This document shows positions 1-64,000 of a stretch of 64,000 bases of DNA, piece after piece; position 1 is the first letter of the stretch, and each line of letters starts with the position of its first letter. This stretch comes from Naegleria gruberi (taxonomy: Eukaryota), in assembly GCA_000004985.1 (NCBI GenBank), contig GG738924.1. The stretch is one strand, 5' to 3'. Under the pieces are notes generated by a model. It was not told where the DNA came from, ran no database searches, and saw nothing but the letters and a program-made list of their open reading frames with translations. Both the position numbers and the translations under genes were made by a program.

Positions 1-574
1 GTTGTGTGAGATTGACCAATTTGGTGGAAATGGTACCACATTGCTCTTCAATAAGTTCGACTCCATCGATTGTTAGAGAAAGCACCTTATCCATTTCCAA
101 ATTGGACCGCTCTATAAAGTCTGTCCATTTTTCGAATAAAGTAAAAGAGGGGTGGAGAGCGAGTCTCCCTCTCGTTACTTGGTTCCAATTACTGCACACA
201 TACGCGCATTGAGAAAAGTGCTCTTTAGTCGAGAGAAAGGAAAATATATCCAACAAATTTTCGTCAGGAAGGGAATTGATCCCAACACTACCAGAGCCGC
301 GACTCGCTTTGGCACTACTCTCGGCTTTGCAGGATTTGTCGTCAGGGGGAGTTGTCATTTTTTTTGATTATGATATGTGATGGCAAATTTGACGTGTCAC
401 TCCCACAAGCGGGATCTATTTTTAGTTTGGTTTGAAATTTTAAAAGCGTGCTCCAAAACACCTCCCATAATTTCCGCATGATTAAAATACACCCAGTGTT
501 CGAGACACAATGCCATCGTGGATGATATTTGTCATCTGGTGTTTATTGGAACATTATCAAATAAATGGATTAGA

Positions 575-683
575 CAAAAGTTACCAAAATCTTAGTAGTA
601 CCGTTTCAGTTTTACCTAGTTGTAATAAACATCGGAAATTTATTTATGAATTTACACAAAAAACTCGAGGAAGTTAAATGATC

Positions 684-690
<7 letters not shown>
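575..690 (+). pseudogene. Orphan 3' fragment copied from the C-terminus of the gene at 8336..9214
   Basis: The + strand here translates to ...YQNLSSTVSVLPSCNKHRKFIY. This matches the C-terminal ...YDNLSSTVSVLPSCNKHRKFIYVFNNKS of the minus-strand ORF at 8336..9214. Nucleotides 580-660 are the reverse complement of 8360-8440. There is no upstream ORF, so this is a fragment, not a gene. Confidence 0.45.

Positions 691-716
<26 letters not shown>
687..716. repeat. (AT)15 microsatellite
   Basis: Perfect AT dinucleotide run. A second (AT)n at 8275..8310 sits in the mirror-image position next to the intact copy of the same gene 3' end. Confidence 0.9.
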
Positions 717-718
<2 letters not shown>

Positions 719-732
719 TATTTTCAACATCA

Positions 733-943
733 ATTTGTTCCAGTTAATTTTAAATCCATAGCTCTAAGAACCTCGTTAAAACCATTTGTCTTTTTCTTGT
801 TGTTAAAGTTTTTCCTTGCTTTGATGAAGGATCTGTTAAACTCCAAAACAGTATCATCTAAAAACAATTTTTCCTCTTTGTTCACATCTAATTCAACTAA
901 AGTATCCTTCAGCTTGTATTGTTTTCTAGCAATTGTTACATCT
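733..943 (-). CDS. Terminal coding exon of an unidentified gene
   Basis: The minus-strand frame is open for about 70 codons: ...VQDVTIARKQYKLKDTLVELDVNKEEKLFLDDTVLEFNRSFIKARKNFNNKKKTNGFNEVLRAMDLKLTGTN*. It follows a TTTTCAAG acceptor-like tract. It is not low-complexity. It is absent from the ORF track because it has no in-frame start. I recognise no homology. Confidence 0.3.
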
Positions 944-1606
944 TGTACCTTGAAAATATCATGTTTTTAAAACCACAAAATAATAAAATAATAAATTAAG
1001 ACAAATGGATTAAAAGCTCAAGGATTGAGACACCAATTAGTGAATCAACCTTGGAACCTGCTTTAAAGGATATAAATCTTTATTTAGCAGGTCCCTAGAA
1101 ATTAAAGTCTCAAAATTATGAAAAACTTATCGATAGTTTTGAAGCTAAAGATAAGAAAAAACATAGAGTATGTGAATAAATTGTAAAACCTGTGTCTTCC
1201 ATGAAGAAACAGAAAGCTAATTGAAGGAGAAGAACTTTCCAATTTGGGATATTCGAAACTTCGAGACTAAAGTAGTCAATTTGAGTAAGAAAGTGAAAAG
1301 CAACTGCATACATTGGAAGAATCACCAAAAAGTAAATGAATAACAAATAGAAAGTCCTAAAATCACCATTAATATATAAAAATCTATATGAATTTTCTGA
1401 AACAAATGGAATGAAAAATAAAATGATTCGAATCTATTAGAAACTGTCATCCAAAAAATAAGTTAGTGAATAAATGTAAAAATTGCACATCTTGAATGTA
1501 CACAGCCGCACTCTGAAATTAGCCCACTTACTGGGTGCTAATGAGCGAAATAAAGGCTGAAAAATTGTAAATACTAATTAAGGGTGGGTATGGGTGGGAC
1601 TTTGCC

Positions 1607-2131
1607 TTAATGATGACATGATGTTGAGACTATTTTTTGAGCATAATTTTTAAAATAATATTTTAATAATTTTGTATAAAAACACACTAGTTCTTCACCA
1701 TATTCAGAACTCCCATTGTTCAATTCGTCAATAATCAATTTCAATTCATTTCTACAGGCAATAACTTCTGATGAATTGACAGATAATCCATCATAACCAT
1801 GAATGCATTTTCCCTTGTAAACTTCATTCAATTCTAACGTCTTGTTTAGCATTACAAATTTCTTATTTTTGTAATCTAAAATCTTATCTTCAGTATAATT
1901 TTTGGAATTCGCAGCCATAACCCCAAATGCAATTTCTCCAATTTCTTCGGAGAACATAGTAAAATTTTCCGTAAAAAAGTCATGAAACGTTTTGGACTTC
2001 TTCTTCCAAAATTCAAATAACAAAGATTGGAATATTTCTGCATTCCTATATAAGTTATGTTTTCCCAAAATAAATAGGTATGTTAATACATCTCTAGATA
2101 ATGAAAATTCATTCCAATTTCCAACTCTCAA
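1607..2131 (-). CDS. Hypothetical protein (174-aa ORF), possibly 5'-truncated by the adjacent retroelement
   Basis: Non-repetitive ORF ending at 1607. Its 5' end abuts the retrotransposon junction at 2176-2256. No domain recognised. Confidence 0.3.
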   Translation of the reverse strand: MRVGNWNEFSLSRDVLTYLFILGKHNLYRNAEIFQSLLFEFWKKKSKTFHDFFTENFTMFSEEIGEIAFGVMAANSKNYTEDKILDYKNKKFVMLNKTLELNEVYKGKCIHGYDGLSVNSSEVIACRNELKLIIDELNNGSSEYGEELVCFYTKLLKYYFKNYAQKIVSTSCHH

Positions 2132-2175
2132 TGCATAATAATAACTTCTAAGGGCTGGTAAAATTGTCTCAAAAA

Positions 2176-2254
2176 GAATTGTAAAGTTTTTGGCAGCTAT
2201 TGTAGTAGTTCTAACCTGAATTGTAAAGTTTTTGGCAGCTATTGTAGTAGTTCA
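2176..2254 (+). repeat. Tandem duplication of a 35-bp unit at the left junction of the retroelement
   Basis: aattgtaaagtttttggcagctattgtagtagtt occurs twice, at 2176-2210 and 2220-2254, separated by ctaacctg. It lies immediately before the point where homology to the inverted gag copy begins. Confidence 0.6.
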
Positions 2255-2684
2255 AACACCAAGCAAAGCGAATATCTCCAACATTCGTCAAAGAGTTTCA
2301 GCAAGCAAATCTTCAACTTCTACCTACAAGTCAGGTTACATCCCAGTAACTGACAATGGTAGCTCAGCTTCACTCCCCTCTGTGGTTGACCCAACAAGCA
2401 AAACCTTGGATAACAATCAAGCTGGTTCTGAAAAGAACCTTGATGCTATTTTCAACGCCATCACTTCTTTGGGTGAGAGAATAAAGCATCTCGAAGCTGT
2501 TCCTCCTGTTCTGCAACAAGCTAATCAACTTGATGAAGACCCTGATGAGGAATCCGCTGATGAGGATTTCACTGGTAAACATTGGGGTCTAACTACTATC
2601 AAGGAGATTAGACGTAACTACGAAGTTGGTGATAGACTATCTGTTATAGGCGATAAAAACTCGCACGAAGACCCAGGCAGTTAA
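2232..2684 (+). pseudogene. gag-like ORF1, N-terminal half, interrupted after ...NYEVGDRLS by a nested insertion
   Basis: It is 97% identical at the protein level to residues 15-160 of the intact minus-strand gag at 6911..7978. The reading frame leaves the gag sequence at nt 2642 and resumes at 4064. Confidence 0.5.
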
Positions 2685-4063
2685 ATTCGTTGGTATGAAC
2701 CTTCCAGGCGAAAAATACTTCTAGGATAGATTCCATTAAAATTATCCATCCCTAAAAGTCTGCTATATCAGGGATGGAATTAGGCCTTGCACAAATAGAA
2801 TCCAATTAGACAACACTTATCTGTTAAGGTAGGAATTATCATTAATATGATAAGTCTCATTAAACAAGCTCTATTAGCATGAATTTAGAGCCATTATGTG
2901 TAATATCTTGTTTTATGAACCTATTCAATATCTACTAGGATTTTATGAATTATCAAGTATTAAAGAAGTATATTTAATTGGTAAATAATCACAGATTAGT
3001 TTTTAAAAATTTAAAATCTCCAATTCAATGAATTTAACACAATAAATTAATGTGTGATACAAAAGTACAATGAAATTTATTATTTTGATGTTTTGACATG
3101 GTGAACATCTGGTTAGGCTGAGAACTTGCATGTTTAGAGAGAAATTTAAGATCTTTATGATCTCATCGAAATAAAACGAAATATTTGATATGGTACATCT
3201 ACAATAATACTAATAACAGTTTATTAATGTTTCAAGAAGTTTGGCTATGTACTTTTGGCATGAATCATGATATGTTATCATGAATATTCCGAAGTTGGTA
3301 AAACAACAAAATGATGAAAAACTGATAATAAATATATTGTTTATTATGTATTTGAATAGTAGTTATGAAAGACATTTTCAAAGTTGGTGAAGTACATGTT
3401 GAGTTATGGTCCATGTACATGTTGAAAATATACATGAACCTATCATCATGATAACCAATAGGAAAATGTTCGGAAGTGATTTTACCTGATGGAATCGACC
3501 ATGCTGAACAATACTAGATGAAAGTTTTCCAAATTACCATATGAATCTGGCAGTGATGATGATTTTAGTGAAAATATTGAATTTCACTAAAATATTACTA
3601 TTATCAGATTTATTTCCACAAATATTACTATTATAATGATGATAAATAACAATGATGATGGTTGGAAGTTGTTCCGATGATGGTTTACCAACTTGAATTT
3701 TTCCCAAGTGAAAATTAAATTCCAAATTTATAATCACAATCCAATAATAAAAAATACTACCAGTAATACTATTAGGATGATGTTGAGATGATGATGTGAA
3801 AGTTTGGTGGATTCATGGGGTGAAATCACTCTGAAAATCACCAAAGTGTTCCCAATGTGTGTTTGGGCTGAAATATTTTTTCTTAATGGTGGAAAATAAT
3901 GGAACGTGTATTTGTTCGGTGTTATTAATACATACAAGGCAACACCAAGAACTTTTGTCCATCAAATAAGCACCTTACTATTTTCGCATAGACATTTTAG
4001 GCTATTTTTTTTGGCCTATATATTTTTTGCCTGTTTTTCAGGCGAAAAAAGTAGCCTAGAACA
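2642..4063. mobile_element. Nested 1.42-kb non-autonomous TIR element (MITE-like) inside gag
   Basis: An intact gag is available for comparison at 7540-7560 (reverse complement). Against it, the insertion is flanked by a duplicated TATC (2638-2641 and 4064-4067). Its termini are TGTTATAGGC...GCCTAGAACA, imperfect 10-bp inverted repeats. Subterminal CAGGCGAAAAA motifs occur near both ends. The interior is AT-rich and non-coding, with (ATG)n-like tracts at about 3590-3700. Confidence 0.5.
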
Positions 4064-4131
4064 TATCCGATGGAGATGTCTTAAGTTTTGTCTCAGCCAA
4101 AACACTTCGTCATTACTCTTCCAATGAGGCG

Positions 4132-4698
4132 TTGTTGAGTAGAGTTCAAGTTTTGATGGCTCGATTTGAATCTGTCATTCACAACTCTCGTAACTATCCT
4201 CGTCTGCAAGAAATTCAATCCAAAGGCTTGCAAAAGATGATGGAAATGTTACATTTGAAGTCTAAATTACTTCAGTTTGCTCTGAGCCATCCATTAAATG
4301 TAACCAACATCATTGAAATCACTGAGTTGGTGTTTCTCCTCTCTGAGGTTGAGAAAATCTTTTTAGAAGAAGGTTTGTTCGAAAGTAACTTTGATGTTGC
4401 GAACCAATTTATTCAACCCTTCATCCAAAGCAACACGTTTGCTGATATAACAGAAAAAGCTCGTCAAAAGAAGAGAGAGAAGTCTATAGTAAAACATGCC
4501 ATCACCAGCAAGATCCAAAAACCTCTAAAGATGAAAGAAAAGTTTCAAAAACCGTCCTCTCATCAAGGTGGCATCCCTAACAGCTATTCAAAGCCATTCA
4601 ACAATTACAACAAGAGTGGTTCCTCTTTTCAAAAGTCAGGAGATTCCAAGCCAAAGTACAATAACAATGGTGGAGGATCTTTCAAACAAGACCTCTGA
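4132..4698 (+). CDS. gag-like ORF1, C-terminal part, resuming after the nested insertion
   Basis: Collinear with the C-terminal 190 aa of the intact gag copy (...RVQVLMARFESVIHNSRNYPRLQEIQSKG...GGGSFKQDL). It ends at TGA 4696-4698. The next ORF (4708..6687) continues in the same frame. Confidence 0.55.
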   Translation: MLSRVQVLMARFESVIHNSRNYPRLQEIQSKGLQKMMEMLHLKSKLLQFALSHPLNVTNIIEITELVFLLSEVEKIFLEEGLFESNFDVANQFIQPFIQSNTFADITEKARQKKREKSIVKHAITSKIQKPLKMKEKFQKPSSHQGGIPNSYSKPFNNYNKSGSSFQKSGDSKPKYNNNGGGSFKQDL

Positions 4699-6553
4699 CT
4701 TGGTAGGTTGCCGTCTCAACAAGTTTGTACCTCAGTGGGAGAGTTACAACTTCAACCCATTTATAGTGGATTGGATTCGAAATGGAGTCCCAATCTACTC
4801 AAATCCCACCCTTTGGAAAGAATTCAAACAAAGGAAGAATTTCTCTCCAAAGGAAACCTCTTGGATGGATCAGGAAATCCAAGATATGCTGAGTTCCAAT
4901 GTAATAGAGATTGGAAACAGTTCAACAATATTGAACCCAATAAACATTGTACCCAAGAAGGGTTCGGATCAATTTCGCTTTATTCTAGACCTAAGGAAGG
5001 TCAATTTAGGAATAAAGGACAGTTCCTTCAAGATGGACAACATTCAAAGATGTTTGAAATTTGTTCAGAAGGGAATGTGGGCAACAAAGATAGACCTGAA
5101 GAAGGGTTACTTCCACGTTCCAATCAGGGAGAAACATCGCAATCTTCTTGGATTCCGGTACAAGGACAAGATTTATCAGTTCAAATGCCTACCGTTTGGG
5201 CTAAGTCAAGCTCCCAGAAATTTCACAAAGATTATGAAAGAGTTGGTGACCAAGTGGAGAAAGAAGGGTATTCTAGTATTTATTTACATAGACGATATTT
5301 TGATTCTAAGCAACAGCAAAGAAACTACCCAACTGCTCACAGACATAGTCATGAAGGATCTGGAGACATTGGGATGGATAATCCAGAAAGAGAAAAGCGT
5401 ATTAGCACCGTGTCAACACATAGAGTTTCTCGGTCTGGAACTGGATCTCGTACTTGGCCTTGTGAAAATCCCAGTCAACAAACAATCAACAGCCTTAGAA
5501 ATGATTCAAAAATTCTTATCAGCAAACCAACGGAACAGGTTTGTAGCATGCAAGAAAGTAGCACAATTCCTCGGAAAGATGGAATTTCTAACTCTTTCAA
5601 ACCACTACTTTGCTCCCTTTCTTGCTCGTCTTCGGAAGGATATGGTGAAAGTAGTAAACGACAAATCTTGGCACGCATCAATGAGAATATTCAGAGGTGC
5701 AGCGAAGGATCTAAATATTTTGAAAGATCTGATTCAGGAAAACAGTGGAATTCCCTTCGAACTGAATTCAATGAACCCAATTCGAGTGAATTCAGATGCC
5801 TGCCCAACAGGCTATGGAATTCACGCAGAGTCAACCATTACAATTGGAAGATTCACTTCCTCAGAACACATCAATGTGAAAGAGTTAAAAACACTCCTCA
5901 TTTTCTTCACACAAGCAGATCGGTTAAACCTTTATGGTCCTGGACAAGCATTCGAAATCAGAGGCGACAATGTTACAGCAATTTCCTATATAAGGAGAGG
6001 TTACGGAGTCATAGAAGAACTCTCTCAAATTGCCAGAGACCTCTACAAGATCTTGATGAGAAGAAAATGGTGGATTTCAAAGGTGATTTACATTCCCTCA
6101 AAGGAGAACAATCTAGCAGACAGACTGAGTCGCTTAACAGAATGGAAATCATCTCAAGAACTACTGCATCTAGTTCAGACAGAATTTGGAGAACACCATG
6201 TGGACAGGTTCGCGACATCGGAATCAACCACAACAATTCAATTCAACTCATGGATAGAGAACGACACATTCTTGAATCCATGGGAACAAAATCTGATGAG
6301 TTATTGTGTTCCTCCTCTGGGTCTGATATCTCAAGCTCTAGTTCATTGCATAAAATCAGAAGCGAAAGCGACATTTGTAGTTCCAGACTGGCCCTCTTCG
6401 ATATGGTTTCCAGTCTTGCTAAAGATATCAGAAAGGATAATACCTGTTTCCCGAAAGATGCTTATAATAACGCCCTTGTCAGAGTTGCAAGACAAGTTCG
6501 AGACTTCCAATTTCCTGGTTGTTCAAGTGCATGGCAAGTTGTTCAAGCAATAA
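4568..6553 (+). CDS. Reverse transcriptase / RNase H polyprotein, DIRS type
   Basis: 661-aa ORF in frame 2, overlapping the gag end by 130 nt. It has RT blocks including YIDDIL, and RNase H motifs DACPTGYG...DNVTAISY...IPSKENNLADRLSR. Confidence 0.8.
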   Translation: MASLTAIQSHSTITTRVVPLFKSQEIPSQSTITMVEDLSNKTSDLVGCRLNKFVPQWESYNFNPFIVDWIRNGVPIYSNPTLWKEFKQRKNFSPKETSWMDQEIQDMLSSNVIEIGNSSTILNPINIVPKKGSDQFRFILDLRKVNLGIKDSSFKMDNIQRCLKFVQKGMWATKIDLKKGYFHVPIREKHRNLLGFRYKDKIYQFKCLPFGLSQAPRNFTKIMKELVTKWRKKGILVFIYIDDILILSNSKETTQLLTDIVMKDLETLGWIIQKEKSVLAPCQHIEFLGLELDLVLGLVKIPVNKQSTALEMIQKFLSANQRNRFVACKKVAQFLGKMEFLTLSNHYFAPFLARLRKDMVKVVNDKSWHASMRIFRGAAKDLNILKDLIQENSGIPFELNSMNPIRVNSDACPTGYGIHAESTITIGRFTSSEHINVKELKTLLIFFTQADRLNLYGPGQAFEIRGDNVTAISYIRRGYGVIEELSQIARDLYKILMRRKWWISKVIYIPSKENNLADRLSRLTEWKSSQELLHLVQTEFGEHHVDRFATSESTTTIQFNSWIENDTFLNPWEQNLMSYCVPPLGLISQALVHCIKSEAKATFVVPDWPSSIWFPVLLKISERIIPVSRKMLIITPLSELQDKFETSNFLVVQVHGKLFKQ

Positions 6554-6687
6554 GGGATCTTAGTATCCTTTCATCAATAGCTGAGAAAACATTCAGAACT
6601 TATAATAGAATTTATGGTGGTTTTCTCTGGTTTATCAATGTGTTTGATCTCACCATTGATGATCCTATAGCTATTGAATATTGTTGA
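4708..6687 (+). CDS. 659-codon ORF overlapping the RT ORF in another frame, the same frame as gag (candidate second pol-region ORF)
   Basis: There are no stops for about 2 kb although the region is AT-rich, which is very unlikely by chance. It starts 3 codons after the gag TGA, in the gag frame. Its first 76 codons are also present in the inverted partial copy (6671..6901, minus). DIRS-type elements are known to carry overlapping ORFs. I could not identify catalytic recombinase motifs by eye. Confidence 0.4.
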   Translation: MPSQQVCTSVGELQLQPIYSGLDSKWSPNLLKSHPLERIQTKEEFLSKGNLLDGSGNPRYAEFQCNRDWKQFNNIEPNKHCTQEGFGSISLYSRPKEGQFRNKGQFLQDGQHSKMFEICSEGNVGNKDRPEEGLLPRSNQGETSQSSWIPVQGQDLSVQMPTVWAKSSSQKFHKDYERVGDQVEKEGYSSIYLHRRYFDSKQQQRNYPTAHRHSHEGSGDIGMDNPEREKRISTVSTHRVSRSGTGSRTWPCENPSQQTINSLRNDSKILISKPTEQVCSMQESSTIPRKDGISNSFKPLLCSLSCSSSEGYGESSKRQILARINENIQRCSEGSKYFERSDSGKQWNSLRTEFNEPNSSEFRCLPNRLWNSRRVNHYNWKIHFLRTHQCERVKNTPHFLHTSRSVKPLWSWTSIRNQRRQCYSNFLYKERLRSHRRTLSNCQRPLQDLDEKKMVDFKGDLHSLKGEQSSRQTESLNRMEIISRTTASSSDRIWRTPCGQVRDIGINHNNSIQLMDRERHILESMGTKSDELLCSSSGSDISSSSSLHKIRSESDICSSRLALFDMVSSLAKDIRKDNTCFPKDAYNNALVRVARQVRDFQFPGCSSAWQVVQAIRDLSILSSIAEKTFRTYNRIYGGFLWFINVFDLTIDDPIAIEYC

Positions 6688-7041
6688 ACTGTTTCCAATC
6701 TCTATTACATTGGAACTCAGCATATCTTGGATTTCCTGATCCATCCAAGAGGTTTCCTTTGGAGAGAAATTCTTCCTTTGTTTGAATTCTTTCCAAAGGG
6801 TGGGATTTGAGTAGATTGGGACTCCATTTCGAATCCAATCCACTATAAATGGGTTGAAGTTGTAACTCTCCCACTGAGGTACAAACTTGTTGAGACGGCA
6901 ACCTACCAAGTCAGAGGTCTTGTTTGAAAGATCCTCCACCATTGTTATTGTACTTTGGCTTGGAATCTCCTGACTTTTGAAAAGAGGAACCACTCTTGTT
7001 GTAATTGTTGAATGGCTTTGAATAGCTGTTAGGGATGCCAC
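6574..7041 (-). pseudogene. Truncated N-terminal fragment of the RT ORF in the inverted copy
   Basis: Its first 120 aa are identical to the start of the 4568..6553 ORF (MASLTAIQSHSTITTRVVPLFKSQEIPSQ...NSST). It then diverges at the copy junction. Confidence 0.5.
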
Positions 7042-7940
7042 CTTGATGAGAGGACGGTTTTTGAAACTTTTCTTTCATCTTTAGAGGTTTTTGGATCTTG
7101 CTGGTAATGGCATGCTTTACTACAGACTTCTCTCTCTTCTTTTGACGAGCTTTTTCTGTTATATCAGCAAACGTGTTGCTTTGGATGAAGGGTTGAATAA
7201 ATTGGTTCGCAACATCAAAGTTACTTTCGAATAAACCTTCTTCTAAAAAGATTTTCTCAACCTCAGAGAGGAGAAACACCAACTCAGTGATTTCAATGAT
7301 GTTGGTTACATTTAATGGATGGCTCAGAGCAAACTGAAGTAATTTAGACTTCAAATGTAACATTTCCATCATCTTTTGCAAGCCTTTGGATTGAATTTCT
7401 TGCAGACGAGGATAGTTACGAGAGTTGTGAATGACAGATTCAAATCGAGCCATCAAAACTTGAACTCTATTCAACAACGCCTCATTGGAAGAGTAATGAC
7501 GAAGTGTTTTGGCTGAGACAAAACTTAAGACATCTCCATCGGATAGTCTATCACCAACTTCGTAGTTACGTCTAATCTCCTTGATAGTAGTTAGACCCCA
7601 ATGTTTACCAGTGAAATCCTCATCAGCGGATTCCTCATCAGGGTCTTCATCAAGTTGATTAGCTTGTTGCAGAACAGGAGGAACAGCTTCGAGATGCTTT
7701 ATTCTCTCACCCAAAGAAGTGATGGCGTTGAGAATAGCATCAAGGTTCTTTTCAGAACCAGCTTGGTTGTTATCCAAGGTTTTGGATGTTGGGTCAACCA
7801 CAGAGGGGAGTGAAGCTGAGCTACCATTGTCAGTTACTGGGATGTAACCTGACTTGTAGGTAGAAGTTGAAGATTTGCTTGCTGAAACTCTTTGACGAAT
7901 GTTGGAAATATTCGCCTTGCTTGGTGTTTGAACCATTTCA
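6678..7940 (-). mobile_element. Inverted, 3'-truncated second copy of the DIRS-like element (5' region + gag + first ~280 nt of pol), head-to-head with the long copy
   Basis: The reverse complement of 6680-7940 is collinear with 2257-2641 plus 4064-4933 of the long copy. It has no nested insertion. The two arms meet at about 6677/6690. The copy's own upstream region 7941-8274 runs to the (AT)n at 8275. Confidence 0.7.
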
Positions 7941-7978
7941 ATATACTTAATTTTTTTGAGCATAAAATTATTTATCAA
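6911..7978 (-). CDS. Intact gag-like ORF1 of the inverted copy (355 aa)
   Basis: MVQTPSKANISNIRQRVSAS...GGGSFKQDL* is uninterrupted here. In the + copy the same protein is split into 2232..2684 and 4132..4698. Confidence 0.65.
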   Translation of the reverse strand: MINNFMLKKIKYIEMVQTPSKANISNIRQRVSASKSSTSTYKSGYIPVTDNGSSASLPSVVDPTSKTLDNNQAGSEKNLDAILNAITSLGERIKHLEAVPPVLQQANQLDEDPDEESADEDFTGKHWGLTTIKEIRRNYEVGDRLSDGDVLSFVSAKTLRHYSSNEALLNRVQVLMARFESVIHNSRNYPRLQEIQSKGLQKMMEMLHLKSKLLQFALSHPLNVTNIIEITELVFLLSEVEKIFLEEGLFESNFDVANQFIQPFIQSNTFADITEKARQKKREKSVVKHAITSKIQKPLKMKEKFQKPSSHQGGIPNSYSKPFNNYNKSGSSFQKSGDSKPKYNNNGGGSFKQDL

Positions 7979-8271
7979 CTCAATTTTATTGTTTACAATT
8001 TGTCGTAATACTAACGTTGCATCGTTCCTCGCAACTCTACATTGGAAGTAATAATCTTTATGGTAAATCCAAAGAAAATAAATTCAAAGAAAAAACAAAC
8101 TTTGTAAAAATATTACAAAAACACTGTTATTAGAAGTAGTAAAAGTAGAGTTATGATAGTTGTTTATTAAAACAAAGAAAAACTCTTACAACAAGAAATA
8201 GACAACTAGATTCATGGAGGTTGATGGAGTAGTTTAAAAATAAATGGAACAACTAATATCTAACATCAATT

Positions 8272-8274
<3 letters not shown>

Positions 8275-8310
<36 letters not shown>
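8275..8310. repeat. (AT)18 microsatellite
   Basis: Perfect AT run. It is the mirror partner of the (AT)15 at 687..716. Confidence 0.9.
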
Positions 8311-8312
<2 letters not shown>

Positions 8313-8335
8313 CAAATATCATCATTTGACTACTT

Positions 8336-9214
8336 TCAGCTTTTATTGTTAAAAACATAAATAAATTTCCGGTGTTTATTACAACTAGGTAAAACTGAAA
8401 CGGTACTACTAAGATTATCGTATCTAGTGGGGAACTTATGAAAATTAGGGGTTCTGCTGGCCCATTTGCTGACTTTTTCAATGGTTTCTACTGCTTTTAC
8501 TTTTTCAGCAGATTTAATGGCCTTCTCTTGTTGTTTGGAGGTGATTTGGTCAAGTGAACCTCCTGATTTGTAGCTGTTAGAGAAGTTTTCAGCTGCTTCA
8601 AAGCCATTTTTAATGCCCATTCGAATACAGACTAGATTTAACTCAGAAATATTCTGAATAAATTCAAATCCTTGAAGAATAAGCGGTAAATCAAGGGTAT
8701 CACTCTCTCTCAAACGCTTGCAGATTTGAGAGATGATAAAAGAGTTTGTTAAAAGTAAAGAATAACCTTTACTTTTAATATCTTTTATACCAGATGAATC
8801 TGGAATGGGAGTGTCTACTTCTTTTCTGAACAACAATTCAAGAGCAGCCATTCTATTCTTGAATTCCAAGTTGTCAGCGTATGGAGCATTGGCTGTTTCG
8901 AATAGAAGAGAAACAGCTTCTTCCAACGGCAAATCTTCTTTCAATGACTCACCAAACATTCTTTGGTAAGAGTTGATGACGTGGTTTTTAAACCAATCAT
9001 CTGGTTCATCAGCAACTCTTGCTCTTTTACCAGAAACCTCTTCAGATGGGTTGGACTCAAACAATTCCATCGAAGAAGCGAGAGCAGAAGCACCTTGTGA
9101 ACCAACCTTGGCGGAAGGAGTTAGAACAATGACTCGTTGCTCGCTACCTGCAGAAGGTGAGCTAAGGTCTTTCGTTTTCTTGTTGTTCTTTGGTGTAGTT
9201 GGTGTTGGGGCCAT
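8336..9214 (-). CDS. Hypothetical protein (292 aa)
   Basis: Single ORF with an acidic, S/P-rich N-terminus and a helical C-terminus. Its last 35 codons are duplicated in inverted orientation at 575-690. The motif CATGCTCAAAAAATTATCACA lies immediately upstream of the ATG. Confidence 0.5.
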   Translation of the reverse strand: MAPTPTTPKNNKKTKDLSSPSAGSEQRVIVLTPSAKVGSQGASALASSMELFESNPSEEVSGKRARVADEPDDWFKNHVINSYQRMFGESLKEDLPLEEAVSLLFETANAPYADNLEFKNRMAALELLFRKEVDTPIPDSSGIKDIKSKGYSLLLTNSFIISQICKRLRESDTLDLPLILQGFEFIQNISELNLVCIRMGIKNGFEAAENFSNSYKSGGSLDQITSKQQEKAIKSAEKVKAVETIEKVSKWASRTPNFHKFPTRYDNLSSTVSVLPSCNKHRKFIYVFNNKS

Positions 9215-9922
9215 TGTGATAATTTTTTGAGCATGGAAAAATACTCAACTTATATTTTATTAAGTTTACAATGAAAACAAGTCCATTCTTCACTTCGCTC
9301 AGAATTAGACATTAGAGGGTGTTTGTTCATAAGTGCTAGATAGATATCGTGCAGATGGTGCATTGGGGAATCCAATAACTAGAAAAGAAGGTGATAATTG
9401 CAAGCTAGAAGAAATAGATTTCTTATCCGTATCAATTCTACGAATTATATTAGCTTTTTCTCTTGTTTCAGTTATCCAATTTGGGCAAGGATCAAACTCT
9501 TCAGAAGCAAACAAATCAGTATCCTGTCCGGAAAGAACAAGGTCCCTGGTGGTAACAAATAATTACAGGTATCCACACACATTTCTTCTACTGTTCCTTC
9601 ACATTCGTTTTCATTAGCCATTTTTCTTACTTGTTGTTCCATTTTTTAAAAGTGTTTTTTAACGAGTAATAAGCGTTTCCAATCAAGATTTAAGGCTTGC
9701 TCGAGTTTCAGTATTTATTCGATTAATGTATTCTCTCCTGATAAGAAATAAAGCAATTATTATTCACACAATAAACTCTGGACTTGCCGAAACTTGATAA
9801 ATCTAAGAGGATCAACCATTTGCTTTCAAGTATTCTAATTCATTAAATCTATGCATCCTTAGTAACTGAAAAAGTGGCTGAGGAAAATTTTCATTAAAAT
9901 AAAAATAGACCAGATCAAAAAC

Positions 9923-11011
9923 ATGGGTTGTTATGCTAAAGAGAATAGATTAACCGACCAAGAAGAAATTTTCAATGAGGGAGGAGGAGATGACGTAGCA
10001 GTTATGAAATATTTTGATATTAAGAATTCATCAATATTAGCAGCAACTATTATTTGGCAATTTTCGGATGAACATATGATGTTTTATTCGGGCGAATCTC
10101 GTGAAGAATTTCAAGATAATATGCCCCTCAATGACTTTGCCAATGAATGTATTCCATTGTGGTTACCTGACATTAGAAAGAAAGCTTTCAAAATTTGCAC
10201 TTTGAAAGAATGGTTAGATGAAGATGAAAATAATCCTCTTCATTCTTCTGGATTTCAATTTTCTCCTTCATACATAGGAAGTTCATCAATTGAGAAGGAA
10301 GGTACAATTTATTGTGCTTCAAATGATTTGTTTTCTCCTCATCAAGTAATGATGAAAGAAAAAATTAAGAGAAAGTTTGTGGAATTTTGTGCTTGTACCT
10401 CCTTTGGAAATGGATTGGATATTGAGGGAATTGATTTTTCAATGTTATGTGGAAAGATTTCGGATAACAGCTTGAAAACAGAGTTTATTGTACCATGTGC
10501 TTATAATCAAGTAGAAGAAACTCCTGTTATAGTGATTGGATACCCAACAAGACCTTCCAAGGCTCAAATTCTGAATGCTTATGAAATTCCTCCAAAAAGG
10601 AGGGCATTCGATGCTATATTCTCTTACAATTATAAAACAGCAAGTATAGGAAAGATCAAACACAGCACTAATCCCGATTTCATGTTAATTTCAAATGCGA
10701 CTTGTTTTGGAATGGAAGGTTCTGCTGTATTTTCTATAAAAGGGGAATTAATTGGAATAGTTATGAAAAGAAAGAAGATTTCAAAGTATAACATTGTTTT
10801 AAGTGTAAATCATCCAAGTTTTGTCATTGAATATTTGAGCTACCCAGGAAATGAACTTCTTTCTATGGATAGATCATTATATCTGCCTTTACTAGCTCCA
10901 TATATTGAGAAACACTTTCAACTTTTAACGAAAGCAATCGAAAACAAGTTGTTGAACGAAACTTTGAAGAAGAATGTGAAAAATGTGTTGGACATGGTTA
11001 ATATGAGATAA
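9923..11011 (+). CDS. Hypothetical protein (362 aa), possible trypsin-like fold with a non-canonical active site
   Basis: The C-terminal region NATCFGMEGSAVFSIKGELIGIVMKRKK resembles the GDSGGP...G.LVGIVS block of chymotrypsin-fold proteases, but the catalytic Ser position is not conserved. I have no firm homology. Confidence 0.35.
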   Translation: MGCYAKENRLTDQEEIFNEGGGDDVAVMKYFDIKNSSILAATIIWQFSDEHMMFYSGESREEFQDNMPLNDFANECIPLWLPDIRKKAFKICTLKEWLDEDENNPLHSSGFQFSPSYIGSSSIEKEGTIYCASNDLFSPHQVMMKEKIKRKFVEFCACTSFGNGLDIEGIDFSMLCGKISDNSLKTEFIVPCAYNQVEETPVIVIGYPTRPSKAQILNAYEIPPKRRAFDAIFSYNYKTASIGKIKHSTNPDFMLISNATCFGMEGSAVFSIKGELIGIVMKRKKISKYNIVLSVNHPSFVIEYLSYPGNELLSMDRSLYLPLLAPYIEKHFQLLTKAIENKLLNETLKKNVKNVLDMVNMR

Positions 11012-11087
11012 AGAGTTAAATCATTTTAAATAAATTGATGTATTAATTCTGGGTTTTTAATGGAAACCCAACATTTATTAAGTATAC

Positions 11088-11520
11088 AGGATTGCAGAAT
11101 AATAGAGACATTGTAAAGATATCCATGTAATCCAAAATGTGTCCATGGTCAATGCGTTTCTGGTCAATGTATGTGCTCAAGGATGGATAGGTGAAGCTTG
11201 TAATGTTCCACTTTCTGAATGCAATCCTCAATGAGTTCATGGTAAATGTGTTTCTGGACAATGTAAGTGTAACAATGGATGGGAGCTGAGTGCAATAGTC
11301 CAGAAATCTCCTGCGCTACTCAATGTTTCCATGGTCAATGCATCCAAGGATCTTGTATGTGCCAAATTGGTTGGACTGGTGCTTCTTGCAACAGGCCAGC
11401 CTAGCCAATTTGCACCAATGGTTGTAACAATGGTCATTGTATCAATGTTCTGAAGGTTGGACAGGTGTTTCATGTAATATTCCTTTAGCTCTTAAATGCG
11501 AACCTAAATGTGTAAATTTT
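11088..11520 (+). pseudogene. Degenerate fragment of a tenascin/Notch-type EGF-repeat gene
   Basis: Consecutive repeats CNPKCVHGQCVSGQC-CAQGWIGEACNVPLSE are visible, but they are broken by frameshifts. One TGA replaces a conserved Cys codon (CNPQ*VHGKC). No continuous ORF remains. Confidence 0.45.
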
Positions 11521-11661
11521 AAAATGTATAATATTCCAACTGGAAAAATGAATTAATAAATGGTTTTTCATTATTCATTATAGCTATTCGTTTTATAAAA
11601 TTTGAGCAGTGGTTGAGAAAGTATATAAAGAGGTTTAAGGTATTAAGGAAATCATGAAGCA

Positions 11662-11734
11662 GCTGGCGTAGCTCAGTCGGTAGAGCGTTGGTCTAATAAG
11701 CCATTGGTCGCCGGTTCGATCCCGTCCGTCAGCA
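11662..11734 (+). tRNA. tRNA-Ile (anticodon AAU)
   Basis: 73-nt cloverleaf. Acceptor GCTGGCG/CGTCAGC, D arm GCTCAGTCGGTAGAGC, anticodon loop CTAATAA, T arm GCCGGTTCGATCCCGTC. TTAAGG lies at -19..-14. A TTTT terminator follows 6 nt downstream. Confidence 0.85.
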
Positions 11735-12282
11735 ATGATTTTATACATTACGTTTTGAATCATTAAAACATTCGCGTACTTTGACTCTCAAACAATGTTT
11801 CAAGAAAGCTTATCAACTAGCTTTACAGATTATAGGAAACACTGGTATGTGTTTTGAAGAATAATATCTGATTGAAATAATCCTCTTTTTCTAAAGTAGT
11901 TGATTCTAGTGTTTTCTTCCAAACAATTGTCCGCCAATTAACATTTACTCAAACTGGAATCTTTTAAGGTTTTTCCAAAATACTCTTAATAAAATTAACA
12001 TCTATTTCAATGGTGGACTTGCGTTTCAGAAAAAATATGAAATTGACACACAAAAAGTTTGTGAGTGAAGGTAGTGTCGATCTACCACCTTAGATTCAAC
12101 GGTGAGCGTCTATGTTCTCCCAATTAAACTATTCACCCACAAATTTATCTATTAAACACACAGATCAAGATATGATAATAAGCACTTCCAAAAATAGATT
12201 TGGTTTTGGTTTTGATTAATTTTAAATATAACTTATTGAATTTGACGCTCTATTCAGAATAGAGTTTAGTCAGTGGATTGTT

Positions 12283-13500
12283 TGAAATATGAGTTGATAT
12301 TTGAAAAGTAAATTAGTAAATTGAATCAGTGAAGGTTTCATTAGGGGAAATCAGATTTCCATCCAAATTTGGAACCTTACATCTAACTTTTTGAGTTTGT
12401 TCCAAATGAAAAACTATTCGAAATGGTTTAAATTAGCACCATGTGTTTGAACTTTACTATCCAACAAAAAAAAATGAAAACAAATCTAATCTTTTCAATT
12501 GCAATTCTACTTTTACTTGCAATCCTCTCAGTTCAAGCAAGTGACAGCTATCAAACTAAACCTCCAGTTGTTGACAAGTATCACAAGCCAAGAATTTGTA
12601 AGAGAAAATGTTTAAAGCACAAGTGGATTAAGAAGTGTTTGAAACACAAACTCGTCGGTCAAAAGAAGGTCTGTGATCAATATGCAATTGTCGGTGCTGG
12701 CAAATGTCTCAAACATAAGAAATATTCTAAATGTGACAAGTACAGTAAGGCAACAAAGAAGTGTGTCTTGCATGCATACAAGATTGTTGGATGTGCCAAG
12801 AAGAAGTATTGGAAAGTTTGTGATTCTTATGGAACTAAGAAGATTTGTATCAAGAAGGGTTACAAGAAATTCTGTGCCAAACACAAGATTATCAACAAGT
12901 GCGTCAAGAAGGGATATAAGAAGGTCTGTAAGAAATTCAAGAAGGTTCCAATCAAGAAGTGTGAAAAGAAGAAGATTTGCGACAAGTATACTGTTGATTC
13001 CTATAATAAGAAGGTTGCCAAATGTAGATATGTTAAAAAGTGCAAGATTGTTTCATGGGCAAAGAAATGCGCCAAGTATAAGAAGGTTAAATACTGTAAG
13101 GAGAGAAAATCCATTAAGAAGTGTTGTCTCATTAAGAAGAAATTCTTCTGTGCCAAACATAAGACTATCAAGTTCTGTAAACACAAGAAGACTATTTCCA
13201 AATGTGTGAAATATAACAAGAAGAAGTATTGTGCCAAGTCAATTGTCATTCCACCAAGATGTATCAAGAAGAAGTATTATAAGAAGTGTTTGAAACGTTC
13301 AAAGGGAAAGAAGATTTGTAAGAAATTCAAATTAGTTGGTGGAAAGAAAAAGTGTTGCAAGTCAATCAAGAAGAAGATTTGTATCAAGAGAAAGACATGC
13401 AAAAAGTCATCAAAGCCAATCGTTAAACCATCCTTGTAAATTAATGGCATTTGCTAATACACTCTTAGTAATACGTGAGAAATATTAATAACAAAATAAA
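12283..13500. repeat. Arm A of a 1.2-kb inverted segmental duplication (partner at 55430..56650)
   Basis: The reverse complement of 55430-56650 matches this interval at about 97%. The match includes about 160 bp upstream and about 60 bp downstream of the K/C-rich CDS. Confidence 0.8.
12441..13439 (+). CDS. Secreted polybasic cysteine-repeat protein (332 aa; about 35% Lys, about 15% Cys), copy A
   Basis: N-terminal signal peptide MKTNLIFSIAILLLLAILSVQA. The mature part is tandem KKCxKxKK-type modules with Cys about every 8 residues. Several alternative-frame ORFs from the track (12612..12884, 12673..13209, 13001..13267) are artefacts of this repetitive AAG-rich sequence. Confidence 0.7.
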   Translation: MCLNFTIQQKKMKTNLIFSIAILLLLAILSVQASDSYQTKPPVVDKYHKPRICKRKCLKHKWIKKCLKHKLVGQKKVCDQYAIVGAGKCLKHKKYSKCDKYSKATKKCVLHAYKIVGCAKKKYWKVCDSYGTKKICIKKGYKKFCAKHKIINKCVKKGYKKVCKKFKKVPIKKCEKKKICDKYTVDSYNKKVAKCRYVKKCKIVSWAKKCAKYKKVKYCKERKSIKKCCLIKKKFFCAKHKTIKFCKHKKTISKCVKYNKKKYCAKSIVIPPRCIKKKYYKKCLKRSKGKKICKKFKLVGGKKKCCKSIKKKICIKRKTCKKSSKPIVKPSL

Positions 13501-13520
13501 TTAAACTATTTCACTACAGT

Positions 13521-16382
13521 TTATTTAGAAACTTTGGATGACAATGAGGCAAGAGCCATTTTGGCAAGCTCTCTACACTCATTACCTCCATCATTCTCAC
13601 TAATATCCATCAACCAATCAAATACCGAATGCACCTCCACCTTCACTTCATTCAACAGAGTTTCAGATGTGCAAGAACAGAAGGAGGTATGAAGTGTATT
13701 TAGAATACTAGCTCTAAGACTATTCACTTTTTGGACATCCTTACAGTGTAGAATGAGTGTCCAACAGAATTCGATGGTATTCCTTGCCAATTCTTGTCCA
13801 ACCAATGGAGCAGGATTAGATCCACAACAATATATGAAAATTCCAATGGTGTGAATAATCTTGGAGAGAACTAAACTATCCTCACCAAACATGATGTGAA
13901 TGGTGTTAGACATTTGATTCTTTGTTCTCAGCAGCATGTAGTAGAATCGGTAGGCGTGGAGAAGAAAGTAGTTTGCCTTGGCTACCTTTTCTGTCTTTTT
14001 CTTATTTAGGGAGGAGCCCCATCTTCTAGTGTTGGCTGGATATTGAGGAGTGTAGGTGGTTTTGGAATTCTTTGTTTCGTTAGTGGAGGTTGGAGGTGTA
14101 TCTTCCTTCTTCTTTTCAGATTGAGAGATTGAAGTATTATTCGAAAGATTGAGGGCAGATTTCACAAGTACTGTCAAAATGTCAATTCTTTGAGCTTGGG
14201 TCACTTGGTTGGACCAGAATTTGTTTGTCAAGTATATTAAAACTGTTTCATCTTCAAAGTCAATAGACCTCTGATCTTGCTTATCAAATTGAAGTTCAAT
14301 TACGGATGAACATGTCTTGGTGAGAAGTGCAACCATGGCATTCATTCTATCTGTGAAATAATTATCAATGGTAGTCTCTGAACAGGTCAATAGAGCTGTA
14401 CACAAATTAACACCATTCAATTGGACCACCTTTGGATCTGCTCTTTCAATAATTGTGGTTGCATACTTGAGAGCTGCTTCAATTTTGAACATTTGATCCT
14501 TGTCTTGATCGTTGGCAAATAAAAAGTCAATTACATCCTTGATATAGTATGGTCTGTAAGGATTATTCTCGTGATCATGCTCCTCATCAGACATGTCCAA
14601 AGATTGGAGAGATTCTACTGAAGATGTATCAGAGAGATCTGCTTCTTCCTCTTCAGAGCTACTGCTCTCCTCGTCGTCATCGAGGAGTAATTGATTAGGA
14701 TTGAAAACTTTCTCCTTCTTTTTCTTATCAAGATCCTTCTTTAAATTTGATTTTGGTTCTCCAAATACATTGGGTTTCCTCTCTGAAAAATTGGTACTTG
14801 AATTCTGAATGTTAGATGTGAGCTCATCGAGACAATCCTTGTATTCTTCAAAGAGAACGAGCGGAGGTTGCTTTGGATTAATGCTCTTACTCATTTGTAG
14901 AGAAAGTAACTAGATATTGTTAAATATATATGTATGACAACTAATCAACTTACACATCCACTTTTTCTTACATAGTCAATTGAAGAATGTAATCTTTGCT
15001 GAATTCCTTCAATACAATTTTTCAAGGTATTTGAAATTTCAAACTCTTCCTTGCTCATTAGTGAAATAAGCATAGCAAGACAATACGATACATCTATTAA
15101 ATTATTCCATTATTAGAAAATGCCACATTATTAATAAAAACATACATAATTGCTGTTCCTCATTAGATTGCATAATAAAATAATGTTGTTTCCATATTGA
15201 ACTGATATAATCCGTTACTGATGAAAGGGCAATTGTTGTATTGGTACAAGCTGGTCCGATTGAATCAATTAACATCTTTACAAAAATATACTCATTCCTG
15301 TTTACAACGTGTGGTGCAAAGGCGTACTTGAAAATAAGTGCATTTGAGAATAGTTCATACCACAAAAATGATTTGAGAATCTTCTCATTGAAAAACTTGA
15401 CCAATTCTTCATACCTATCCAAACTTGGTCTACTCTTTAGAACTTTGATGATGAATGATTTTACAATATTTTCCAGTGCACTAATATTGAAACCCTTTCT
15501 ATTTTCCAATGAAGATAATACTCTGTACAATTGATGATTGGATTCTGAAAACCATTTCACAAGTATATCACAACAAATATCTCCATATCCTCTCTTGATG
15601 AATTGTAAAATGAAATTTCCAGCTATGTCAATGGAATAATTGATAATTTCCTCATCCTCAGACTCTATGGAAATTAGTGAATTGATTATGTGTGAAATAT
15701 AGATATCAGAATTGAATAGCTTTGGTAACTTCCACAATGAAGAGTTTGTTCTCATGTATTGAGATTGAGTGCTAAGCTCTCCTTTGAAAACAAGTAGATC
15801 CTCAGATGCTGATGCATGGTCCAGCAATTCTACAATTAAACTATCATTCTTTTTTGACGTAGACCCTTTCGAATCGTCTCGATTTCTATCATCACTCTTA
15901 AAATAGAGTGCACTAATCTTTTCATGAAGAGTTAAAATAATTCTAATGATGGTCTCTTGTTCAATATTGCCAGTTATTGAATTTTTCCCTCCTTCCATAC
16001 AAGATTTCACCATACTGAAATAAAAATCATTTTGTTCCATCATGGGCACCAGTAAATTATGAATAATTATTGGAAAATGCTTATGAGAAAGGACATAATC
16101 CACTAGAAAGCAAAACCTCTCCACAAAATTTGTTGCCTTTTTCTTGTACGAGTTCGACAAAATGATGTGTGGTATTATCAATTGTTTAATTTCCATATCG
16201 GAGAAGAGAGAAATGTGATCAGCAATAATTCTCACAATTTCCGAAAATGATTTTCCCTCAATTTTAAAATTACTATTTGATTCCGAGAGGAGAGAAGTAG
16301 ATGATGATGAATTCATCGAAACAACCCTTCCTAACAAATTCTTCAATTCCGAATTGATATCTTCCTTGTTGAATTGACTCAT
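13521..16382 (-). CDS. TELO2: TELO2 (Tel2) homolog, 3 exons, about 920 aa
   Basis: Exons on the minus strand are 16382..15146, 15093..14954 and 14909..13521. The introns are 52 nt (GTATGT...AATAG) and 44 nt (GTAAGT...TCTAG). The ORF track reports it as two ORFs. The C-terminal part matches human TELO2 blocks. The CK2 acidic Ser cluster plus P.Y(V/I)(R/K)D(C/V)(V/I)(E/D)(A/F)L appears here as DMSDEEHDHENNPYRPYYIKDVIDFL. GEDQLVLGRLAHTLG appears as GEDSLVLSKIIHTIG. LEFVWALRFH appears as IEFCWTLILH. Confidence 0.75.
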
Positions 16383-16491
16383 TTTTTTAATATTAATTTT
16401 TAATTATTTAATCAATATTTCTTCAATAATTAAAAGCTTTTAATTTATTATGAAAAGAAGTACTTTTAATTCAAGTTGATTGAATAAAAGT

Positions 16492-18414
16492 TCAATTTTT
16501 ATGATTATTTCTGTGAATCTTGTGTAATTTTCTGGAAAAATCTCCAATCAAATAAAGTGAGCCAGTCACGAGAACTGAAACTTGTTGAGATTTCATATCC
16601 CACACAAAATCTAAAACTTGATTGATGCTATTGAAGATGGAAACTTTTGATTCGTCACCAGTTAATTCAATCCAAAGCTTCTTCAAGTTGTTAAGCTTTT
16701 CTGACTCGGCCTTTGACATGCCAGTTGATTTGTTTACCAAACTATTCTTTTGTGAATCGGTTGGACAGAAAATGACATAATCGAAATATTCTTTTGAGGT
16801 TGTAAGGGAAGCTAAGAGTTTTCTTGGATCTCTTACACCTGTATAGTTGAAAACAAGGACCTTCTTGTGATCTTTGGAGGATTCAGAATTTTGAGCATCT
16901 ATTCTTCTTTGGAAGGTTAGAGAGGAATTTTCTTCATTGTCACTTGAAATGTAGGAAATGTCTTCGAATTCTTGAGGAGCTTGATCATTCTTGTCAATGC
17001 ATTGAACAAACCACCTTCTACAAAGGTCCAAACTCTCATCAGTGTGAGCTCCATCAATATAGAAATCCAATCCTGGGAAGTTTACTATTTGACACCTACC
17101 TGGCCATCTAGTACTCTTCAACCCTTCAATGAAAGTTTCAGAAAGGTGGAATGGTAAAAAGTTTTTGAGTTCTTCCTTGTGAGTTGTGGTTTCATAATTG
17201 GAGTTGGCCAATGTGAGAGGAGTTTGTGAAATTGGCTCACAAACCTCTCCCTTCAAACACTGATTAAATTTGGTAAGGATATTATTTTCCTCAATAGTGC
17301 TTAAAGATACTGAAACACTTCTATTAGTCCTTTCCAAGAATGTTTTACAAAGGGCAATAGCCAATGCAGCATTCCATCTTTGATGTTCACCCTTTAGCCC
17401 AATTTCAAGCTTGTTAATGCTACCCTTCTCATTGAGAATTCTTTCATAATCCTCAATAGATGGACACATATAAAGAGGTGCGTGTGTTTGCTCTGAGGTC
17501 TTGATGAAAGAGGCCAATGCTTCCTCCTTTTGAGGGCAAGTAATACATGGAACATCCTTCTTCATAATGCCAGCCTTTTGAGCAGATATTTCAGTAATGG
17601 TTTCACCCAATAAATCCATGTGATCGTACCCAATCGATGAGATACCACACACAACTGGATCAATAATATTGGTTGCATCATATTTACCACCAATACCAAC
17701 CTCTATAATGGCTACATCAACCTTCTCGTCAATAAATGCCTTCAGTGAGACGAGAACCATCAATCGGAAATAGGTTGTCATTGGGAATGTTTGTTCAGAA
17801 GTTGTTTCCTGAGTCAATCTATCATAACAATACCAAAATGCATTTGTAAATGTTTCCTTAGAGACCAGACCACCATCAATACGTATTCTTTCTCTAATAT
17901 CAACAAGATGCGGAGAAGTGAACAATCCAGTTTTGAGACCTTGTTTTTTCAGTATATATTCACAGAATGCACAAGTACTTCCCTTTCCTTTGGTACCTGC
18001 CACGTGAATCATTTGTAATTTAGAATGATCCAATCCAATTTTATCACAATATGATTTTGTAATTTCCAAACTCAATTCATGAGCATTTGCATCATGAGGA
18101 GGAGCTTTCCTAGAGATGAGTGAATCGAGAATTTTCAATGCATTCTCATAATTCTTTTCTGTGATATGTTCTTGTGAAGCCATTTCGGAAAGTTGTGTAA
18201 TGGTATTTTGTTGATTTGAAGAGTTATTGTGATGATGAATGGAATAGAATTTGGAGTTTGGAGAAGAGTATGGAATTGTCTCTAATTTTCGGGAGAGTGT
18301 TGGTAGAGCTGTTGATGATGGTTTAATTTTCAATGATTTGCCAAATAAACCTGGAAGGAGAATAGATGATAATACACTTGAACAACAATTATTTCTCCTA
18401 ACAATAGATTTCAT
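16492..18414 (-). CDS. FPGS: Folylpolyglutamate synthase
   Basis: Single 640-aa ORF with P-loop HVAGTKGKGST, GLFTSPHLVDIRERIRIDG and the Mur-ligase/FPGS C-terminal layout. The N-terminal extension is plausibly an organellar targeting sequence. Confidence 0.85.
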   Translation of the reverse strand: MKSIVRRNNCCSSVLSSILLPGLFGKSLKIKPSSTALPTLSRKLETIPYSSPNSKFYSIHHHNNSSNQQNTITQLSEMASQEHITEKNYENALKILDSLISRKAPPHDANAHELSLEITKSYCDKIGLDHSKLQMIHVAGTKGKGSTCAFCEYILKKQGLKTGLFTSPHLVDIRERIRIDGGLVSKETFTNAFWYCYDRLTQETTSEQTFPMTTYFRLMVLVSLKAFIDEKVDVAIIEVGIGGKYDATNIIDPVVCGISSIGYDHMDLLGETITEISAQKAGIMKKDVPCITCPQKEEALASFIKTSEQTHAPLYMCPSIEDYERILNEKGSINKLEIGLKGEHQRWNAALAIALCKTFLERTNRSVSVSLSTIEENNILTKFNQCLKGEVCEPISQTPLTLANSNYETTTHKEELKNFLPFHLSETFIEGLKSTRWPGRCQIVNFPGLDFYIDGAHTDESLDLCRRWFVQCIDKNDQAPQEFEDISYISSDNEENSSLTFQRRIDAQNSESSKDHKKVLVFNYTGVRDPRKLLASLTTSKEYFDYVIFCPTDSQKNSLVNKSTGMSKAESEKLNNLKKLWIELTGDESKVSIFNSINQVLDFVWDMKSQQVSVLVTGSLYLIGDFSRKLHKIHRNNHKN

Positions 18415-19171
18415 AAAGAATCTGATGATAAATTATATATTCAATGATGAGGAGGCTTTAAAATCAAAATTCTCCAATTTAATTTAAATTATCAGGATAA
18501 TATAATTATACTATTAATGGCTGCGATGATGATGATGATGTAAATTTCAAAAGTAAAATTCCATCGAGAGTTGCTGATGAACTAGTATGATCGTTCCTTT
18601 GTTTCAATTTTTTTGAAATTGTTCCTCATCAATAAGAATGGATATGAGCACATGAACGGACTTGCATACGGATTGAGTTTTCATCTTGATAGTGAATGGA
18701 AGAAGAATCTGTATTGAATAGTAGAGTCTCATCGGTGAATTTTGAAGAATATTATTGCTTCTTACAAAATATTGCACAGGTGTCTTGTTGGATTTTATTG
18801 GGTTGGACACGTCGACAGAGTTTTGTAAAGTATTAAAGTAAAGGTCTAGAGCTTAATTAGGCCTTAGGGGAGATTAATTAATTAACCCTTCTTAATTTAT
18901 CAAGGGTTTCATTCATTGAATTTTAATAATATGTATTAATAATCATAAATTTCGGAAGAAACATCATATTGATTTAAAATTATGATCATAATTGAGCAAC
19001 AAATAGAATGAAGAGATCATCACATGAAAATGTTCTCATCAAACTATTCTCTTATCATCATTTGATTTGAAACATAAAACTAGATAATAAATTTATTCAT
19101 TCCATCAGCGTCACTAGATAACCAAGAACACGTAATTTTATTTTAAAATTTAATTAAAATATTTAAATAAA

Positions 19172-20119
19172 ATGCATCAAGAACGTAATTCAGTGTTGTG
19201 GAACAATTCAAACGATCCTTTCTATAATGGTAGTGGTAGCAATGATATGTTGAGTCCATCATCTGCTGCTGGTGTATCATCTGAATATACATTCCAACCA
19301 ATTAGACATGATGATTTTTTCGGAGGAAGAGGACACTCAAGAAATCCATCATTTGATATGGTTGATGTTAATTATAATAGTGGAGGAAGTGCATCAAATA
19401 GTAGACCAACATCACCAATTGGAATTAGAAGCACATCACCATTGGTAGCAAATCAACAACAAATGAGAAAGCAAAATAGTTTGGAACCAGTCATTGATGA
19501 AGTACCTTTATTAGAAGAATTAGGAATTAACTTTACTGATATGTGGGACAGAAGTTTATTTGTTTTAAATCCATTCTCTAGGGAGAGAAGAAAGGCACTT
19601 CACTCCATGATGATTACCAACGATCCACACTATCAAAATCAACAACAACAACAACATCATCGTAATTCCTCTATGAGCAGTGAGGAATCAACTATACAAC
19701 ACCTTTTGAAAGATATGGATTTAGCCGGACCTTTGATCTTTTGTCTGGCTTTAGGATTTACACTTCTTCTCAAAGGAAAGATTCACTTTAATTATATTTA
19801 CGGAGTTGTTGTTATTGGATGTTTATCAATTTATGTTCTTTTGAATTTAATGTGTCCTCTCTCGAAGCACATTGAATTACAACATTGTATTTCTATTCTC
19901 GGATATGGTTTATTACCAATGGTTGTTCTTGGCTTGTTAACAACACTCTTACCATTCCCATATGTGAGCTTGGTGTTGAGTGCTATTGCTGTATTTTGGA
20001 GTACATATGGATCGAGTACAATGTTTGTTGCTGCTCTAGGAATGAGTCATCAGAGAATGCTTGTTTCCTATCCAATAGGATTGGTCTATGCCACTTTTGC
20101 TTTGATTACTGTCTTGTAA
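19172..20119 (+). CDS. Yip1-family Golgi membrane protein (YIPF5/Yip1-like)
   Basis: DEVPLLEELGINF...VLNP...DLAGPLIFCLALGFTLLLKGKIHFNYIYGVVVIGCLSIYVLLNLM... is collinear with the human YIPF5 core and its 5 TM helices. A 45-aa Q-rich insertion is in frame, with no GT donor. Confidence 0.8.
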   Translation: MHQERNSVLWNNSNDPFYNGSGSNDMLSPSSAAGVSSEYTFQPIRHDDFFGGRGHSRNPSFDMVDVNYNSGGSASNSRPTSPIGIRSTSPLVANQQQMRKQNSLEPVIDEVPLLEELGINFTDMWDRSLFVLNPFSRERRKALHSMMITNDPHYQNQQQQQHHRNSSMSSEESTIQHLLKDMDLAGPLIFCLALGFTLLLKGKIHFNYIYGVVVIGCLSIYVLLNLMCPLSKHIELQHCISILGYGLLPMVVLGLLTTLLPFPYVSLVLSAIAVFWSTYGSSTMFVAALGMSHQRMLVSYPIGLVYATFALITVL

Positions 20120-20311
20120 ATGCAATGACATGTTAATAAATTATTATATTAATTACATATATTATGTTGTAAAATAAGTAAATCATTGCGTGTTGTTGTA
20201 CTGTAGTTGAATCTAAAATGACTTTACTATTCCTTGTTGTTACAAAAAACTAGCCGTTTCATAAAAATTTAAATTTAATAAAAATGCAAAACCGTTACAA
20301 AAGCAATTTTT

Positions 20312-20319
20312 TATAAATA
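20312..20319 (+). promoter_or_regulatory. TATA-like element (TATAAATA) 67 nt upstream of the histone H3 ATG
   Basis: Position and sequence only. No experimental support. Confidence 0.3.
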
Positions 20320-20378
20320 GACCAAACCATTCAATTTGGCTCAAACACCAAGTTAAAAAAAAACAACACAATAACAAA

Positions 20379-20795
20379 ATGGCCAGAACCAAGCAAACTG
20401 CCAGAAAGTCCACAGGTGGTAAAGCACCAAGAAAACAATTGGCTTCCAAAGCTGCTAGAAAGTCCGCCAAACAACCATCAACTGGTGGTTTGAAGAAGCC
20501 ACACAGATATAAGCCAGGTACCGTTGCCTTGAGAGAAATCAGAAAGTATCAAAAGTCCACTGAATTGTTGATCAGAAAGTTGCCATTCCAAAGATTGGTC
20601 AGAGAAATTGCTCAAGACTACAAGTCTGACTTGCGTTTCCAATCTAATGCTGTCTTGGCTTTGCAAGAAGCTTCCGAAGCCTATTTGGTTTCCTTGTTTG
20701 AAGATACCAACTTATGTGCCATCCACGCTAAGAGAGTTACTATCATGCAAAAGGATATGCAATTGGCCAAGAGAATTAGAGGTGAAAGAACTTAA
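20379..20795 (+). CDS. Histone H3 (divergent variant, 138 aa)
   Basis: [79 protein letters not shown]...[26 protein letters not shown]4/K9/K27/K36 are conserved. There is a 1-residue insertion (KQPSTGG) in the tail. No histone 3' stem-loop is visible downstream. Confidence 0.9.
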
Positions 20796-21278
20796 TTCAA
20801 TTTTTGCTAACCTTTCATATGATGATGATAATTTGTGTGAGGTGAGTCCTTTTGATTGAACTAACCCCTTTATCTAAATGACCATGTGATTCCCTATTAT
20901 ATTAATTATGTGTGATGAATTAATTATTATTTATTAATGTGATTCCGAAACACAATAGTGATGGTAACGACTTATCCACAAAGTAATCATTGTATCTATT
21001 CCCAACAACAAATCCTAGGCTTCTTGTAAATATAAAAACCCCAAACTATTAATTATTTATAATTCAAAACTTGTTCTTCTCAATCTCTTGGTCTAGAATT
21101 GTTAATATCAAACAATCGAAACTGTGCAGACTATTTGCATGTTTCATATAGTTGTGGAATCATTATCAGTTTGATAACACATTCTTTAAATTTGTCCAAA
21201 TTATTATCAAATCTTTCTTATTCTTTTTAAATCAGCAGCTAGTCTTGCTATGTGAAAACCCAATAGAATGGAATTAGT

Positions 21279-23837
21279 TTATTCAGTTTTTCCAAATGTT
21301 TCAAAACTAAATGGTTGAAACAATGATCCTGTTCCTCCAAAGAATTTACCTTGGAATTCAATCCAGGTCAATCTAATGGCATGCAAGAAGGCAGACAATG
21401 ATTCCATAATTAGTAAAACTCCAATAGTCATGCCAAACCACAAGGCACACAAGAAGAAAACTCCAATACCATAATGAACTAGGATGTCTTCCAATAACGG
21501 ATACGATTCTAAACTATTTAAGAGAATACCCAATGTCATTTGCCAAAAAACTTCAGATAATTGAGCGTGAGCTAGGGAAAGAGCCCACAATCTAAGATAG
21601 GAAGCAGTGTTGGAGACAGTGTTGAGAACGTATTCGATTGTGTGGATGAGTTGTTTGATGAATAATTCAGAGAAGGGTTCAATTTCTGCGTGGTTGGTTA
21701 CTTTTGTTTCGTCTAGTTTGATTTCATGAGATTCTTCTTCACTATTCGAAAGCACTGGTTCACTTTCCAATACCTTTTTCAACTTTCTCTTTTGTTTGTA
21801 ATATTCAATCACTGGTTTTGGAATCAACAAGATTGGAACTGAAATGACAGCAATCAACAATAAAGTCAATTGAGCATAAGTTTGCTTTTTCTGAGCTTCC
21901 TCCACACTTCCACCAAAATAAAACAATGGAGGTTGAGACATCTTCCAAGGACTCAAAAAGAAATCAGTCATTGTTGGTAAAAGTTGTGGAATTTCAATAT
22001 TTACATGAGTTTCGTCTCCCCAATTTACACACCACTTGTAAACAATCATAATTGACATGTATCCGAAAGTACACCATAAAATTAACAATTCTGGAATGAA
22101 TTCAAGGAAAATATCAAGAAAATGACCAAATTGAATCATGTTAACAAGGGAGAAGAGTAATCCTGCTGTCATGTGTCCAACGCCAAAGATAATTGCCATT
22201 TTCATCTTTAAGGAGTTGTAAAATAAGAGTTTGTTTGAGGTGTGGAACCAACCAGGATCGATACCGAAAGGATAAGTTCTAGATTCGTCTTTGTGTCCAA
22301 TTCCATTTTGATCAAAATTGAAAGCAGTTGGGAAGAGGTCAACTGAGAGACCAAAACCATCATTGTATAAGAAACCAGTGTAAATGGAGAAGAGTCCCAT
22401 CAGGATGAGGATGTATCTGCCCTGGAAAATCATGGCAAGCAATTCATTATTCTCAGCAATTGGCTTTAGTCTTCTTTCGAATATAATCATGCAGAAACTA
22501 AAAATGGAAAGCAAGAGTCCATGACCAAAATCTCCAAACATGACAGAGAAGAGAAAAGGAAAGAAAATAACAGAAGCCACAGCTGGATTCATCTCCTTAT
22601 AATTTGGAATACCATACGAGTTGACAATTTGTTGGAAAACTTCAGTAAACTTGTTAGTTTCGAAAAAAGTTGGTGGAGTTTCGTCTGTGTGAATAATATC
22701 GACTAGGGTTGGAATTTCAACGTGCATTTCAAACATGGCTTGTTCCATTTCCCTTCTGACCGTTTCGACATGTCTCTCAGCAACCCAACCAAGAGCTACA
22801 ACTGAGTTTCGAATATCGTAATTGAACATGTTGAGAGTGTGATAGATTGCCTTCTCTCTGAATACATTGTTATTCCATTCACTCATGTTACTTGCAATTT
22901 CACTCAATAAGTCCAACAAACGACTTTTGGAATTCTCAATTGTCATTTCAAGTTCGCGAACTTGCTGATTAACTTTTTTGGAAGATTCTCCTGGAGTTTC
23001 ATCACTTGGAATATCATAGATGGTTGCACCCATTGCTTCACATATCTTTTTAATCTTCTCCTTTGCTGTTGAAGATCCAAAGAAAACTGTAAAAACAAGT
23101 TTGGATACAGTTTTACCTAATTTGGAATCGTAAATTGGAGAAGAAATTTCATAAAGTTTTGGAATGGCATTTCCACGAGTGCTACGATAGATAAGCATGT
23201 TAAAAGCAGACACTTTCTCACTTGGAATAACTCCTGTCAGACAACCAAGAGATGACATTTGACTTTCTCTGTTCAACATTGAGCTAGAGGCACCTGATTG
23301 AGATTCTTCACTTGCCTCACCATCCAAATTACCTGCCAATTCAATTACTTGCAGGAATTCCTCGGCCTTACTCTTTTGAGAAACTAATTGTTCAATGCCA
23401 TCTGACAGATTTCTCAATTCTGCTTCCAATTTGACAAATTCTCTTTCATATCTATCCAACAAATTAACTGAACCTTCTTGCAACTCATTTACATCACCAT
23501 TCATCTTGTCACTTTCCTCAACAAATTTGACATTTGACTTTTCCATCTCTTGCTCAAAGAATCTAATAATTCTCTCCAAGTCCTCACATCTCTTCACTTC
23601 ATTAGCATAATGTCTCTGAAACCCATTTAAATGAGATGACAAATCTTTAAACTCAACCAATCCTAATTGACCTAACCGTTCCACACTTCTGTGAGCAACT
23701 TCTCTCTGCATGGTCATTTCCAATAGAACCATCGTTTCACTTCTCCACGATGAAGCGCTGCCGTCCTTCTTGGAATTTCTATTCGAAACTAATCGAGAAA
23801 GAAAGTTTTGGCCAACACCATTTTCAGCACTGGACAT
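21279..23837 (-). CDS. V-type proton ATPase 116 kDa subunit a
   Basis: Single 852-aa ORF. The N-terminal LFRSEEM-like region is conserved (ETMVLLEMTMQREVAHRSVERLGQLGLVEFKDL). There is a coiled-coil cytosolic half and a C-terminal TM bundle ending ...FSFETF. Confidence 0.9.
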   Translation of the reverse strand: MSSAENGVGQNFLSRLVSNRNSKKDGSASSWRSETMVLLEMTMQREVAHRSVERLGQLGLVEFKDLSSHLNGFQRHYANEVKRCEDLERIIRFFEQEMEKSNVKFVEESDKMNGDVNELQEGSVNLLDRYEREFVKLEAELRNLSDGIEQLVSQKSKAEEFLQVIELAGNLDGEASEESQSGASSSMLNRESQMSSLGCLTGVIPSEKVSAFNMLIYRSTRGNAIPKLYEISSPIYDSKLGKTVSKLVFTVFFGSSTAKEKIKKICEAMGATIYDIPSDETPGESSKKVNQQVRELEMTIENSKSRLLDLLSEIASNMSEWNNNVFREKAIYHTLNMFNYDIRNSVVALGWVAERHVETVRREMEQAMFEMHVEIPTLVDIIHTDETPPTFFETNKFTEVFQQIVNSYGIPNYKEMNPAVASVIFFPFLFSVMFGDFGHGLLLSIFSFCMIIFERRLKPIAENNELLAMIFQGRYILILMGLFSIYTGFLYNDGFGLSVDLFPTAFNFDQNGIGHKDESRTYPFGIDPGWFHTSNKLLFYNSLKMKMAIIFGVGHMTAGLLFSLVNMIQFGHFLDIFLEFIPELLILWCTFGYMSIMIVYKWCVNWGDETHVNIEIPQLLPTMTDFFLSPWKMSQPPLFYFGGSVEEAQKKQTYAQLTLLLIAVISVPILLIPKPVIEYYKQKRKLKKVLESEPVLSNSEEESHEIKLDETKVTNHAEIEPFSELFIKQLIHTIEYVLNTVSNTASYLRLWALSLAHAQLSEVFWQMTLGILLNSLESYPLLEDILVHYGIGVFFLCALWFGMTIGVLLIMESLSAFLHAIRLTWIEFQGKFFGGTGSLFQPFSFETFGKTE

Positions 23838-24333
23838 TTTGTTTTGTTTTTTTCAATTTGGTTTTTGGTAATTGGTGCAAGTGCAGTGGATGTTTTAAAT
23901 TGGATGAAAAATTTAGTGGCGGGAAAATGGTTAGCTCAATGGATTGAGAATCGGGTTTATGAAATTTATTCGATAAAATACCGGTCGTAGGGAAGAGTTG
24001 TTTTTTGGGAGTTTCATTGATACCGATTCCATCAATTTACAATGGATGATTATATAAATATCTATTTTATCAAATTAAGATTTAGAATTTTTAATTTATT
24101 TAATTTTTCAAACTGTCTGACCCTTAATCATTAATAATAATATACTCCGAATTATACATGAACATGTTGATGATTAATTCCCATTCTCAATCATGGAGTG
24201 TAATGCAATTAGAATATATTTCTCAATGCTTAGGACCAATCCTGATTTCCAAATATTAACCAGAAAAACTAATTCTTAAACTTGCTAAGGATTATTGAGG
24301 AGTAATATATATTGTGTTACAAATTATTTAAAT

Positions 24334-27300
24334 TTATTCATTCTTGACGATTAAATTCTTGAAATTTCCACTCAATTGTAGAGAACGAATAGCAGAAACT
24401 ACACTCGATTGCATTGGAAGAGAACAGAGGGGAGAATCAGATTTCAAAACCCTCTCTCTTGAGAAGGATTGCAATATCTGAGAAATGTACTGATCAAGAG
24501 AATTATTGGCTAGTCCAATACTCGCAAATAAATTAAACTTTTCCTTTGACATTTCTAATTTGAGAGTTTTCTGAGATTTTGAAAGTGATCGAGAAAGTGA
24601 TTTTCTTCTCTTACTTGGTGATTGATGAGTTTCGCTTGGAAGGGCTACTGTGATGAATTTCATAGAGTTGGTGAGTGAGATGGCTGGTTCTTGAATGGAT
24701 GACTGAATGTAATCCCACAATGGCTTGATGTTTGGTTGAGAGTCAATCTTTGCCAAGTCCAAGGAAATTAGAGAATATAAATATGGGAATAATTTCTGCA
24801 GAATAATTCTATAAATTTCCATTGTCTCCTTTTCAGATAATTGACCATTCCTACTTGTTGAAAGTAAATCCAAGATTTGACAAACTGTAGAATGGAATTG
24901 GAATAATCTCTTCTCAAATAGAACTGGCTTGAAGTTATTCTCAAAAAAGACTTTGGATAACTCCTCACACAAGAATGCAAAATCACTCGCAAATGCATCG
25001 TTACTCATTGGTGATTTCTCATTGTATGACTGTTTAGCTGTAGCAGAGAAGGAATCGATATGGTGAAGCATTGTGAGAGTTTGTTTGGAATTTCTATTGG
25101 AAATGAATGGACTATGGAAGAAGTCAGTCGAATTTCTATAGATTTGCTCTGGAAGCATCAATTGCATGAGGATTTTCGGCAGCACATTACCTTGATCCAA
25201 AAGGAATTCAATCAATAATTTCATTTGTGCTGTCTCTGTATCAGTTTCATTCAAATTTTTGCTTTTCAGCGAAGGAGAAAATTGATTAAAAGCTTCAAGA
25301 ATTTCCTCGAATTCAGGATTACTGCTCTCGCTCATCAAATCATAGAGAGATCTTCTCATGACCCAGTACTTGTTCTTTGTATTACAAGATATGAGTTGGT
25401 ACAAATTTTCTAACAGAGCTGGATACAATTTTTGAGAACCAGCAATGATATTCGTTGTCTTTTCATCCAAAAAGGTCATATTCTGCTTGTTTGACAAGCT
25501 CCACTTTCCTACAATAATATCCATAAAGCACTTGTAAGTCTCCCGTATCAGAGGATGACTCTTTGTGAGTAGATGAATTCGTTTGTTAATCTTAAAGTTT
25601 CTCACCTGGTTAGAGAGTTTGTAAATCCGTCCTCTACATAGTGCTTGCAGTTGAGTGAGTTGTTCCTCATTGATATTATGTGGAATTATTGGTATAGATG
25701 GCTGAGGAGGTGTAGCAGTGATCTTTGAATCTGAAGTGATGGAACAAGTACTGCTACCGACACTTGTTGTGGAATTTGTGAGGGAAATGTTATTTACATT
25801 ATCTGATTCTTGATTCGTGATGTTATTATTTACATTGGATTCATTTTCTTCTAAATTGATCGAGGAATTATTGCAACTAGAAGTATTAACAATATTACCA
25901 ATTGTGGAAGAAGTGTGAGGTTGTTGAGAGACTTTTTCAGAGTGGAATTGTCTTCTCGTTTGAGATCCAAGAAGTATGGCCTGTACGGTTTCAATACTGT
26001 TCATGGTGCGTTCTCTTCTCATTCTATTGACCTTACCAAAGGCAGCTGTGCAAATGTAGCTCATAAATACGAGGCCCTTGGTTGACTTTTTTCTTTCCAC
26101 ATAACCTCTGAATAGAGATTGAATGACAAGAGATGATTCCTCTTGGAATTTAGCTCTATGACTCGATGAATACATGGTGAGGAAGGCAATTCTTTGTCTC
26201 TCGAGTGTAATTTCTGATACTTTCTTTGGAGTATCAAAGGTTATGCTACTACTATTGTCAATTCCAAGATTTTCCATTAATTTAATACTCTCAGCTCTCA
26301 TTCTCAAGTGTTTCTCTGAGGAATTTCTCGAATTCCAAATCAACAATTGATCAGTATTCCATTCATCATCATTTGAAGGAGTAATTGCAGAACGAGTCAA
26401 TTGACTAATCGGTATTTGAGCTAGAGTAGTTGAAACATCAGAAATGGATCTATTTCTACCTTCTCTAGATCCATAGAATTTTACAATTCCAACATTTGAT
26501 TTTCCACTTTGACTGCTTCTTCTTGGCATTTTCATCTTTTTCCCAAAAATTATTGTCAAATCTTCATCATTTGAAACTGTTGGAATTTCTTCAGGTCTAG
26601 TTTCCTCACCTCCAATCTTATTCACTTGTTTCTTGATATTCGTATTCACTTTGACGAAAATGGACGAAAATTCATCATCGGACAAATCTTGATCTAAAAA
26701 TTCATCATTAAAAGATGATTTCAAACCACCATTAGGAAGAAATGATGATAATTTCAAATCATCACCATTCTCTAACTCATCATCCTCATCTTCATCATAT
26801 AAAGATAGTGAATGATGATTATTTCCACCATTTCCTCCATTATTACAACTGTATAATCTTTCATTATATTCGAAATCATCCTCTAGTTCATCATCTTGAT
26901 CATTGAAATATTTAGGAATGAGAGAGGGATCCAATTCATCATCGTACATGTTGGAATAAACGGAAATATCACTCATATTTCTCAAATGTTTGTTAAAGTT
27001 TCGTTTTGGTGTTGTTTGTTGTTGTTCGAAAGTTAAATTTGTTGTTATTGCTGATGATGAAGCATTATAGTTGCTACTATTGTTATTAGAATGTCCTTTG
27101 AGTTTCGAATTAAAGCAAGGAGATTGATGTTGTGGTGAATCTAGCAGGAAAGGTTTCGAATAATTATTATTATCCACAGCTTTTGGAGGCATTACACTAG
27201 TACTTGATAATGGTAATGACTTGGTTTTGATGGATAATCCTAAATTATCTTCATCATCCATAAATTCGTCCAGAGTTTCGTCTATAATTTCTTCCTCATC

Positions 27301-27717
27301 ATCAGCATCAAGGAAATTTTGTTTCAATCTATTATTCGTATTGATTTTAATCATCGTGTCATCGTCATCGTCTTCATGAAAACTCTTGACACTTGTACTT
27401 TCTCCACAACTGCTTGTACTATTCGAATCTAAAACTGTTGAAGTGGATAACGAAAAATTATTATCCAAAGTTGTTGTTGTTGCTGATGAATTTGCTTGTT
27501 CTTCTTGAGAGAATCTAACTTTTAATTTGTTTGATGGAATGACTAGATGAAAGGAATCATCAGTTTCGTCTGGAGTTTCCAATAGTTTCGTATTTTCTAT
27601 CGGAAAGAATGATGATGGTTGTACCATGTTACTACTAGAGGTTGATGGAAATTGTTTAATTGTTGTTGTTTCTTCCTCTTGAAATCTCTCATATGTTTTT
27701 CTGCAGTCATCTGTCAT
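24334..27717 (-). CDS. Large IQ-motif-containing protein (1127 aa), function unassigned
   Basis: Two IQ-type calmodulin-binding motifs (LVIQSLFRGYVERKK, LQALCRGRIYKLSNQVRNFK). The N-terminus is S/N/D-rich and low-complexity. The C-terminal 450 aa are helical. No motor, GEF or GAP catalytic motif is confidently recognised. Confidence 0.5.
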   Translation of the reverse strand: MTDDCRKTYERFQEEETTTIKQFPSTSSSNMVQPSSFFPIENTKLLETPDETDDSFHLVIPSNKLKVRFSQEEQANSSATTTTLDNNFSLSTSTVLDSNSTSSCGESTSVKSFHEDDDDDTMIKINTNNRLKQNFLDADDEEEIIDETLDEFMDDEDNLGLSIKTKSLPLSSTSVMPPKAVDNNNYSKPFLLDSPQHQSPCFNSKLKGHSNNNSSNYNASSSAITTNLTFEQQQTTPKRNFNKHLRNMSDISVYSNMYDDELDPSLIPKYFNDQDDELEDDFEYNERLYSCNNGGNGGNNHHSLSLYDEDEDDELENGDDLKLSSFLPNGGLKSSFNDEFLDQDLSDDEFSSIFVKVNTNIKKQVNKIGGEETRPEEIPTVSNDEDLTIIFGKKMKMPRRSSQSGKSNVGIVKFYGSREGRNRSISDVSTTLAQIPISQLTRSAITPSNDDEWNTDQLLIWNSRNSSEKHLRMRAESIKLMENLGIDNSSSITFDTPKKVSEITLERQRIAFLTMYSSSHRAKFQEESSLVIQSLFRGYVERKKSTKGLVFMSYICTAAFGKVNRMRRERTMNSIETVQAILLGSQTRRQFHSEKVSQQPHTSSTIGNIVNTSSCNNSSINLEENESNVNNNITNQESDNVNNISLTNSTTSVGSSTCSITSDSKITATPPQPSIPIIPHNINEEQLTQLQALCRGRIYKLSNQVRNFKINKRIHLLTKSHPLIRETYKCFMDIIVGKWSLSNKQNMTFLDEKTTNIIAGSQKLYPALLENLYQLISCNTKNKYWVMRRSLYDLMSESSNPEFEEILEAFNQFSPSLKSKNLNETDTETAQMKLLIEFLLDQGNVLPKILMQLMLPEQIYRNSTDFFHSPFISNRNSKQTLTMLHHIDSFSATAKQSYNEKSPMSNDAFASDFAFLCEELSKVFFENNFKPVLFEKRLFQFHSTVCQILDLLSTSRNGQLSEKETMEIYRIILQKLFPYLYSLISLDLAKIDSQPNIKPLWDYIQSSIQEPAISLTNSMKFITVALPSETHQSPSKRRKSLSRSLSKSQKTLKLEMSKEKFNLFASIGLANNSLDQYISQILQSFSRERVLKSDSPLCSLPMQSSVVSAIRSLQLSGNFKNLIVKNE

Positions 27718-28108
27718 TTTGGACTCTTCGATGTTTGGTGGCTGACAAATTCAAGAGGAGCGATGGCTGTTTTTTTAAAAAAGATGCCTTGGTTTATTAT
27801 CGAACGTTTCTCTCTTTGTAATACTTGATGTTGAGACTCTTTTCGAATGGAGAGTTTCGTATTTACGTTGGTTGATGATTTTTGCCTGTTCGTATGTGGA
27901 GAGTTTCGAATATTCATTTTAGCAAGTTTTCAATGTTCTAAAATCCGACTCATACTTGTTTCTTTGAAATTATTTACGGTTATTGAGAGCTAGTTGGATT
28001 GTGTTTCAATTTCGACAACTGACATTATCTCTTCTATTACTATCTTGCATGATAAATCATTTCAAATAAATTATTTGAAATATAATGATTATTCAATTAT
28101 TGACCTTT

Positions 28109-29661
28109 CTAATAAAATTGTCTAGTCTTGTTGTTCAATTCTAACCATTCCTTATACCAAGAACGATCAGGAAACACTTTCTTATTATCCTCAATAGCTT
28201 GTCTATGTTTATGACAATCAGAAATTTCATGATCTGAAGCTGGCACAGTTCCATTCTTAGTTAAAACATTCAAAGTTTTGGTGAATCCTTTAAATAGTAA
28301 TTTTGCTCTCTTTTTCCAAAATATTTCAGATAATAAATTAGTTTGGAATGGTAAATCAAAATTAGTATAGGTCACGTGAACTAATCTTGTAAATCTATCA
28401 GAAAGTCTGTAGAATAGATAGTAGCTCAGTGAATCTGCCTTGACGTGTCCTTGAGATGGCATTTCTTCTTCTGAGAAATCAGCAGTGTGTAATAGATGAA
28501 ATAAGAGATCAGTTTCTTGGATGGTGGTTGCTACAGATGACAGTTGTCGTTTTTTGACAAGTGGTAGAGATAGGTCAATACCGATTGAAAGACATTGAGT
28601 AGCATAGGAAGAATTAATTCCTTCTGAACCCAAGCCATTCAATCCACTAGGAGGTCTATAATCATGCAATTCGAAACCTTTCGTCTGAGGATCAAACGAA
28701 TTATGATTGTCAGCATCAAATAACATTGTTGACACATCTTCCAATGAAAATGGCAGATACATTACAGCTTTCAACAACTTCATTCCCTTCGATTCTCCAA
28801 AAAAGTAAGTACTGTTCGAAGAGTAACAATATAAATCTTCCCTTTCGTATATTAATTTCCAATCTGGCGTGTCTTGGGCAAGTGTGAAACCAAAGTAAAT
28901 GTGATTGTCGGTAATTAGTTGTTCTTTCAAGTCTTTTGGTTTAAATCTCAAATCGACATTGTATCCTTTGGAAATATCGTATCCAATTGATCTGGTGAAG
29001 GTTTCACCTTTGAGTTTCAGAAAGTTTCGTAATTTTTCTGAACGAACAAATCTTGGAAATTGGTCCATCTTTAAATCTAGTGAACAGATGACATAACTTT
29101 TGAGAATAAAGCATCAGGATGTAATTTTTTCATTATTGCACTTTCTAATTGCTCCAACGAAAGTTGACTATCAGAAGCAACACAAAATGAAAGTCTAGAA
29201 CTACTCTGACTACCACCTGTCAAAGTAATAAACGTATCAAGCAAATCCTCTTTAGCCAGTTTCCAATAATTCAACAGCCAACTCTGACTAGTTCCAATAT
29301 TCAACTCTTTTTCACTATGATATTCAATAAATGTTTGAATAATCTTCTCCACTCGTAAAATAACCTCATTTCTGAACAAATTCTTGTTTTGTTTGGAAGA
29401 ATTTGATGAATTCTTGAGTGAAACCTTTTCTTCATCTGCCCAGCCACCAAAAACCTCCTTCAGCACCTGTTCATACCCACTGAAATACTCAGCATAGGTA
29501 TCGAGGAAAAGTAGAGGTTCTTCATTTCTACAATCTTGAAGAAAGTCTTGAAAGATCTTTCTTGCTTCCTTGTTATCGAGAACTGCTTCATAGTCGATAA
29601 AGTAATTGGAGGGATCGAAGTGGGCTTGTGATGACATTTTTTTGTAGGTGCCATAAAACAA
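28109..29661 (-). pseudogene. Disrupted tandem paralog of the RGS-domain gene at 29772..31337
   Basis: ORF 29077..29661 is paralogous to the N-terminal RGS half, and ORF 28109..29068 to the C-terminal half. At the junction the intact copy reads ...SSVHLDLKMDQFPRF. This copy has a 1-bp deletion plus a substitution that creates TAG after SSVH and shifts the frame. Confidence 0.5.
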
Positions 29662-29771
29662 TTAGGTAAGGCCAAACGTGATGGGAAATTTGACACTCTG
29701 CCATAAATACATTTTTGGATGGGGATTAATATGGAACAATTACATAAGTAGCCAAGTTAAGAACTAGAATG

Positions 29772-31337
29772 TTAATGCTTTAATTCTGTCCATTCGCTGT
29801 ACCACGAACGATTAGGGAAAGCCTTCTTGTTGTCCAACATGGCTTGAATGTGTTTGTGGTTGTCCTGGACTTGAATTCTTTCATGATTAGTGGCATGTAG
29901 TGTTCTGTTTTTGGTAGTAGTATTGAGCGTCTTGTTGAATCCTTTAAACAGTGCTTTGGATCTCTTTTTCCAAAATATTTTGTATAACAGATCGGTTTGA
30001 AATGGTAAATCAAAGCTACTGTAAGTTACATGTACCACTCTGGTAAGATTGTCAGCAATTCTATTGAATAAATAGTAGCTCAGTGAAGCTGCTTTCTTGA
30101 CACGAGGTGATATTGGCATTTCCTCTTCTGGAAAATCAGCAGTATGTAAAACATGTAGTAAGAGATCAGATTCTTGAATGGTGGTTGCAACAGCACATAA
30201 CTGTCGTTTTTTGATAAGTGGCAGAGAAAGATCAACACTAATAGAAAGGCATTGTGTGGCGTATGTTGATTTACTACCCTCGCTGTAATTGTTCAATCCA
30301 CTTGGTGGTCTATAGCTTTGGAGTTTGAATCCATCTTTAGTTTGAGGATCGAATGAGGTATGGTTATCTGTATTGGAAATCATTATAATAAAGTCTTCAA
30401 GTGAAAAAGGGAGATACATAATGGCTTTCAATAGCTTCATTCCCTTCGATTCTCCAAAAAAGTAGGTTGTGTTAGATGAGTAACAACATAGATCCTTTCT
30501 CCCATAAATCAACTTCCAATCGGGCGTATCCTCTGCCAATGTGAAACCAAAATAAATGTGCTTGTCTGTAATGATCTGATCTTTTAAATCTTTTGGTTTA
30601 AATCTCATATCAGCATAATATGCTGCGGAGATGTCGTATCCAATTGATCTGGTAAAGGTTTCGCCTTTGAGTTTAAGGAAATTCAGTAGCTTTTCTGAAC
30701 GGACGAACCTTGGGAATTGGTCCATCTTTAAATCTAAATGTACAGATGACAGTACTTTTGAAAACAAAGCTTCAGGATGTAATCTTCTCATAATTTCACT
30801 TTCTATCTGTTCAGTAACCAGATTATAGTAATCAGAGGAGGTACATGACAGTCTTGTTTTACCTGGTACAGTTGAATCCAGAAACACATCAATGAGGTCT
30901 TCCTTTACATCTTTCCAATAGTTTAATACTATTGTTTGACTCGTTCCAATATTCAACTCTCGTTCACTATAATGTTCTAAGAATGTATTAATAATACTTT
31001 CTGCTCTTCCAATTACTTCAACTCTGAATAAATGATTGTGTTGCTTGGAGGAATTAGATGATTGCTTCAATGAAATTATTTGATAATCTGACCAACCTCC
31101 AAAAACTTCCTTTAAAACATGTTCATAATTGTGGCAGTATTCATTATAATGGTCAAGGAAAACTAGTGGTTCTTCATCTCTATTTTCAATTAAGAATTCA
31201 TGGAATATTCTTCTTGCTTCCTTGTTATCGAGGACGGCATCATAATCAATACAGTAATTTGTAGGATCAAAGTGTTGTGACATTTTTTGTTTGGTGAGAT
31301 AAGACATAACAGTTTGACCAAAGAATAAGAATGACAC
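29772..31337 (-). CDS. RGS-domain protein (521 aa) with an uncharacterised C-terminal domain
   Basis: The N-terminal region FHEFLIENRDEEPLVFLDHYNEY ... YSERELNIGTSQT matches the two conserved RGS blocks in the right order and spacing. RGS4 has [22 protein letters not shown] and ATKEVNLDSCTRE. The C-terminal 300 aa are unassigned. Confidence 0.55.
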   Translation of the reverse strand: MSFLFFGQTVMSYLTKQKMSQHFDPTNYCIDYDAVLDNKEARRIFHEFLIENRDEEPLVFLDHYNEYCHNYEHVLKEVFGGWSDYQIISLKQSSNSSKQHNHLFRVEVIGRAESIINTFLEHYSERELNIGTSQTIVLNYWKDVKEDLIDVFLDSTVPGKTRLSCTSSDYYNLVTEQIESEIMRRLHPEALFSKVLSSVHLDLKMDQFPRFVRSEKLLNFLKLKGETFTRSIGYDISAAYYADMRFKPKDLKDQIITDKHIYFGFTLAEDTPDWKLIYGRKDLCCYSSNTTYFFGESKGMKLLKAIMYLPFSLEDFIIMISNTDNHTSFDPQTKDGFKLQSYRPPSGLNNYSEGSKSTYATQCLSISVDLSLPLIKKRQLCAVATTIQESDLLLHVLHTADFPEEEMPISPRVKKAASLSYYLFNRIADNLTRVVHVTYSSFDLPFQTDLLYKIFWKKRSKALFKGFNKTLNTTTKNRTLHATNHERIQVQDNHKHIQAMLDNKKAFPNRSWYSEWTELKH

Positions 31338-31501
31338 ATGGTGGTGATGTAGGATTGAACGTGATTAATTTGATTTTTAGACCATAATTACAACTCAAAT
31401 CAAATTAGCATTTTAGGATCATACCAATAAAAGGAAATCAGCATGTACAAAAACAGGTTCAAAAGCTCATACATGAGCAAATTCCACAGTTGGAGTTTGA
31501 A

Positions 31502-33152
31502 TTATTCTTGCTTTTTTCTTCGAGGGTAATGCATTCGAAGGGAGAGTGCTCTTTCGTATAATTCGCTCGAAGTTTCCACAAAGCCATGACATTCATAATT
31601 GGCTGCTGCCTTGTAGAGATAGAGCATTTTGTGATATTCTGGATCTTGGAGATAACTCATGTCAGGTTGAGGATTGTCCACTCGTTTGAGCACAATGTCT
31701 GTTCTTATAATATACTTGTGTCCACTTGGGATTGGTCTTCCTTGATGCAATAGAGCATGATCGAATATTAATACTCTGCCTCTTTTAGGTTTCAAAGAAA
31801 ATTCATTAGAGAAACCTCTTTCTAGCTCCTCTCGTACCAATTCTCCCATAGAAGCAGGTTGGTGAGCTCTGAGAAAGTCTGTAGTGCCATCATCAAAATT
31901 GTCATTTAGATAAAGCTATGAGTATAAATCATCAGTAATTGGTAGTTATTAAATAATAATTATTATTATTACCAATAAAATATTAAAAAACACTTACAAT
32001 AATGGTGAACTTTGAACGTTCGTCTACACTCTGAACAAAATTACCATCTCTATGAGGAACGAAACCAACACAAGGACCATTATAACGACAACATCTCATA
32101 CAGTTATTGATTGAGGATGGATTCCATGTCCCTTCGTTATGCCAACCGAATGGTCGTTGCTGGCTCCATAACTTTTCATCTTTTTCAAATATTGGTCTTA
32201 TTCTATTCCAAAGTAGATCAGCAAAATAAGGGAATATCAATAGAGATCTATCGTTATCTCTTTCATAGGAAAGAAATTCATGCTCTAATGTTCTGTATCC
32301 TACCGTTTCAGTCTTTTCGATTATGGCACTGCATTCATCCTCAGTGAGGACATTATCAATGTAGAATGCAACTGGATCTCCAAATTGGCAACACTCTTTT
32401 GGAAGTGGAATATCTACTCTGCTCAATGTATTTCCATCAACATTGGAAAATTTAATTCCCAAATCACCATCAATGTTGTGAAGCAAATTTTTAGTTCTGG
32501 TAAATTTGTGTCTTGGAATTGGTGTTTGATGGAGTGAATATTTGACAACTTCTCTTGCTGTTTTCTCCTTGTAGTATTCTTCCATGATGGAAAATAATTC
32601 TTTCAGAGAGTCAGTATTGATACTCGATAATGTTACACTGTTTGGTACATTTTCCTGGTAACACATATTGTGTGGACAGGATGAATCCAGCACTGTTGTC
32701 TCATCATTGGAATTAAACATTTGTCGACAGATATCTTCAAATAATTGAGAACCCAATACAACAGCCATTGGAAACTTATTCATAAAATAGTTTCTTCCCT
32801 TGAACAATCTTCTCAGAAATGAATCCAAAGCCTTGATCCGATCATTCCACAACTTGACCAACTGATCTACACTATTGACAATTTTCAAATCCTCCAACTG
32901 ATGTAAAACTTTTAATATTTCCTCATGAATTAATTGATTCAATAATGTACAACTATCCCTTTCATCATCCATAATTGCATCATCATCAGTTTGCCCCATT
33001 GCACCAACAATAGGCTTGTCTTGAGTAAGTTCCATAACCTTGTTGTACATGACAATAAAATCCGTGTTGGAAACCTTCTTCCCATTCAACACGAGATTAT
33101 TCACAGATGGTGCGAAGAGTGTAATAAATTCCCTATGATCGGATGAAGACAT
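31502..33152 (-). CDS. 2OG-Fe(II) oxygenase (prolyl 4-hydroxylase-like), 2 exons
   Basis: Exon 1 is 33152..31998 (ends ...VPHRDGNF...SKFTII). An 82-nt intron follows at 31997..31916 (GTAAGT...CATAG). Exon 2 is 31915..31505 (LYLNDNFDDG...RVLIFDHALLHQGRPIPSGHKYIIRTDIV). The HxD...H facial triad and the downstream basic 2OG-binding residue are split across the two exons. Confidence 0.7.
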
Positions 33153-33233
33153 TTTTTTTATTATTTAAAAATTTTCTTAAATTTACTAGAAATTTTACTG
33201 AATTTACAATGATATTTATTAATTCCAAATAAT

Positions 33234-33929
33234 TTATGGATAGAGAGTTGTACTCTTCCAAGAATTATCTTGTTCTTTTTTATATTGAATTCTATTGGCA
33301 AGACGATGATCACCACTCTGCCAAAATTCAATACAATGAGCTCTTACTCTAACTCCTCCCCAATGCTTTGGTCTGACAGGTTCTTGAGCTGACAGTTTTT
33401 GTTCTTCAATGGCATTGAAAAATTCATTCAATAATTGTTCTCTTCCACCAACTAATTCTTGAGATTGTTGACTCACACTGGAGGCAATTCTCGATTCCAA
33501 TGGTCTTGAATTGAATATTTGATCAGATTCCTCATCAGAACAAAATTCAGCCACTCCCTCAATTCTCACTTGTTTAGAACTCATCACTGATCCATAACTC
33601 CAATAGAAATTTAAAGCAATTTTAGAATTTTCTGCAATTTCACTTCCCTTTCTCGAATTAAAATTCGTACAAAATATAAATTCCGATGTTTCCACATTAA
33701 AACTCTTAAGAAAAACATTTCTAGTGGATGGTTGCAATGTTTTTGGATTTACTGTAGCAACTGTCATGGTGGCTGGCTCGGCAGGAAGTAAAAGTTCTGG
33801 AATTTCCTTTTGGAGAGGAATAATTTTCTCTACAGATTTTTCATAATTTGAACAAGCTTCCAAATACCAATCGGAAAAGATTTTCATTGGTGATGGAAAT
33901 GTCATGTTATTGTTTCCTTCTTGTTGCAT
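33234..33929 (-). CDS. PNPO: Pyridoxamine 5'-phosphate oxidase
   Basis: ...MTVATVNPKTLQPSTRNVFLKSF...FIFCTNFNSRKGSEIAENSKIALNFYW...QVRIEGVAEF...ESDQIFNSRPLESRIASSVSQQS...PKHWGGVRV...IEFWQSGDHRLANRIQY matches the PNPOx family consensus throughout. Confidence 0.85.
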   Translation of the reverse strand: MQQEGNNNMTFPSPMKIFSDWYLEACSNYEKSVEKIIPLQKEIPELLLPAEPATMTVATVNPKTLQPSTRNVFLKSFNVETSEFIFCTNFNSRKGSEIAENSKIALNFYWSYGSVMSSKQVRIEGVAEFCSDEESDQIFNSRPLESRIASSVSQQSQELVGGREQLLNEFFNAIEEQKLSAQEPVRPKHWGGVRVRAHCIEFWQSGDHRLANRIQYKKEQDNSWKSTTLYP

Positions 33930-34017
33930 TTTTTTAATAATTATTTGAAAAATTAAATAGTAAATTCAAGTTATTTAAATTTAATATTATAATAATATTA
34001 ATAAATATAGAGATAAA

Positions 34018-34575
34018 TTAAATAATATCAAATGTTTTCAGTGATCTACTATATCGGAGATTATCCTCATCACTTGAACTCCTTTCCGTTACCAAATTGT
34101 CATCCGAATTTTTCACATCTCCCAACACATTAATCCGATCTCCCCTCGAATTCACCACAAATCCCTCATCATTCACAGAATACTTTCCCCTCCATAATCT
34201 CCATCCAACAATCAAGGTAACAATACCAATTCCCAAAAAGAGAATTGAAATTGCAACGAGCAAGGCGTAAATTCCATTTTCAAGATCTGGAAAATCAAAG
34301 AGTGAATCACAAATTGCAAAAGTGATGGTCATACTGATGAGAATGAATGCTAGGAGGAAGGAGATGGCGGTAACTGAGACGATGGTGAGGATGAATTTAG
34401 TTTTCGGGGTGAAGAATGAATTGGAGGGTTTAGAATGGATTTGAGTAGTTTCGGCAGTGCATGTTTCAGTTGGAATGTGTTGTTGGGAGGTTGTATCGAG
34501 TGATGCAGAAGTGTTTGTGGGATCTATTGAAGGTCTTTCAGTTGTACTTTGATTGGTGTCAGTCGTTATCGTCAT
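34018..34575 (-). CDS. Small 2-TM protein, tandem paralog 1 (185 aa)
   Basis: T/Q/S-rich N-terminus, then two hydrophobic helices. Conserved C-terminal block WRGKYSVNDEGFVVNSRGDRINVLGDV, shared with the neighbouring ORF. Confidence 0.45.
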   Translation of the reverse strand: MTITTDTNQSTTERPSIDPTNTSASLDTTSQQHIPTETCTAETTQIHSKPSNSFFTPKTKFILTIVSVTAISFLLAFILISMTITFAICDSLFDFPDLENGIYALLVAISILFLGIGIVTLIVGWRLWRGKYSVNDEGFVVNSRGDRINVLGDVKNSDDNLVTERSSSDEDNLRYSRSLKTFDII

Positions 34576-34706
34576 GCTTTTTTTTTAGTGTGATTCTTCA
34601 CGAATCCTAGTACAATCCACATATAGTAGTGTAAAGTGCTACTAATAAGGATTGTACTTTATTGATGAACTAACAAGAAGTTTGTATTTGATTACAAGAA
34701 TTGATT

Positions 34707-35237
34707 TCAAATGATCATTGAATTGTTTAATTTTACATTAATATCAGTAACTTCTCCCAAATAATTAATTGGTTCACCTGTCGAGTTTACAACTGTCCCT
34801 TCTGAATTCACTGCAAACTTTCCTCTCCACATTTTAATCCCAACCAAAGTAGTAACCAATCCAACAGCAAGAAAGAAGGCAGATATGGAAATCATTAAAG
34901 CATAAATTTCACCATGCGCTTGAGCATAATCAAGAGAATGCATAACTGCAACAATGACAGTTGAAATTAATAAAGAAATTCCTATGAAACATGAAGTACA
35001 CGTTGTGATTATGATAATTAGTGAGAAACGAGTTTTGGAATTGCAACACGAGGAAGTATTTGGGGCGGTGGTTGTAGTTTGGTCAATTTGTATTGGGATA
35101 ATTTCTTGTTGTGGTTGATTGTGATTTGCTTCTTTTTCTTGATGCTTTACCTCCTGATAGGTAACAGCTGTTGTGAGTTGTGGTGGCGTCGCTGGACATG
35201 GTATTATTGTTGATGAAATAGCACTGTCAGTAGTCAT
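34707..35237 (-). CDS. Small 2-TM protein, tandem paralog 2 (176 aa)
   Basis: Same architecture. Shared C-terminal block WRGKFAVNSEGTVVNSTGEPINYLGEV. Confidence 0.45.
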   Translation of the reverse strand: MTTDSAISSTIIPCPATPPQLTTAVTYQEVKHQEKEANHNQPQQEIIPIQIDQTTTTAPNTSSCCNSKTRFSLIIIITTCTSCFIGISLLISTVIVAVMHSLDYAQAHGEIYALMISISAFFLAVGLVTTLVGIKMWRGKFAVNSEGTVVNSTGEPINYLGEVTDINVKLNNSMII

Positions 35238-35707
35238 GACTATTTTTTTTTATAATCTTTTCCTCTTGCAAATTTGGAAATTATAATAGCGAGAGTACCA
35301 AAATGTTCATTGGTTCATGAAATGTGTGATTCACTGTTCTCAATATCCACAATCCTCAATAAATACATATTAATTCGAATAATAAAATCTGTTTCGTTAC
35401 ATTAAAAATTTAATTGAAAAAGTTAAAGTTATGGGAAATATTAATGAAAGTTGTTATCAATAGGTTTCGTCTTGAAATATGGTCCACTGTTCGAATTTAA
35501 ATCCAACTTGTTGATGCTCCCAATTATCTGGACCAACCTTACGAACAATTCTTGAACCTGAACAATAAAGAACATCATTGGGCGATGTTTGTTTTCTATT
35601 GTTCACAAAAGAGGTGTCATGCATTTGATGTGAACTATTTAAATACCTGTCATGTTTGACAGGAACAAAACAACATCAAAAAAATATCTCAAAATCAGAA
35701 CAACAAC

Positions 35708-36772
35708 ATGCCATTCAAAATATTCGATACTTTAGAAGTTACCATTAAAAACGGTGTTGATCTTGAAGCCGCTGACTTTAATGGCTTCAGTGATCCATAG
35801 TATGTTGTGTTAAATATTTAAAATATTGTAACGATCGATTTAGTGTCATTGTTCAAACTAAAGCTCTTGTAGATGAAAAGCTTCCTTCCTATTTGAAAGA
35901 AGCAGCCAAGGGATGGAAGCAAAAAACCTCCATCAAGAAGAAGGATTTAAATCCAACCTGGAATGAAACCAAAACTTTCCACAGTGTTTACTGTCTTGAT
36001 AAAGGTGAAGGAATTAAAGTACTTTTCAAGGTTTTTGATTGGGATATGCTCTCAAGAGATGTAAGTATTGATTGATCAAAAATGAATGTTGATTAATAAC
36101 GGTTTCGAATAATAATAGGATGCTATTGGAAAGGCAGAAATTGTTATCAATTTTGACAAGCTTGAACACAATAAGGAATATTCTGAGACTCTCAAATTAA
36201 CAGATTGTAAATCTGGTAGCTTGAACATTACCTATAAGGTTGTTAACTTTAATCAATGTAGAGTTGAATCTGGTTATCAATATCACAACTTGTTCACTCC
36301 ACCAGTTGCTGAACTTTGTGCTCCAAAAGACTTTTCTCTACTCAGTTCTAGCTCTGTTGGTGTTGCTAGTGTTGCAATCTTTGCCAACATGAAGAAGGGT
36401 TACGTTCTCTTGTCAACTCTCACCAAATTAGAATCAGGTGATTTAGATTTTGCTGCCATTGCCAAGAATATGAGTGAAGATCGTTTCCGTGAAATGAGAA
36501 AGGAATATTCCAAGGTTGATATCAAATCACGTGATGAGAATGTCAACCCAGATCCTCATTGCAAGAATAAGTTCATTACCCACATTTTGGAATTTGTTTT
36601 GAATGTTGAAAAGAAGGGATTGAAGATGATTGGTACTTTGAGAATTGTTGGACATTCTAATGGATATTTGGGTATTTATGTTTATATGGAACCACAAGAA
36701 AGCTTGTACTCTAGTGGTTCAGGTCAAACTGAATTGGCTAGAATATCCGAGAGTACTATCTTTTTGAATTAA
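35708..36772 (+). CDS. C2-domain protein, 3 exons
   Basis: Exons are 35708..35799, 35844..36060 and 36119..36772. Intron 1 is 44 nt (GTATGT...TTTAG), intron 2 is 58 nt (GTAAGT...AATAG). The spliced product MPFKIFDTLEVTIKNGVDLEAADFNGFSDPYVIVQTKALVDEKLPSYLKEAAKGWKQKTSIKKKDLNPTWNETKTF...FDWDMLSRDDAIGKAEIV... is a canonical C2 fold. Before splicing, an in-frame TAG follows SDP. A 215-aa C-terminal region follows. Confidence 0.7.
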
Positions 36773-36834
36773 TAAATTAATAGAAAATAATTGGTTCATT
36801 GCAGCAAGATTCTAAGGTTATTAAGGAAAACACT

Positions 36835-36925
36835 GGTGAGATGGTCGAGTGGTCTAAGACGACACGTTAAGGTATGATTAATACCGTGTTCCGCAAGGGC
36901 GTGGGTTCAAATCCCACTCTCATCA
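36835..36925 (+). tRNA. tRNA-Leu (anticodon AAG) with an 11-nt intron
   Basis: Class II tRNA. Acceptor GGTGAGA/TCTCATC, D arm GTCGAGTGGTCTAAGAC, anticodon stem-loop ACACG-TTAAGG-[ATGATTAATAC]-CGTGT, long variable arm TCCGCAAGGGC, T arm GTGGGTTCAAATCCCAC. TTAAGG at -14..-9. TTTT terminator. Confidence 0.65.
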
Positions 36926-37001
36926 AATTTTGCTTTAGGAATTGATTGGAAACTAATAAGGCTCTTGATATTTAATTAAATTTCGTTAATTAAGGCAAGA
37001 A

Positions 37002-37007
37002 GGGGTT

Positions 37008-37038
<31 letters not shown>

Positions 37039-37074
37039 TGCAGAAGGTCTAGGGTTCGATTCCCTATGACTCCA
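37002..37074 (+). tRNA. tRNA-Ala (anticodon UGC), copy 1
   Basis: GGGGTTATAGCTCAGTTGGTAGAGCGTCTGCTTTGCATGCAGAAGGTCTAGGGTTCGATTCCCTATGACTCCA with the G3:U70 Ala identity pair. TTAAGG at -12..-7. TTTT terminator after CCAA. Confidence 0.9.
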
Positions 37075-37496
37075 ATTTTACCCCATTCGTTGTTTTTATT
37101 GGCCAAATATGTATTATTATATTACTTATCGATTTCATACCCAATACTCTATTATTTCGATGGTTTGAGTGTCAAATCCAACCACTATGAATACTGAGAG
37201 TTGATCTTGGAGTTTTTGGAATTGTTGGAGATGACAACCTTGAACTTTTAAAAAGAAGTGAAAAGACTTGATATTGAAATATAAACATTGAATAGTTTAT
37301 TAACCACTTTTAGATTGTTATGAATTCAAAGTCAATCTATCGCTCATTTTTTTGTATACAAACATTGTAAACTCTGATTTCGATTACTTTCAACAATGAG
37401 TAATTATATTATTAGAAACGTGATTACTAAAAACAATTCAAAAAGCACGTTTCAGAAATTCCCAACAAGAAACAACTTTAAAACAAACAATTCTAA

Positions 37497-37859
37497 ATGG
37501 CAATCACCAGAATCACAGAAATTTGGGTCGTTTCCTACACTATCCAACACAGAAAAACAGAAGTTTCATCCTGTTGCGTTCTAATCCTCTGGATCATCCT
37601 TACATGCATTTCCATTCAAGCAATCTACACTGCATGCGATCAAATTCAAAACAATCCTAAAGATAAAACATTTGGTGATCCAGTTACTGCTATAATCATC
37701 TGGTCAGGGATCTTGGCAATGTTGACATGTTGTTGCTGTTCATGTTGTTGTGGGGTGGTTTGGAAATGTATTAGAAATCCAGTTTCTAATAATTTGCGTA
37801 AAAATAATGGTATGGATGAGAATGCCAACAGTGGATATTATCAGAGTGCTGAATGTTGA
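37497..37859 (+). CDS. Small cysteine-rich membrane protein (candidate ORF)
   Basis: Two hydrophobic helices with a CCCCSCCCG palmitoylation-like cluster. The start and exon structure are uncertain. A second small ORF at 37396..37584 overlaps it in another frame. Confidence 0.3.
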   Translation: MAITRITEIWVVSYTIQHRKTEVSSCCVLILWIILTCISIQAIYTACDQIQNNPKDKTFGDPVTAIIIWSGILAMLTCCCCSCCCGVVWKCIRNPVSNNLRKNNGMDENANSGYYQSAEC

Positions 37860-38308
37860 AGAGGGAAGTTTCGAATGAAAATTGTAAATATACTGTATTC
37901 CAAAAACTAATAAATAAAATTCTAATAAAATAGATCAATTCATAACTGAGGAGTGTTCTACTCATTGGCGAATATTACAAGTTTCCACAATGAAAGAATA
38001 AAAGTTCTTAAAACTAAAAACTTTGCCAAAAATAAATTATAAATTGTTAATATTTCTTCATTCTCATCAAATACTTTTTCAAGATGATCCTCCTTATCAG
38101 CTTTGGAATTTCCTTTAATGAGAGGAAGAACAACTGTTTTCAATGAAGCCGTTCCAGAAATTTTTTGGTTGATGGGCACTCAATATGATCTAATGGTAAC
38201 ATGTATTGTTTTGGAGCATTTTTCTTTCTTTTAGTATTCTACTTGCAATACTTGCAAGAAGACTAAGGCTATAAATGAACTCATTTATAAATCCTAATTA
38301 AGGAAAGA

Positions 38309-38315
38309 AGGGGTT

Positions 38316-38346
<31 letters not shown>

Positions 38347-38381
38347 TGCAGAAGGTCTAGGGTTCGATTCCCTATGACTCC
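38309..38381 (+). tRNA. tRNA-Ala (anticodon UGC), copy 2
   Basis: Identical to the 73-nt copy 1. Shares the upstream ATTAAGGMAAGAA and the downstream CCAATTTT flank. Confidence 0.9.
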
Positions 38382-38514
38382 AATTTTGGTCCCATTAGTT
38401 ATTTTTTATTGAGGCATGCAAGAAGAACATATGGGAAGCGTAATTGGATTGTGGGCTGATTTCACAATCTTAAAAAATCCACAACACAACTGACTCAACA
38501 CTTCACAGGATACA

Positions 38515-39243
38515 ATGAATGGATCTCTCATCAGTAACACCCAGACAATAAAATCCTCCTCTCAATACGCAACACCAAAGAAGATATCCAAAGACACTGA
38601 AGTAAAATGTGAGTTACTGTTTTTATTACCAAATCTTATTCAATGATCTTCTTTTCGGTATTCAATCGTTATTATCTTTGTTCATCACACTTCTAAATTA
38701 CTATTATGAACAGTCTGTAAAGGATACATGAACAAGTTGGGAGCCATTGATACTTGTACAGCAAATATTGGAGGAAATATCATGGTTAGGCAAATTCAGA
38801 AACATCACACTCTCAATCTGATGGCTGTGACAAAAACCGTCGATACTTCTCCGCCTTGGTCATATAGACAGCATCAGTCACCCAAAACCAATACCATTCA
38901 GCAAGTAAATATGATGAGAGCCTCCTTAAATACTACAAGTCCACTAGCAAAGCAAAAATCGTCTAGCAATTTTGAAAAGCTGGATTTAAAGTAGGTTTTC
39001 CAATTGAATCTTATCTCATACTGTTATTTATTGATCAATAGTAAGGAAAATATGATTGATATTGAACAGGAGTTGGACGAACATGATCAGATCATTTACA
39101 AAAACTTTATGGAAATGTTGTCAAAGAGAAAATGTTTTGCAGATGCTCAAATATTGGCAACAATTGCATTGGGAAAGGTTGAAGAAGAATGGGCAGAAAA
39201 ACAACAAATTCCACCATCACAACATGAAGAAATAAATTCGTAA
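38515..39243 (+). CDS. Lineage-specific protein P1, 3 exons, 190 aa, downstream of tRNA-Ala copy 2
   Basis: Exons 38515..38608, 38714..38990, 39042..39243. Intron 1 is 105 nt (GTGAGT...AACAG), intron 2 is 51 nt (GTAGGT...AATAG). The product is MNGSLISNTQ...FCKGYMNKLGAIDTCTANIGGNIMVRQIQKHH...KLDLNKENMIDIEQELDEHDQIIYKNFMEMLSKRKCFADAQILATIALG... It is a paralog of P2. The ORF track shows only fragments. Confidence 0.55.
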
Positions 39244-39295
39244 ACTCTAAGATGGTTAATGCATATATTGATCGATTTTAATATTAAGGCAAGAA

Positions 39296-39301
39296 GGGGT
39301 T

Positions 39302-39332
<31 letters not shown>

Positions 39333-39368
39333 TGCAGAAGGTCTAGGGTTCGATTCCCTATGACTCCA
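39296..39368 (+). tRNA. tRNA-Ala (anticodon UGC), copy 3
   Basis: Identical 73-nt sequence. Upstream ATTAAGGCAAGAA. TTTTTTT terminator. Confidence 0.9.
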
Positions 39369-39645
39369 ATTTTTTTGTTCCGTGAGTACACTCGAATTGT
39401 ATTCTTAATTAACTCTCTTATTCTGAAATAACATTTCAACAATGGTAATGCTTTCTACGTCAATCCAAGGCATTGAGATTTTGTTAAAAGAGAGACGCGA
39501 ACAGTTGATTTAATGGTAATAATCGATTCAGTGGAGAAAGACATTCCAAACATAACGGAAAAAGTTTACGATTTTGTAGTTGGTAGTTTTAAGGGCAACA
39601 ACGATAAAACAGGAGATAGAGAAAATAAAATACAAATAGAAACAA

Positions 39646-41014
39646 ATGAATGGAACCACTACCTCACAGAGTACAAGAAATAACAACAGCAACAACAACA
39701 ACAACAATAACAAGAATAAGAACAATGAGGTTAAAGGTAAGGAAAATGAAGCATATTCATCCCATTAATTTATAAATTGATTTTGTTATTTCAAATAATA
39801 CAAATTTGAAAATATATTGTTTTACGTCATCTCTATGAAATTATTGATTGTTATCCTAATAATACAATATAAAGTATGTCGGAGCTATATGAATAAATTG
39901 GGAACAATTGATGCTTGTACAGCAAACATTGGAGGTAGTATTATGATCGATCAAATCAAGAAGAACCACACTGTAAATATGATGTCCATGAAGAAACGTG
40001 TGGATAATGAATTACCTTGGTCTTATAGGAATGTACCAGCTAATTTCAATTTAAATCGTAGAGTGAGTCCTCTGAAGAAACCAAAAACACTCTCACCAAT
40101 TAATACCAAAGACAATAGAATGGCCACTTTATCAAGCACTCAACAACATCGAGGAGCACACACTGAAAGAGGAGGCTCTAAGAGTAAATTAGATCTGTCG
40201 TAAGTTTCATAATGCTTTGATGGTTTGCTCAATATAATTTCCTTAAACATCATTTGCTGATATTACATGATAATACTATTATAATTTCAATTTACATTGT
40301 TATCAACAAATAATTATTTAAATATAATTTAACAGAAAGGACAATAAGATTGACCCTGTTCAAATATTGGAAGAACCAGAAGATCAGGAAATTTACGAAA
40401 AATTCCTCGATTTACTGAGGAGGAGAAAGACCATTGAGGAGGCTAGAAAGATAGCTTCCTCTGTCTTTTTGGAAGCCGAAGAGCAAATGCTCTTAGGAGC
40501 TTACAGTGGAGTACCTCAATATGTTGAAGGATTTATAAGTAAGGATGACGAACATCAAACCCCTAATGAAGATCTTGAAGAAGATAGAACCCTAGAGAAC
40601 CATGCACAAGAATCAGAAGCTAAGGAAGAAGAATTAAATGAAGGCCAGTACGAAACATCATTTGCAACACTGGAAGAACACGAAGAGAGTATCTCCAATC
40701 CATATGAAGACAACTCTAATCCATACGATGAAGATAACACAATTGAGGAAGGTAAACCTGAGGTGACTGGAAAGTATAAGGAAAAGTCTGGAAAGATTTG
40801 GGTTGTCACAGCTTCCACTGCATCAGCATTTGAGTTGTTCAATGAGAAGGATGGAAGAAAGGCTGAAGGTAAATATATTAAGGATTCCTCAGGAAATTAT
40901 TCCATCACTTTTACTTTCCATGATCCTAATGGTGATGCTGTTTTAACCTCTGTGACATCGAACCTTAACACGATTCCTCTCAGTAATGGAGATGCCTTCA
41001 CAAAAGTTGAATAA
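39646..41014 (+). CDS. Lineage-specific protein P2, 3 exons, about 364 aa, downstream of tRNA-Ala copy 3
   Basis: Exons 39646..39736, 39875..40199, 40336..41014. Introns GTAAGG...ATAAAG and GTAAGT...TTAACAG. Same exon phases as P1 (1, 2). The product is MNGTTTSQSTRNNNSN...VCRSYMNKLGTIDACTANIGGSIMIDQIKKNH...KLDLSKDNKIDPVQILEEPEDQEIYEKFLDLLRRRKTIEEARKIASSVF... plus an acidic C-terminal extension. Confidence 0.55.
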
Positions 41015-41450
41015 AGAAGAGGAGCAAATCAATAGAATAAATTGTACATATTCGATAAACAGTCAGCATTATGTTATAATAACATGAAACACTTCAAATA
41101 ATCCTTTTTTGGAGACAGTATGAATCAAGGACCTCTTCCTTAATAATCCTTATTGAACTTCCACATAACAGAACCTGTAAGTATTGATTTGGTCAAACCG
41201 TACACCTAAAGTTAATAACAAACATTAAGAACAACAACCAACACACCCAACAACACTAGTTTACCATCAAATCGCTTCACAATAACCGTCAACTTCATCA
41301 ACAATTTGGTATCTCTATTAGGAGAGAAAACAACCCCAAATCCCTCTAAATTACATTCTTTCATAAACTGTACAGCAACACTTTTTCAATAGGCCCATTC
41401 CAAAGTTTCCATTTCCGTCCACCAGAACAGAACAACACCAACAAAAGAAA

Positions 41451-43649
41451 ATGAGCAAACCCTACTCTTCCTCAAAATCAAAATCTACAACTTCGACGAC
41501 AATATCAAATAATTCATCTTTCTTGATTGGTAATCATCACCCTCATCATCTCTCGAATGCTCCCTCATCATCATCATCAAGTAGAATTAATCTCTCCTTT
41601 CAATATATGAGCATTGAAAATCCATCTTCAAACTCCAATAATGCTTCTTTTCATTCCTTTCAGCATCGAGGAAGTGGTGCAACCTCTCCGACCATGTTGA
41701 ATTCGACCACATTACCTTCCCTCACTTCCCCAATTAATAAACAGATGAGAAGTGCCTCACCAGCCTCCTTTGAGAACCAACGTCCTGAATCTCCAACCTA
41801 TCTTCCTCTTGGAATTGGTGAGTCAGTGTCATCATCCACCTCATCAAACTCATCCTCTGCTAGAAATACAAATAGAACATATAATATTGGTCAGAGAGCT
41901 CCTTCGGTGCCTGCTGATGCCTTTCATAGAGGGTCCCAACGATCCCTTTTTGAATCGAATGCTCCCACTCTTGTAATGACCAGTACTGCCTCATCAATGC
42001 GACCTCCTAAATCACCCATATCAATGGCTAGTAGTAGTAATAATTTAACAGATACAAGTTCTGTATTGAGCTCTGTCAGTAATGCACAATCCAATTATCA
42101 ACCTGTGGCTTTTGATGATGAAACAACTCTCTTTGTGAATATAATGAAGAAGGATTTGGGATATATTCAAAAGAGAATTAATGAATTAAAATATGAAGAG
42201 AAACACAACTCACAGAGGAGTGATGATATTGGTAATTTTTCAAATTGTATATATCAAAATGATCAGTACAGAACTAGGTATTCATTACTGGAGCTTTTTG
42301 TGGATAAACTTGCTGAAATGCAACAAATTCTAATGCAGAAAACGGACAAGCTAATTCCAGTTTCTAAACGCTTTAAAACCAACAGTTACGAGAAGAAGGT
42401 TTCCATTAGACTGCAAAGATTTGCTGAAGTATCGGATAGAATAATGGATGTTGTGGAAAATAACAAACCTTCTTCTCTTTCTTCTTCACCAAAGAAGGAA
42501 AAAGTTCAAACTTCCAATAAGGAAACTCAAACCAAGGATTCAACATCGAAAAAGGTTGCTTCTCATAAGGAAACTCAAGATGCTGAGGTAAATACTGATA
42601 GGGTTGATAAAACTCCATACGAGGCAGAAATTCAAGAATTGAAAAAATTAGTACGATATTTACAACTAGATAAGGAACAAGCAAACAAGACTATTAAGGA
42701 CTTGAGTGAAACTGTTTCTTCGGCTCATTTCGATAGACAAAAGGAATATGATATCATTATTGGCCAACTTAAGAAGGATATTGAAAAATTAAAACAGGAA
42801 AAGATGCAAATTTTGGAAAATCAAGCTGCAACCATAGAAAGTCACCGAAAAGCTGACTTGCAAAAAATTGAATCTCAAATGAAAGAAAAAGCAACAAAAA
42901 TTGAAAACCTTGAATCGAGACTCTACTTTAAAGGAAAGGAGATTGAAGCCATTCAGGATGAATTGGATTCACTGAGGAGTAAATCAGCTCTCCAAAAAGA
43001 AAAAGATGAAGCAGAAGTTTGGAAAAGCAAATATCAAGAATTGGAAAGGTCAAGAAATGATCTGGAGAGGAAATACAGAGATCTCATTGATGAGTGTGAT
43101 TTGGTAAAGGAAACATTGAAAAAGGAAGAACTCAGACACAAAGAAACTGTTGAAACCATGCGAGAAATGCAAGACCATCAGAATAGATTACATTTAGAGG
43201 CATCCAAACAAGACACCAAAAAGCTTCAAAGCAAATTAGAAGCAGCTGAAAAGATTGCCATGCAGAAGGAGTTTCAATATGAGGATTTAGTTAAAAATTA
43301 TCAAATTCAATCGATAGAGTTGGGAATTAGTAATAAGCAGAATGATAATTTAAAGGATCAAGTGAAAAATCTGAATAGGGAAAAGCAAAAACTTTTGGAA
43401 AATGTTGCTCAAGAACAAAATGTGGATGTGAAACATGAAATTGATATTATCAAGCGAGATTATGAAGAAAAATCAAAGACTATCAATGAAAAGATGAAAG
43501 ATTTACAGATGGGTCATGTCATGCAACTGAAAGCTCTTAACGATACCTTTACACAGGAACGAAAAATGTTACAAAGGAAGGCAGATAAATTCAAACAACG
43601 ATGTGACTTGTTAGAGGCAAGATTGGAGGAGATGGAAAAGAACCGATAA
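41451..43649 (+). CDS. Coiled-coil protein (732 aa) with a Ser-rich N-terminal region
   Basis: The N-terminal 200 aa are S/T/N-rich and low-complexity. The C-terminal 450 aa show heptad-like K/E/L periodicity, typical of long coiled coils. No catalytic domain. Confidence 0.5.
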   Translation: MSKPYSSSKSKSTTSTTISNNSSFLIGNHHPHHLSNAPSSSSSSRINLSFQYMSIENPSSNSNNASFHSFQHRGSGATSPTMLNSTTLPSLTSPINKQMRSASPASFENQRPESPTYLPLGIGESVSSSTSSNSSSARNTNRTYNIGQRAPSVPADAFHRGSQRSLFESNAPTLVMTSTASSMRPPKSPISMASSSNNLTDTSSVLSSVSNAQSNYQPVAFDDETTLFVNIMKKDLGYIQKRINELKYEEKHNSQRSDDIGNFSNCIYQNDQYRTRYSLLELFVDKLAEMQQILMQKTDKLIPVSKRFKTNSYEKKVSIRLQRFAEVSDRIMDVVENNKPSSLSSSPKKEKVQTSNKETQTKDSTSKKVASHKETQDAEVNTDRVDKTPYEAEIQELKKLVRYLQLDKEQANKTIKDLSETVSSAHFDRQKEYDIIIGQLKKDIEKLKQEKMQILENQAATIESHRKADLQKIESQMKEKATKIENLESRLYFKGKEIEAIQDELDSLRSKSALQKEKDEAEVWKSKYQELERSRNDLERKYRDLIDECDLVKETLKKEELRHKETVETMREMQDHQNRLHLEASKQDTKKLQSKLEAAEKIAMQKEFQYEDLVKNYQIQSIELGISNKQNDNLKDQVKNLNREKQKLLENVAQEQNVDVKHEIDIIKRDYEEKSKTINEKMKDLQMGHVMQLKALNDTFTQERKMLQRKADKFKQRCDLLEARLEEMEKNR

Positions 43650-43694
43650 TCAATTGTTTTCTCAATTAGCCTTGGGAATGATTCAGAATACTCT

Positions 43695-44534
43695 TTACAC
43701 CTTTGCTCCATAGTACTCACTGCTCAACCTTTCTTGATAAAATTCTTCTGAAAATTCAAGGTAGAAACCATTTGATCTTACAGCTTCTAACTGGACTTGC
43801 TTGTTCATTTTCAAGATAAAAGGAAGATATTTCAAAGCTAGACCATTCTGTTGTACTGCCATCATTGCTAGCTCTTCTGAAATCAAGTTGTCTTCAATAT
43901 TGCAAACCACCAAACCATTGGTAGAGATCGCCTCTCTGATGAAACTTTCGTCATACTGGTGAGGATTGTTCCAAAAAGTTGCATTATTATATTTGATCAG
44001 TTCCAAATACATGTATCTATCTTCCCAACATGAAAATTCTGGAATAAAAAAGTTAATACGTCCACCTTTAGCAGCATACAAAACAATTTCCTTATCCAAT
44101 CTCAAGTTAAGTGAAAGACATTTGTAATTATGTGGATTCGTTTTCATAATGTGGAGTGCTAACTCTCTATCATTTCGTAAATCGCTCGACAAATAATCAA
44201 CAATAAAACATTGTTCATCCATTTTCTGCTCACAAAGTTCAAATATGAAATCTCTCTCGCTCAATATCGTATTTCTGGTGGAATGGAATTGTTCTGGAAG
44301 CTTTTCCAACATGGAAGGTTTTTTCAAGAGTGCAATTTTGAGAATTTCATCATCCATATAGTTAGCATAATGAACAGAATAGGGATTATGTTTAACTGCC
44401 TCTAATATAACCTCCCTGTCACATTTCAATAGATCTGATGCATATCTAAGGCATGATTGACCAGACACTAGTGGTTTATCGCATCTTACAGCCAGTAAAA
44501 CTATTTCTCTATCATTTTTCATTTCTCCACTCAA
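43695..44534 (-). CDS. DUF4116-repeat protein, 3' portion (279 aa)
   Basis: Repeated units of the type NDREIVLLAVR...L.Y.S..LK.DREVILEAVKHN. Its first 72 codons are about 99% identical at the nucleotide level to the last 72 codons before the assembly gap in the 46035..47055 ORF. Confidence 0.5.
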   Translation of the reverse strand: MSGEMKNDREIVLLAVRCDKPLVSGQSCLRYASDLLKCDREVILEAVKHNPYSVHYANYMDDEILKIALLKKPSMLEKLPEQFHSTRNTILSERDFIFELCEQKMDEQCFIVDYLSSDLRNDRELALHIMKTNPHNYKCLSLNLRLDKEIVLYAAKGGRINFFIPEFSCWEDRYMYLELIKYNNATFWNNPHQYDESFIREAISTNGLVVCNIEDNLISEELAMMAVQQNGLALKYLPFILKMNKQVQLEAVRSNGFYLEFSEEFYQERLSSEYYGAKV

Positions 44535-45984
44535 ATATTGAGGTCATTCAAAAATTAAGTGTTTTTCAACACAAGCAATACACAAATTTTTTTAGTGGTA
44601 ATTGGATTCATTTTTGTTTGTGTTGTGTGTTTGTGTTTTGGCCATTAAAATTACACATACAATACATATTTTTATTCATCGATATCCATGAGATCTGCGA
44701 GAATTAATTTAGTCTTCACTGCGTATTGGGTATTCGTTTAAATAAATATTCGTTAAAATTGCACAAACCAACACAATTACTGGTTGACAACTAATGGAAT
44801 GCCTAAAAAGTTTTGCTAATATTTGAAATCGCTTTAGAAATGCATTTGTGATTTCAATTATAACTCTTTCATATTTCTGTTCATAATTTAGGTAAGATCC
44901 ATCACTCATAGGTTCAATCAGTTTTCCAGGAATTGAGTTGACCGAAAATCCACTGTCAACATTAACTTTGAATTTTGGATTCTTTTGTACTGCTTTATGA
45001 AGTCCAGATAATTTTAAAACAGTGTTATCATTCATTGAACCTCTAAAACCAATACTAATATGTGCTATTATTCCTGTTCTGTAAGTGGTAATTTGTGTGA
45101 TTAGGTCATGTCTTTTATCTTTTCGGTAATTTAAATGTTGAAGATAATTTGTTCTTGAATGTTTGAAGTGTGTAAATAAAGATTTATATCCTTTAAAGCA
45201 GGTTCCAAGGTTGATTCACCATATGGTGTCTCAATCCTTGAGCTTTTAATCCATTTGTCTTAATTTATTATTTTATTATTTTGTGGTTTTAAAAACATGT
45301 GTTAGATTAGTATTTAACAAAGGATGAGTTAATAAATTATCATCATGTAATTTGATAGTTTGACTTGTTATGTTAGTAGCAATATTAGTTAAAATATGAG
45401 GCAAATCAATACTTAATGTTGATAAACTAATACCAAACATTAAACTAATCCAAGTATTAGCAACACCACCCTTTAAATACATTAAAGCAGCTAATAATCA
45501 ATCTTCATTACTTAAAAGTCTTCTTTCTTTCTGTTATTAAATGATTTATGCTTTGATTAATTTAAATTGTGATATTGTTACTCCTGTCAAAGATAAGAAC
45601 AATCCTTTATCTTATTGAAGAACGGAAGTATTGATTCTTTGTATTCTATTTGTTGAAAATCAATGTGAATCTATTAAACCTTCTTTTTGTAGTGTAAATA
45701 GGATCAAATATTAAAGGAGGTGGAATATTAATTAAGTTTAAAATATTATATATTAATTCAAGTTCAGAATTACTGCAACTTGTTATTAGTAATTGTTCTT
45801 TTATAATTAGTAATAGTTTGTTTTGTTTTTGAGAAGATGAAGAATAATTTCTTCCGATAATGGTGTACCATTAATTGGAGGAGGATTTAAAATATCTTGT
45901 GTAACATTTAACAAGTCCTCCAGTATTTGTTGTGTCGAAGGTGATGGTAGTTGTGTCATTTTTTTTCCATTTAGATTTTTTAAT

Positions 45985-46034
45985 NNNNNNNNNNNNNNNN
46001 NNNNNNNNNNNNNNNNNNNNNNNNNNNNNNNNNN
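45985..46034. other. Assembly gap (50 N)
   Basis: Run of N in the sequence. ORF 45807..46076 in the track is translated through it and is an artefact. Confidence 0.95.
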
Positions 46035-47055
46035 AGAGCGCAATTTTGAGAATTTCATCATCCATATAGTTAGCATAATGAACAGAATAGGGATTATGTT
46101 TAACTGCCTCTAATATAACCTCCCTGTCACATTTCAATAGATCTGATGCATATCTAAGGCATGATTGACCAGATACTAGTGGTTTATCGCATCTTACAGC
46201 CAGTAAAACTATTTCTCTATCATTTTTCATTTCTCCACTCAAATATTCCAAGCACATACTATTTGATTTCAAAGCGAGGAAAACAATTTCTCTATCCAAT
46301 CTAAACTCGGATGGAGTTTTTGCTATTATATTTCCATTTCGTTTAACAGCTTCTATCACAATATCCCTGTCAGTTGACCATCTTTTTTCTAAATCTCTCA
46401 ATACCAAACCATCAACCCTGACTGCTTTTAAAATCATTTCCCTATCATTCTTCAGATCATTATTTGCAAAATTTAATGAAAACCCATTGTACTTCACACA
46501 TTCTTCTATTATTAATCTATCACTTCTCACTTTCTCAGTTGCCAACTCTAAGAGAAGTAAAACATTCTTTTCTACCAATCCCTCAAATTTAACAATCTCT
46601 AAAAAGTGCTTTTTATCATCAAATACAGCTCTCATTGATGGATAATATGTCATCAATCTATTTAATATATCTTCTTCTAACAAATGTGCATGACTCTTTA
46701 GGAAATTGGCCACAAATTTCGTGTCATTCATTGTATTTTCCAAAGCCAATACTTGCTTTGAATCCACTCTATCGGTCCACAATAAATATTCCAAAGCAAT
46801 ATCAACATCCAACTTTAACATTGGATCAATCATTTCATAAACCATTTGAGGATTATTCTTCATATTTTCAATGATGAATGATTTATCTTTGGCATATTCT
46901 ATGGGAAAATATTCGTATGATTTTTCCATTCGAACAAACCATAACAGTTTGCCAAATTGTTGGCTTTCAAATTTGAATTTTAAATATTGGAAAGTTGGTT
47001 GAGTGGTGATGGGACGATCCGTAAGAATAATTGTAACTGGTTCTAACTCTGACAT
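46035..47055 (-). CDS. DUF4116-repeat protein, 5' portion (ORF runs into the assembly gap)
   Basis: An N-terminal 190-aa unique region, then DUF4116-type repeats (NDREMILKAVRVDGLVL, TDRDIVIEAVKRNGNII, LDREIVFLALKSNSMCLEYLS, NDREIVLLAVR...). The last 215 nt before the gap duplicate 44320-44534. Confidence 0.5.
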
Positions 47056-47256
47056 TTTTTTGTTCTTTCTAATTTAAATGAACCTGGTTCATTAGTCTAA
47101 TGAGACTGCTTCTGATGTTTGGTGAACTTTACAATATTGCGTTTTGATATAAAAACGTCTGGGATTGGGTTCACACTTAAATTTAAGCAATTTGAAAATA
47201 TTAATCATCAACCATTTTCATTATGTTCTAAGCCAGCATTATCTCAAAACCTGGCA

Positions 47257-47742
47257 TTAATACGACCTTGTTCTTCCATTTTCATATTGCTTGAAGAACT
47301 TTCCAATACCGATGTAACAAGACGAAACCAAAACAACTAACAACCCCACAACAAATAGAACAATCCTCAACAAGAAGAACAGATTAGCATGACGTTCACA
47401 CTGTCTCTTTGTCATGGTGTATGCATATTCATCCTTATAAAACGGAGAATTCATTCTCTGCATGAGAATAAACCCAACGATTCCCGAATAAACTAACAAA
47501 CCCAACACAGAACCAATTGCCCAATTCATTCTCAAGCAAATCCTTCTCGAAGGAACAAACAACACATTAAAAACAATTCCAATCATAAAAACCACTCCAA
47601 CAACCAACATTCCCCACAGAACAATATCCATCAATTGATGATTATCAGTATATGTATAAAAACAAGCTTGTTGCGAGGTGGAAATATTATAAGATACAAC
47701 CAGACAACTCATTCCGAAAATTAAATAGAAAATAATCCACAA
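47257..47742 (-). CDS. Four-TM small membrane protein (161 aa)
   Basis: Four hydrophobic helices separated by short loops. No catalytic motifs. Family not assigned. Confidence 0.4.
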   Translation of the reverse strand: MWIIFYLIFGMSCLVVSYNISTSQQACFYTYTDNHQLMDIVLWGMLVVGVVFMIGIVFNVLFVPSRRICLRMNWAIGSVLGLLVYSGIVGFILMQRMNSPFYKDEYAYTMTKRQCERHANLFFLLRIVLFVVGLLVVLVSSCYIGIGKFFKQYENGRTRSY

Positions 47743-48044
47743 TAACCATCATAATTTGAATCTCGCTGTGATGATGATTTTGATGGTGGAAGGATGAGAA
47801 AGATTCGAGTTGAGCATTTTTCTTTGAGAGTTTTTTCAATTAAATTTGGCGCCAAAAATAGTCATCTTGATTTTGGTGGGAGAATTGTCAAACTACTAAG
47901 GTGTGATTCAAAACAAGCAACAGAACGGATCCATTTCCTTGACAATGTTCTCCTATTTTTGTAATTTCAATTCTTCTAACAACTTGTTCAGCTATTTTAC
48001 AGTTCTTTCAAACTCTGGAAGTGGTTGGAAAAATTAATTAAAAA

Positions 48045-49520
48045 ATGAATAGATATGATTTCTTGTCTAGCTTGCCGTTTTTGCAGCCATTTCATGCTTT
48101 TAATCAATTTTATGAAGAATTTTCTCGGAAGGAACCTTACTCTTCAAAATATGATAATGTACGAGTTGTGGAGTTGTCCAAGTTTTTACAGCAACATTAT
48201 GAACAATATGTTGAAGATGCCTTTATGATATTTAGTGGAAATTCGTGTTTGACTGATGATAGAGATGAATTACACTTCTTTTTTAAAACAGGAGGATCGG
48301 AACAAGAACAATTGAATATTCAGGAGAGTAGTGATCCTGGACAATTGAAAACAAAAATTATATTGATTAAAGCCCATTCTTTAAATTCTGCAGAGGCTGC
48401 TGAAAGGTACTTGTTTGGAGAATGTATTTTGAAATATGATGTACCTCCATCAGAAAAGAAGAGAAAGAAACTGGAATCAACCAAACCAACTACCTTCAAA
48501 GCTACAACAGAAATTGAGATTGAGCATGCCAAGGCTTTGGAACTGAGAGGATTTCTCACATATAATACTAGTACGAAACTCTACGAATTGGTTACAATTT
48601 ACTTTGTAATTATGATGATTGACGGTTTCTGTTTTCTGTACGATCACACAGAAATTGAAAAAATTACCAAACCAATCCTCTCCATCAATAAGACTGAGGT
48701 CACTAATTCAGTTCAATCCTCTCCCTCAGCCAAGACTGCTTCGGCTGCAGATGCTGAGCTCTTGCGAGATGTGGAACTATTTTTGAAAAATAAGGACAAG
48801 GAGAAGGGTTTGAATACTTCTGAAAGTGAAATACATAACGAGGATATTAATATACCATATCTTGGATTGACATCATGCTATACCAATATGAGATTGTATC
48901 ATATTTTGGACACATTTGAAGTTTCTAATGCTGGAGACAAAATTTCAACAAAGGAGGAAAAGTTGGAAGGAATTCATTCAGACTTGGTTGGATGTATGAA
49001 TATGATGTTAAAACATTTGAGACCTATCAATATGGGATTTTTAATCAATCTAATATTTGGAAATTATCTCAAAGATTCCATGACAGATGAGGGTGATTCT
49101 AACTCTTTTCAAAGTTGTGTCTATTCAAAGTGGAATAATTTAGAGAATTTCCTGCACTCTACCAAAACTCATCCAATATTGCTCAGTAGTAGCAACTTGA
49201 AAACATCCTCTCTAAAGAATATACCCACCCAAGATTTGGAAATTTGCTACAATAGTCTATCTGATTTGATTGACCAATATCAGAGTGCACTCATGCCAAT
49301 CAGTTCAACAGCCAACGAACAAGCCTTAAAAAAACTCAAACAAAAGGAATCAGATCACAAACTCAAAATTGAAGAAATGTGCAAACAATTCAACAATGAT
49401 TCCTCACTCACCAACTCAGCAATGTTAGTCGATTTGGATGAAGAAATTGCCAACATGAGAGCTACTCAAGAAATGCTCATTCTCTCGAATTGTGTCCTCA
49501 ACAAGAACTTTTCATTGTAA
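48045..49520 (+). CDS. Hypothetical protein (491 aa)
   Basis: Long non-repetitive ORF flanked by AT-rich non-coding sequence. No domain recognised. Confidence 0.4.
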   Translation: MNRYDFLSSLPFLQPFHAFNQFYEEFSRKEPYSSKYDNVRVVELSKFLQQHYEQYVEDAFMIFSGNSCLTDDRDELHFFFKTGGSEQEQLNIQESSDPGQLKTKIILIKAHSLNSAEAAERYLFGECILKYDVPPSEKKRKKLESTKPTTFKATTEIEIEHAKALELRGFLTYNTSTKLYELVTIYFVIMMIDGFCFLYDHTEIEKITKPILSINKTEVTNSVQSSPSAKTASAADAELLRDVELFLKNKDKEKGLNTSESEIHNEDINIPYLGLTSCYTNMRLYHILDTFEVSNAGDKISTKEEKLEGIHSDLVGCMNMMLKHLRPINMGFLINLIFGNYLKDSMTDEGDSNSFQSCVYSKWNNLENFLHSTKTHPILLSSSNLKTSSLKNIPTQDLEICYNSLSDLIDQYQSALMPISSTANEQALKKLKQKESDHKLKIEEMCKQFNNDSSLTNSAMLVDLDEEIANMRATQEMLILSNCVLNKNFSL

Positions 49521-49663
49521 ATAGATATCTAATTCAAAATTAAATTGTATTATATATTTGTACATGTGATTTTGCAAAATTTGATTTTTCTGCCACTTGA
49601 AATCATCTATTAGCTTCTACTACCATCCACAAAAAAGGAATAGAAAATGTAATTTGAAACTGA

Positions 49664-50308
49664 TTAAAGAGAATCAATTAAACCAGCCATATCAGAAAAT
49701 TCGGAATACATCTTTTTAAATTCACTCAAACTCAAATCAATAGTCTTTCTTTGAGAATTGGTCATTAACAATGTAACAGTGACTTTAGCTGTTTGTAAAT
49801 CCTCACAATCACTTGATGATGTAGAAATACTCAACTTCCAATCCAAATGTTTCAGACGAGGTAATTCAAAATCATCCAAAATTTTCTTTTGTTCACTATT
49901 CTCTGTATTTTCACCATTATCCTCATCTCTAAACTTGGTTTCAGCCAACAAAATTTCATACTCTGGACACATGACTTTAATCTTGTTGACTTGAATTTGT
50001 GTTGTTGATCTTAATAATTTCGGAAATTCAGCAAGTGGTACTCTGTATTGTCTTGCTGTACGGAATATATACAATAAAAGATTAATAACATTTTCTATTT
50101 GTTTTTCGGAAAGTGTTTGATTATTAACTGTAGAAATCCATGATTGATAATCATCAACGTAACATCCCAATCCTCTACCAAGAATAAACATGACTGTCTT
50201 GTGCGACATTTCATTGATAATATCTGGATGAACTCTATTCAAATCATCAACAGCACTGTGGAATCCTTCAGGTACACTTTGAAAACATTGGGCTGGATTT
50301 AAAGACAT
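49664..50308 (-). CDS. COMM-domain protein
   Basis: Helical N-terminal domain. The C-terminal region ...LPRLKHLDWKLSISTSSSDCEDLQTAKVTVTLLMTNSQRKTIDLSLSEFKKMYSEFSDMAGLIDSL has the W-x-L, hydrophobic-strand and acidic-helix layout of COMM domains. Confidence 0.55.
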   Translation of the reverse strand: MSLNPAQCFQSVPEGFHSAVDDLNRVHPDIINEMSHKTVMFILGRGLGCYVDDYQSWISTVNNQTLSEKQIENVINLLLYIFRTARQYRVPLAEFPKLLRSTTQIQVNKIKVMCPEYEILLAETKFRDEDNGENTENSEQKKILDDFELPRLKHLDWKLSISTSSSDCEDLQTAKVTVTLLMTNSQRKTIDLSLSEFKKMYSEFSDMAGLIDSL

Positions 50309-51893
50309 TTTTTCACTTATTAATTATTTAATTGATGATGAAAAAGATTTTTTGCTTGATAGTTGGTTGTGATCAAATAATAATATTATCATCTTTGGCA
50401 GAGTATATTCAATAATTATTCTAACTATTATAACTAAACAATAGTTTGGAAAGAATTAAAAACAATAATTTAATGAGCAAAATTTGAAAAAAGCCGATAA
50501 GGATATCATCCCCTTGTTAGAATCATTAGTCAATGATCAAAATTGTGTTGGAGAAAAAGATTAGAGGTATTGTGTGGTTGTTATGGTGAATGAGACAATG
50601 GTAAATTTCGTTATATGAGAAAATATAACGAGTGTCTCTCACTCTCTTCGGATGACAATGATTGCAAATCCACATGTACAATATCCTGACAACCAGGTGG
50701 TTACACTCAGCTGCAAGGTGACTGTACCTTTGGACAATCACATATTGTCCATCCACAAGTTGTTGCTACTATTATGGCCAACTAATTTCCAATGTTCAAC
50801 TGTTTTTCATCATGATAAACATAACAAGATATCCAGTCGCTGTGGTGATTGCACCACAATTAGGAACTGTCTAATCTTTAGCATTGTTCATCATTCCTCA
50901 GAGTTGACAAATAGCAGCAACAAGTGTTCATGATCAATATCCAGAATTATTTGATACTTTGTTTCGACATGACCATATTCTTTCTATTGATAAGAGCCAT
51001 ATCCAAAATCTTTCCCAACTCACAATGAGATGAAGCCTTGCTTACCGGACGAGTACAACTTGAAACTGGAGTATTAACTTGATGACCATTATTTACCTTT
51101 GTTGGCACATAGGAAGTTCCAATGAATCCCATTTGATTTCTATAGTTTTGAAATTCGAGCATTTTGTATCTTCTAATATATGGTTCAAGCACACAGAGTT
51201 TGTTTGATTGAAAAACTATCAACGTTTTGTCGTTTCGTTGTTGGTTTGTTGTGACGTCGTTTTTTCTTCGGCGCTCTCTTCTGATTGTTGCACTTATTGA
51301 TTTGTTCAGTAAAGTGCTAAAAATTGTTTGATAAAACGCTGCGTTTTCTACCGTTACAAGTGACGGAATTAGAAAAAATCTTAGATAATAATAAAGGCTT
51401 GTCGAATGTTGTGATCGATGGAAAGTTGATGAGGTTGATGAAGGGAACTGAACAAAAGGATCTAATTCAGGTGTACAGATATCACTTGCAATTTTACTGT
51501 AGATGTGAGTTAATTTTAAACTAGAGTCTCTATTAATATTCAATCAATTTTTATTGATGAAAGGTTGAGCTTAAGAGTGAGGATGATTCATAGTTGGCAA
51601 GTTAGAGAGAAGAGATAATTTCCTCAATCGAAAGGTTGAATTGCTTGTTGTGATGTTGATGAAAATCCTCATTGAATTGTACTAATCGGAAAAGTGTCTA
51701 TTGAGATAATTTCTATTACCGTTGTGAGGTCTTAAGAAAATTGTGTTCTTTTGAAGAACATCAAAAGTACTCTCAATTTACCTTGTACTACCGCTAACTT
51801 GAATTCCAACAATATGAACTTGTAGTTCCTTGACTCTCGTTGATGTTCTCTTCAAATCTTATATCATCTCAAAATAATTCACTTACTAGAAAA

Positions 51894-53037
51894 ATGTCAA
51901 CACAAGAACAAGCAGATAAATGGTTTGAAACTAATATGGATGTTTGGTATGATGCCATTGTCGATCTAACATTTAGGTGAGTTGATCTATTATTCTTCTA
52001 TTATTTAATTTGGTTATCATATTATAGAACAAGAATGATATCTCTTTCGGAGGAGCAAATTATGGCCATCATTCTCGATAATGAATATTTCAATGGTGAA
52101 TGCAATCAGGAAGTGTTGGAAACAAGTGGTATTGATATCGTGTCGAGTTTAAATTCCGACACAAGGCGAACAGTATTGGAAACGTTAGAAATTGATGTAA
52201 ATAGAGAGATGAAAGAATTATCTTGTTGTAATGATGAAGGATGTTTTATTAAATTGAGCTGTAGATCTCCGAAGGATGCCTTTGCTGTATGTGCAAAGAT
52301 GAAGGAGTTATTCAATGACAAGATTGAGAAAATTGTAATGGAAAAGAAAGGAGTTTTAGCAACTCCCAATGAAAGGTTGATAGCTGTCAACGAATCATTT
52401 ATACAATCAATGAAGGTGAAGGATTTTGCTGAAGAGTACACATATTTTACCAAGTCAGCAAGAGTATTGGAAGATTTACTGTTATTTCTCAAATATGATA
52501 AGAAGCAACGAGAAGAAAATCCTATCAAGATTATCATTAGAGAGTGGGTTGATATTCCTTCAAAATATGAATTCAGATCATTTGTGAAAAACAAACAATT
52601 GACAGCCATCTCTCAATATTTTGACACTTGTTCTATCCAGATTTGGTTGCAGAGGAAGATTTAATTAAGGAAAAAAACTATACGACTTTTTCACAAACCA
52701 AGTTGCTCATCGAGTTCCCCTAAATGATTACATTTGTGATTTTGCAATTGATTCGAATGGAAGAGTTTACATTGTTGAATTGAATCCATTCTCCACAACA
52801 ACTGATGCATGTCTCTTCAGTGTAAGTTGACTTTAATTCTTGAAAATTTATTTACTAAAATACTTACAATGAAAATAATAGTGGACAAAGGATGGTGAAA
52901 TTTTGAATGGAATACAAATCAAGAATGAAACAAATCAATTGGATCAGATCGAGTTTAGACTCAAAAAGGAAGTTGAAAAGCATTTGAAACATCAAATCAT
53001 TTCAGTGTGGGTTCCTTTTGTCATTCCATCCCAATAA
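51894..53037 (+). CDS. CDC123: CDC123 / D123-family protein, at least 4 exons, with one unresolved frame problem
   Basis: Exon 1 is 51894..51976 and intron 1 is 51977..52027 (GTGAGT...TATAG). Exon 2 starts at 52028 and contains the family motif KLSCRSPKDA. The last intron is 52822..52881 (GTAAGT...AATAG) and the final exon is 52882..53037 (...LFSWTKDGEIL...). Between about 52640 and 52678 the reading frame changes twice around TAA and TGA stops and an A7 run. No GT-AG intron of the right phase fits. See findings. Confidence 0.6.
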
Positions 53038-53146
53038 ATATTTTACAATTTCCAATAATTGAATTGTAAACTATTACCCAAACACAACCATCAACTTACT
53101 TTCTAATTGATTTCCACCATTCATTGAGAAAAATCAATGAAAAAAA

Positions 53147-54316
53147 ATGGGAAATTGGATCGCTAAAACATTTTCCACTTTTTCTACGAGAATCAATAAT
53201 TATTATGATTATGATGATAATGCAGAGAATGGTCGTGATGATGAGCAAACAAAAGGCCATAGAATAATTTGCGATTTATTTCGTGATTACGATCTTGATT
53301 GGGTGATTCCGAATAGTGATGATAATTCCGATATTGATGATCAATATTATCATCAATTAGTTTATAATGAAGAGAATATTGGAGTGTTGGAAGAAAAACT
53401 GCCGTGTGAAATCATTGTTTGCATTTTGACTTTTTTGCCTTTTGAAAGTTTAGTAAAACTTGGCAGAGTTTCGAGGAATTTTAGAAATTACTGGATAGAA
53501 TTGCCACAATTATGGAAATCGAGAAGTGATTCTAAAATAATTTCAGAATGTATGATGCCTTTTTGTCCTGTTTTTTCGAAAATTAATCCAGTGATGAATT
53601 CTCTATTCTTTCAAAAGTCAATGAAAGTCAAAATTAATAATTCATTTGTATATTCTGAAATACGGGAAGCAACGGATTTGAGTAGAATACCAATCGTAAT
53701 ACTGTATGTTTTTGTGGAATATTCAATTACTAACTCTTGGGGTCCTTCGATTAGATTTGTTGGTTTGGATAAATGTGGAAAATCGCAACTCATATCCAAA
53801 GCAATGAAACGAGAGAATTTCACAGATTTTTATATTCCTACTATTGGATTAGATACCTGCTCTTGTAGATATCGATATCAAAACAAATTGTTTCATTTCA
53901 ATACATGGGATACGAGTGGTCAGGAAAGATTTAAATTTGTCAACTCTACACTTCACTCGAAAGCAAAAATTAATTGTTTTTGCTTTAGTTTGAATGATTA
54001 TTCATCTTTTGAAAGGTGTAAGGAAAATTATAACGATTGGAAAAAAAGGAATGCTAATTACAAAGTTATGGAATATTTGGAAAATCATAATGGATGTGTT
54101 TTAATACTTGGATTGAAATCTGATCTAGAGCAGAAGGTTCCATCGCAGGAAATTAAAGAACTTCTATTGGTTGAACCGGCCAACTGCAGGTTATATTCGA
54201 ATAGAGTACAATATTTTGCGCTAAGCTCCAAGAATGATACATTTGAAGATTTGATGATACCATTCCTTTATGCTAGGTCAATAACAGAACAACCACAATT
54301 CTTCAATAATTATTAA
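53147..54316 (+). CDS. N-myristoylatable F-box + Ras-like small GTPase domain protein (389 aa)
   Basis: MGNWIAK (Gly2). F-box LPCEIIVCILTFLPFESLVKLGRVSRNFRNYW. GTPase motifs G1 GLDKCGKS, G2 PTIG, G3 WDTSGQE, G4 LGLKSD, G5 SSK. Confidence 0.6.
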   Translation: MGNWIAKTFSTFSTRINNYYDYDDNAENGRDDEQTKGHRIICDLFRDYDLDWVIPNSDDNSDIDDQYYHQLVYNEENIGVLEEKLPCEIIVCILTFLPFESLVKLGRVSRNFRNYWIELPQLWKSRSDSKIISECMMPFCPVFSKINPVMNSLFFQKSMKVKINNSFVYSEIREATDLSRIPIVILYVFVEYSITNSWGPSIRFVGLDKCGKSQLISKAMKRENFTDFYIPTIGLDTCSCRYRYQNKLFHFNTWDTSGQERFKFVNSTLHSKAKINCFCFSLNDYSSFERCKENYNDWKKRNANYKVMEYLENHNGCVLILGLKSDLEQKVPSQEIKELLLVEPANCRLYSNRVQYFALSSKNDTFEDLMIPFLYARSITEQPQFFNNY

Positions 54317-54348
54317 TAATTGAAAAGTTGTTTGTGAAAATAATTTAT

Positions 54349-55212
54349 TTAACACAAGACAATGACAAATTGAAGAGTTGCCAATAGGAGCAAGCAAGCC
54401 ATATTGAACGTACCCACAGCAGAATTCATCTTGAAGACATATTCTTGTCCAATGTAGGCCCATGATCTTCCATTGTCCTTTCTGGTTGCAACTACATCAA
54501 TATGATAAGCGGCACTCTTCTTCAGATTTAATACGAAACTAGTTGATGAGGTACATCCTTGAAGTTCACTATCTGCAAAGACAGCACATGCACTTCCATG
54601 AACATCTCCATCATCATGTTCTTGTTCAGAGTGAGCATAGACACAATAGTCGATATAGGCAGCATTCTCAACAACTGGATTCCAACTCAATTCAATTTGG
54701 TCACCATTCTGTTTAACAGTGATGGAATCAGAGGATGGGAGGATTGGATATGGATTGGTAGAGGTTGAGTAGAGGAGATTATATCTTGCCTTGACATTAC
54801 CTGAGTTTGTAACCTTGAGATAATAGGTGGAGTTTCCTGGGAGAATACCATAAATACCTTTAAGATTGAATGGAGTAACAACATTTGGAATATCGTCCTT
54901 GGATGATCTGCTCTTATATTTAATTTGTGGAAATATGAAAGAGAATAAGCTATTGCCTGTGGTCAGTTCGCTTGCTTTAGAGACTTGGGATGAGTTGGCA
55001 ATGAACCAATCAATTTTTCCTTCACAAGGAAGAACAAAAACCATCAAATTGGAGCTAGTGACTGGATCTGTTTTAAATTTGTAAAGATTGGTCATACCAT
55101 TCGATTGAATTACTGAAGGAATGGAAACACCCATTTGATCAGAGAGATCAATTTATTGTTGAGCCATTGAAAGAGTAGTAATGAAGCAAATAATGACAAG
55201 CAATATTGCCAT
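54349..55212 (-). CDS. Putative GPI-anchored/TM surface protein with an FN3-like domain (signal-peptide segment separated by an in-frame TAA)
   Basis: ORF 54349..55134 has an FN3-like block (SITVKQNGDQIELSWNPVVENAAYIDYCVYAH) and a C-terminal hydrophobic tail. Upstream at 55212..55156 lies a signal peptide MAILLVIICFITTLSMAQQ in the same frame. It is cut off by TAA at 55153-55155, with no GT donor available. Confidence 0.4.
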
Positions 55213-55429
55213 CAAGGTCTTGAACAGAATTTCTCTGTTGTTTTGAGATTTGTAGAGAAGGAATATATTTTCTTGAACGCTCTTTGGAGAATTATTTTTT
55301 AACCATTTAATTGCCTCTCCACTTTTGGAATTTAATTGGATATTGTGAAATGCAGAGATCGTAACATGTTCAATGTATTTGGTACAGGTTCAATTATTAG
55401 TTGATTTCTGTTATTTATTCGAAACATTA

Positions 55430-56650
55430 AGTGAAATAGTTTAATTTATTTTGTTATTAATATTTCTCACGTATTACTAAGAATCTGTTAACAAATTCAG
55501 TTAATTTACAAGGTTTTGATGATTGGCTTTGATGGCTTTTTACATGTCTTTCTCTTGATACAAATCTTCTTCTTGATTGACTTGCAACACTTTTTCTTTC
55601 CACCAACTAATTTGAATTTCTTACAAATCTTCTTTCCCTTTGAACGTTTCAAACACTTCTTATAATACTTCTTCTTGATACATCTTGGTGGAATGACAAT
55701 TGACTTGGCACAATACTTCTTCTTGTTATATTTCACACATTTGGAAATAGTCTTCTTGTGTTTACAGAACTTGATAGTCTTATGTTTGGCACAGAAGAAT
55801 TTCTTCTTAATGAGACAACATTTCTTAATGGATTTTCTCTCCTTACAATATTTAACCTTCTTATACTTGGCACATTTCTTTGCCCATGAAACAATCTTGC
55901 ACTTTTTAACATATCTACATTTGGCAATCTTCTTATTATAGGAATCAACAGTATACTTATCACAGACTTTCTTCTTTTCACACTTCTTGATTGGAACCTT
56001 CTTGAATTTCTTACAGATCTTCTTGCAACCCTTCTTGACACACTTGTTGACAATCTTGTGTTTGGCACAGAATTTCTTGAAACCCTTCTTAATACAAATC
56101 TTCTTAGTTCCATAAGAATCACAAACTTTCCAATACTTCTTCTTGGCACATCCAACAGTCTTGTATGCATGCAAGACACACTTCTTTGTTGCCTTACTGT
56201 ACTTGTCACATTTGGAATATTTCTTATGTTTGAGACATTTACCAGCACCGACAATTGCATATTGATCACAGACCTTCTTTTGACCGACGAGTTTGTGTTT
56301 CAAACACTTCTTAATCCACTTGTGCTTTAAGCATTTTCTCTTACAAATTCTTGGTTTGTGATACTTGTCAACTACGACAACTGGAGGTTTGGTTTGATAG
56401 CTGTCACTTGCTTGAACTGAGAGGATTGCAAGTAAAAGTAGAATTGCAATTGAAAAGATTAGATTTGTTTTCATTTTTTTGTTGGATAGTAAAGTTCAAA
56501 CACATGGTGCTAATTTAAACCATTTCGAATAGTTTTTCATTTGGAACAAACTCAAAAAGTTAGATGTAAGGTTCCAAATTTGGATGGAAATCTGATTTCC
56601 CTAATGAAACCTTCACTGATTCAATCTACTAATTTACTTTTCAAATATCA
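55430..56650. repeat. Arm B of the 1.2-kb inverted segmental duplication (partner 12283..13500)
   Basis: Reverse-complement match to arm A including both gene flanks. Divergence starts at about 12283/56650 and about 13500/55430. Confidence 0.8.
55506..56474 (-). CDS. Secreted polybasic cysteine-repeat protein, copy B (322 aa)
   Basis: About 97% identical to copy A. Differences are PVVVVDKYHK vs PVVDKYHK, a few K/R/I/V substitutions, and a C-terminus ...CKKPSKPIIKTL. Confidence 0.7.
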   Translation of the reverse strand: MKTNLIFSIAILLLLAILSVQASDSYQTKPPVVVVDKYHKPRICKRKCLKHKWIKKCLKHKLVGQKKVCDQYAIVGAGKCLKHKKYSKCDKYSKATKKCVLHAYKTVGCAKKKYWKVCDSYGTKKICIKKGFKKFCAKHKIVNKCVKKGCKKICKKFKKVPIKKCEKKKVCDKYTVDSYNKKIAKCRYVKKCKIVSWAKKCAKYKKVKYCKERKSIKKCCLIKKKFFCAKHKTIKFCKHKKTISKCVKYNKKKYCAKSIVIPPRCIKKKYYKKCLKRSKGKKICKKFKLVGGKKKCCKSIKKKICIKRKTCKKPSKPIIKTL

Positions 56651-57363
56651 ACTCATATTTCAAATTTAAATAATGTTATATGATTCGTACATTACAATTA
56701 ATTCAAGTTCTTCTTTCACTTTCAAGGTTTAATGCCTTCTTTTGTGTTTCTATTGAATGAGTAATTCATTAAAAATCTTTGGACTCATTCTATGACGTCA
56801 AATATTAATTGACAAGCATTACTTGTTTCTGTGAAAATCACTCGAATATTCACAATACTTCCAATAAGACCAAATCACATGCTTCTTCAGTTGTTGCTAT
56901 TGAAAGTCATGTTTCGTCTGCAAAGAATTGCGACAAGTGCTCGAATGATGATGAAGAGAAAGTTTTGGCAACTCATCGCTGCAAGCAATGTAATTCGTTT
57001 GATTTGTTTTCAAATTGTGAAAGACAATTATTTACAAAAAAAGGATGATGTGCGTAGACAGAAAAAATTGTAATTTGTAATATTGAAAGCAATTTTCACG
57101 TTTCAACCAGTCAGTTATGAGAATTCCATTGAAAAGCTTAAAAAAAAATGACAACCAACAAACCTGTTAGATTTTTCAGTGGCCAAGTCATTGTTACCAA
57201 GAGAACCAATCAATACTTTGAAGTATTTGATTCAGTCTGTGATCAGAAAGCAGACACAGAAACTATGCAAACAGATCAATACAATTATTACATATTTGTT
57301 GCAGTGTTGGCAGATGGAGTGTACAAGTAAAGAATAGAGTAAAGGTGAATGATGTAATCCTAG

Positions 57364-58947
57364 ATGAAATTCATGGTATTAAAGTATATAGAGCATTCGG
57401 AACGAATTATTCCAAACGAACCTTTGCGACTTATTCAACGTGATGAACAATTTGAACACATTGCACAATTCAAAACACTTATAAAAGCAAAGGATGATCC
57501 AAACGATACCAGCTACTTTATGACAACCAAATATTATGAAGGAGGTACTTTAGGTAATACCAAATATGGATTTTCATTTAACTTTGTAATTTCAGTTGGA
57601 AAACAATTAGTTCAAGGTTTGAAAGATATTCACATGAAAATGAGTCTTATCCACAGAGATATAAAGTTAGATAACATTGCTCTTGATCAAGTGGTAGTTG
57701 AAAATAATGAAATTCAAAGCGCAATCATCAAGGTTATTGATTTTGAAAGTGCTGTTTCTATTCAAAATCAGGGAGCTCTTGAAGAAGAAATGTATCATGC
57801 CACTAAAAGTTATCGATGCCCAGATGATATACTACTTTCCACCAAGAGCGAGATTTATGCTCTTGGTTTGATTTTATTTAGAATGTTGTATGGTACCTAT
57901 GGTGAAAGAGACGAATTGCACGTTTCTCAAAATTTCAAAGGTCAACAAGATTACACCGAACAAATGAAAAAAAGCCTTGATGTGAATACAAGATTACACA
58001 GAACAATTATGGATGATTGTAGAATGAAAAGATTATTGAAAAGGATGTTAAGTTACAATCCCCACCAAAGACCAGAATTAGACGAAATAGATTTTGAACT
58101 TAGCATTATTAATACAGCTGTTGATCCACCAATACCACTACCGTGTCTTAGAATCGATGAATCTTATAGACAGAAAAGATGTTTTGAACCTAAATCGGTT
58201 TATTTGGAAGATATTGCTGACATGTTTAATGTTGATGTTCTTTCCATGACACCTGAAAATATTCTCAGCTTTTGTGACAACAATGAATGTGCTGGATTGA
58301 GTTCTGATTACTTTATTCAAGATACATGTGTTATGATTATTTGTAAGATTATGAATGTTGAACCACATCCAGACAAAAATCAAACACGTAAGCTTTGTAA
58401 ACTTGAAAAGGAACATTTAAACAAGTTGGGCTATGCCATGAAAGAATTCGAGTTGAATTTAGGACAAAACCTATCAAGAGTCAACAAACTTTTTGAAAAA
58501 CAAAGAAAAAACAAAAATCCAAAAGAAATATTAGATATGGTAAATGAGAATCTTGAAGTTAATCCAAATTTGAAGAAAACAGCCAGTGATATACTGCAAC
58601 TTGTAGATATGATAAGACCACAGCTTAATCTACTATCGACACCATCCTCAGACACCGAAAACATCGATGATGGCGATTCTCGTTTTCTGAAGTTGTTTCC
58701 AATTTCAAATGGTTCATCAAGTCAAAAACCAACCAAAATTGTAAAAGTGCAATGCTTGAACGGTGGTGATGAAAAAACTATTGATGTAACCAATTTTGAT
58801 GTTATGGGTACTCAATGTCAACAGAGATTTCAAAATGAAAAACTGATTGCAATCTTGAAACAGAACAAATTTGTTGATTTATTGGAAGAATTGCAAGATG
58901 GAGAAACATACGTTGTTATTACAAGAGACTATTTTTTAAACAAGTAA
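57364..58947 (+). CDS. Protein-kinase-like protein (527 aa) with an atypical DFE motif and no in-frame N-lobe
   Basis: Hinge YFMTTKYYEGGTLG, catalytic loop LIHRDIKLDNIALD, DFG replaced by VIDFESA, an activation segment ending PDD, then SEIYALGLILFRMLYG. The Gly-rich loop and VAIK Lys are not found. The upstream ORF 57148..57330 is in the same frame but separated by 5 stops, and no GT-AG solution fits. Confidence 0.55.
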   Translation: MKFMVLKYIEHSERIIPNEPLRLIQRDEQFEHIAQFKTLIKAKDDPNDTSYFMTTKYYEGGTLGNTKYGFSFNFVISVGKQLVQGLKDIHMKMSLIHRDIKLDNIALDQVVVENNEIQSAIIKVIDFESAVSIQNQGALEEEMYHATKSYRCPDDILLSTKSEIYALGLILFRMLYGTYGERDELHVSQNFKGQQDYTEQMKKSLDVNTRLHRTIMDDCRMKRLLKRMLSYNPHQRPELDEIDFELSIINTAVDPPIPLPCLRIDESYRQKRCFEPKSVYLEDIADMFNVDVLSMTPENILSFCDNNECAGLSSDYFIQDTCVMIICKIMNVEPHPDKNQTRKLCKLEKEHLNKLGYAMKEFELNLGQNLSRVNKLFEKQRKNKNPKEILDMVNENLEVNPNLKKTASDILQLVDMIRPQLNLLSTPSSDTENIDDGDSRFLKLFPISNGSSSQKPTKIVKVQCLNGGDEKTIDVTNFDVMGTQCQQRFQNEKLIAILKQNKFVDLLEELQDGETYVVITRDYFLNK

Positions 58948-60607
58948 CGTTTCCTTAATAAAACATTCAAAAAAACGTTTTAAATGTTGTCTAGAATGTT
59001 GTTGAAACCCTTAATTTTCAGAGCCGAAAGGTTACTCTACAATAGCAACTCCACCTAAGAGAGTCTTATTAGAAACGTTACCTTCCCAGTCTAGTCTTCA
59101 TCTCTCCTTTGAGGATCAGCTAATCCCACTCGCAACTGGTGAACAATTTAAGAAAGCACTCCCTTATCATCATATTGCTTGTTAGACAGTTAAAAGCCCT
59201 TGGGTTTTATAAAAAGAGATTCAGTGCAGAGATTGCCAACTGAATACACGACCATTTCTAGTATTGGAATTATCCTGTATGGAATGAAGAGAAATCATAG
59301 GGATAATACATTGTATTAGAGTTATCACAGTGGACCCATCATTGTTGATCTAAATCTGCCTCTTAATTATACGTATTATCTTCAAGAAAATGTTAAAGAA
59401 GATATAAATGGCAATGATTGCATTAGTTGCTCAACACAGAGAAACTTTGCAGAAACCCACAAGTTGATTGATTCAATTGATTCATTTAGTCCAATGAATT
59501 GGCCAGGAGTTAATCCAAGTATGAGAGATACAGAATCCCTTCAAATTATCATGAAAGATATTGAGAAACATAGAATAACTAGTTCTCATGTTTATCATTG
59601 GATGGAAGGAGTTGAATTGAAATATTCAGATGGAGGAAAGATTTGGTTTCATTTTACAATTGAAAATGCATATGTAATGGTTGATTATCAATCTTCTAGT
59701 TTATTTTAGAGAGAGTGGATTGTTATACTAATAGAATAATCAAATTAATAGTAAGAGAAAGATTGAAAAAGTAAAAGTAGGAAGACAGGGAATCAAACTC
59801 TGATCTTTGGAACCACAATCCCACTAAACCATCTCCCTCATTGCATTCTTACATTTAGAATAATTTAAGTATATTAAGGGTTTGGTCAGGCAAATTAGTT
59901 GATATGCAAATGGGAACAATCTTCTTATAAATTACATCTTTCATAATAATCTTGAGTGTGATTTTGCAAATAGATTTGATTAGAAATAGTTTATTCCTTT
60001 TCTTTGTATGATACAATTTTCAATGCTAATAGTTTCGCTCGCAGTTAGCAAATTTGAGGTCTATATTGATCAAGATGATATGCCTATTATTGAATATGTG
60101 TTGTTACTATTACACATAACAATCCGAGCACTTCTTTACCATCTAGCATCCCAAACATCACTATATTCATGTCTATGTGGCAATGATTCAATTCCACTCA
60201 AAGTACAATCCTTTGTAGTCTTTGATAAAACGGAACGAGTCATTGTTCTTCCGGCTCCATGATATTCGGCTTTCCAATACTTGTTAGAGTGAAGTGTTTT
60301 TGTTATTTTTAGATTTTAAAAATAAATTTGAACACTTTGAGTTCTTCTGGTGTTCATTGTAATTATACACATGAATTTTGTTGATAATAAAAGTTGTAGT
60401 CTACATGTGATGAGCAATGATAAATTGTGTTTCTTTTCATGAAGATTAGAATACACAATTAACTTCTTATTATTAGTATGAGCCCATCTTCACATATTTT
60501 TTGAAACAAAAAGCTGGGCTCTGGCGATAATAACATCATCAAGCTGTGCTTTATTTGATGATGAAGTATTTATTAGACTGCTTATTTAAAGCGTATACGA
60601 GCAATCA

Positions 60608-63022
60608 TTGTACAATCTACACAATCATCATTCATCACAACATCAAAAAATGTCTCAACACGATATTAACAACATGTCCATTAGAAATGTTGCAATTTGT
60701 GGTGAACCATCAAGTGGAAAATCCTCTCTTGTCCACTTGTTAATCAACAACAATCATCAAACAAATTCAACACAAATTCTTTTTGAAACTTTTCAATCAC
60801 AACTTTATTCAACAAGCCTAAAATTAAATTCTCATCATGATGTTGAAGTAAATTCTATCCTCAACTTGGTGGATTGTATTGGTAGATTAGAATCACTCTC
60901 CCAAGTCAAGGCAGATCTCAGATTGACTGATGGTTGTATTATGGTAGTTGATGCAAGTTTACCAACATTTGGAAAATATTCGGAATTGGTTTTGAGACAA
61001 ATTTCACAGGAGAACATTCCTCTTGTTGTACTGTTTAACAAATTAGATGAACCTTTGATGGATTGCAATGTTGATTTGGAGGAAATTAACAAATCAATAC
61101 AGAGGATTGTTGATTCAGTTAATTTGGTGATGAGCACATTCAATACTGAGAGTAAATTAAGTTTGGAAAGTATTGTATTTGGATCTACAAAGCAGGGGTG
61201 GGCTTTTACGTTGAAACATTTTGCCATGTTTTATTCGAAACAATTTGGAATGAACCAAGATGAATTATTAGAGAAATTGTGGGGAGATTGTTATTACGAT
61301 GCAGAAAATGGCAAATGGACAAATCAATCTAATGACAACATTTTCCAAAGGAGTTTCTGTCAATTTATTTTAAAGCCTATTAGGAGAGTATTAGCAGCGT
61401 GTGAAAAATCAGAGTTTAATGTGTTAGAAGAGGTGTTAAATCCTTTTGTGAAAAGTCTTTCAAAAACAGAATACACGGATCTCAGCAAGCAAGAATTAAT
61501 CAACTCAACCATGCAAAAATGGCTATCAGCCAACAACTCAATACATGAGTTGATTTTTAATCAATTACCTTCCCCAGAAAAGGCTCCGTATAACAGGGCT
61601 AAAAGTATCTATTCTGGCTCAATTACAGACAAATTCGGAACAGCCATCAAGAATTGTGATCCATGTGGTCCCTTAGTTGTACATGTTTCTTCTAACAAAA
61701 TTATTAATGGAAAGATTTATGCAATTTCAAGAATTTTTTCTGGATCTTTGAAATCTGACACTATTGTAAGAGTATTTAATTCAAAGCAGGTGTTTGAGGA
61801 AAAATCTCTTCGAGGAATTGTAAAGATCAATGGCACGAGTATTGAACCTATTGAAGAGGCAAGTTGTCAATTCAATCCTATTATTGGATTGATTGGAATT
61901 GAATCATGTTTAACAAACAAAGGATCCACAATAACTGAGAGTACAGAATTGGAGGCTAAACCATTTATTTCTGATTCAAAAAGTAATTTACCAATGATTA
62001 ATGTCTATGTAGAGCCTAAGAAACAAGCCTATCTTCCCAAACTTATAAGAGGACTAGAATTAATTTACAAATGCGATTCTTCACTATCTTTCACTTTGGA
62101 TGAATATACTGGAGAGAAGATACTTACAGTTTTTGATGAAAAACATTTGGATTCGGTGCTACACCAATTTAAACAACTTCATCCAAGTATTGAACTCGAG
62201 GTTTCTGGACCCATTGTAAAATATCAAGAAACAGTGACAAGTTCATCTGCAAATATAACACTTGTAAAAACACCAAACAAACACAATAGGCTATGGCTCA
62301 CTACTGAACCTTTAAAAGAGGATGTAATTAGCTATTTTGAATCAGGAAAATTACCTAGCGAGCCTAAACAGAGAGGTAAAATATTGAATGAAAATTTTGG
62401 CTGGGATTTGGTAGATGCAAAAAAGATTTGGTCACTTTGCGAAAATAGTCTAAACGTATTTGTTGACAAGACACAACAAGTTTGTTATTTGAATGAAATC
62501 AAGGATGCAGTAATTCTTGGTTTTCATATTGCAACAAGAGAAGGGCCACTATGTAATGAATTAATGAGAGGCGTACGTTTTAATCTTAAAGATGTAGCCA
62601 TGTACAGTGATGCCATTCATAGAGGCACTGGACAAATAGCACCAACTGTGAAAAGAGGTTGCTATGCTAGTGTATTGGATGCAGAGCCAAGTTTATTAGA
62701 GCCAATTTCTCTAATGGAATTCAAATGTAAAAAATCGGAATTGAGTGCTGTTTATTCAATACTCAATTCAAGAAGAGGAGTTGTGATAGAAGAGCAACAC
62801 ACTTCATCTGTTTTTGGAAAGGCTTTTTTGCCAGTTTCTGAATCGTTTGGGGTTTTGCAATACTTGGATCAGTATAACGTTTCGTCTCAATTTATTTTTG
62901 ATCACTGGCAGCCAATACCTGCTAACTCATCCCAATTTCATGACATTGTGTATAGAACTCGCCTCAGAAAAGGTCTACCAGAAAAGTTACCTTGCCATTC
63001 TGAACTAGTAGACAAACTTTGA
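60608..63022 (+). CDS. eEF2-family GTPase paralog with a divergent G domain (804 aa)
   Basis: Domains II-V are collinear with eEF2, including the diphthamide loop SDAIHRGTGQIAPT and the C-terminal ...EPISLMEFKC...SESFGVLQYL...FIFDHWQPIP. G motifs are present but atypical for the family: GEPSSGKSS instead of AHVDHGKST, then DCIG, NKLD. Confidence 0.7.
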   Translation: MYNLHNHHSSQHQKMSQHDINNMSIRNVAICGEPSSGKSSLVHLLINNNHQTNSTQILFETFQSQLYSTSLKLNSHHDVEVNSILNLVDCIGRLESLSQVKADLRLTDGCIMVVDASLPTFGKYSELVLRQISQENIPLVVLFNKLDEPLMDCNVDLEEINKSIQRIVDSVNLVMSTFNTESKLSLESIVFGSTKQGWAFTLKHFAMFYSKQFGMNQDELLEKLWGDCYYDAENGKWTNQSNDNIFQRSFCQFILKPIRRVLAACEKSEFNVLEEVLNPFVKSLSKTEYTDLSKQELINSTMQKWLSANNSIHELIFNQLPSPEKAPYNRAKSIYSGSITDKFGTAIKNCDPCGPLVVHVSSNKIINGKIYAISRIFSGSLKSDTIVRVFNSKQVFEEKSLRGIVKINGTSIEPIEEASCQFNPIIGLIGIESCLTNKGSTITESTELEAKPFISDSKSNLPMINVYVEPKKQAYLPKLIRGLELIYKCDSSLSFTLDEYTGEKILTVFDEKHLDSVLHQFKQLHPSIELEVSGPIVKYQETVTSSSANITLVKTPNKHNRLWLTTEPLKEDVISYFESGKLPSEPKQRGKILNENFGWDLVDAKKIWSLCENSLNVFVDKTQQVCYLNEIKDAVILGFHIATREGPLCNELMRGVRFNLKDVAMYSDAIHRGTGQIAPTVKRGCYASVLDAEPSLLEPISLMEFKCKKSELSAVYSILNSRRGVVIEEQHTSSVFGKAFLPVSESFGVLQYLDQYNVSSQFIFDHWQPIPANSSQFHDIVYRTRLRKGLPEKLPCHSELVDKL

Positions 63023-63617
63023 TGAAACAAATTAATGAAAATTTAAAAAAAATGGAAAATATTTTACTGGGTAAAGAATTATGTCATCATGAAGAGAAGG
63101 AATTAAATAGATTTCAGTTCTATTCTTCTTGATTTGAAGAGAGTAACTAAACTCAAGCGAAGATTGAAGCGTAGATCTAATTAGTATTTCAATGTTTCCT
63201 ATTACAACAATATTGTCATCATACATAGAAATGTGGATAATATTCGATGGATTAAAGTTATGACAGTGTTGATATTACAAGAGCAAAATATAGGTACTTT
63301 AGAACTCTTCTAATTCCGTTTAAAATTATTGTAAAGACCAATAATCAATCAACAAGACCAATAATTGTAATTGAGGTTTTAGCAGAAACGAGAAAATTCA
63401 ATCATCATTCGTTTATTGTTGAAAAAATTAGGAAATGATTGAAAATTTATTATCAATAACTGATATCAAAATATTGGATCAAGCAAGAACTCCCAGAATA
63501 TTTATCCAACAACAAGAGGAATAAATATTTCAAAAATTTAAACATCTAATAAATTTGATTAAAAAAAATTCATAATTTAAGGTTTTGATCATTAATCTTG
63601 TCCATCAACAAAATTAA

Positions 63618-64000
63618 ATGGAAAATCTTGGAGCAGAGCTTTGTTATTTGGCACAATTACCACCGGAAGAACAATTCACAATTCGACTTGTAATAATTTG
63701 GGAATTAGACAATAATAAGTTTCTTGTTTGTAGAGCAAAGCCAGACAATGCCTATCCATTTCTCAATGAGGATATGGAGTATTCTAATGCGGATATTGTT
63801 TATTTCAGCCCAATTGAAGTGTATACACATACACCTGTAATAACAGGAGATGTAGTGGAAGTTGGAAGAATTTTAATTATTGATAATGCATTGCATCTTG
63901 ACTCAGTGACGTTTATTGAGAAAGCAAACACTATGCCAGGTAGGATAGAGTATATGACTGAAACTATGAATGATATTTGGATTCAAAAGGAGTATGTGAG
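63618..64000 (+). CDS. 5' part of an ORF running off the window end (at least 127 aa)
   Basis: An ATG at 63618 opens a stop-free frame to the window edge (MENLGAELCYLAQLPPEEQFTIRLVIIWELDNNKFLVCRAKPDNAYPFLNEDMEYSNADIVYF...). It is not in the ORF track because no stop lies in the window. Confidence 0.35.
   Translation, partial: MENLGAELCYLAQLPPEEQFTIRLVIIWELDNNKFLVCRAKPDNAYPFLNEDMEYSNADIVYFSPIEVYTHTPVITGDVVEVGRILIIDNALHLDSVTFIEKANTMPGRIEYMTETMNDIWIQKEYV

What the first reader, a model, noticed from the sequence alone, without database searches (positions are those of the whole stretch)
53147..54316. Unusual domain fusion: myristoylatable F-box plus Ras-like small GTPase
One ORF encodes an N-terminal MG... 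start (Gly2, candidate myristoylation), a clear F-box and a complete small-GTPase domain (GxxxxGKS, DTSGQE, LKSD, SSK). An F-box-GTPase would couple a nucleotide switch to an SCF ubiquitin ligase. I do not know this architecture as a described family.
Basis: partly seen in the sequence, partly recalled or inferred. Interest (0 to 1): 0.5.

Follow-up and report, generated by a model that had tools for sequence, protein, structure and literature searches.

The report
Naegleria F-box Rab-like GTPase gene
This is a real Naegleria gruberi gene that fuses an F-box (a ubiquitin-ligase docking module) to a Rab-like GTPase, but this architecture, and this very gene, were already catalogued in the supplement of a 2021 Naegleria genomics paper, so it is interesting biology without being a new discovery.

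Summary
ORF 53147..54316 (+, 389 aa) starts MGN, has an F-box at residues 84-125 and a complete Ras-superfamily G domain at about 201-383. Pfam scores pass the curated cut-offs, and the AlphaFold model matches Rab, Ras and Rho structures.

The window is Naegleria gruberi NEG-M. RefSeq annotates only the last 170 residues (XP_002669601.1, "rab family small GTPase").

The claim of an undescribed architecture fails. Herman et al. 2021 (PMC8296547, Additional files 4 and 10) describe Naegleria-specific Rab-like clades with N-terminal F-boxes. They list this gene with the identical corrected 389-aa sequence, annotated "Rab / F-box". Trypanosome TbFRP (FYVE + F-box + GTPase) is an earlier F-box-GTPase.

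What I add:
- The family is found only in Naegleria and Willaertia.
- Gly2 is conserved and there is no C-terminal prenylation cysteine, so N-myristoylation is the likely membrane anchor.
- G4 is LKxD or MKxD rather than NKxD. The catalytic Gln survives only in this paralogue.
- A probable in-frame 51-nt intron (53704..53754) sits just before the P-loop and is retained in the published model.

The most likely mechanism, which is inferred, is a membrane-tethered SCF substrate receptor whose substrate binding depends on the nucleotide state, analogous to Rab40-CRL5 and RhoBTB-CUL3.

The parts
53147..54316 (+). Complete CDS (389 codons plus TAA) of the F-box/Rab-like GTPase gene. It is the same locus as XP_002669601.1 / EFC36857.1.
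   Evidence: ORF list. The 389-aa sequence is identical to the corrected model in Herman 2021 Table S8.
53804..54316 (+). The part annotated in RefSeq/GenBank: a 170-aa truncated model starting at Met220, which lacks the F-box and the P-loop.
   Evidence: P0008 (170 aa) is 100% identical to residues 220-389. It is named 'rab family small GTPase [Naegleria gruberi]'.
53147..53167 (+). N-terminal MGNWIAK, a candidate N-myristoylation signal on Gly2.
   Evidence: It fits the PS00008 pattern. MG is conserved in 15 of 17 family members with intact N-termini.
53168..53395 (+). Variable, acidic N-terminal region (residues 8-83), predicted disordered.
   Evidence: pLDDT is mostly below 55. The region is poorly aligned in the family.
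53396..53521 (+). F-box (residues 84-125: KLPCEIIVCILTFLPFESLVKLGRVSRNFRNYWIELPQLWKS).
   Evidence: Pfam F-box-like E 8.2e-7 and F-box E 6.3e-6, both above the gathering cut-offs. Three short helices at 87-95, 99-108 and 110-115. 19 of 20 family members hit the F-box models.
53522..53703 (+). Family-conserved linker (residues 126-186) containing a long helix at 148-166 and a short strand at 167-170.
   Evidence: Conserved columns in alignment A1. pLDDT is 77-87 for residues 150-170.
53704..53754 (+). Candidate in-frame 51-nt spliceosomal intron, GTATGTTT...TACTAAC...TTAG. Unspliced, it encodes residues 187-203 (YVFVEYSITNSWGPSIR).
   Evidence: Signals and counts. The insertion is unique to this protein among 20 relatives. 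The family HMM scores 272.0 bits with the segment removed and 264.0 bits with it. pLDDT is below 50 for 186-198. Splicing itself is not shown.
53747..54295 (+). Rab-like G domain (residues 201-383).
   Evidence: Pfam Ras E 2.2e-19. PDB sequence hits to Rab1, Ypt6 and Rab9. AF2 pLDDT 85-95. Foldseek target-normalised TM-scores 0.75-0.81 to Rab, Ras and Rho.
53762..53785 (+). G1 / P-loop, GLDKCGKS.
   Evidence: G206, G211 and K212 are invariant in the family.
53909..53926 (+). G3 / switch II, DTSGQE, with the catalytic Gln259.
   Evidence: Among the 20 sequences aligned, the Gln is present only in this paralogue.
54113..54124 (+). G4, LKSD. The family-typical [LMT]Kx[DE] replaces NKxD.
54224..54232 (+). 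G5, SSK (canonical SAK).

Best explanation
This is a genuine, intact protein-coding gene of Naegleria gruberi. It belongs to a Naegleria/Willaertia-specific, expanded family of divergent Rab-like GTPases that carry an N-terminal F-box.

Shown here:
- One ORF encodes Gly2, a disordered acidic stretch, an F-box, a conserved helical linker and a complete G domain.
- The residues needed for guanine-nucleotide binding are present: P-loop GK[ST], switch-I Thr, DxxG, K and D of G4, and S-x-K of G5.
- Unusually for the family, the catalytic Gln is also present.
- There is no C-terminal prenylation cysteine.

Inferred mechanism:
1. The protein is N-myristoylated on Gly2 and so tethered to a membrane.
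2. The F-box docks it onto Skp1-Cul1-Rbx1.
3. The GTPase domain takes the place that WD40, LRR or Kelch domains hold in ordinary F-box proteins.
4. 'Effector' proteins that bind the switch regions in the GTP state are therefore presented to the SCF ligase and ubiquitinated locally.

This would be the SCF/CUL1 counterpart of Rab40-SOCS-CUL5 and RhoBTB-CUL3.

The mature mRNA probably lacks the 51 nt at 53704..53754, giving a 372-aa protein with the same architecture.
For: Identity and architecture:
- Pfam, PDB sequence hits, AF2 and Foldseek.
- Organism and annotation.

Family:
- phmmer finds full-length relatives of 320-400 aa in N. gruberi, N. lovaniensis, N. fowleri, Willaertia magna and unnamed environmental contigs.
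- 20 of 20 hit Pfam Ras and 19 of 20 hit F-box.
- Motif table.

Published description:
- The same architecture, and the proposal of 'GTPase-dependent ubiquitination', appear in PMC8296547 Additional file 4. This gene is in its Table S8.

Membrane anchor:
- Gly2 is conserved in 15 of 17 intact N-termini.
- No CaaX, CC or CxC motif is present.

Precedent for a Rab acting as a cullin-RING substrate receptor:
- Rab40b/c-CUL5 (PMC8129794, PMC9070665).

Intron:
- GTATGT and TACTAAC lie 25 nt apart. TACTAAC occurs only 3 times and GTATGT 20 times in 128 kb (both strands), so about 0.01 such pairs are expected by chance.
- Probable introns elsewhere in the window are 52-136 nt with GTAAGT or GTATGT donors. 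Two other ACTAAC sites in the window follow a donor like a branch site.
- The 17-aa segment is a unique insertion.
- Removing it raises the family-HMM score by 8 bits and removes the low-confidence loop.
Against: - No experiment or expression data were available. Skp1 binding, myristoylation, GTP binding or hydrolysis, and splicing are all untested.
- The G4 Asn is replaced by Leu across the family, and most paralogues lack the catalytic Gln. The family may therefore be locked in one state or use atypical nucleotide handling rather than acting as a classical switch.
- Herman et al. note birth-and-death evolution with pseudogenes in these clades.
- No syntenic orthologue was found. The closest relative, from N. 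lovaniensis, is 42% identical and sits in a different gene neighbourhood.
- The F-box scores are modest (26-29 bits).
Confidence: 0.5

Rival explanations
1. The F-box does not recruit substrates. Instead it makes the GTPase itself a short-lived SCF client through auto-ubiquitination or self-turnover, so the amount of this Rab-like switch is set by proteolysis.
For: This role was proposed for the F-box of TbFRP, which is rapidly processed and turned over (PMC3593210). From my own knowledge, RhoBTB2 is itself a CUL3 substrate, and F-box proteins commonly auto-ubiquitinate.
Against: Dozens of paralogues with divergent switch regions but a conserved F-box and linker fit a diversified recognition module better than a simple degron. 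Self-turnover and substrate presentation are not mutually exclusive.
Confidence: 0.22
2. The F-box binds Skp1 in a non-SCF complex without a cullin and acts in membrane traffic, as yeast Rcy1-Skp1 does in endosome-Golgi recycling with Ypt31/32 and Ypt6. The protein would then be a trafficking Rab-like switch with a Skp1 adaptor and not a ligase subunit.
For: The best sequence matches of the G domain are trafficking Rabs: Rab1, Ypt6, Ypt31/32, Rab9 and Rab6. A predicted lipid anchor points to membranes. The Rcy1 precedent comes from my own knowledge.
Against: Nothing in the data specifically favours a cullin-free complex. The family lacks the Rab C-terminal prenylation site and has weak RabF motifs, so it is not a standard trafficking Rab.
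Confidence: 0.12
3. The locus is a decaying or non-functional copy in a birth-and-death family, and the architecture is a relic.
For: Herman et al. report disrupted members in these clades. RefSeq called only a 170-aa fragment. No close orthologue or conserved synteny was found. There is an unusual 17-aa insertion before the P-loop.
Against: The 389-codon frame is uninterrupted in AT-rich DNA. All G motifs and the F-box consensus are intact. The gene is not flagged as a pseudogene in Table S8. The insertion carries full splice signals and is probably an intron.
Confidence: 0.08
4. The fusion is an artefact: two separate genes or exons, an F-box gene and a Rab gene, were read through as one ORF.
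For: The RefSeq model contains only the GTPase C-terminal part. An intron-like element lies between the two domains.
Against: No stop codon occurs between the domains. The candidate intron is in frame. The same colinear architecture recurs in about 20 relatives from four species, including the single-exon N. lovaniensis gene at L001 5001-6074. The RefSeq start at Met220 would delete the P-loop and cannot yield a functional GTPase.
Confidence: 0.03

Closest known systems
Naegleria F-box Rab-like GTPase clades (Herman et al. 2021, BMC Biol 19:142, Additional files 4 and 10)
   Same: This is that family. The locus is listed as 'Rab, XP_002669601.1*, F-box' with the identical 389-aa corrected sequence. 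Relatives P0010, P0012, P0013, P0015, P0016, P0056 and others are in the same table.
   Different: Nothing differs in architecture. Three points are not discussed there. First, Gly2 is conserved, which makes myristoylation the likely anchor for the subgroup without CaaX. Second, G4 and the catalytic Gln deviate from the canonical pattern. Third, the curated model may retain a 51-nt in-frame intron.
TbFRP / euglenozoan FRP (FYVE + F-box + Ras-like GTPase; PMC3593210)
   Same: The order is the same: a membrane-targeting element, then an F-box, then a linker of about 80-100 aa, then a divergent Rab-like G domain lacking the catalytic Gln. Both occur in Discoba. Euglena FRP has the same GLKxD form of G4.
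   Different: FRP has a FYVE domain and this protein has none. The kinetoplastid G domains have lost G4 and G5. FRPs score only 40-45 bits against the Naegleria family HMM, whereas ordinary Rabs score 87-124 bits. Common origin is therefore unproven. The FRP authors found no Naegleria orthologue.
Rab40 (Rab GTPase + SOCS box, substrate receptor of CUL5 ligase; PMC8129794, PMC9070665)
   Same: A Rab-type G domain is fused to a cullin-RING adaptor box. The proposed logic is the same: Rab-bound partners are ubiquitinated locally.
   Different: Rab40 has a SOCS box C-terminal to the G domain, uses ElonginB/C-CUL5 and is C-terminally prenylated. Here the F-box is N-terminal, the partner is Skp1-CUL1, an N-terminal acyl anchor is predicted, and no SOCS box is detected. 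The two fusions are independent.
RhoBTB (Rho GTPase + tandem BTB, CUL3 adaptor)
   Same: A Ras-superfamily G domain is fused to a cullin-adaptor domain. RhoBTB is also present in Naegleria.
   Different: It has BTB domains rather than an F-box, a Rho-type rather than Rab-like G domain, and the opposite domain order.

Membership tests
Ras-superfamily small GTPase (G domain) | G1 GxxxxGK[ST], switch-I Thr, G3 DxxG, G4 [NT]KxD, G5 SAK-like | tested here: met
   GLDKCGKS, PTIG (Thr232), DTSGQE, LKSD and SSK are present. G4 has Leu in place of Asn or Thr, but the Lys and Asp are kept. Pfam Ras E 2.2e-19.
Ras-superfamily small GTPase (G domain) | Six-stranded sheet and five-helix Ras fold | tested here: met
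   The AF2 G domain has pLDDT 85-95. Foldseek against the PDB gives target-normalised TM-scores of 0.75-0.81 to Rab9, Rab6, KRas and HRas.
Ras-superfamily small GTPase (G domain) | Actual GTP/GDP binding and hydrolysis | not testable with these tools
   This needs recombinant protein and nucleotide-binding and GTPase assays.
Bona fide Rab family | C-terminal Cys prenylation motif (CC, CxC, CCxx or CaaX) | tested here: not met
   The protein ends ...EQPQFFNNY with no C-terminal Cys. The same holds for nearly all of the 20 relatives. It is therefore Rab-like and not a canonical Rab.
Bona fide Rab family | RabF motifs (IGVDF, KLQIWDTAGQE, RFRSIT, YYRGA, LVYDIT) | tested here: inconclusive
   By eye, IGLDT, FNTWDTSGQE and RFKFVN resemble the motifs, while LHSKA and FCFSLN are divergent. 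The best PDB sequence hits are Rab1, Ypt6 and Rab9 at only E 1e-9 to 1e-8.
F-box proteins | F-box motif of about 40-50 aa (LPxE-hydrophobic heptads, three helices) | tested here: met
   PF12937 scores 29.1 bits (cut-off 24.3) and PF00646 scores 26.3 bits (cut-off 20.5) at residues 84-125. Helices lie at 87-95, 99-108 and 110-115. 19 of 20 relatives also hit.
F-box proteins | Binding to Skp1 and assembly into SCF | not testable with these tools
   No complex prediction or interaction data were available.
Naegleria F-box/Rab-like clades (Herman 2021) | Listed member, with a conserved N-terminal extension containing an F-box upstream of a divergent Rab-like domain, and restricted to Heterolobosea | tested here: met
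   The sequence and accession match Table S8 exactly. All named relatives come from Naegleria spp. or Willaertia.
N-myristoylated proteins | Met1-Gly2 with a small or uncharged residue at position 3 and Ser/Thr/Ala/Gly/Cys/Asn at position 6 | tested here: met
   MGNWIAK fits PS00008. Gly2 is present in 15 of 17 intact family N-termini, and 9 of the 20 aligned sequences, this one included, fit the full pattern.
N-myristoylated proteins | Modification by N-myristoyltransferase in vivo | not testable with these tools
   This needs metabolic labelling or mass spectrometry.
Euglenozoan FRP | N-terminal FYVE domain | tested here: not met
   There is no FYVE hit at E<=1. None of the 20 relatives shows one.
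Euglenozoan FRP | Specific sequence relationship of the F-box + G-domain module | tested here: inconclusive
   FRPs align colinearly but weakly (40-45 bits) to the family HMM, and canonical Rabs score higher (87-124 bits). The FRP sequences were taken from an OCR-read alignment.
Rab40 | SOCS box C-terminal to the Rab domain | tested here: not met
   There is no SOCS-box hit. Only about 6 residues follow the last helix.
RhoBTB | BTB domains | tested here: not met
   There is no BTB hit.

The most novel reading that the evidence does not exclude
The family could be a large, rapidly diversifying set of membrane-anchored (myristoylated) SCF substrate receptors whose substrate binding depends on the nucleotide state. 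That would be a third, independent coupling of a small-GTPase switch to a cullin-RING ligase, after Rab40-CUL5 and RhoBTB-CUL3. It might share ancestry with euglenozoan FRP, which would make F-box-GTPases an ancient invention of Discoba. None of this has been tested experimentally, and the myristoyl anchor and the possible link to FRP have not been pointed out in print as far as I could find.
Probability: 0.3. Interest if true: 0.55.

Novelty: already known. Interest (0 to 1): 0.3.

Why it matters
If these proteins really are GTP-gated SCF receptors, Naegleria would have dozens of switches that turn local ubiquitination on and off at membranes. That regulatory layer is known elsewhere only from a few Rab40 and RhoBTB proteins. 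It could bear on amoeboid sensing, on phagocytosis and on differences between N. gruberi and the pathogen N. fowleri.

On the practical side, the RefSeq model of this locus is badly truncated at 170 aa, with no P-loop and no F-box. Even the published manual correction may carry a retained intron. Anyone using these sequences for phylogeny or expression work should know both points.

As a discovery, the value is limited, because the architecture and this gene are already catalogued.

Tried and rejected
- **Word-index homology search.** Run with the single protein and with the family alignment, it returned almost nothing, missing even known relatives, so it gave no taxonomic breadth. The exhaustive phmmer search did the job.
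- **Exact look-ups.** The 389-aa protein and two neighbouring proteins were not found in the contig index, so no N. gruberi gene-model coordinates were obtained.
- **Synteny with N. lovaniensis.** There is none around the closest relative, so orthology could not be established.
- **Homology to TbFRP.** I rebuilt three FRP sequences from the paper's supplementary alignment and scored them against the family HMM. The result is inconclusive, since canonical Rabs score higher.
- **AF2 with and without the 17-aa segment.** Both versions fold equally well: mean pLDDT 71.5 and 72.9, pTM 0.72 and 0.65. This is not decisive for the intron.
- **Literature searches.** Searches for Naegleria splice-signal descriptions and for Naegleria Skp1/cullin gave nothing usable. 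A search for other descriptions of heterolobosean F-box Rabs found none beyond Herman 2021.
- **Rejected readings.** I rejected a second family member in the window, a gene-fusion artefact and a different fold for the C-terminal half.

Full report
**What is in the sequence**

The + strand carries an uninterrupted 389-codon ORF at 53147..54316. Its ATG is the first possible in-frame start after a stop codon.

The ORF lies between two other genes:
- Upstream is a CDC123/D123 gene on the same strand. Its first exon ORF is 52035..52664 (Pfam D123). By my reading it has a 60-nt intron at 52822..52881 and a stop at 53035..53037.
- Downstream is a convergent minus-strand ORF ending at 54349.

There is therefore little room for additional exons.

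**Domain content**

Pfam reports:
- F-box-like (PF12937) at residues 84-125, E 8.2e-7, 29.1 bits against a cut-off of 24.3.
- F-box (PF00646), E 6.3e-6, 26.3 bits against a cut-off of 20.5.
- Ras (PF00071) at residues 204-363, E 2.2e-19, with weaker Roc and Arf hits on the same stretch.

phmmer against PDB sequences gives Rab1A, Ypt6, Rab1B, Ypt31 and Rab9 as best hits, at E 1e-9 to 1e-8.

An AlphaFold2 model built on a 20-sequence family alignment has these features:
- pLDDT of about 85-95 over residues 201-383.
- Three short F-box helices (87-95, 99-108, 110-115) at pLDDT 73-80.
- A confident linker helix at 148-166.
- A disordered N-terminal 60 residues or so.

Foldseek against the PDB returns GTP-bound Rab9, Rab6, RhoA, KRas and HRas with target-normalised TM-scores of 0.75-0.81.

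**Where the window comes from, and how the gene is annotated**

Five neighbouring ORFs are identical to Naegleria gruberi NEG-M proteins from one 196,593-bp scaffold: EFC36896-98, EFC36855 and EFC36858.

The exact 389-aa protein is not in the sequence collections. An exhaustive phmmer search finds a 170-aa protein that is 100% identical to residues 220-389. That protein is EFC36857.1 / XP_002669601.1, 'rab family small GTPase'.

The public model therefore starts at an internal Met. It lacks both the F-box and the P-loop.

**The family**

The phmmer search finds full-length relatives of 320-400 aa that cover both domains. The closest are P0009 (42% identity, residues 38-387) and P0010 to P0017, with others further down the list.

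All the relatives that carry a source name come from N. gruberi, N. lovaniensis, N. fowleri or Willaertia magna. The remainder are unnamed environmental contigs.

- In a 20-sequence alignment, all 20 hit Pfam Ras. 19 hit F-box, and the exception is N-terminally truncated.
- Two 930-950-aa Naegleria proteins carry the same F-box + Ras pair further along the chain.
- N. lovaniensis has two family members within 5 kb of each other.
- The locus holding the closest relative is not syntenic with this window.

**Prior description**

The supplement of Herman et al. 2021 (PMC8296547, Additional file 4) reports the following:
- The F-box is the most frequent extra domain on Naegleria Ras-superfamily GTPases (Rab, Rho, Ran, G-alpha).
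- This points to 'GTPase-dependent ubiquitination'.

Their Table S8 lists this locus as 'Rab ... XP_002669601.1* ... F-box'. The manually corrected sequence is letter-for-letter the 389-aa ORF found here, and it is not flagged as a pseudogene.

Earlier still, TbFRP of trypanosomes and other Euglenozoa was described as FYVE + F-box + Ras-like GTPase (PMC3593210). The architecture is therefore not new, and neither is this gene's corrected model.

**What this analysis adds: membrane anchor**

- Gly2 is present in 15 of 17 family members with intact N-termini.
- 9 of the 20 aligned sequences, including this protein, fit the full PROSITE myristoylation pattern.
- The protein and its relatives lack any C-terminal CaaX, CC or CxC motif.

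N-myristoylation, and not Rab-style prenylation, is thus the likely anchor. The word 'myristoyl' does not occur in the 2021 supplements.

**What this analysis adds: G motifs**

- The P-loop, the switch-I Thr, DxxG and S-x-K are conserved.
- G4 is systematically [L/M/T]Kx[D/E] in place of NKxD.
- The catalytic Gln of switch II is replaced in every relative examined, but it is retained here as Gln259.

This paralogue may therefore still hydrolyse GTP, while most of its relatives may not.

**What this analysis adds: a probable retained intron**

The element at 53704..53754 reads GTATGTTTTTGTGGAATATTCAATTACTAACTCTTGGGGTCCTTCGATTAG. It is 51 nt long and in frame, and it has a consensus donor, a TACTAAC branch site and a TAG acceptor.

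- **Chance expectation.** In the 128 kb of both strands, TACTAAC occurs 3 times and GTATGT 20 times. About 0.01 such pairs are expected by chance (my arithmetic).
- **Comparable introns.** Introns inferred elsewhere in the window from frame continuity are 52-136 nt long with GTAAGT or GTATGT donors. Examples are 15094..15145 on the minus strand, 36061..36118 and 52822..52881.
- **Branch sites.** Two other ACTAAC sites in the window follow a donor like a branch site.
- **Protein comparison.** The encoded 17 residues (187-203) form an insertion found in none of the 19 relatives.
- **Model scores.** Removing the segment raises the score against a family HMM built without this protein from 264.0 to 272.0 bits. 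It also aligns IPIVILFVGLDKCGKS with the family's beta-1/P-loop.
- **Structure prediction.** In the AF2 model residues 186-198 have pLDDT below 50. In the model without the segment, the low-confidence stretch is gone and beta-1 has pLDDT of about 92.

I put the probability that this is a real intron at about 0.6-0.7. Either way the reading frame, and so the fusion, is preserved.

**Mechanism**

Shown here are the domain content, the fold, the motif integrity and the family conservation. Inferred from the established roles of the domains:
- The F-box binds Skp1 and brings the protein into an SCF(Cul1) ligase.
- The G domain sits where other F-box proteins have their substrate-binding domain.
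- Switch-dependent partners would then be ubiquitinated, probably at a membrane set by the acyl anchor.

The best-studied parallels are Rab40b/c, whose SOCS box recruits CUL5 to ubiquitinate Rab40-bound proteins (PMC8129794, PMC9070665), and RhoBTB-CUL3 (my own knowledge).

The rival readings are self-turnover of the GTPase, as proposed for TbFRP; a cullin-free Skp1 complex like yeast Rcy1 (my own knowledge); a decaying gene copy; and a read-through artefact. The last is essentially excluded by the recurrence of the same colinear architecture in about 20 genes of four species, including a single-exon N. lovaniensis gene.

**Relation to FRP**

I rebuilt the Euglena, T. brucei and Bodo FRP sequences from the supplementary alignment of PMC3593210.

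- They align colinearly with the Naegleria family HMM, but at only 40-45 bits. Ordinary Rabs score 87-124 bits on the G-domain part.
- Euglena FRP shares the GLKxD form of G4.
- The FRP authors reported no Naegleria orthologue.

Common ancestry within Discoba is possible but not supported by this test.

**Verdict**

- The claim of novelty fails, because the architecture and this gene's corrected model are already published.
- The remaining value is modest. It lies in the annotation problems (a truncated RefSeq model and a probable retained intron in the curated model) and in the myristoylation and G-motif observations.
- The functional hypothesis remains untested.

Noticed in passing
window 4064-7545 (with 2240-2641 / 7542-7943): This looks like a DIRS-like retroelement. 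It has 872-bp inverted repeats (4064-4935 and 6674-7545, 99.3% identical). These flank an ORF (4568-6553) with a reverse-transcriptase domain and a Dam-like methyltransferase domain, in a region of raised GC (39%). A further 402-bp inverted copy lies at 2240-2641.
   Followed up: partly
window 12281-13515 and 55430-56664: A 1.24-kb inverted duplication at 96.2% identity, about 42 kb apart. Each copy carries an ORF of 322-332 aa with no Pfam hit (12441-13439 on + and 55506-56474 on -).
   Followed up: partly
window 36834-39373: Three tRNA-Ala(TGC) genes (37002, 38310, 39296) sit in short repeated units 94-100% identical. An odd 93-nt tRNA-like call with an undetermined anticodon lies at 36834-36926.
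   Followed up: no
window 28275-31274: Two diverged tandem paralogues on the minus strand, 74% DNA identity over about 1.35 kb. One of them (29772-31337) has an RGS domain.
   Followed up: no
window 53137-53163: A short out-of-frame upstream ORF (ATGAAAAAAAATGGGAAATTGGATCGCTAA, 9 codons with the stop) overlaps the main ATG of the F-box GTPase gene. Its significance is unknown (read).
   Followed up: no
window 45871-47055 and 44327-44539 / 46035-46247: A DUF4116-repeat protein gene (Pfam E 4.9e-51). A 213-bp segment of it is duplicated 1.7 kb away at 99% identity.
   Followed up: no
L001 5001-6074 and 10845-11074+: N. lovaniensis carries two F-box/Ras family genes within 5 kb on contig PYSW02000003.1, which suggests local tandem expansion of the family.
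   Followed up: no
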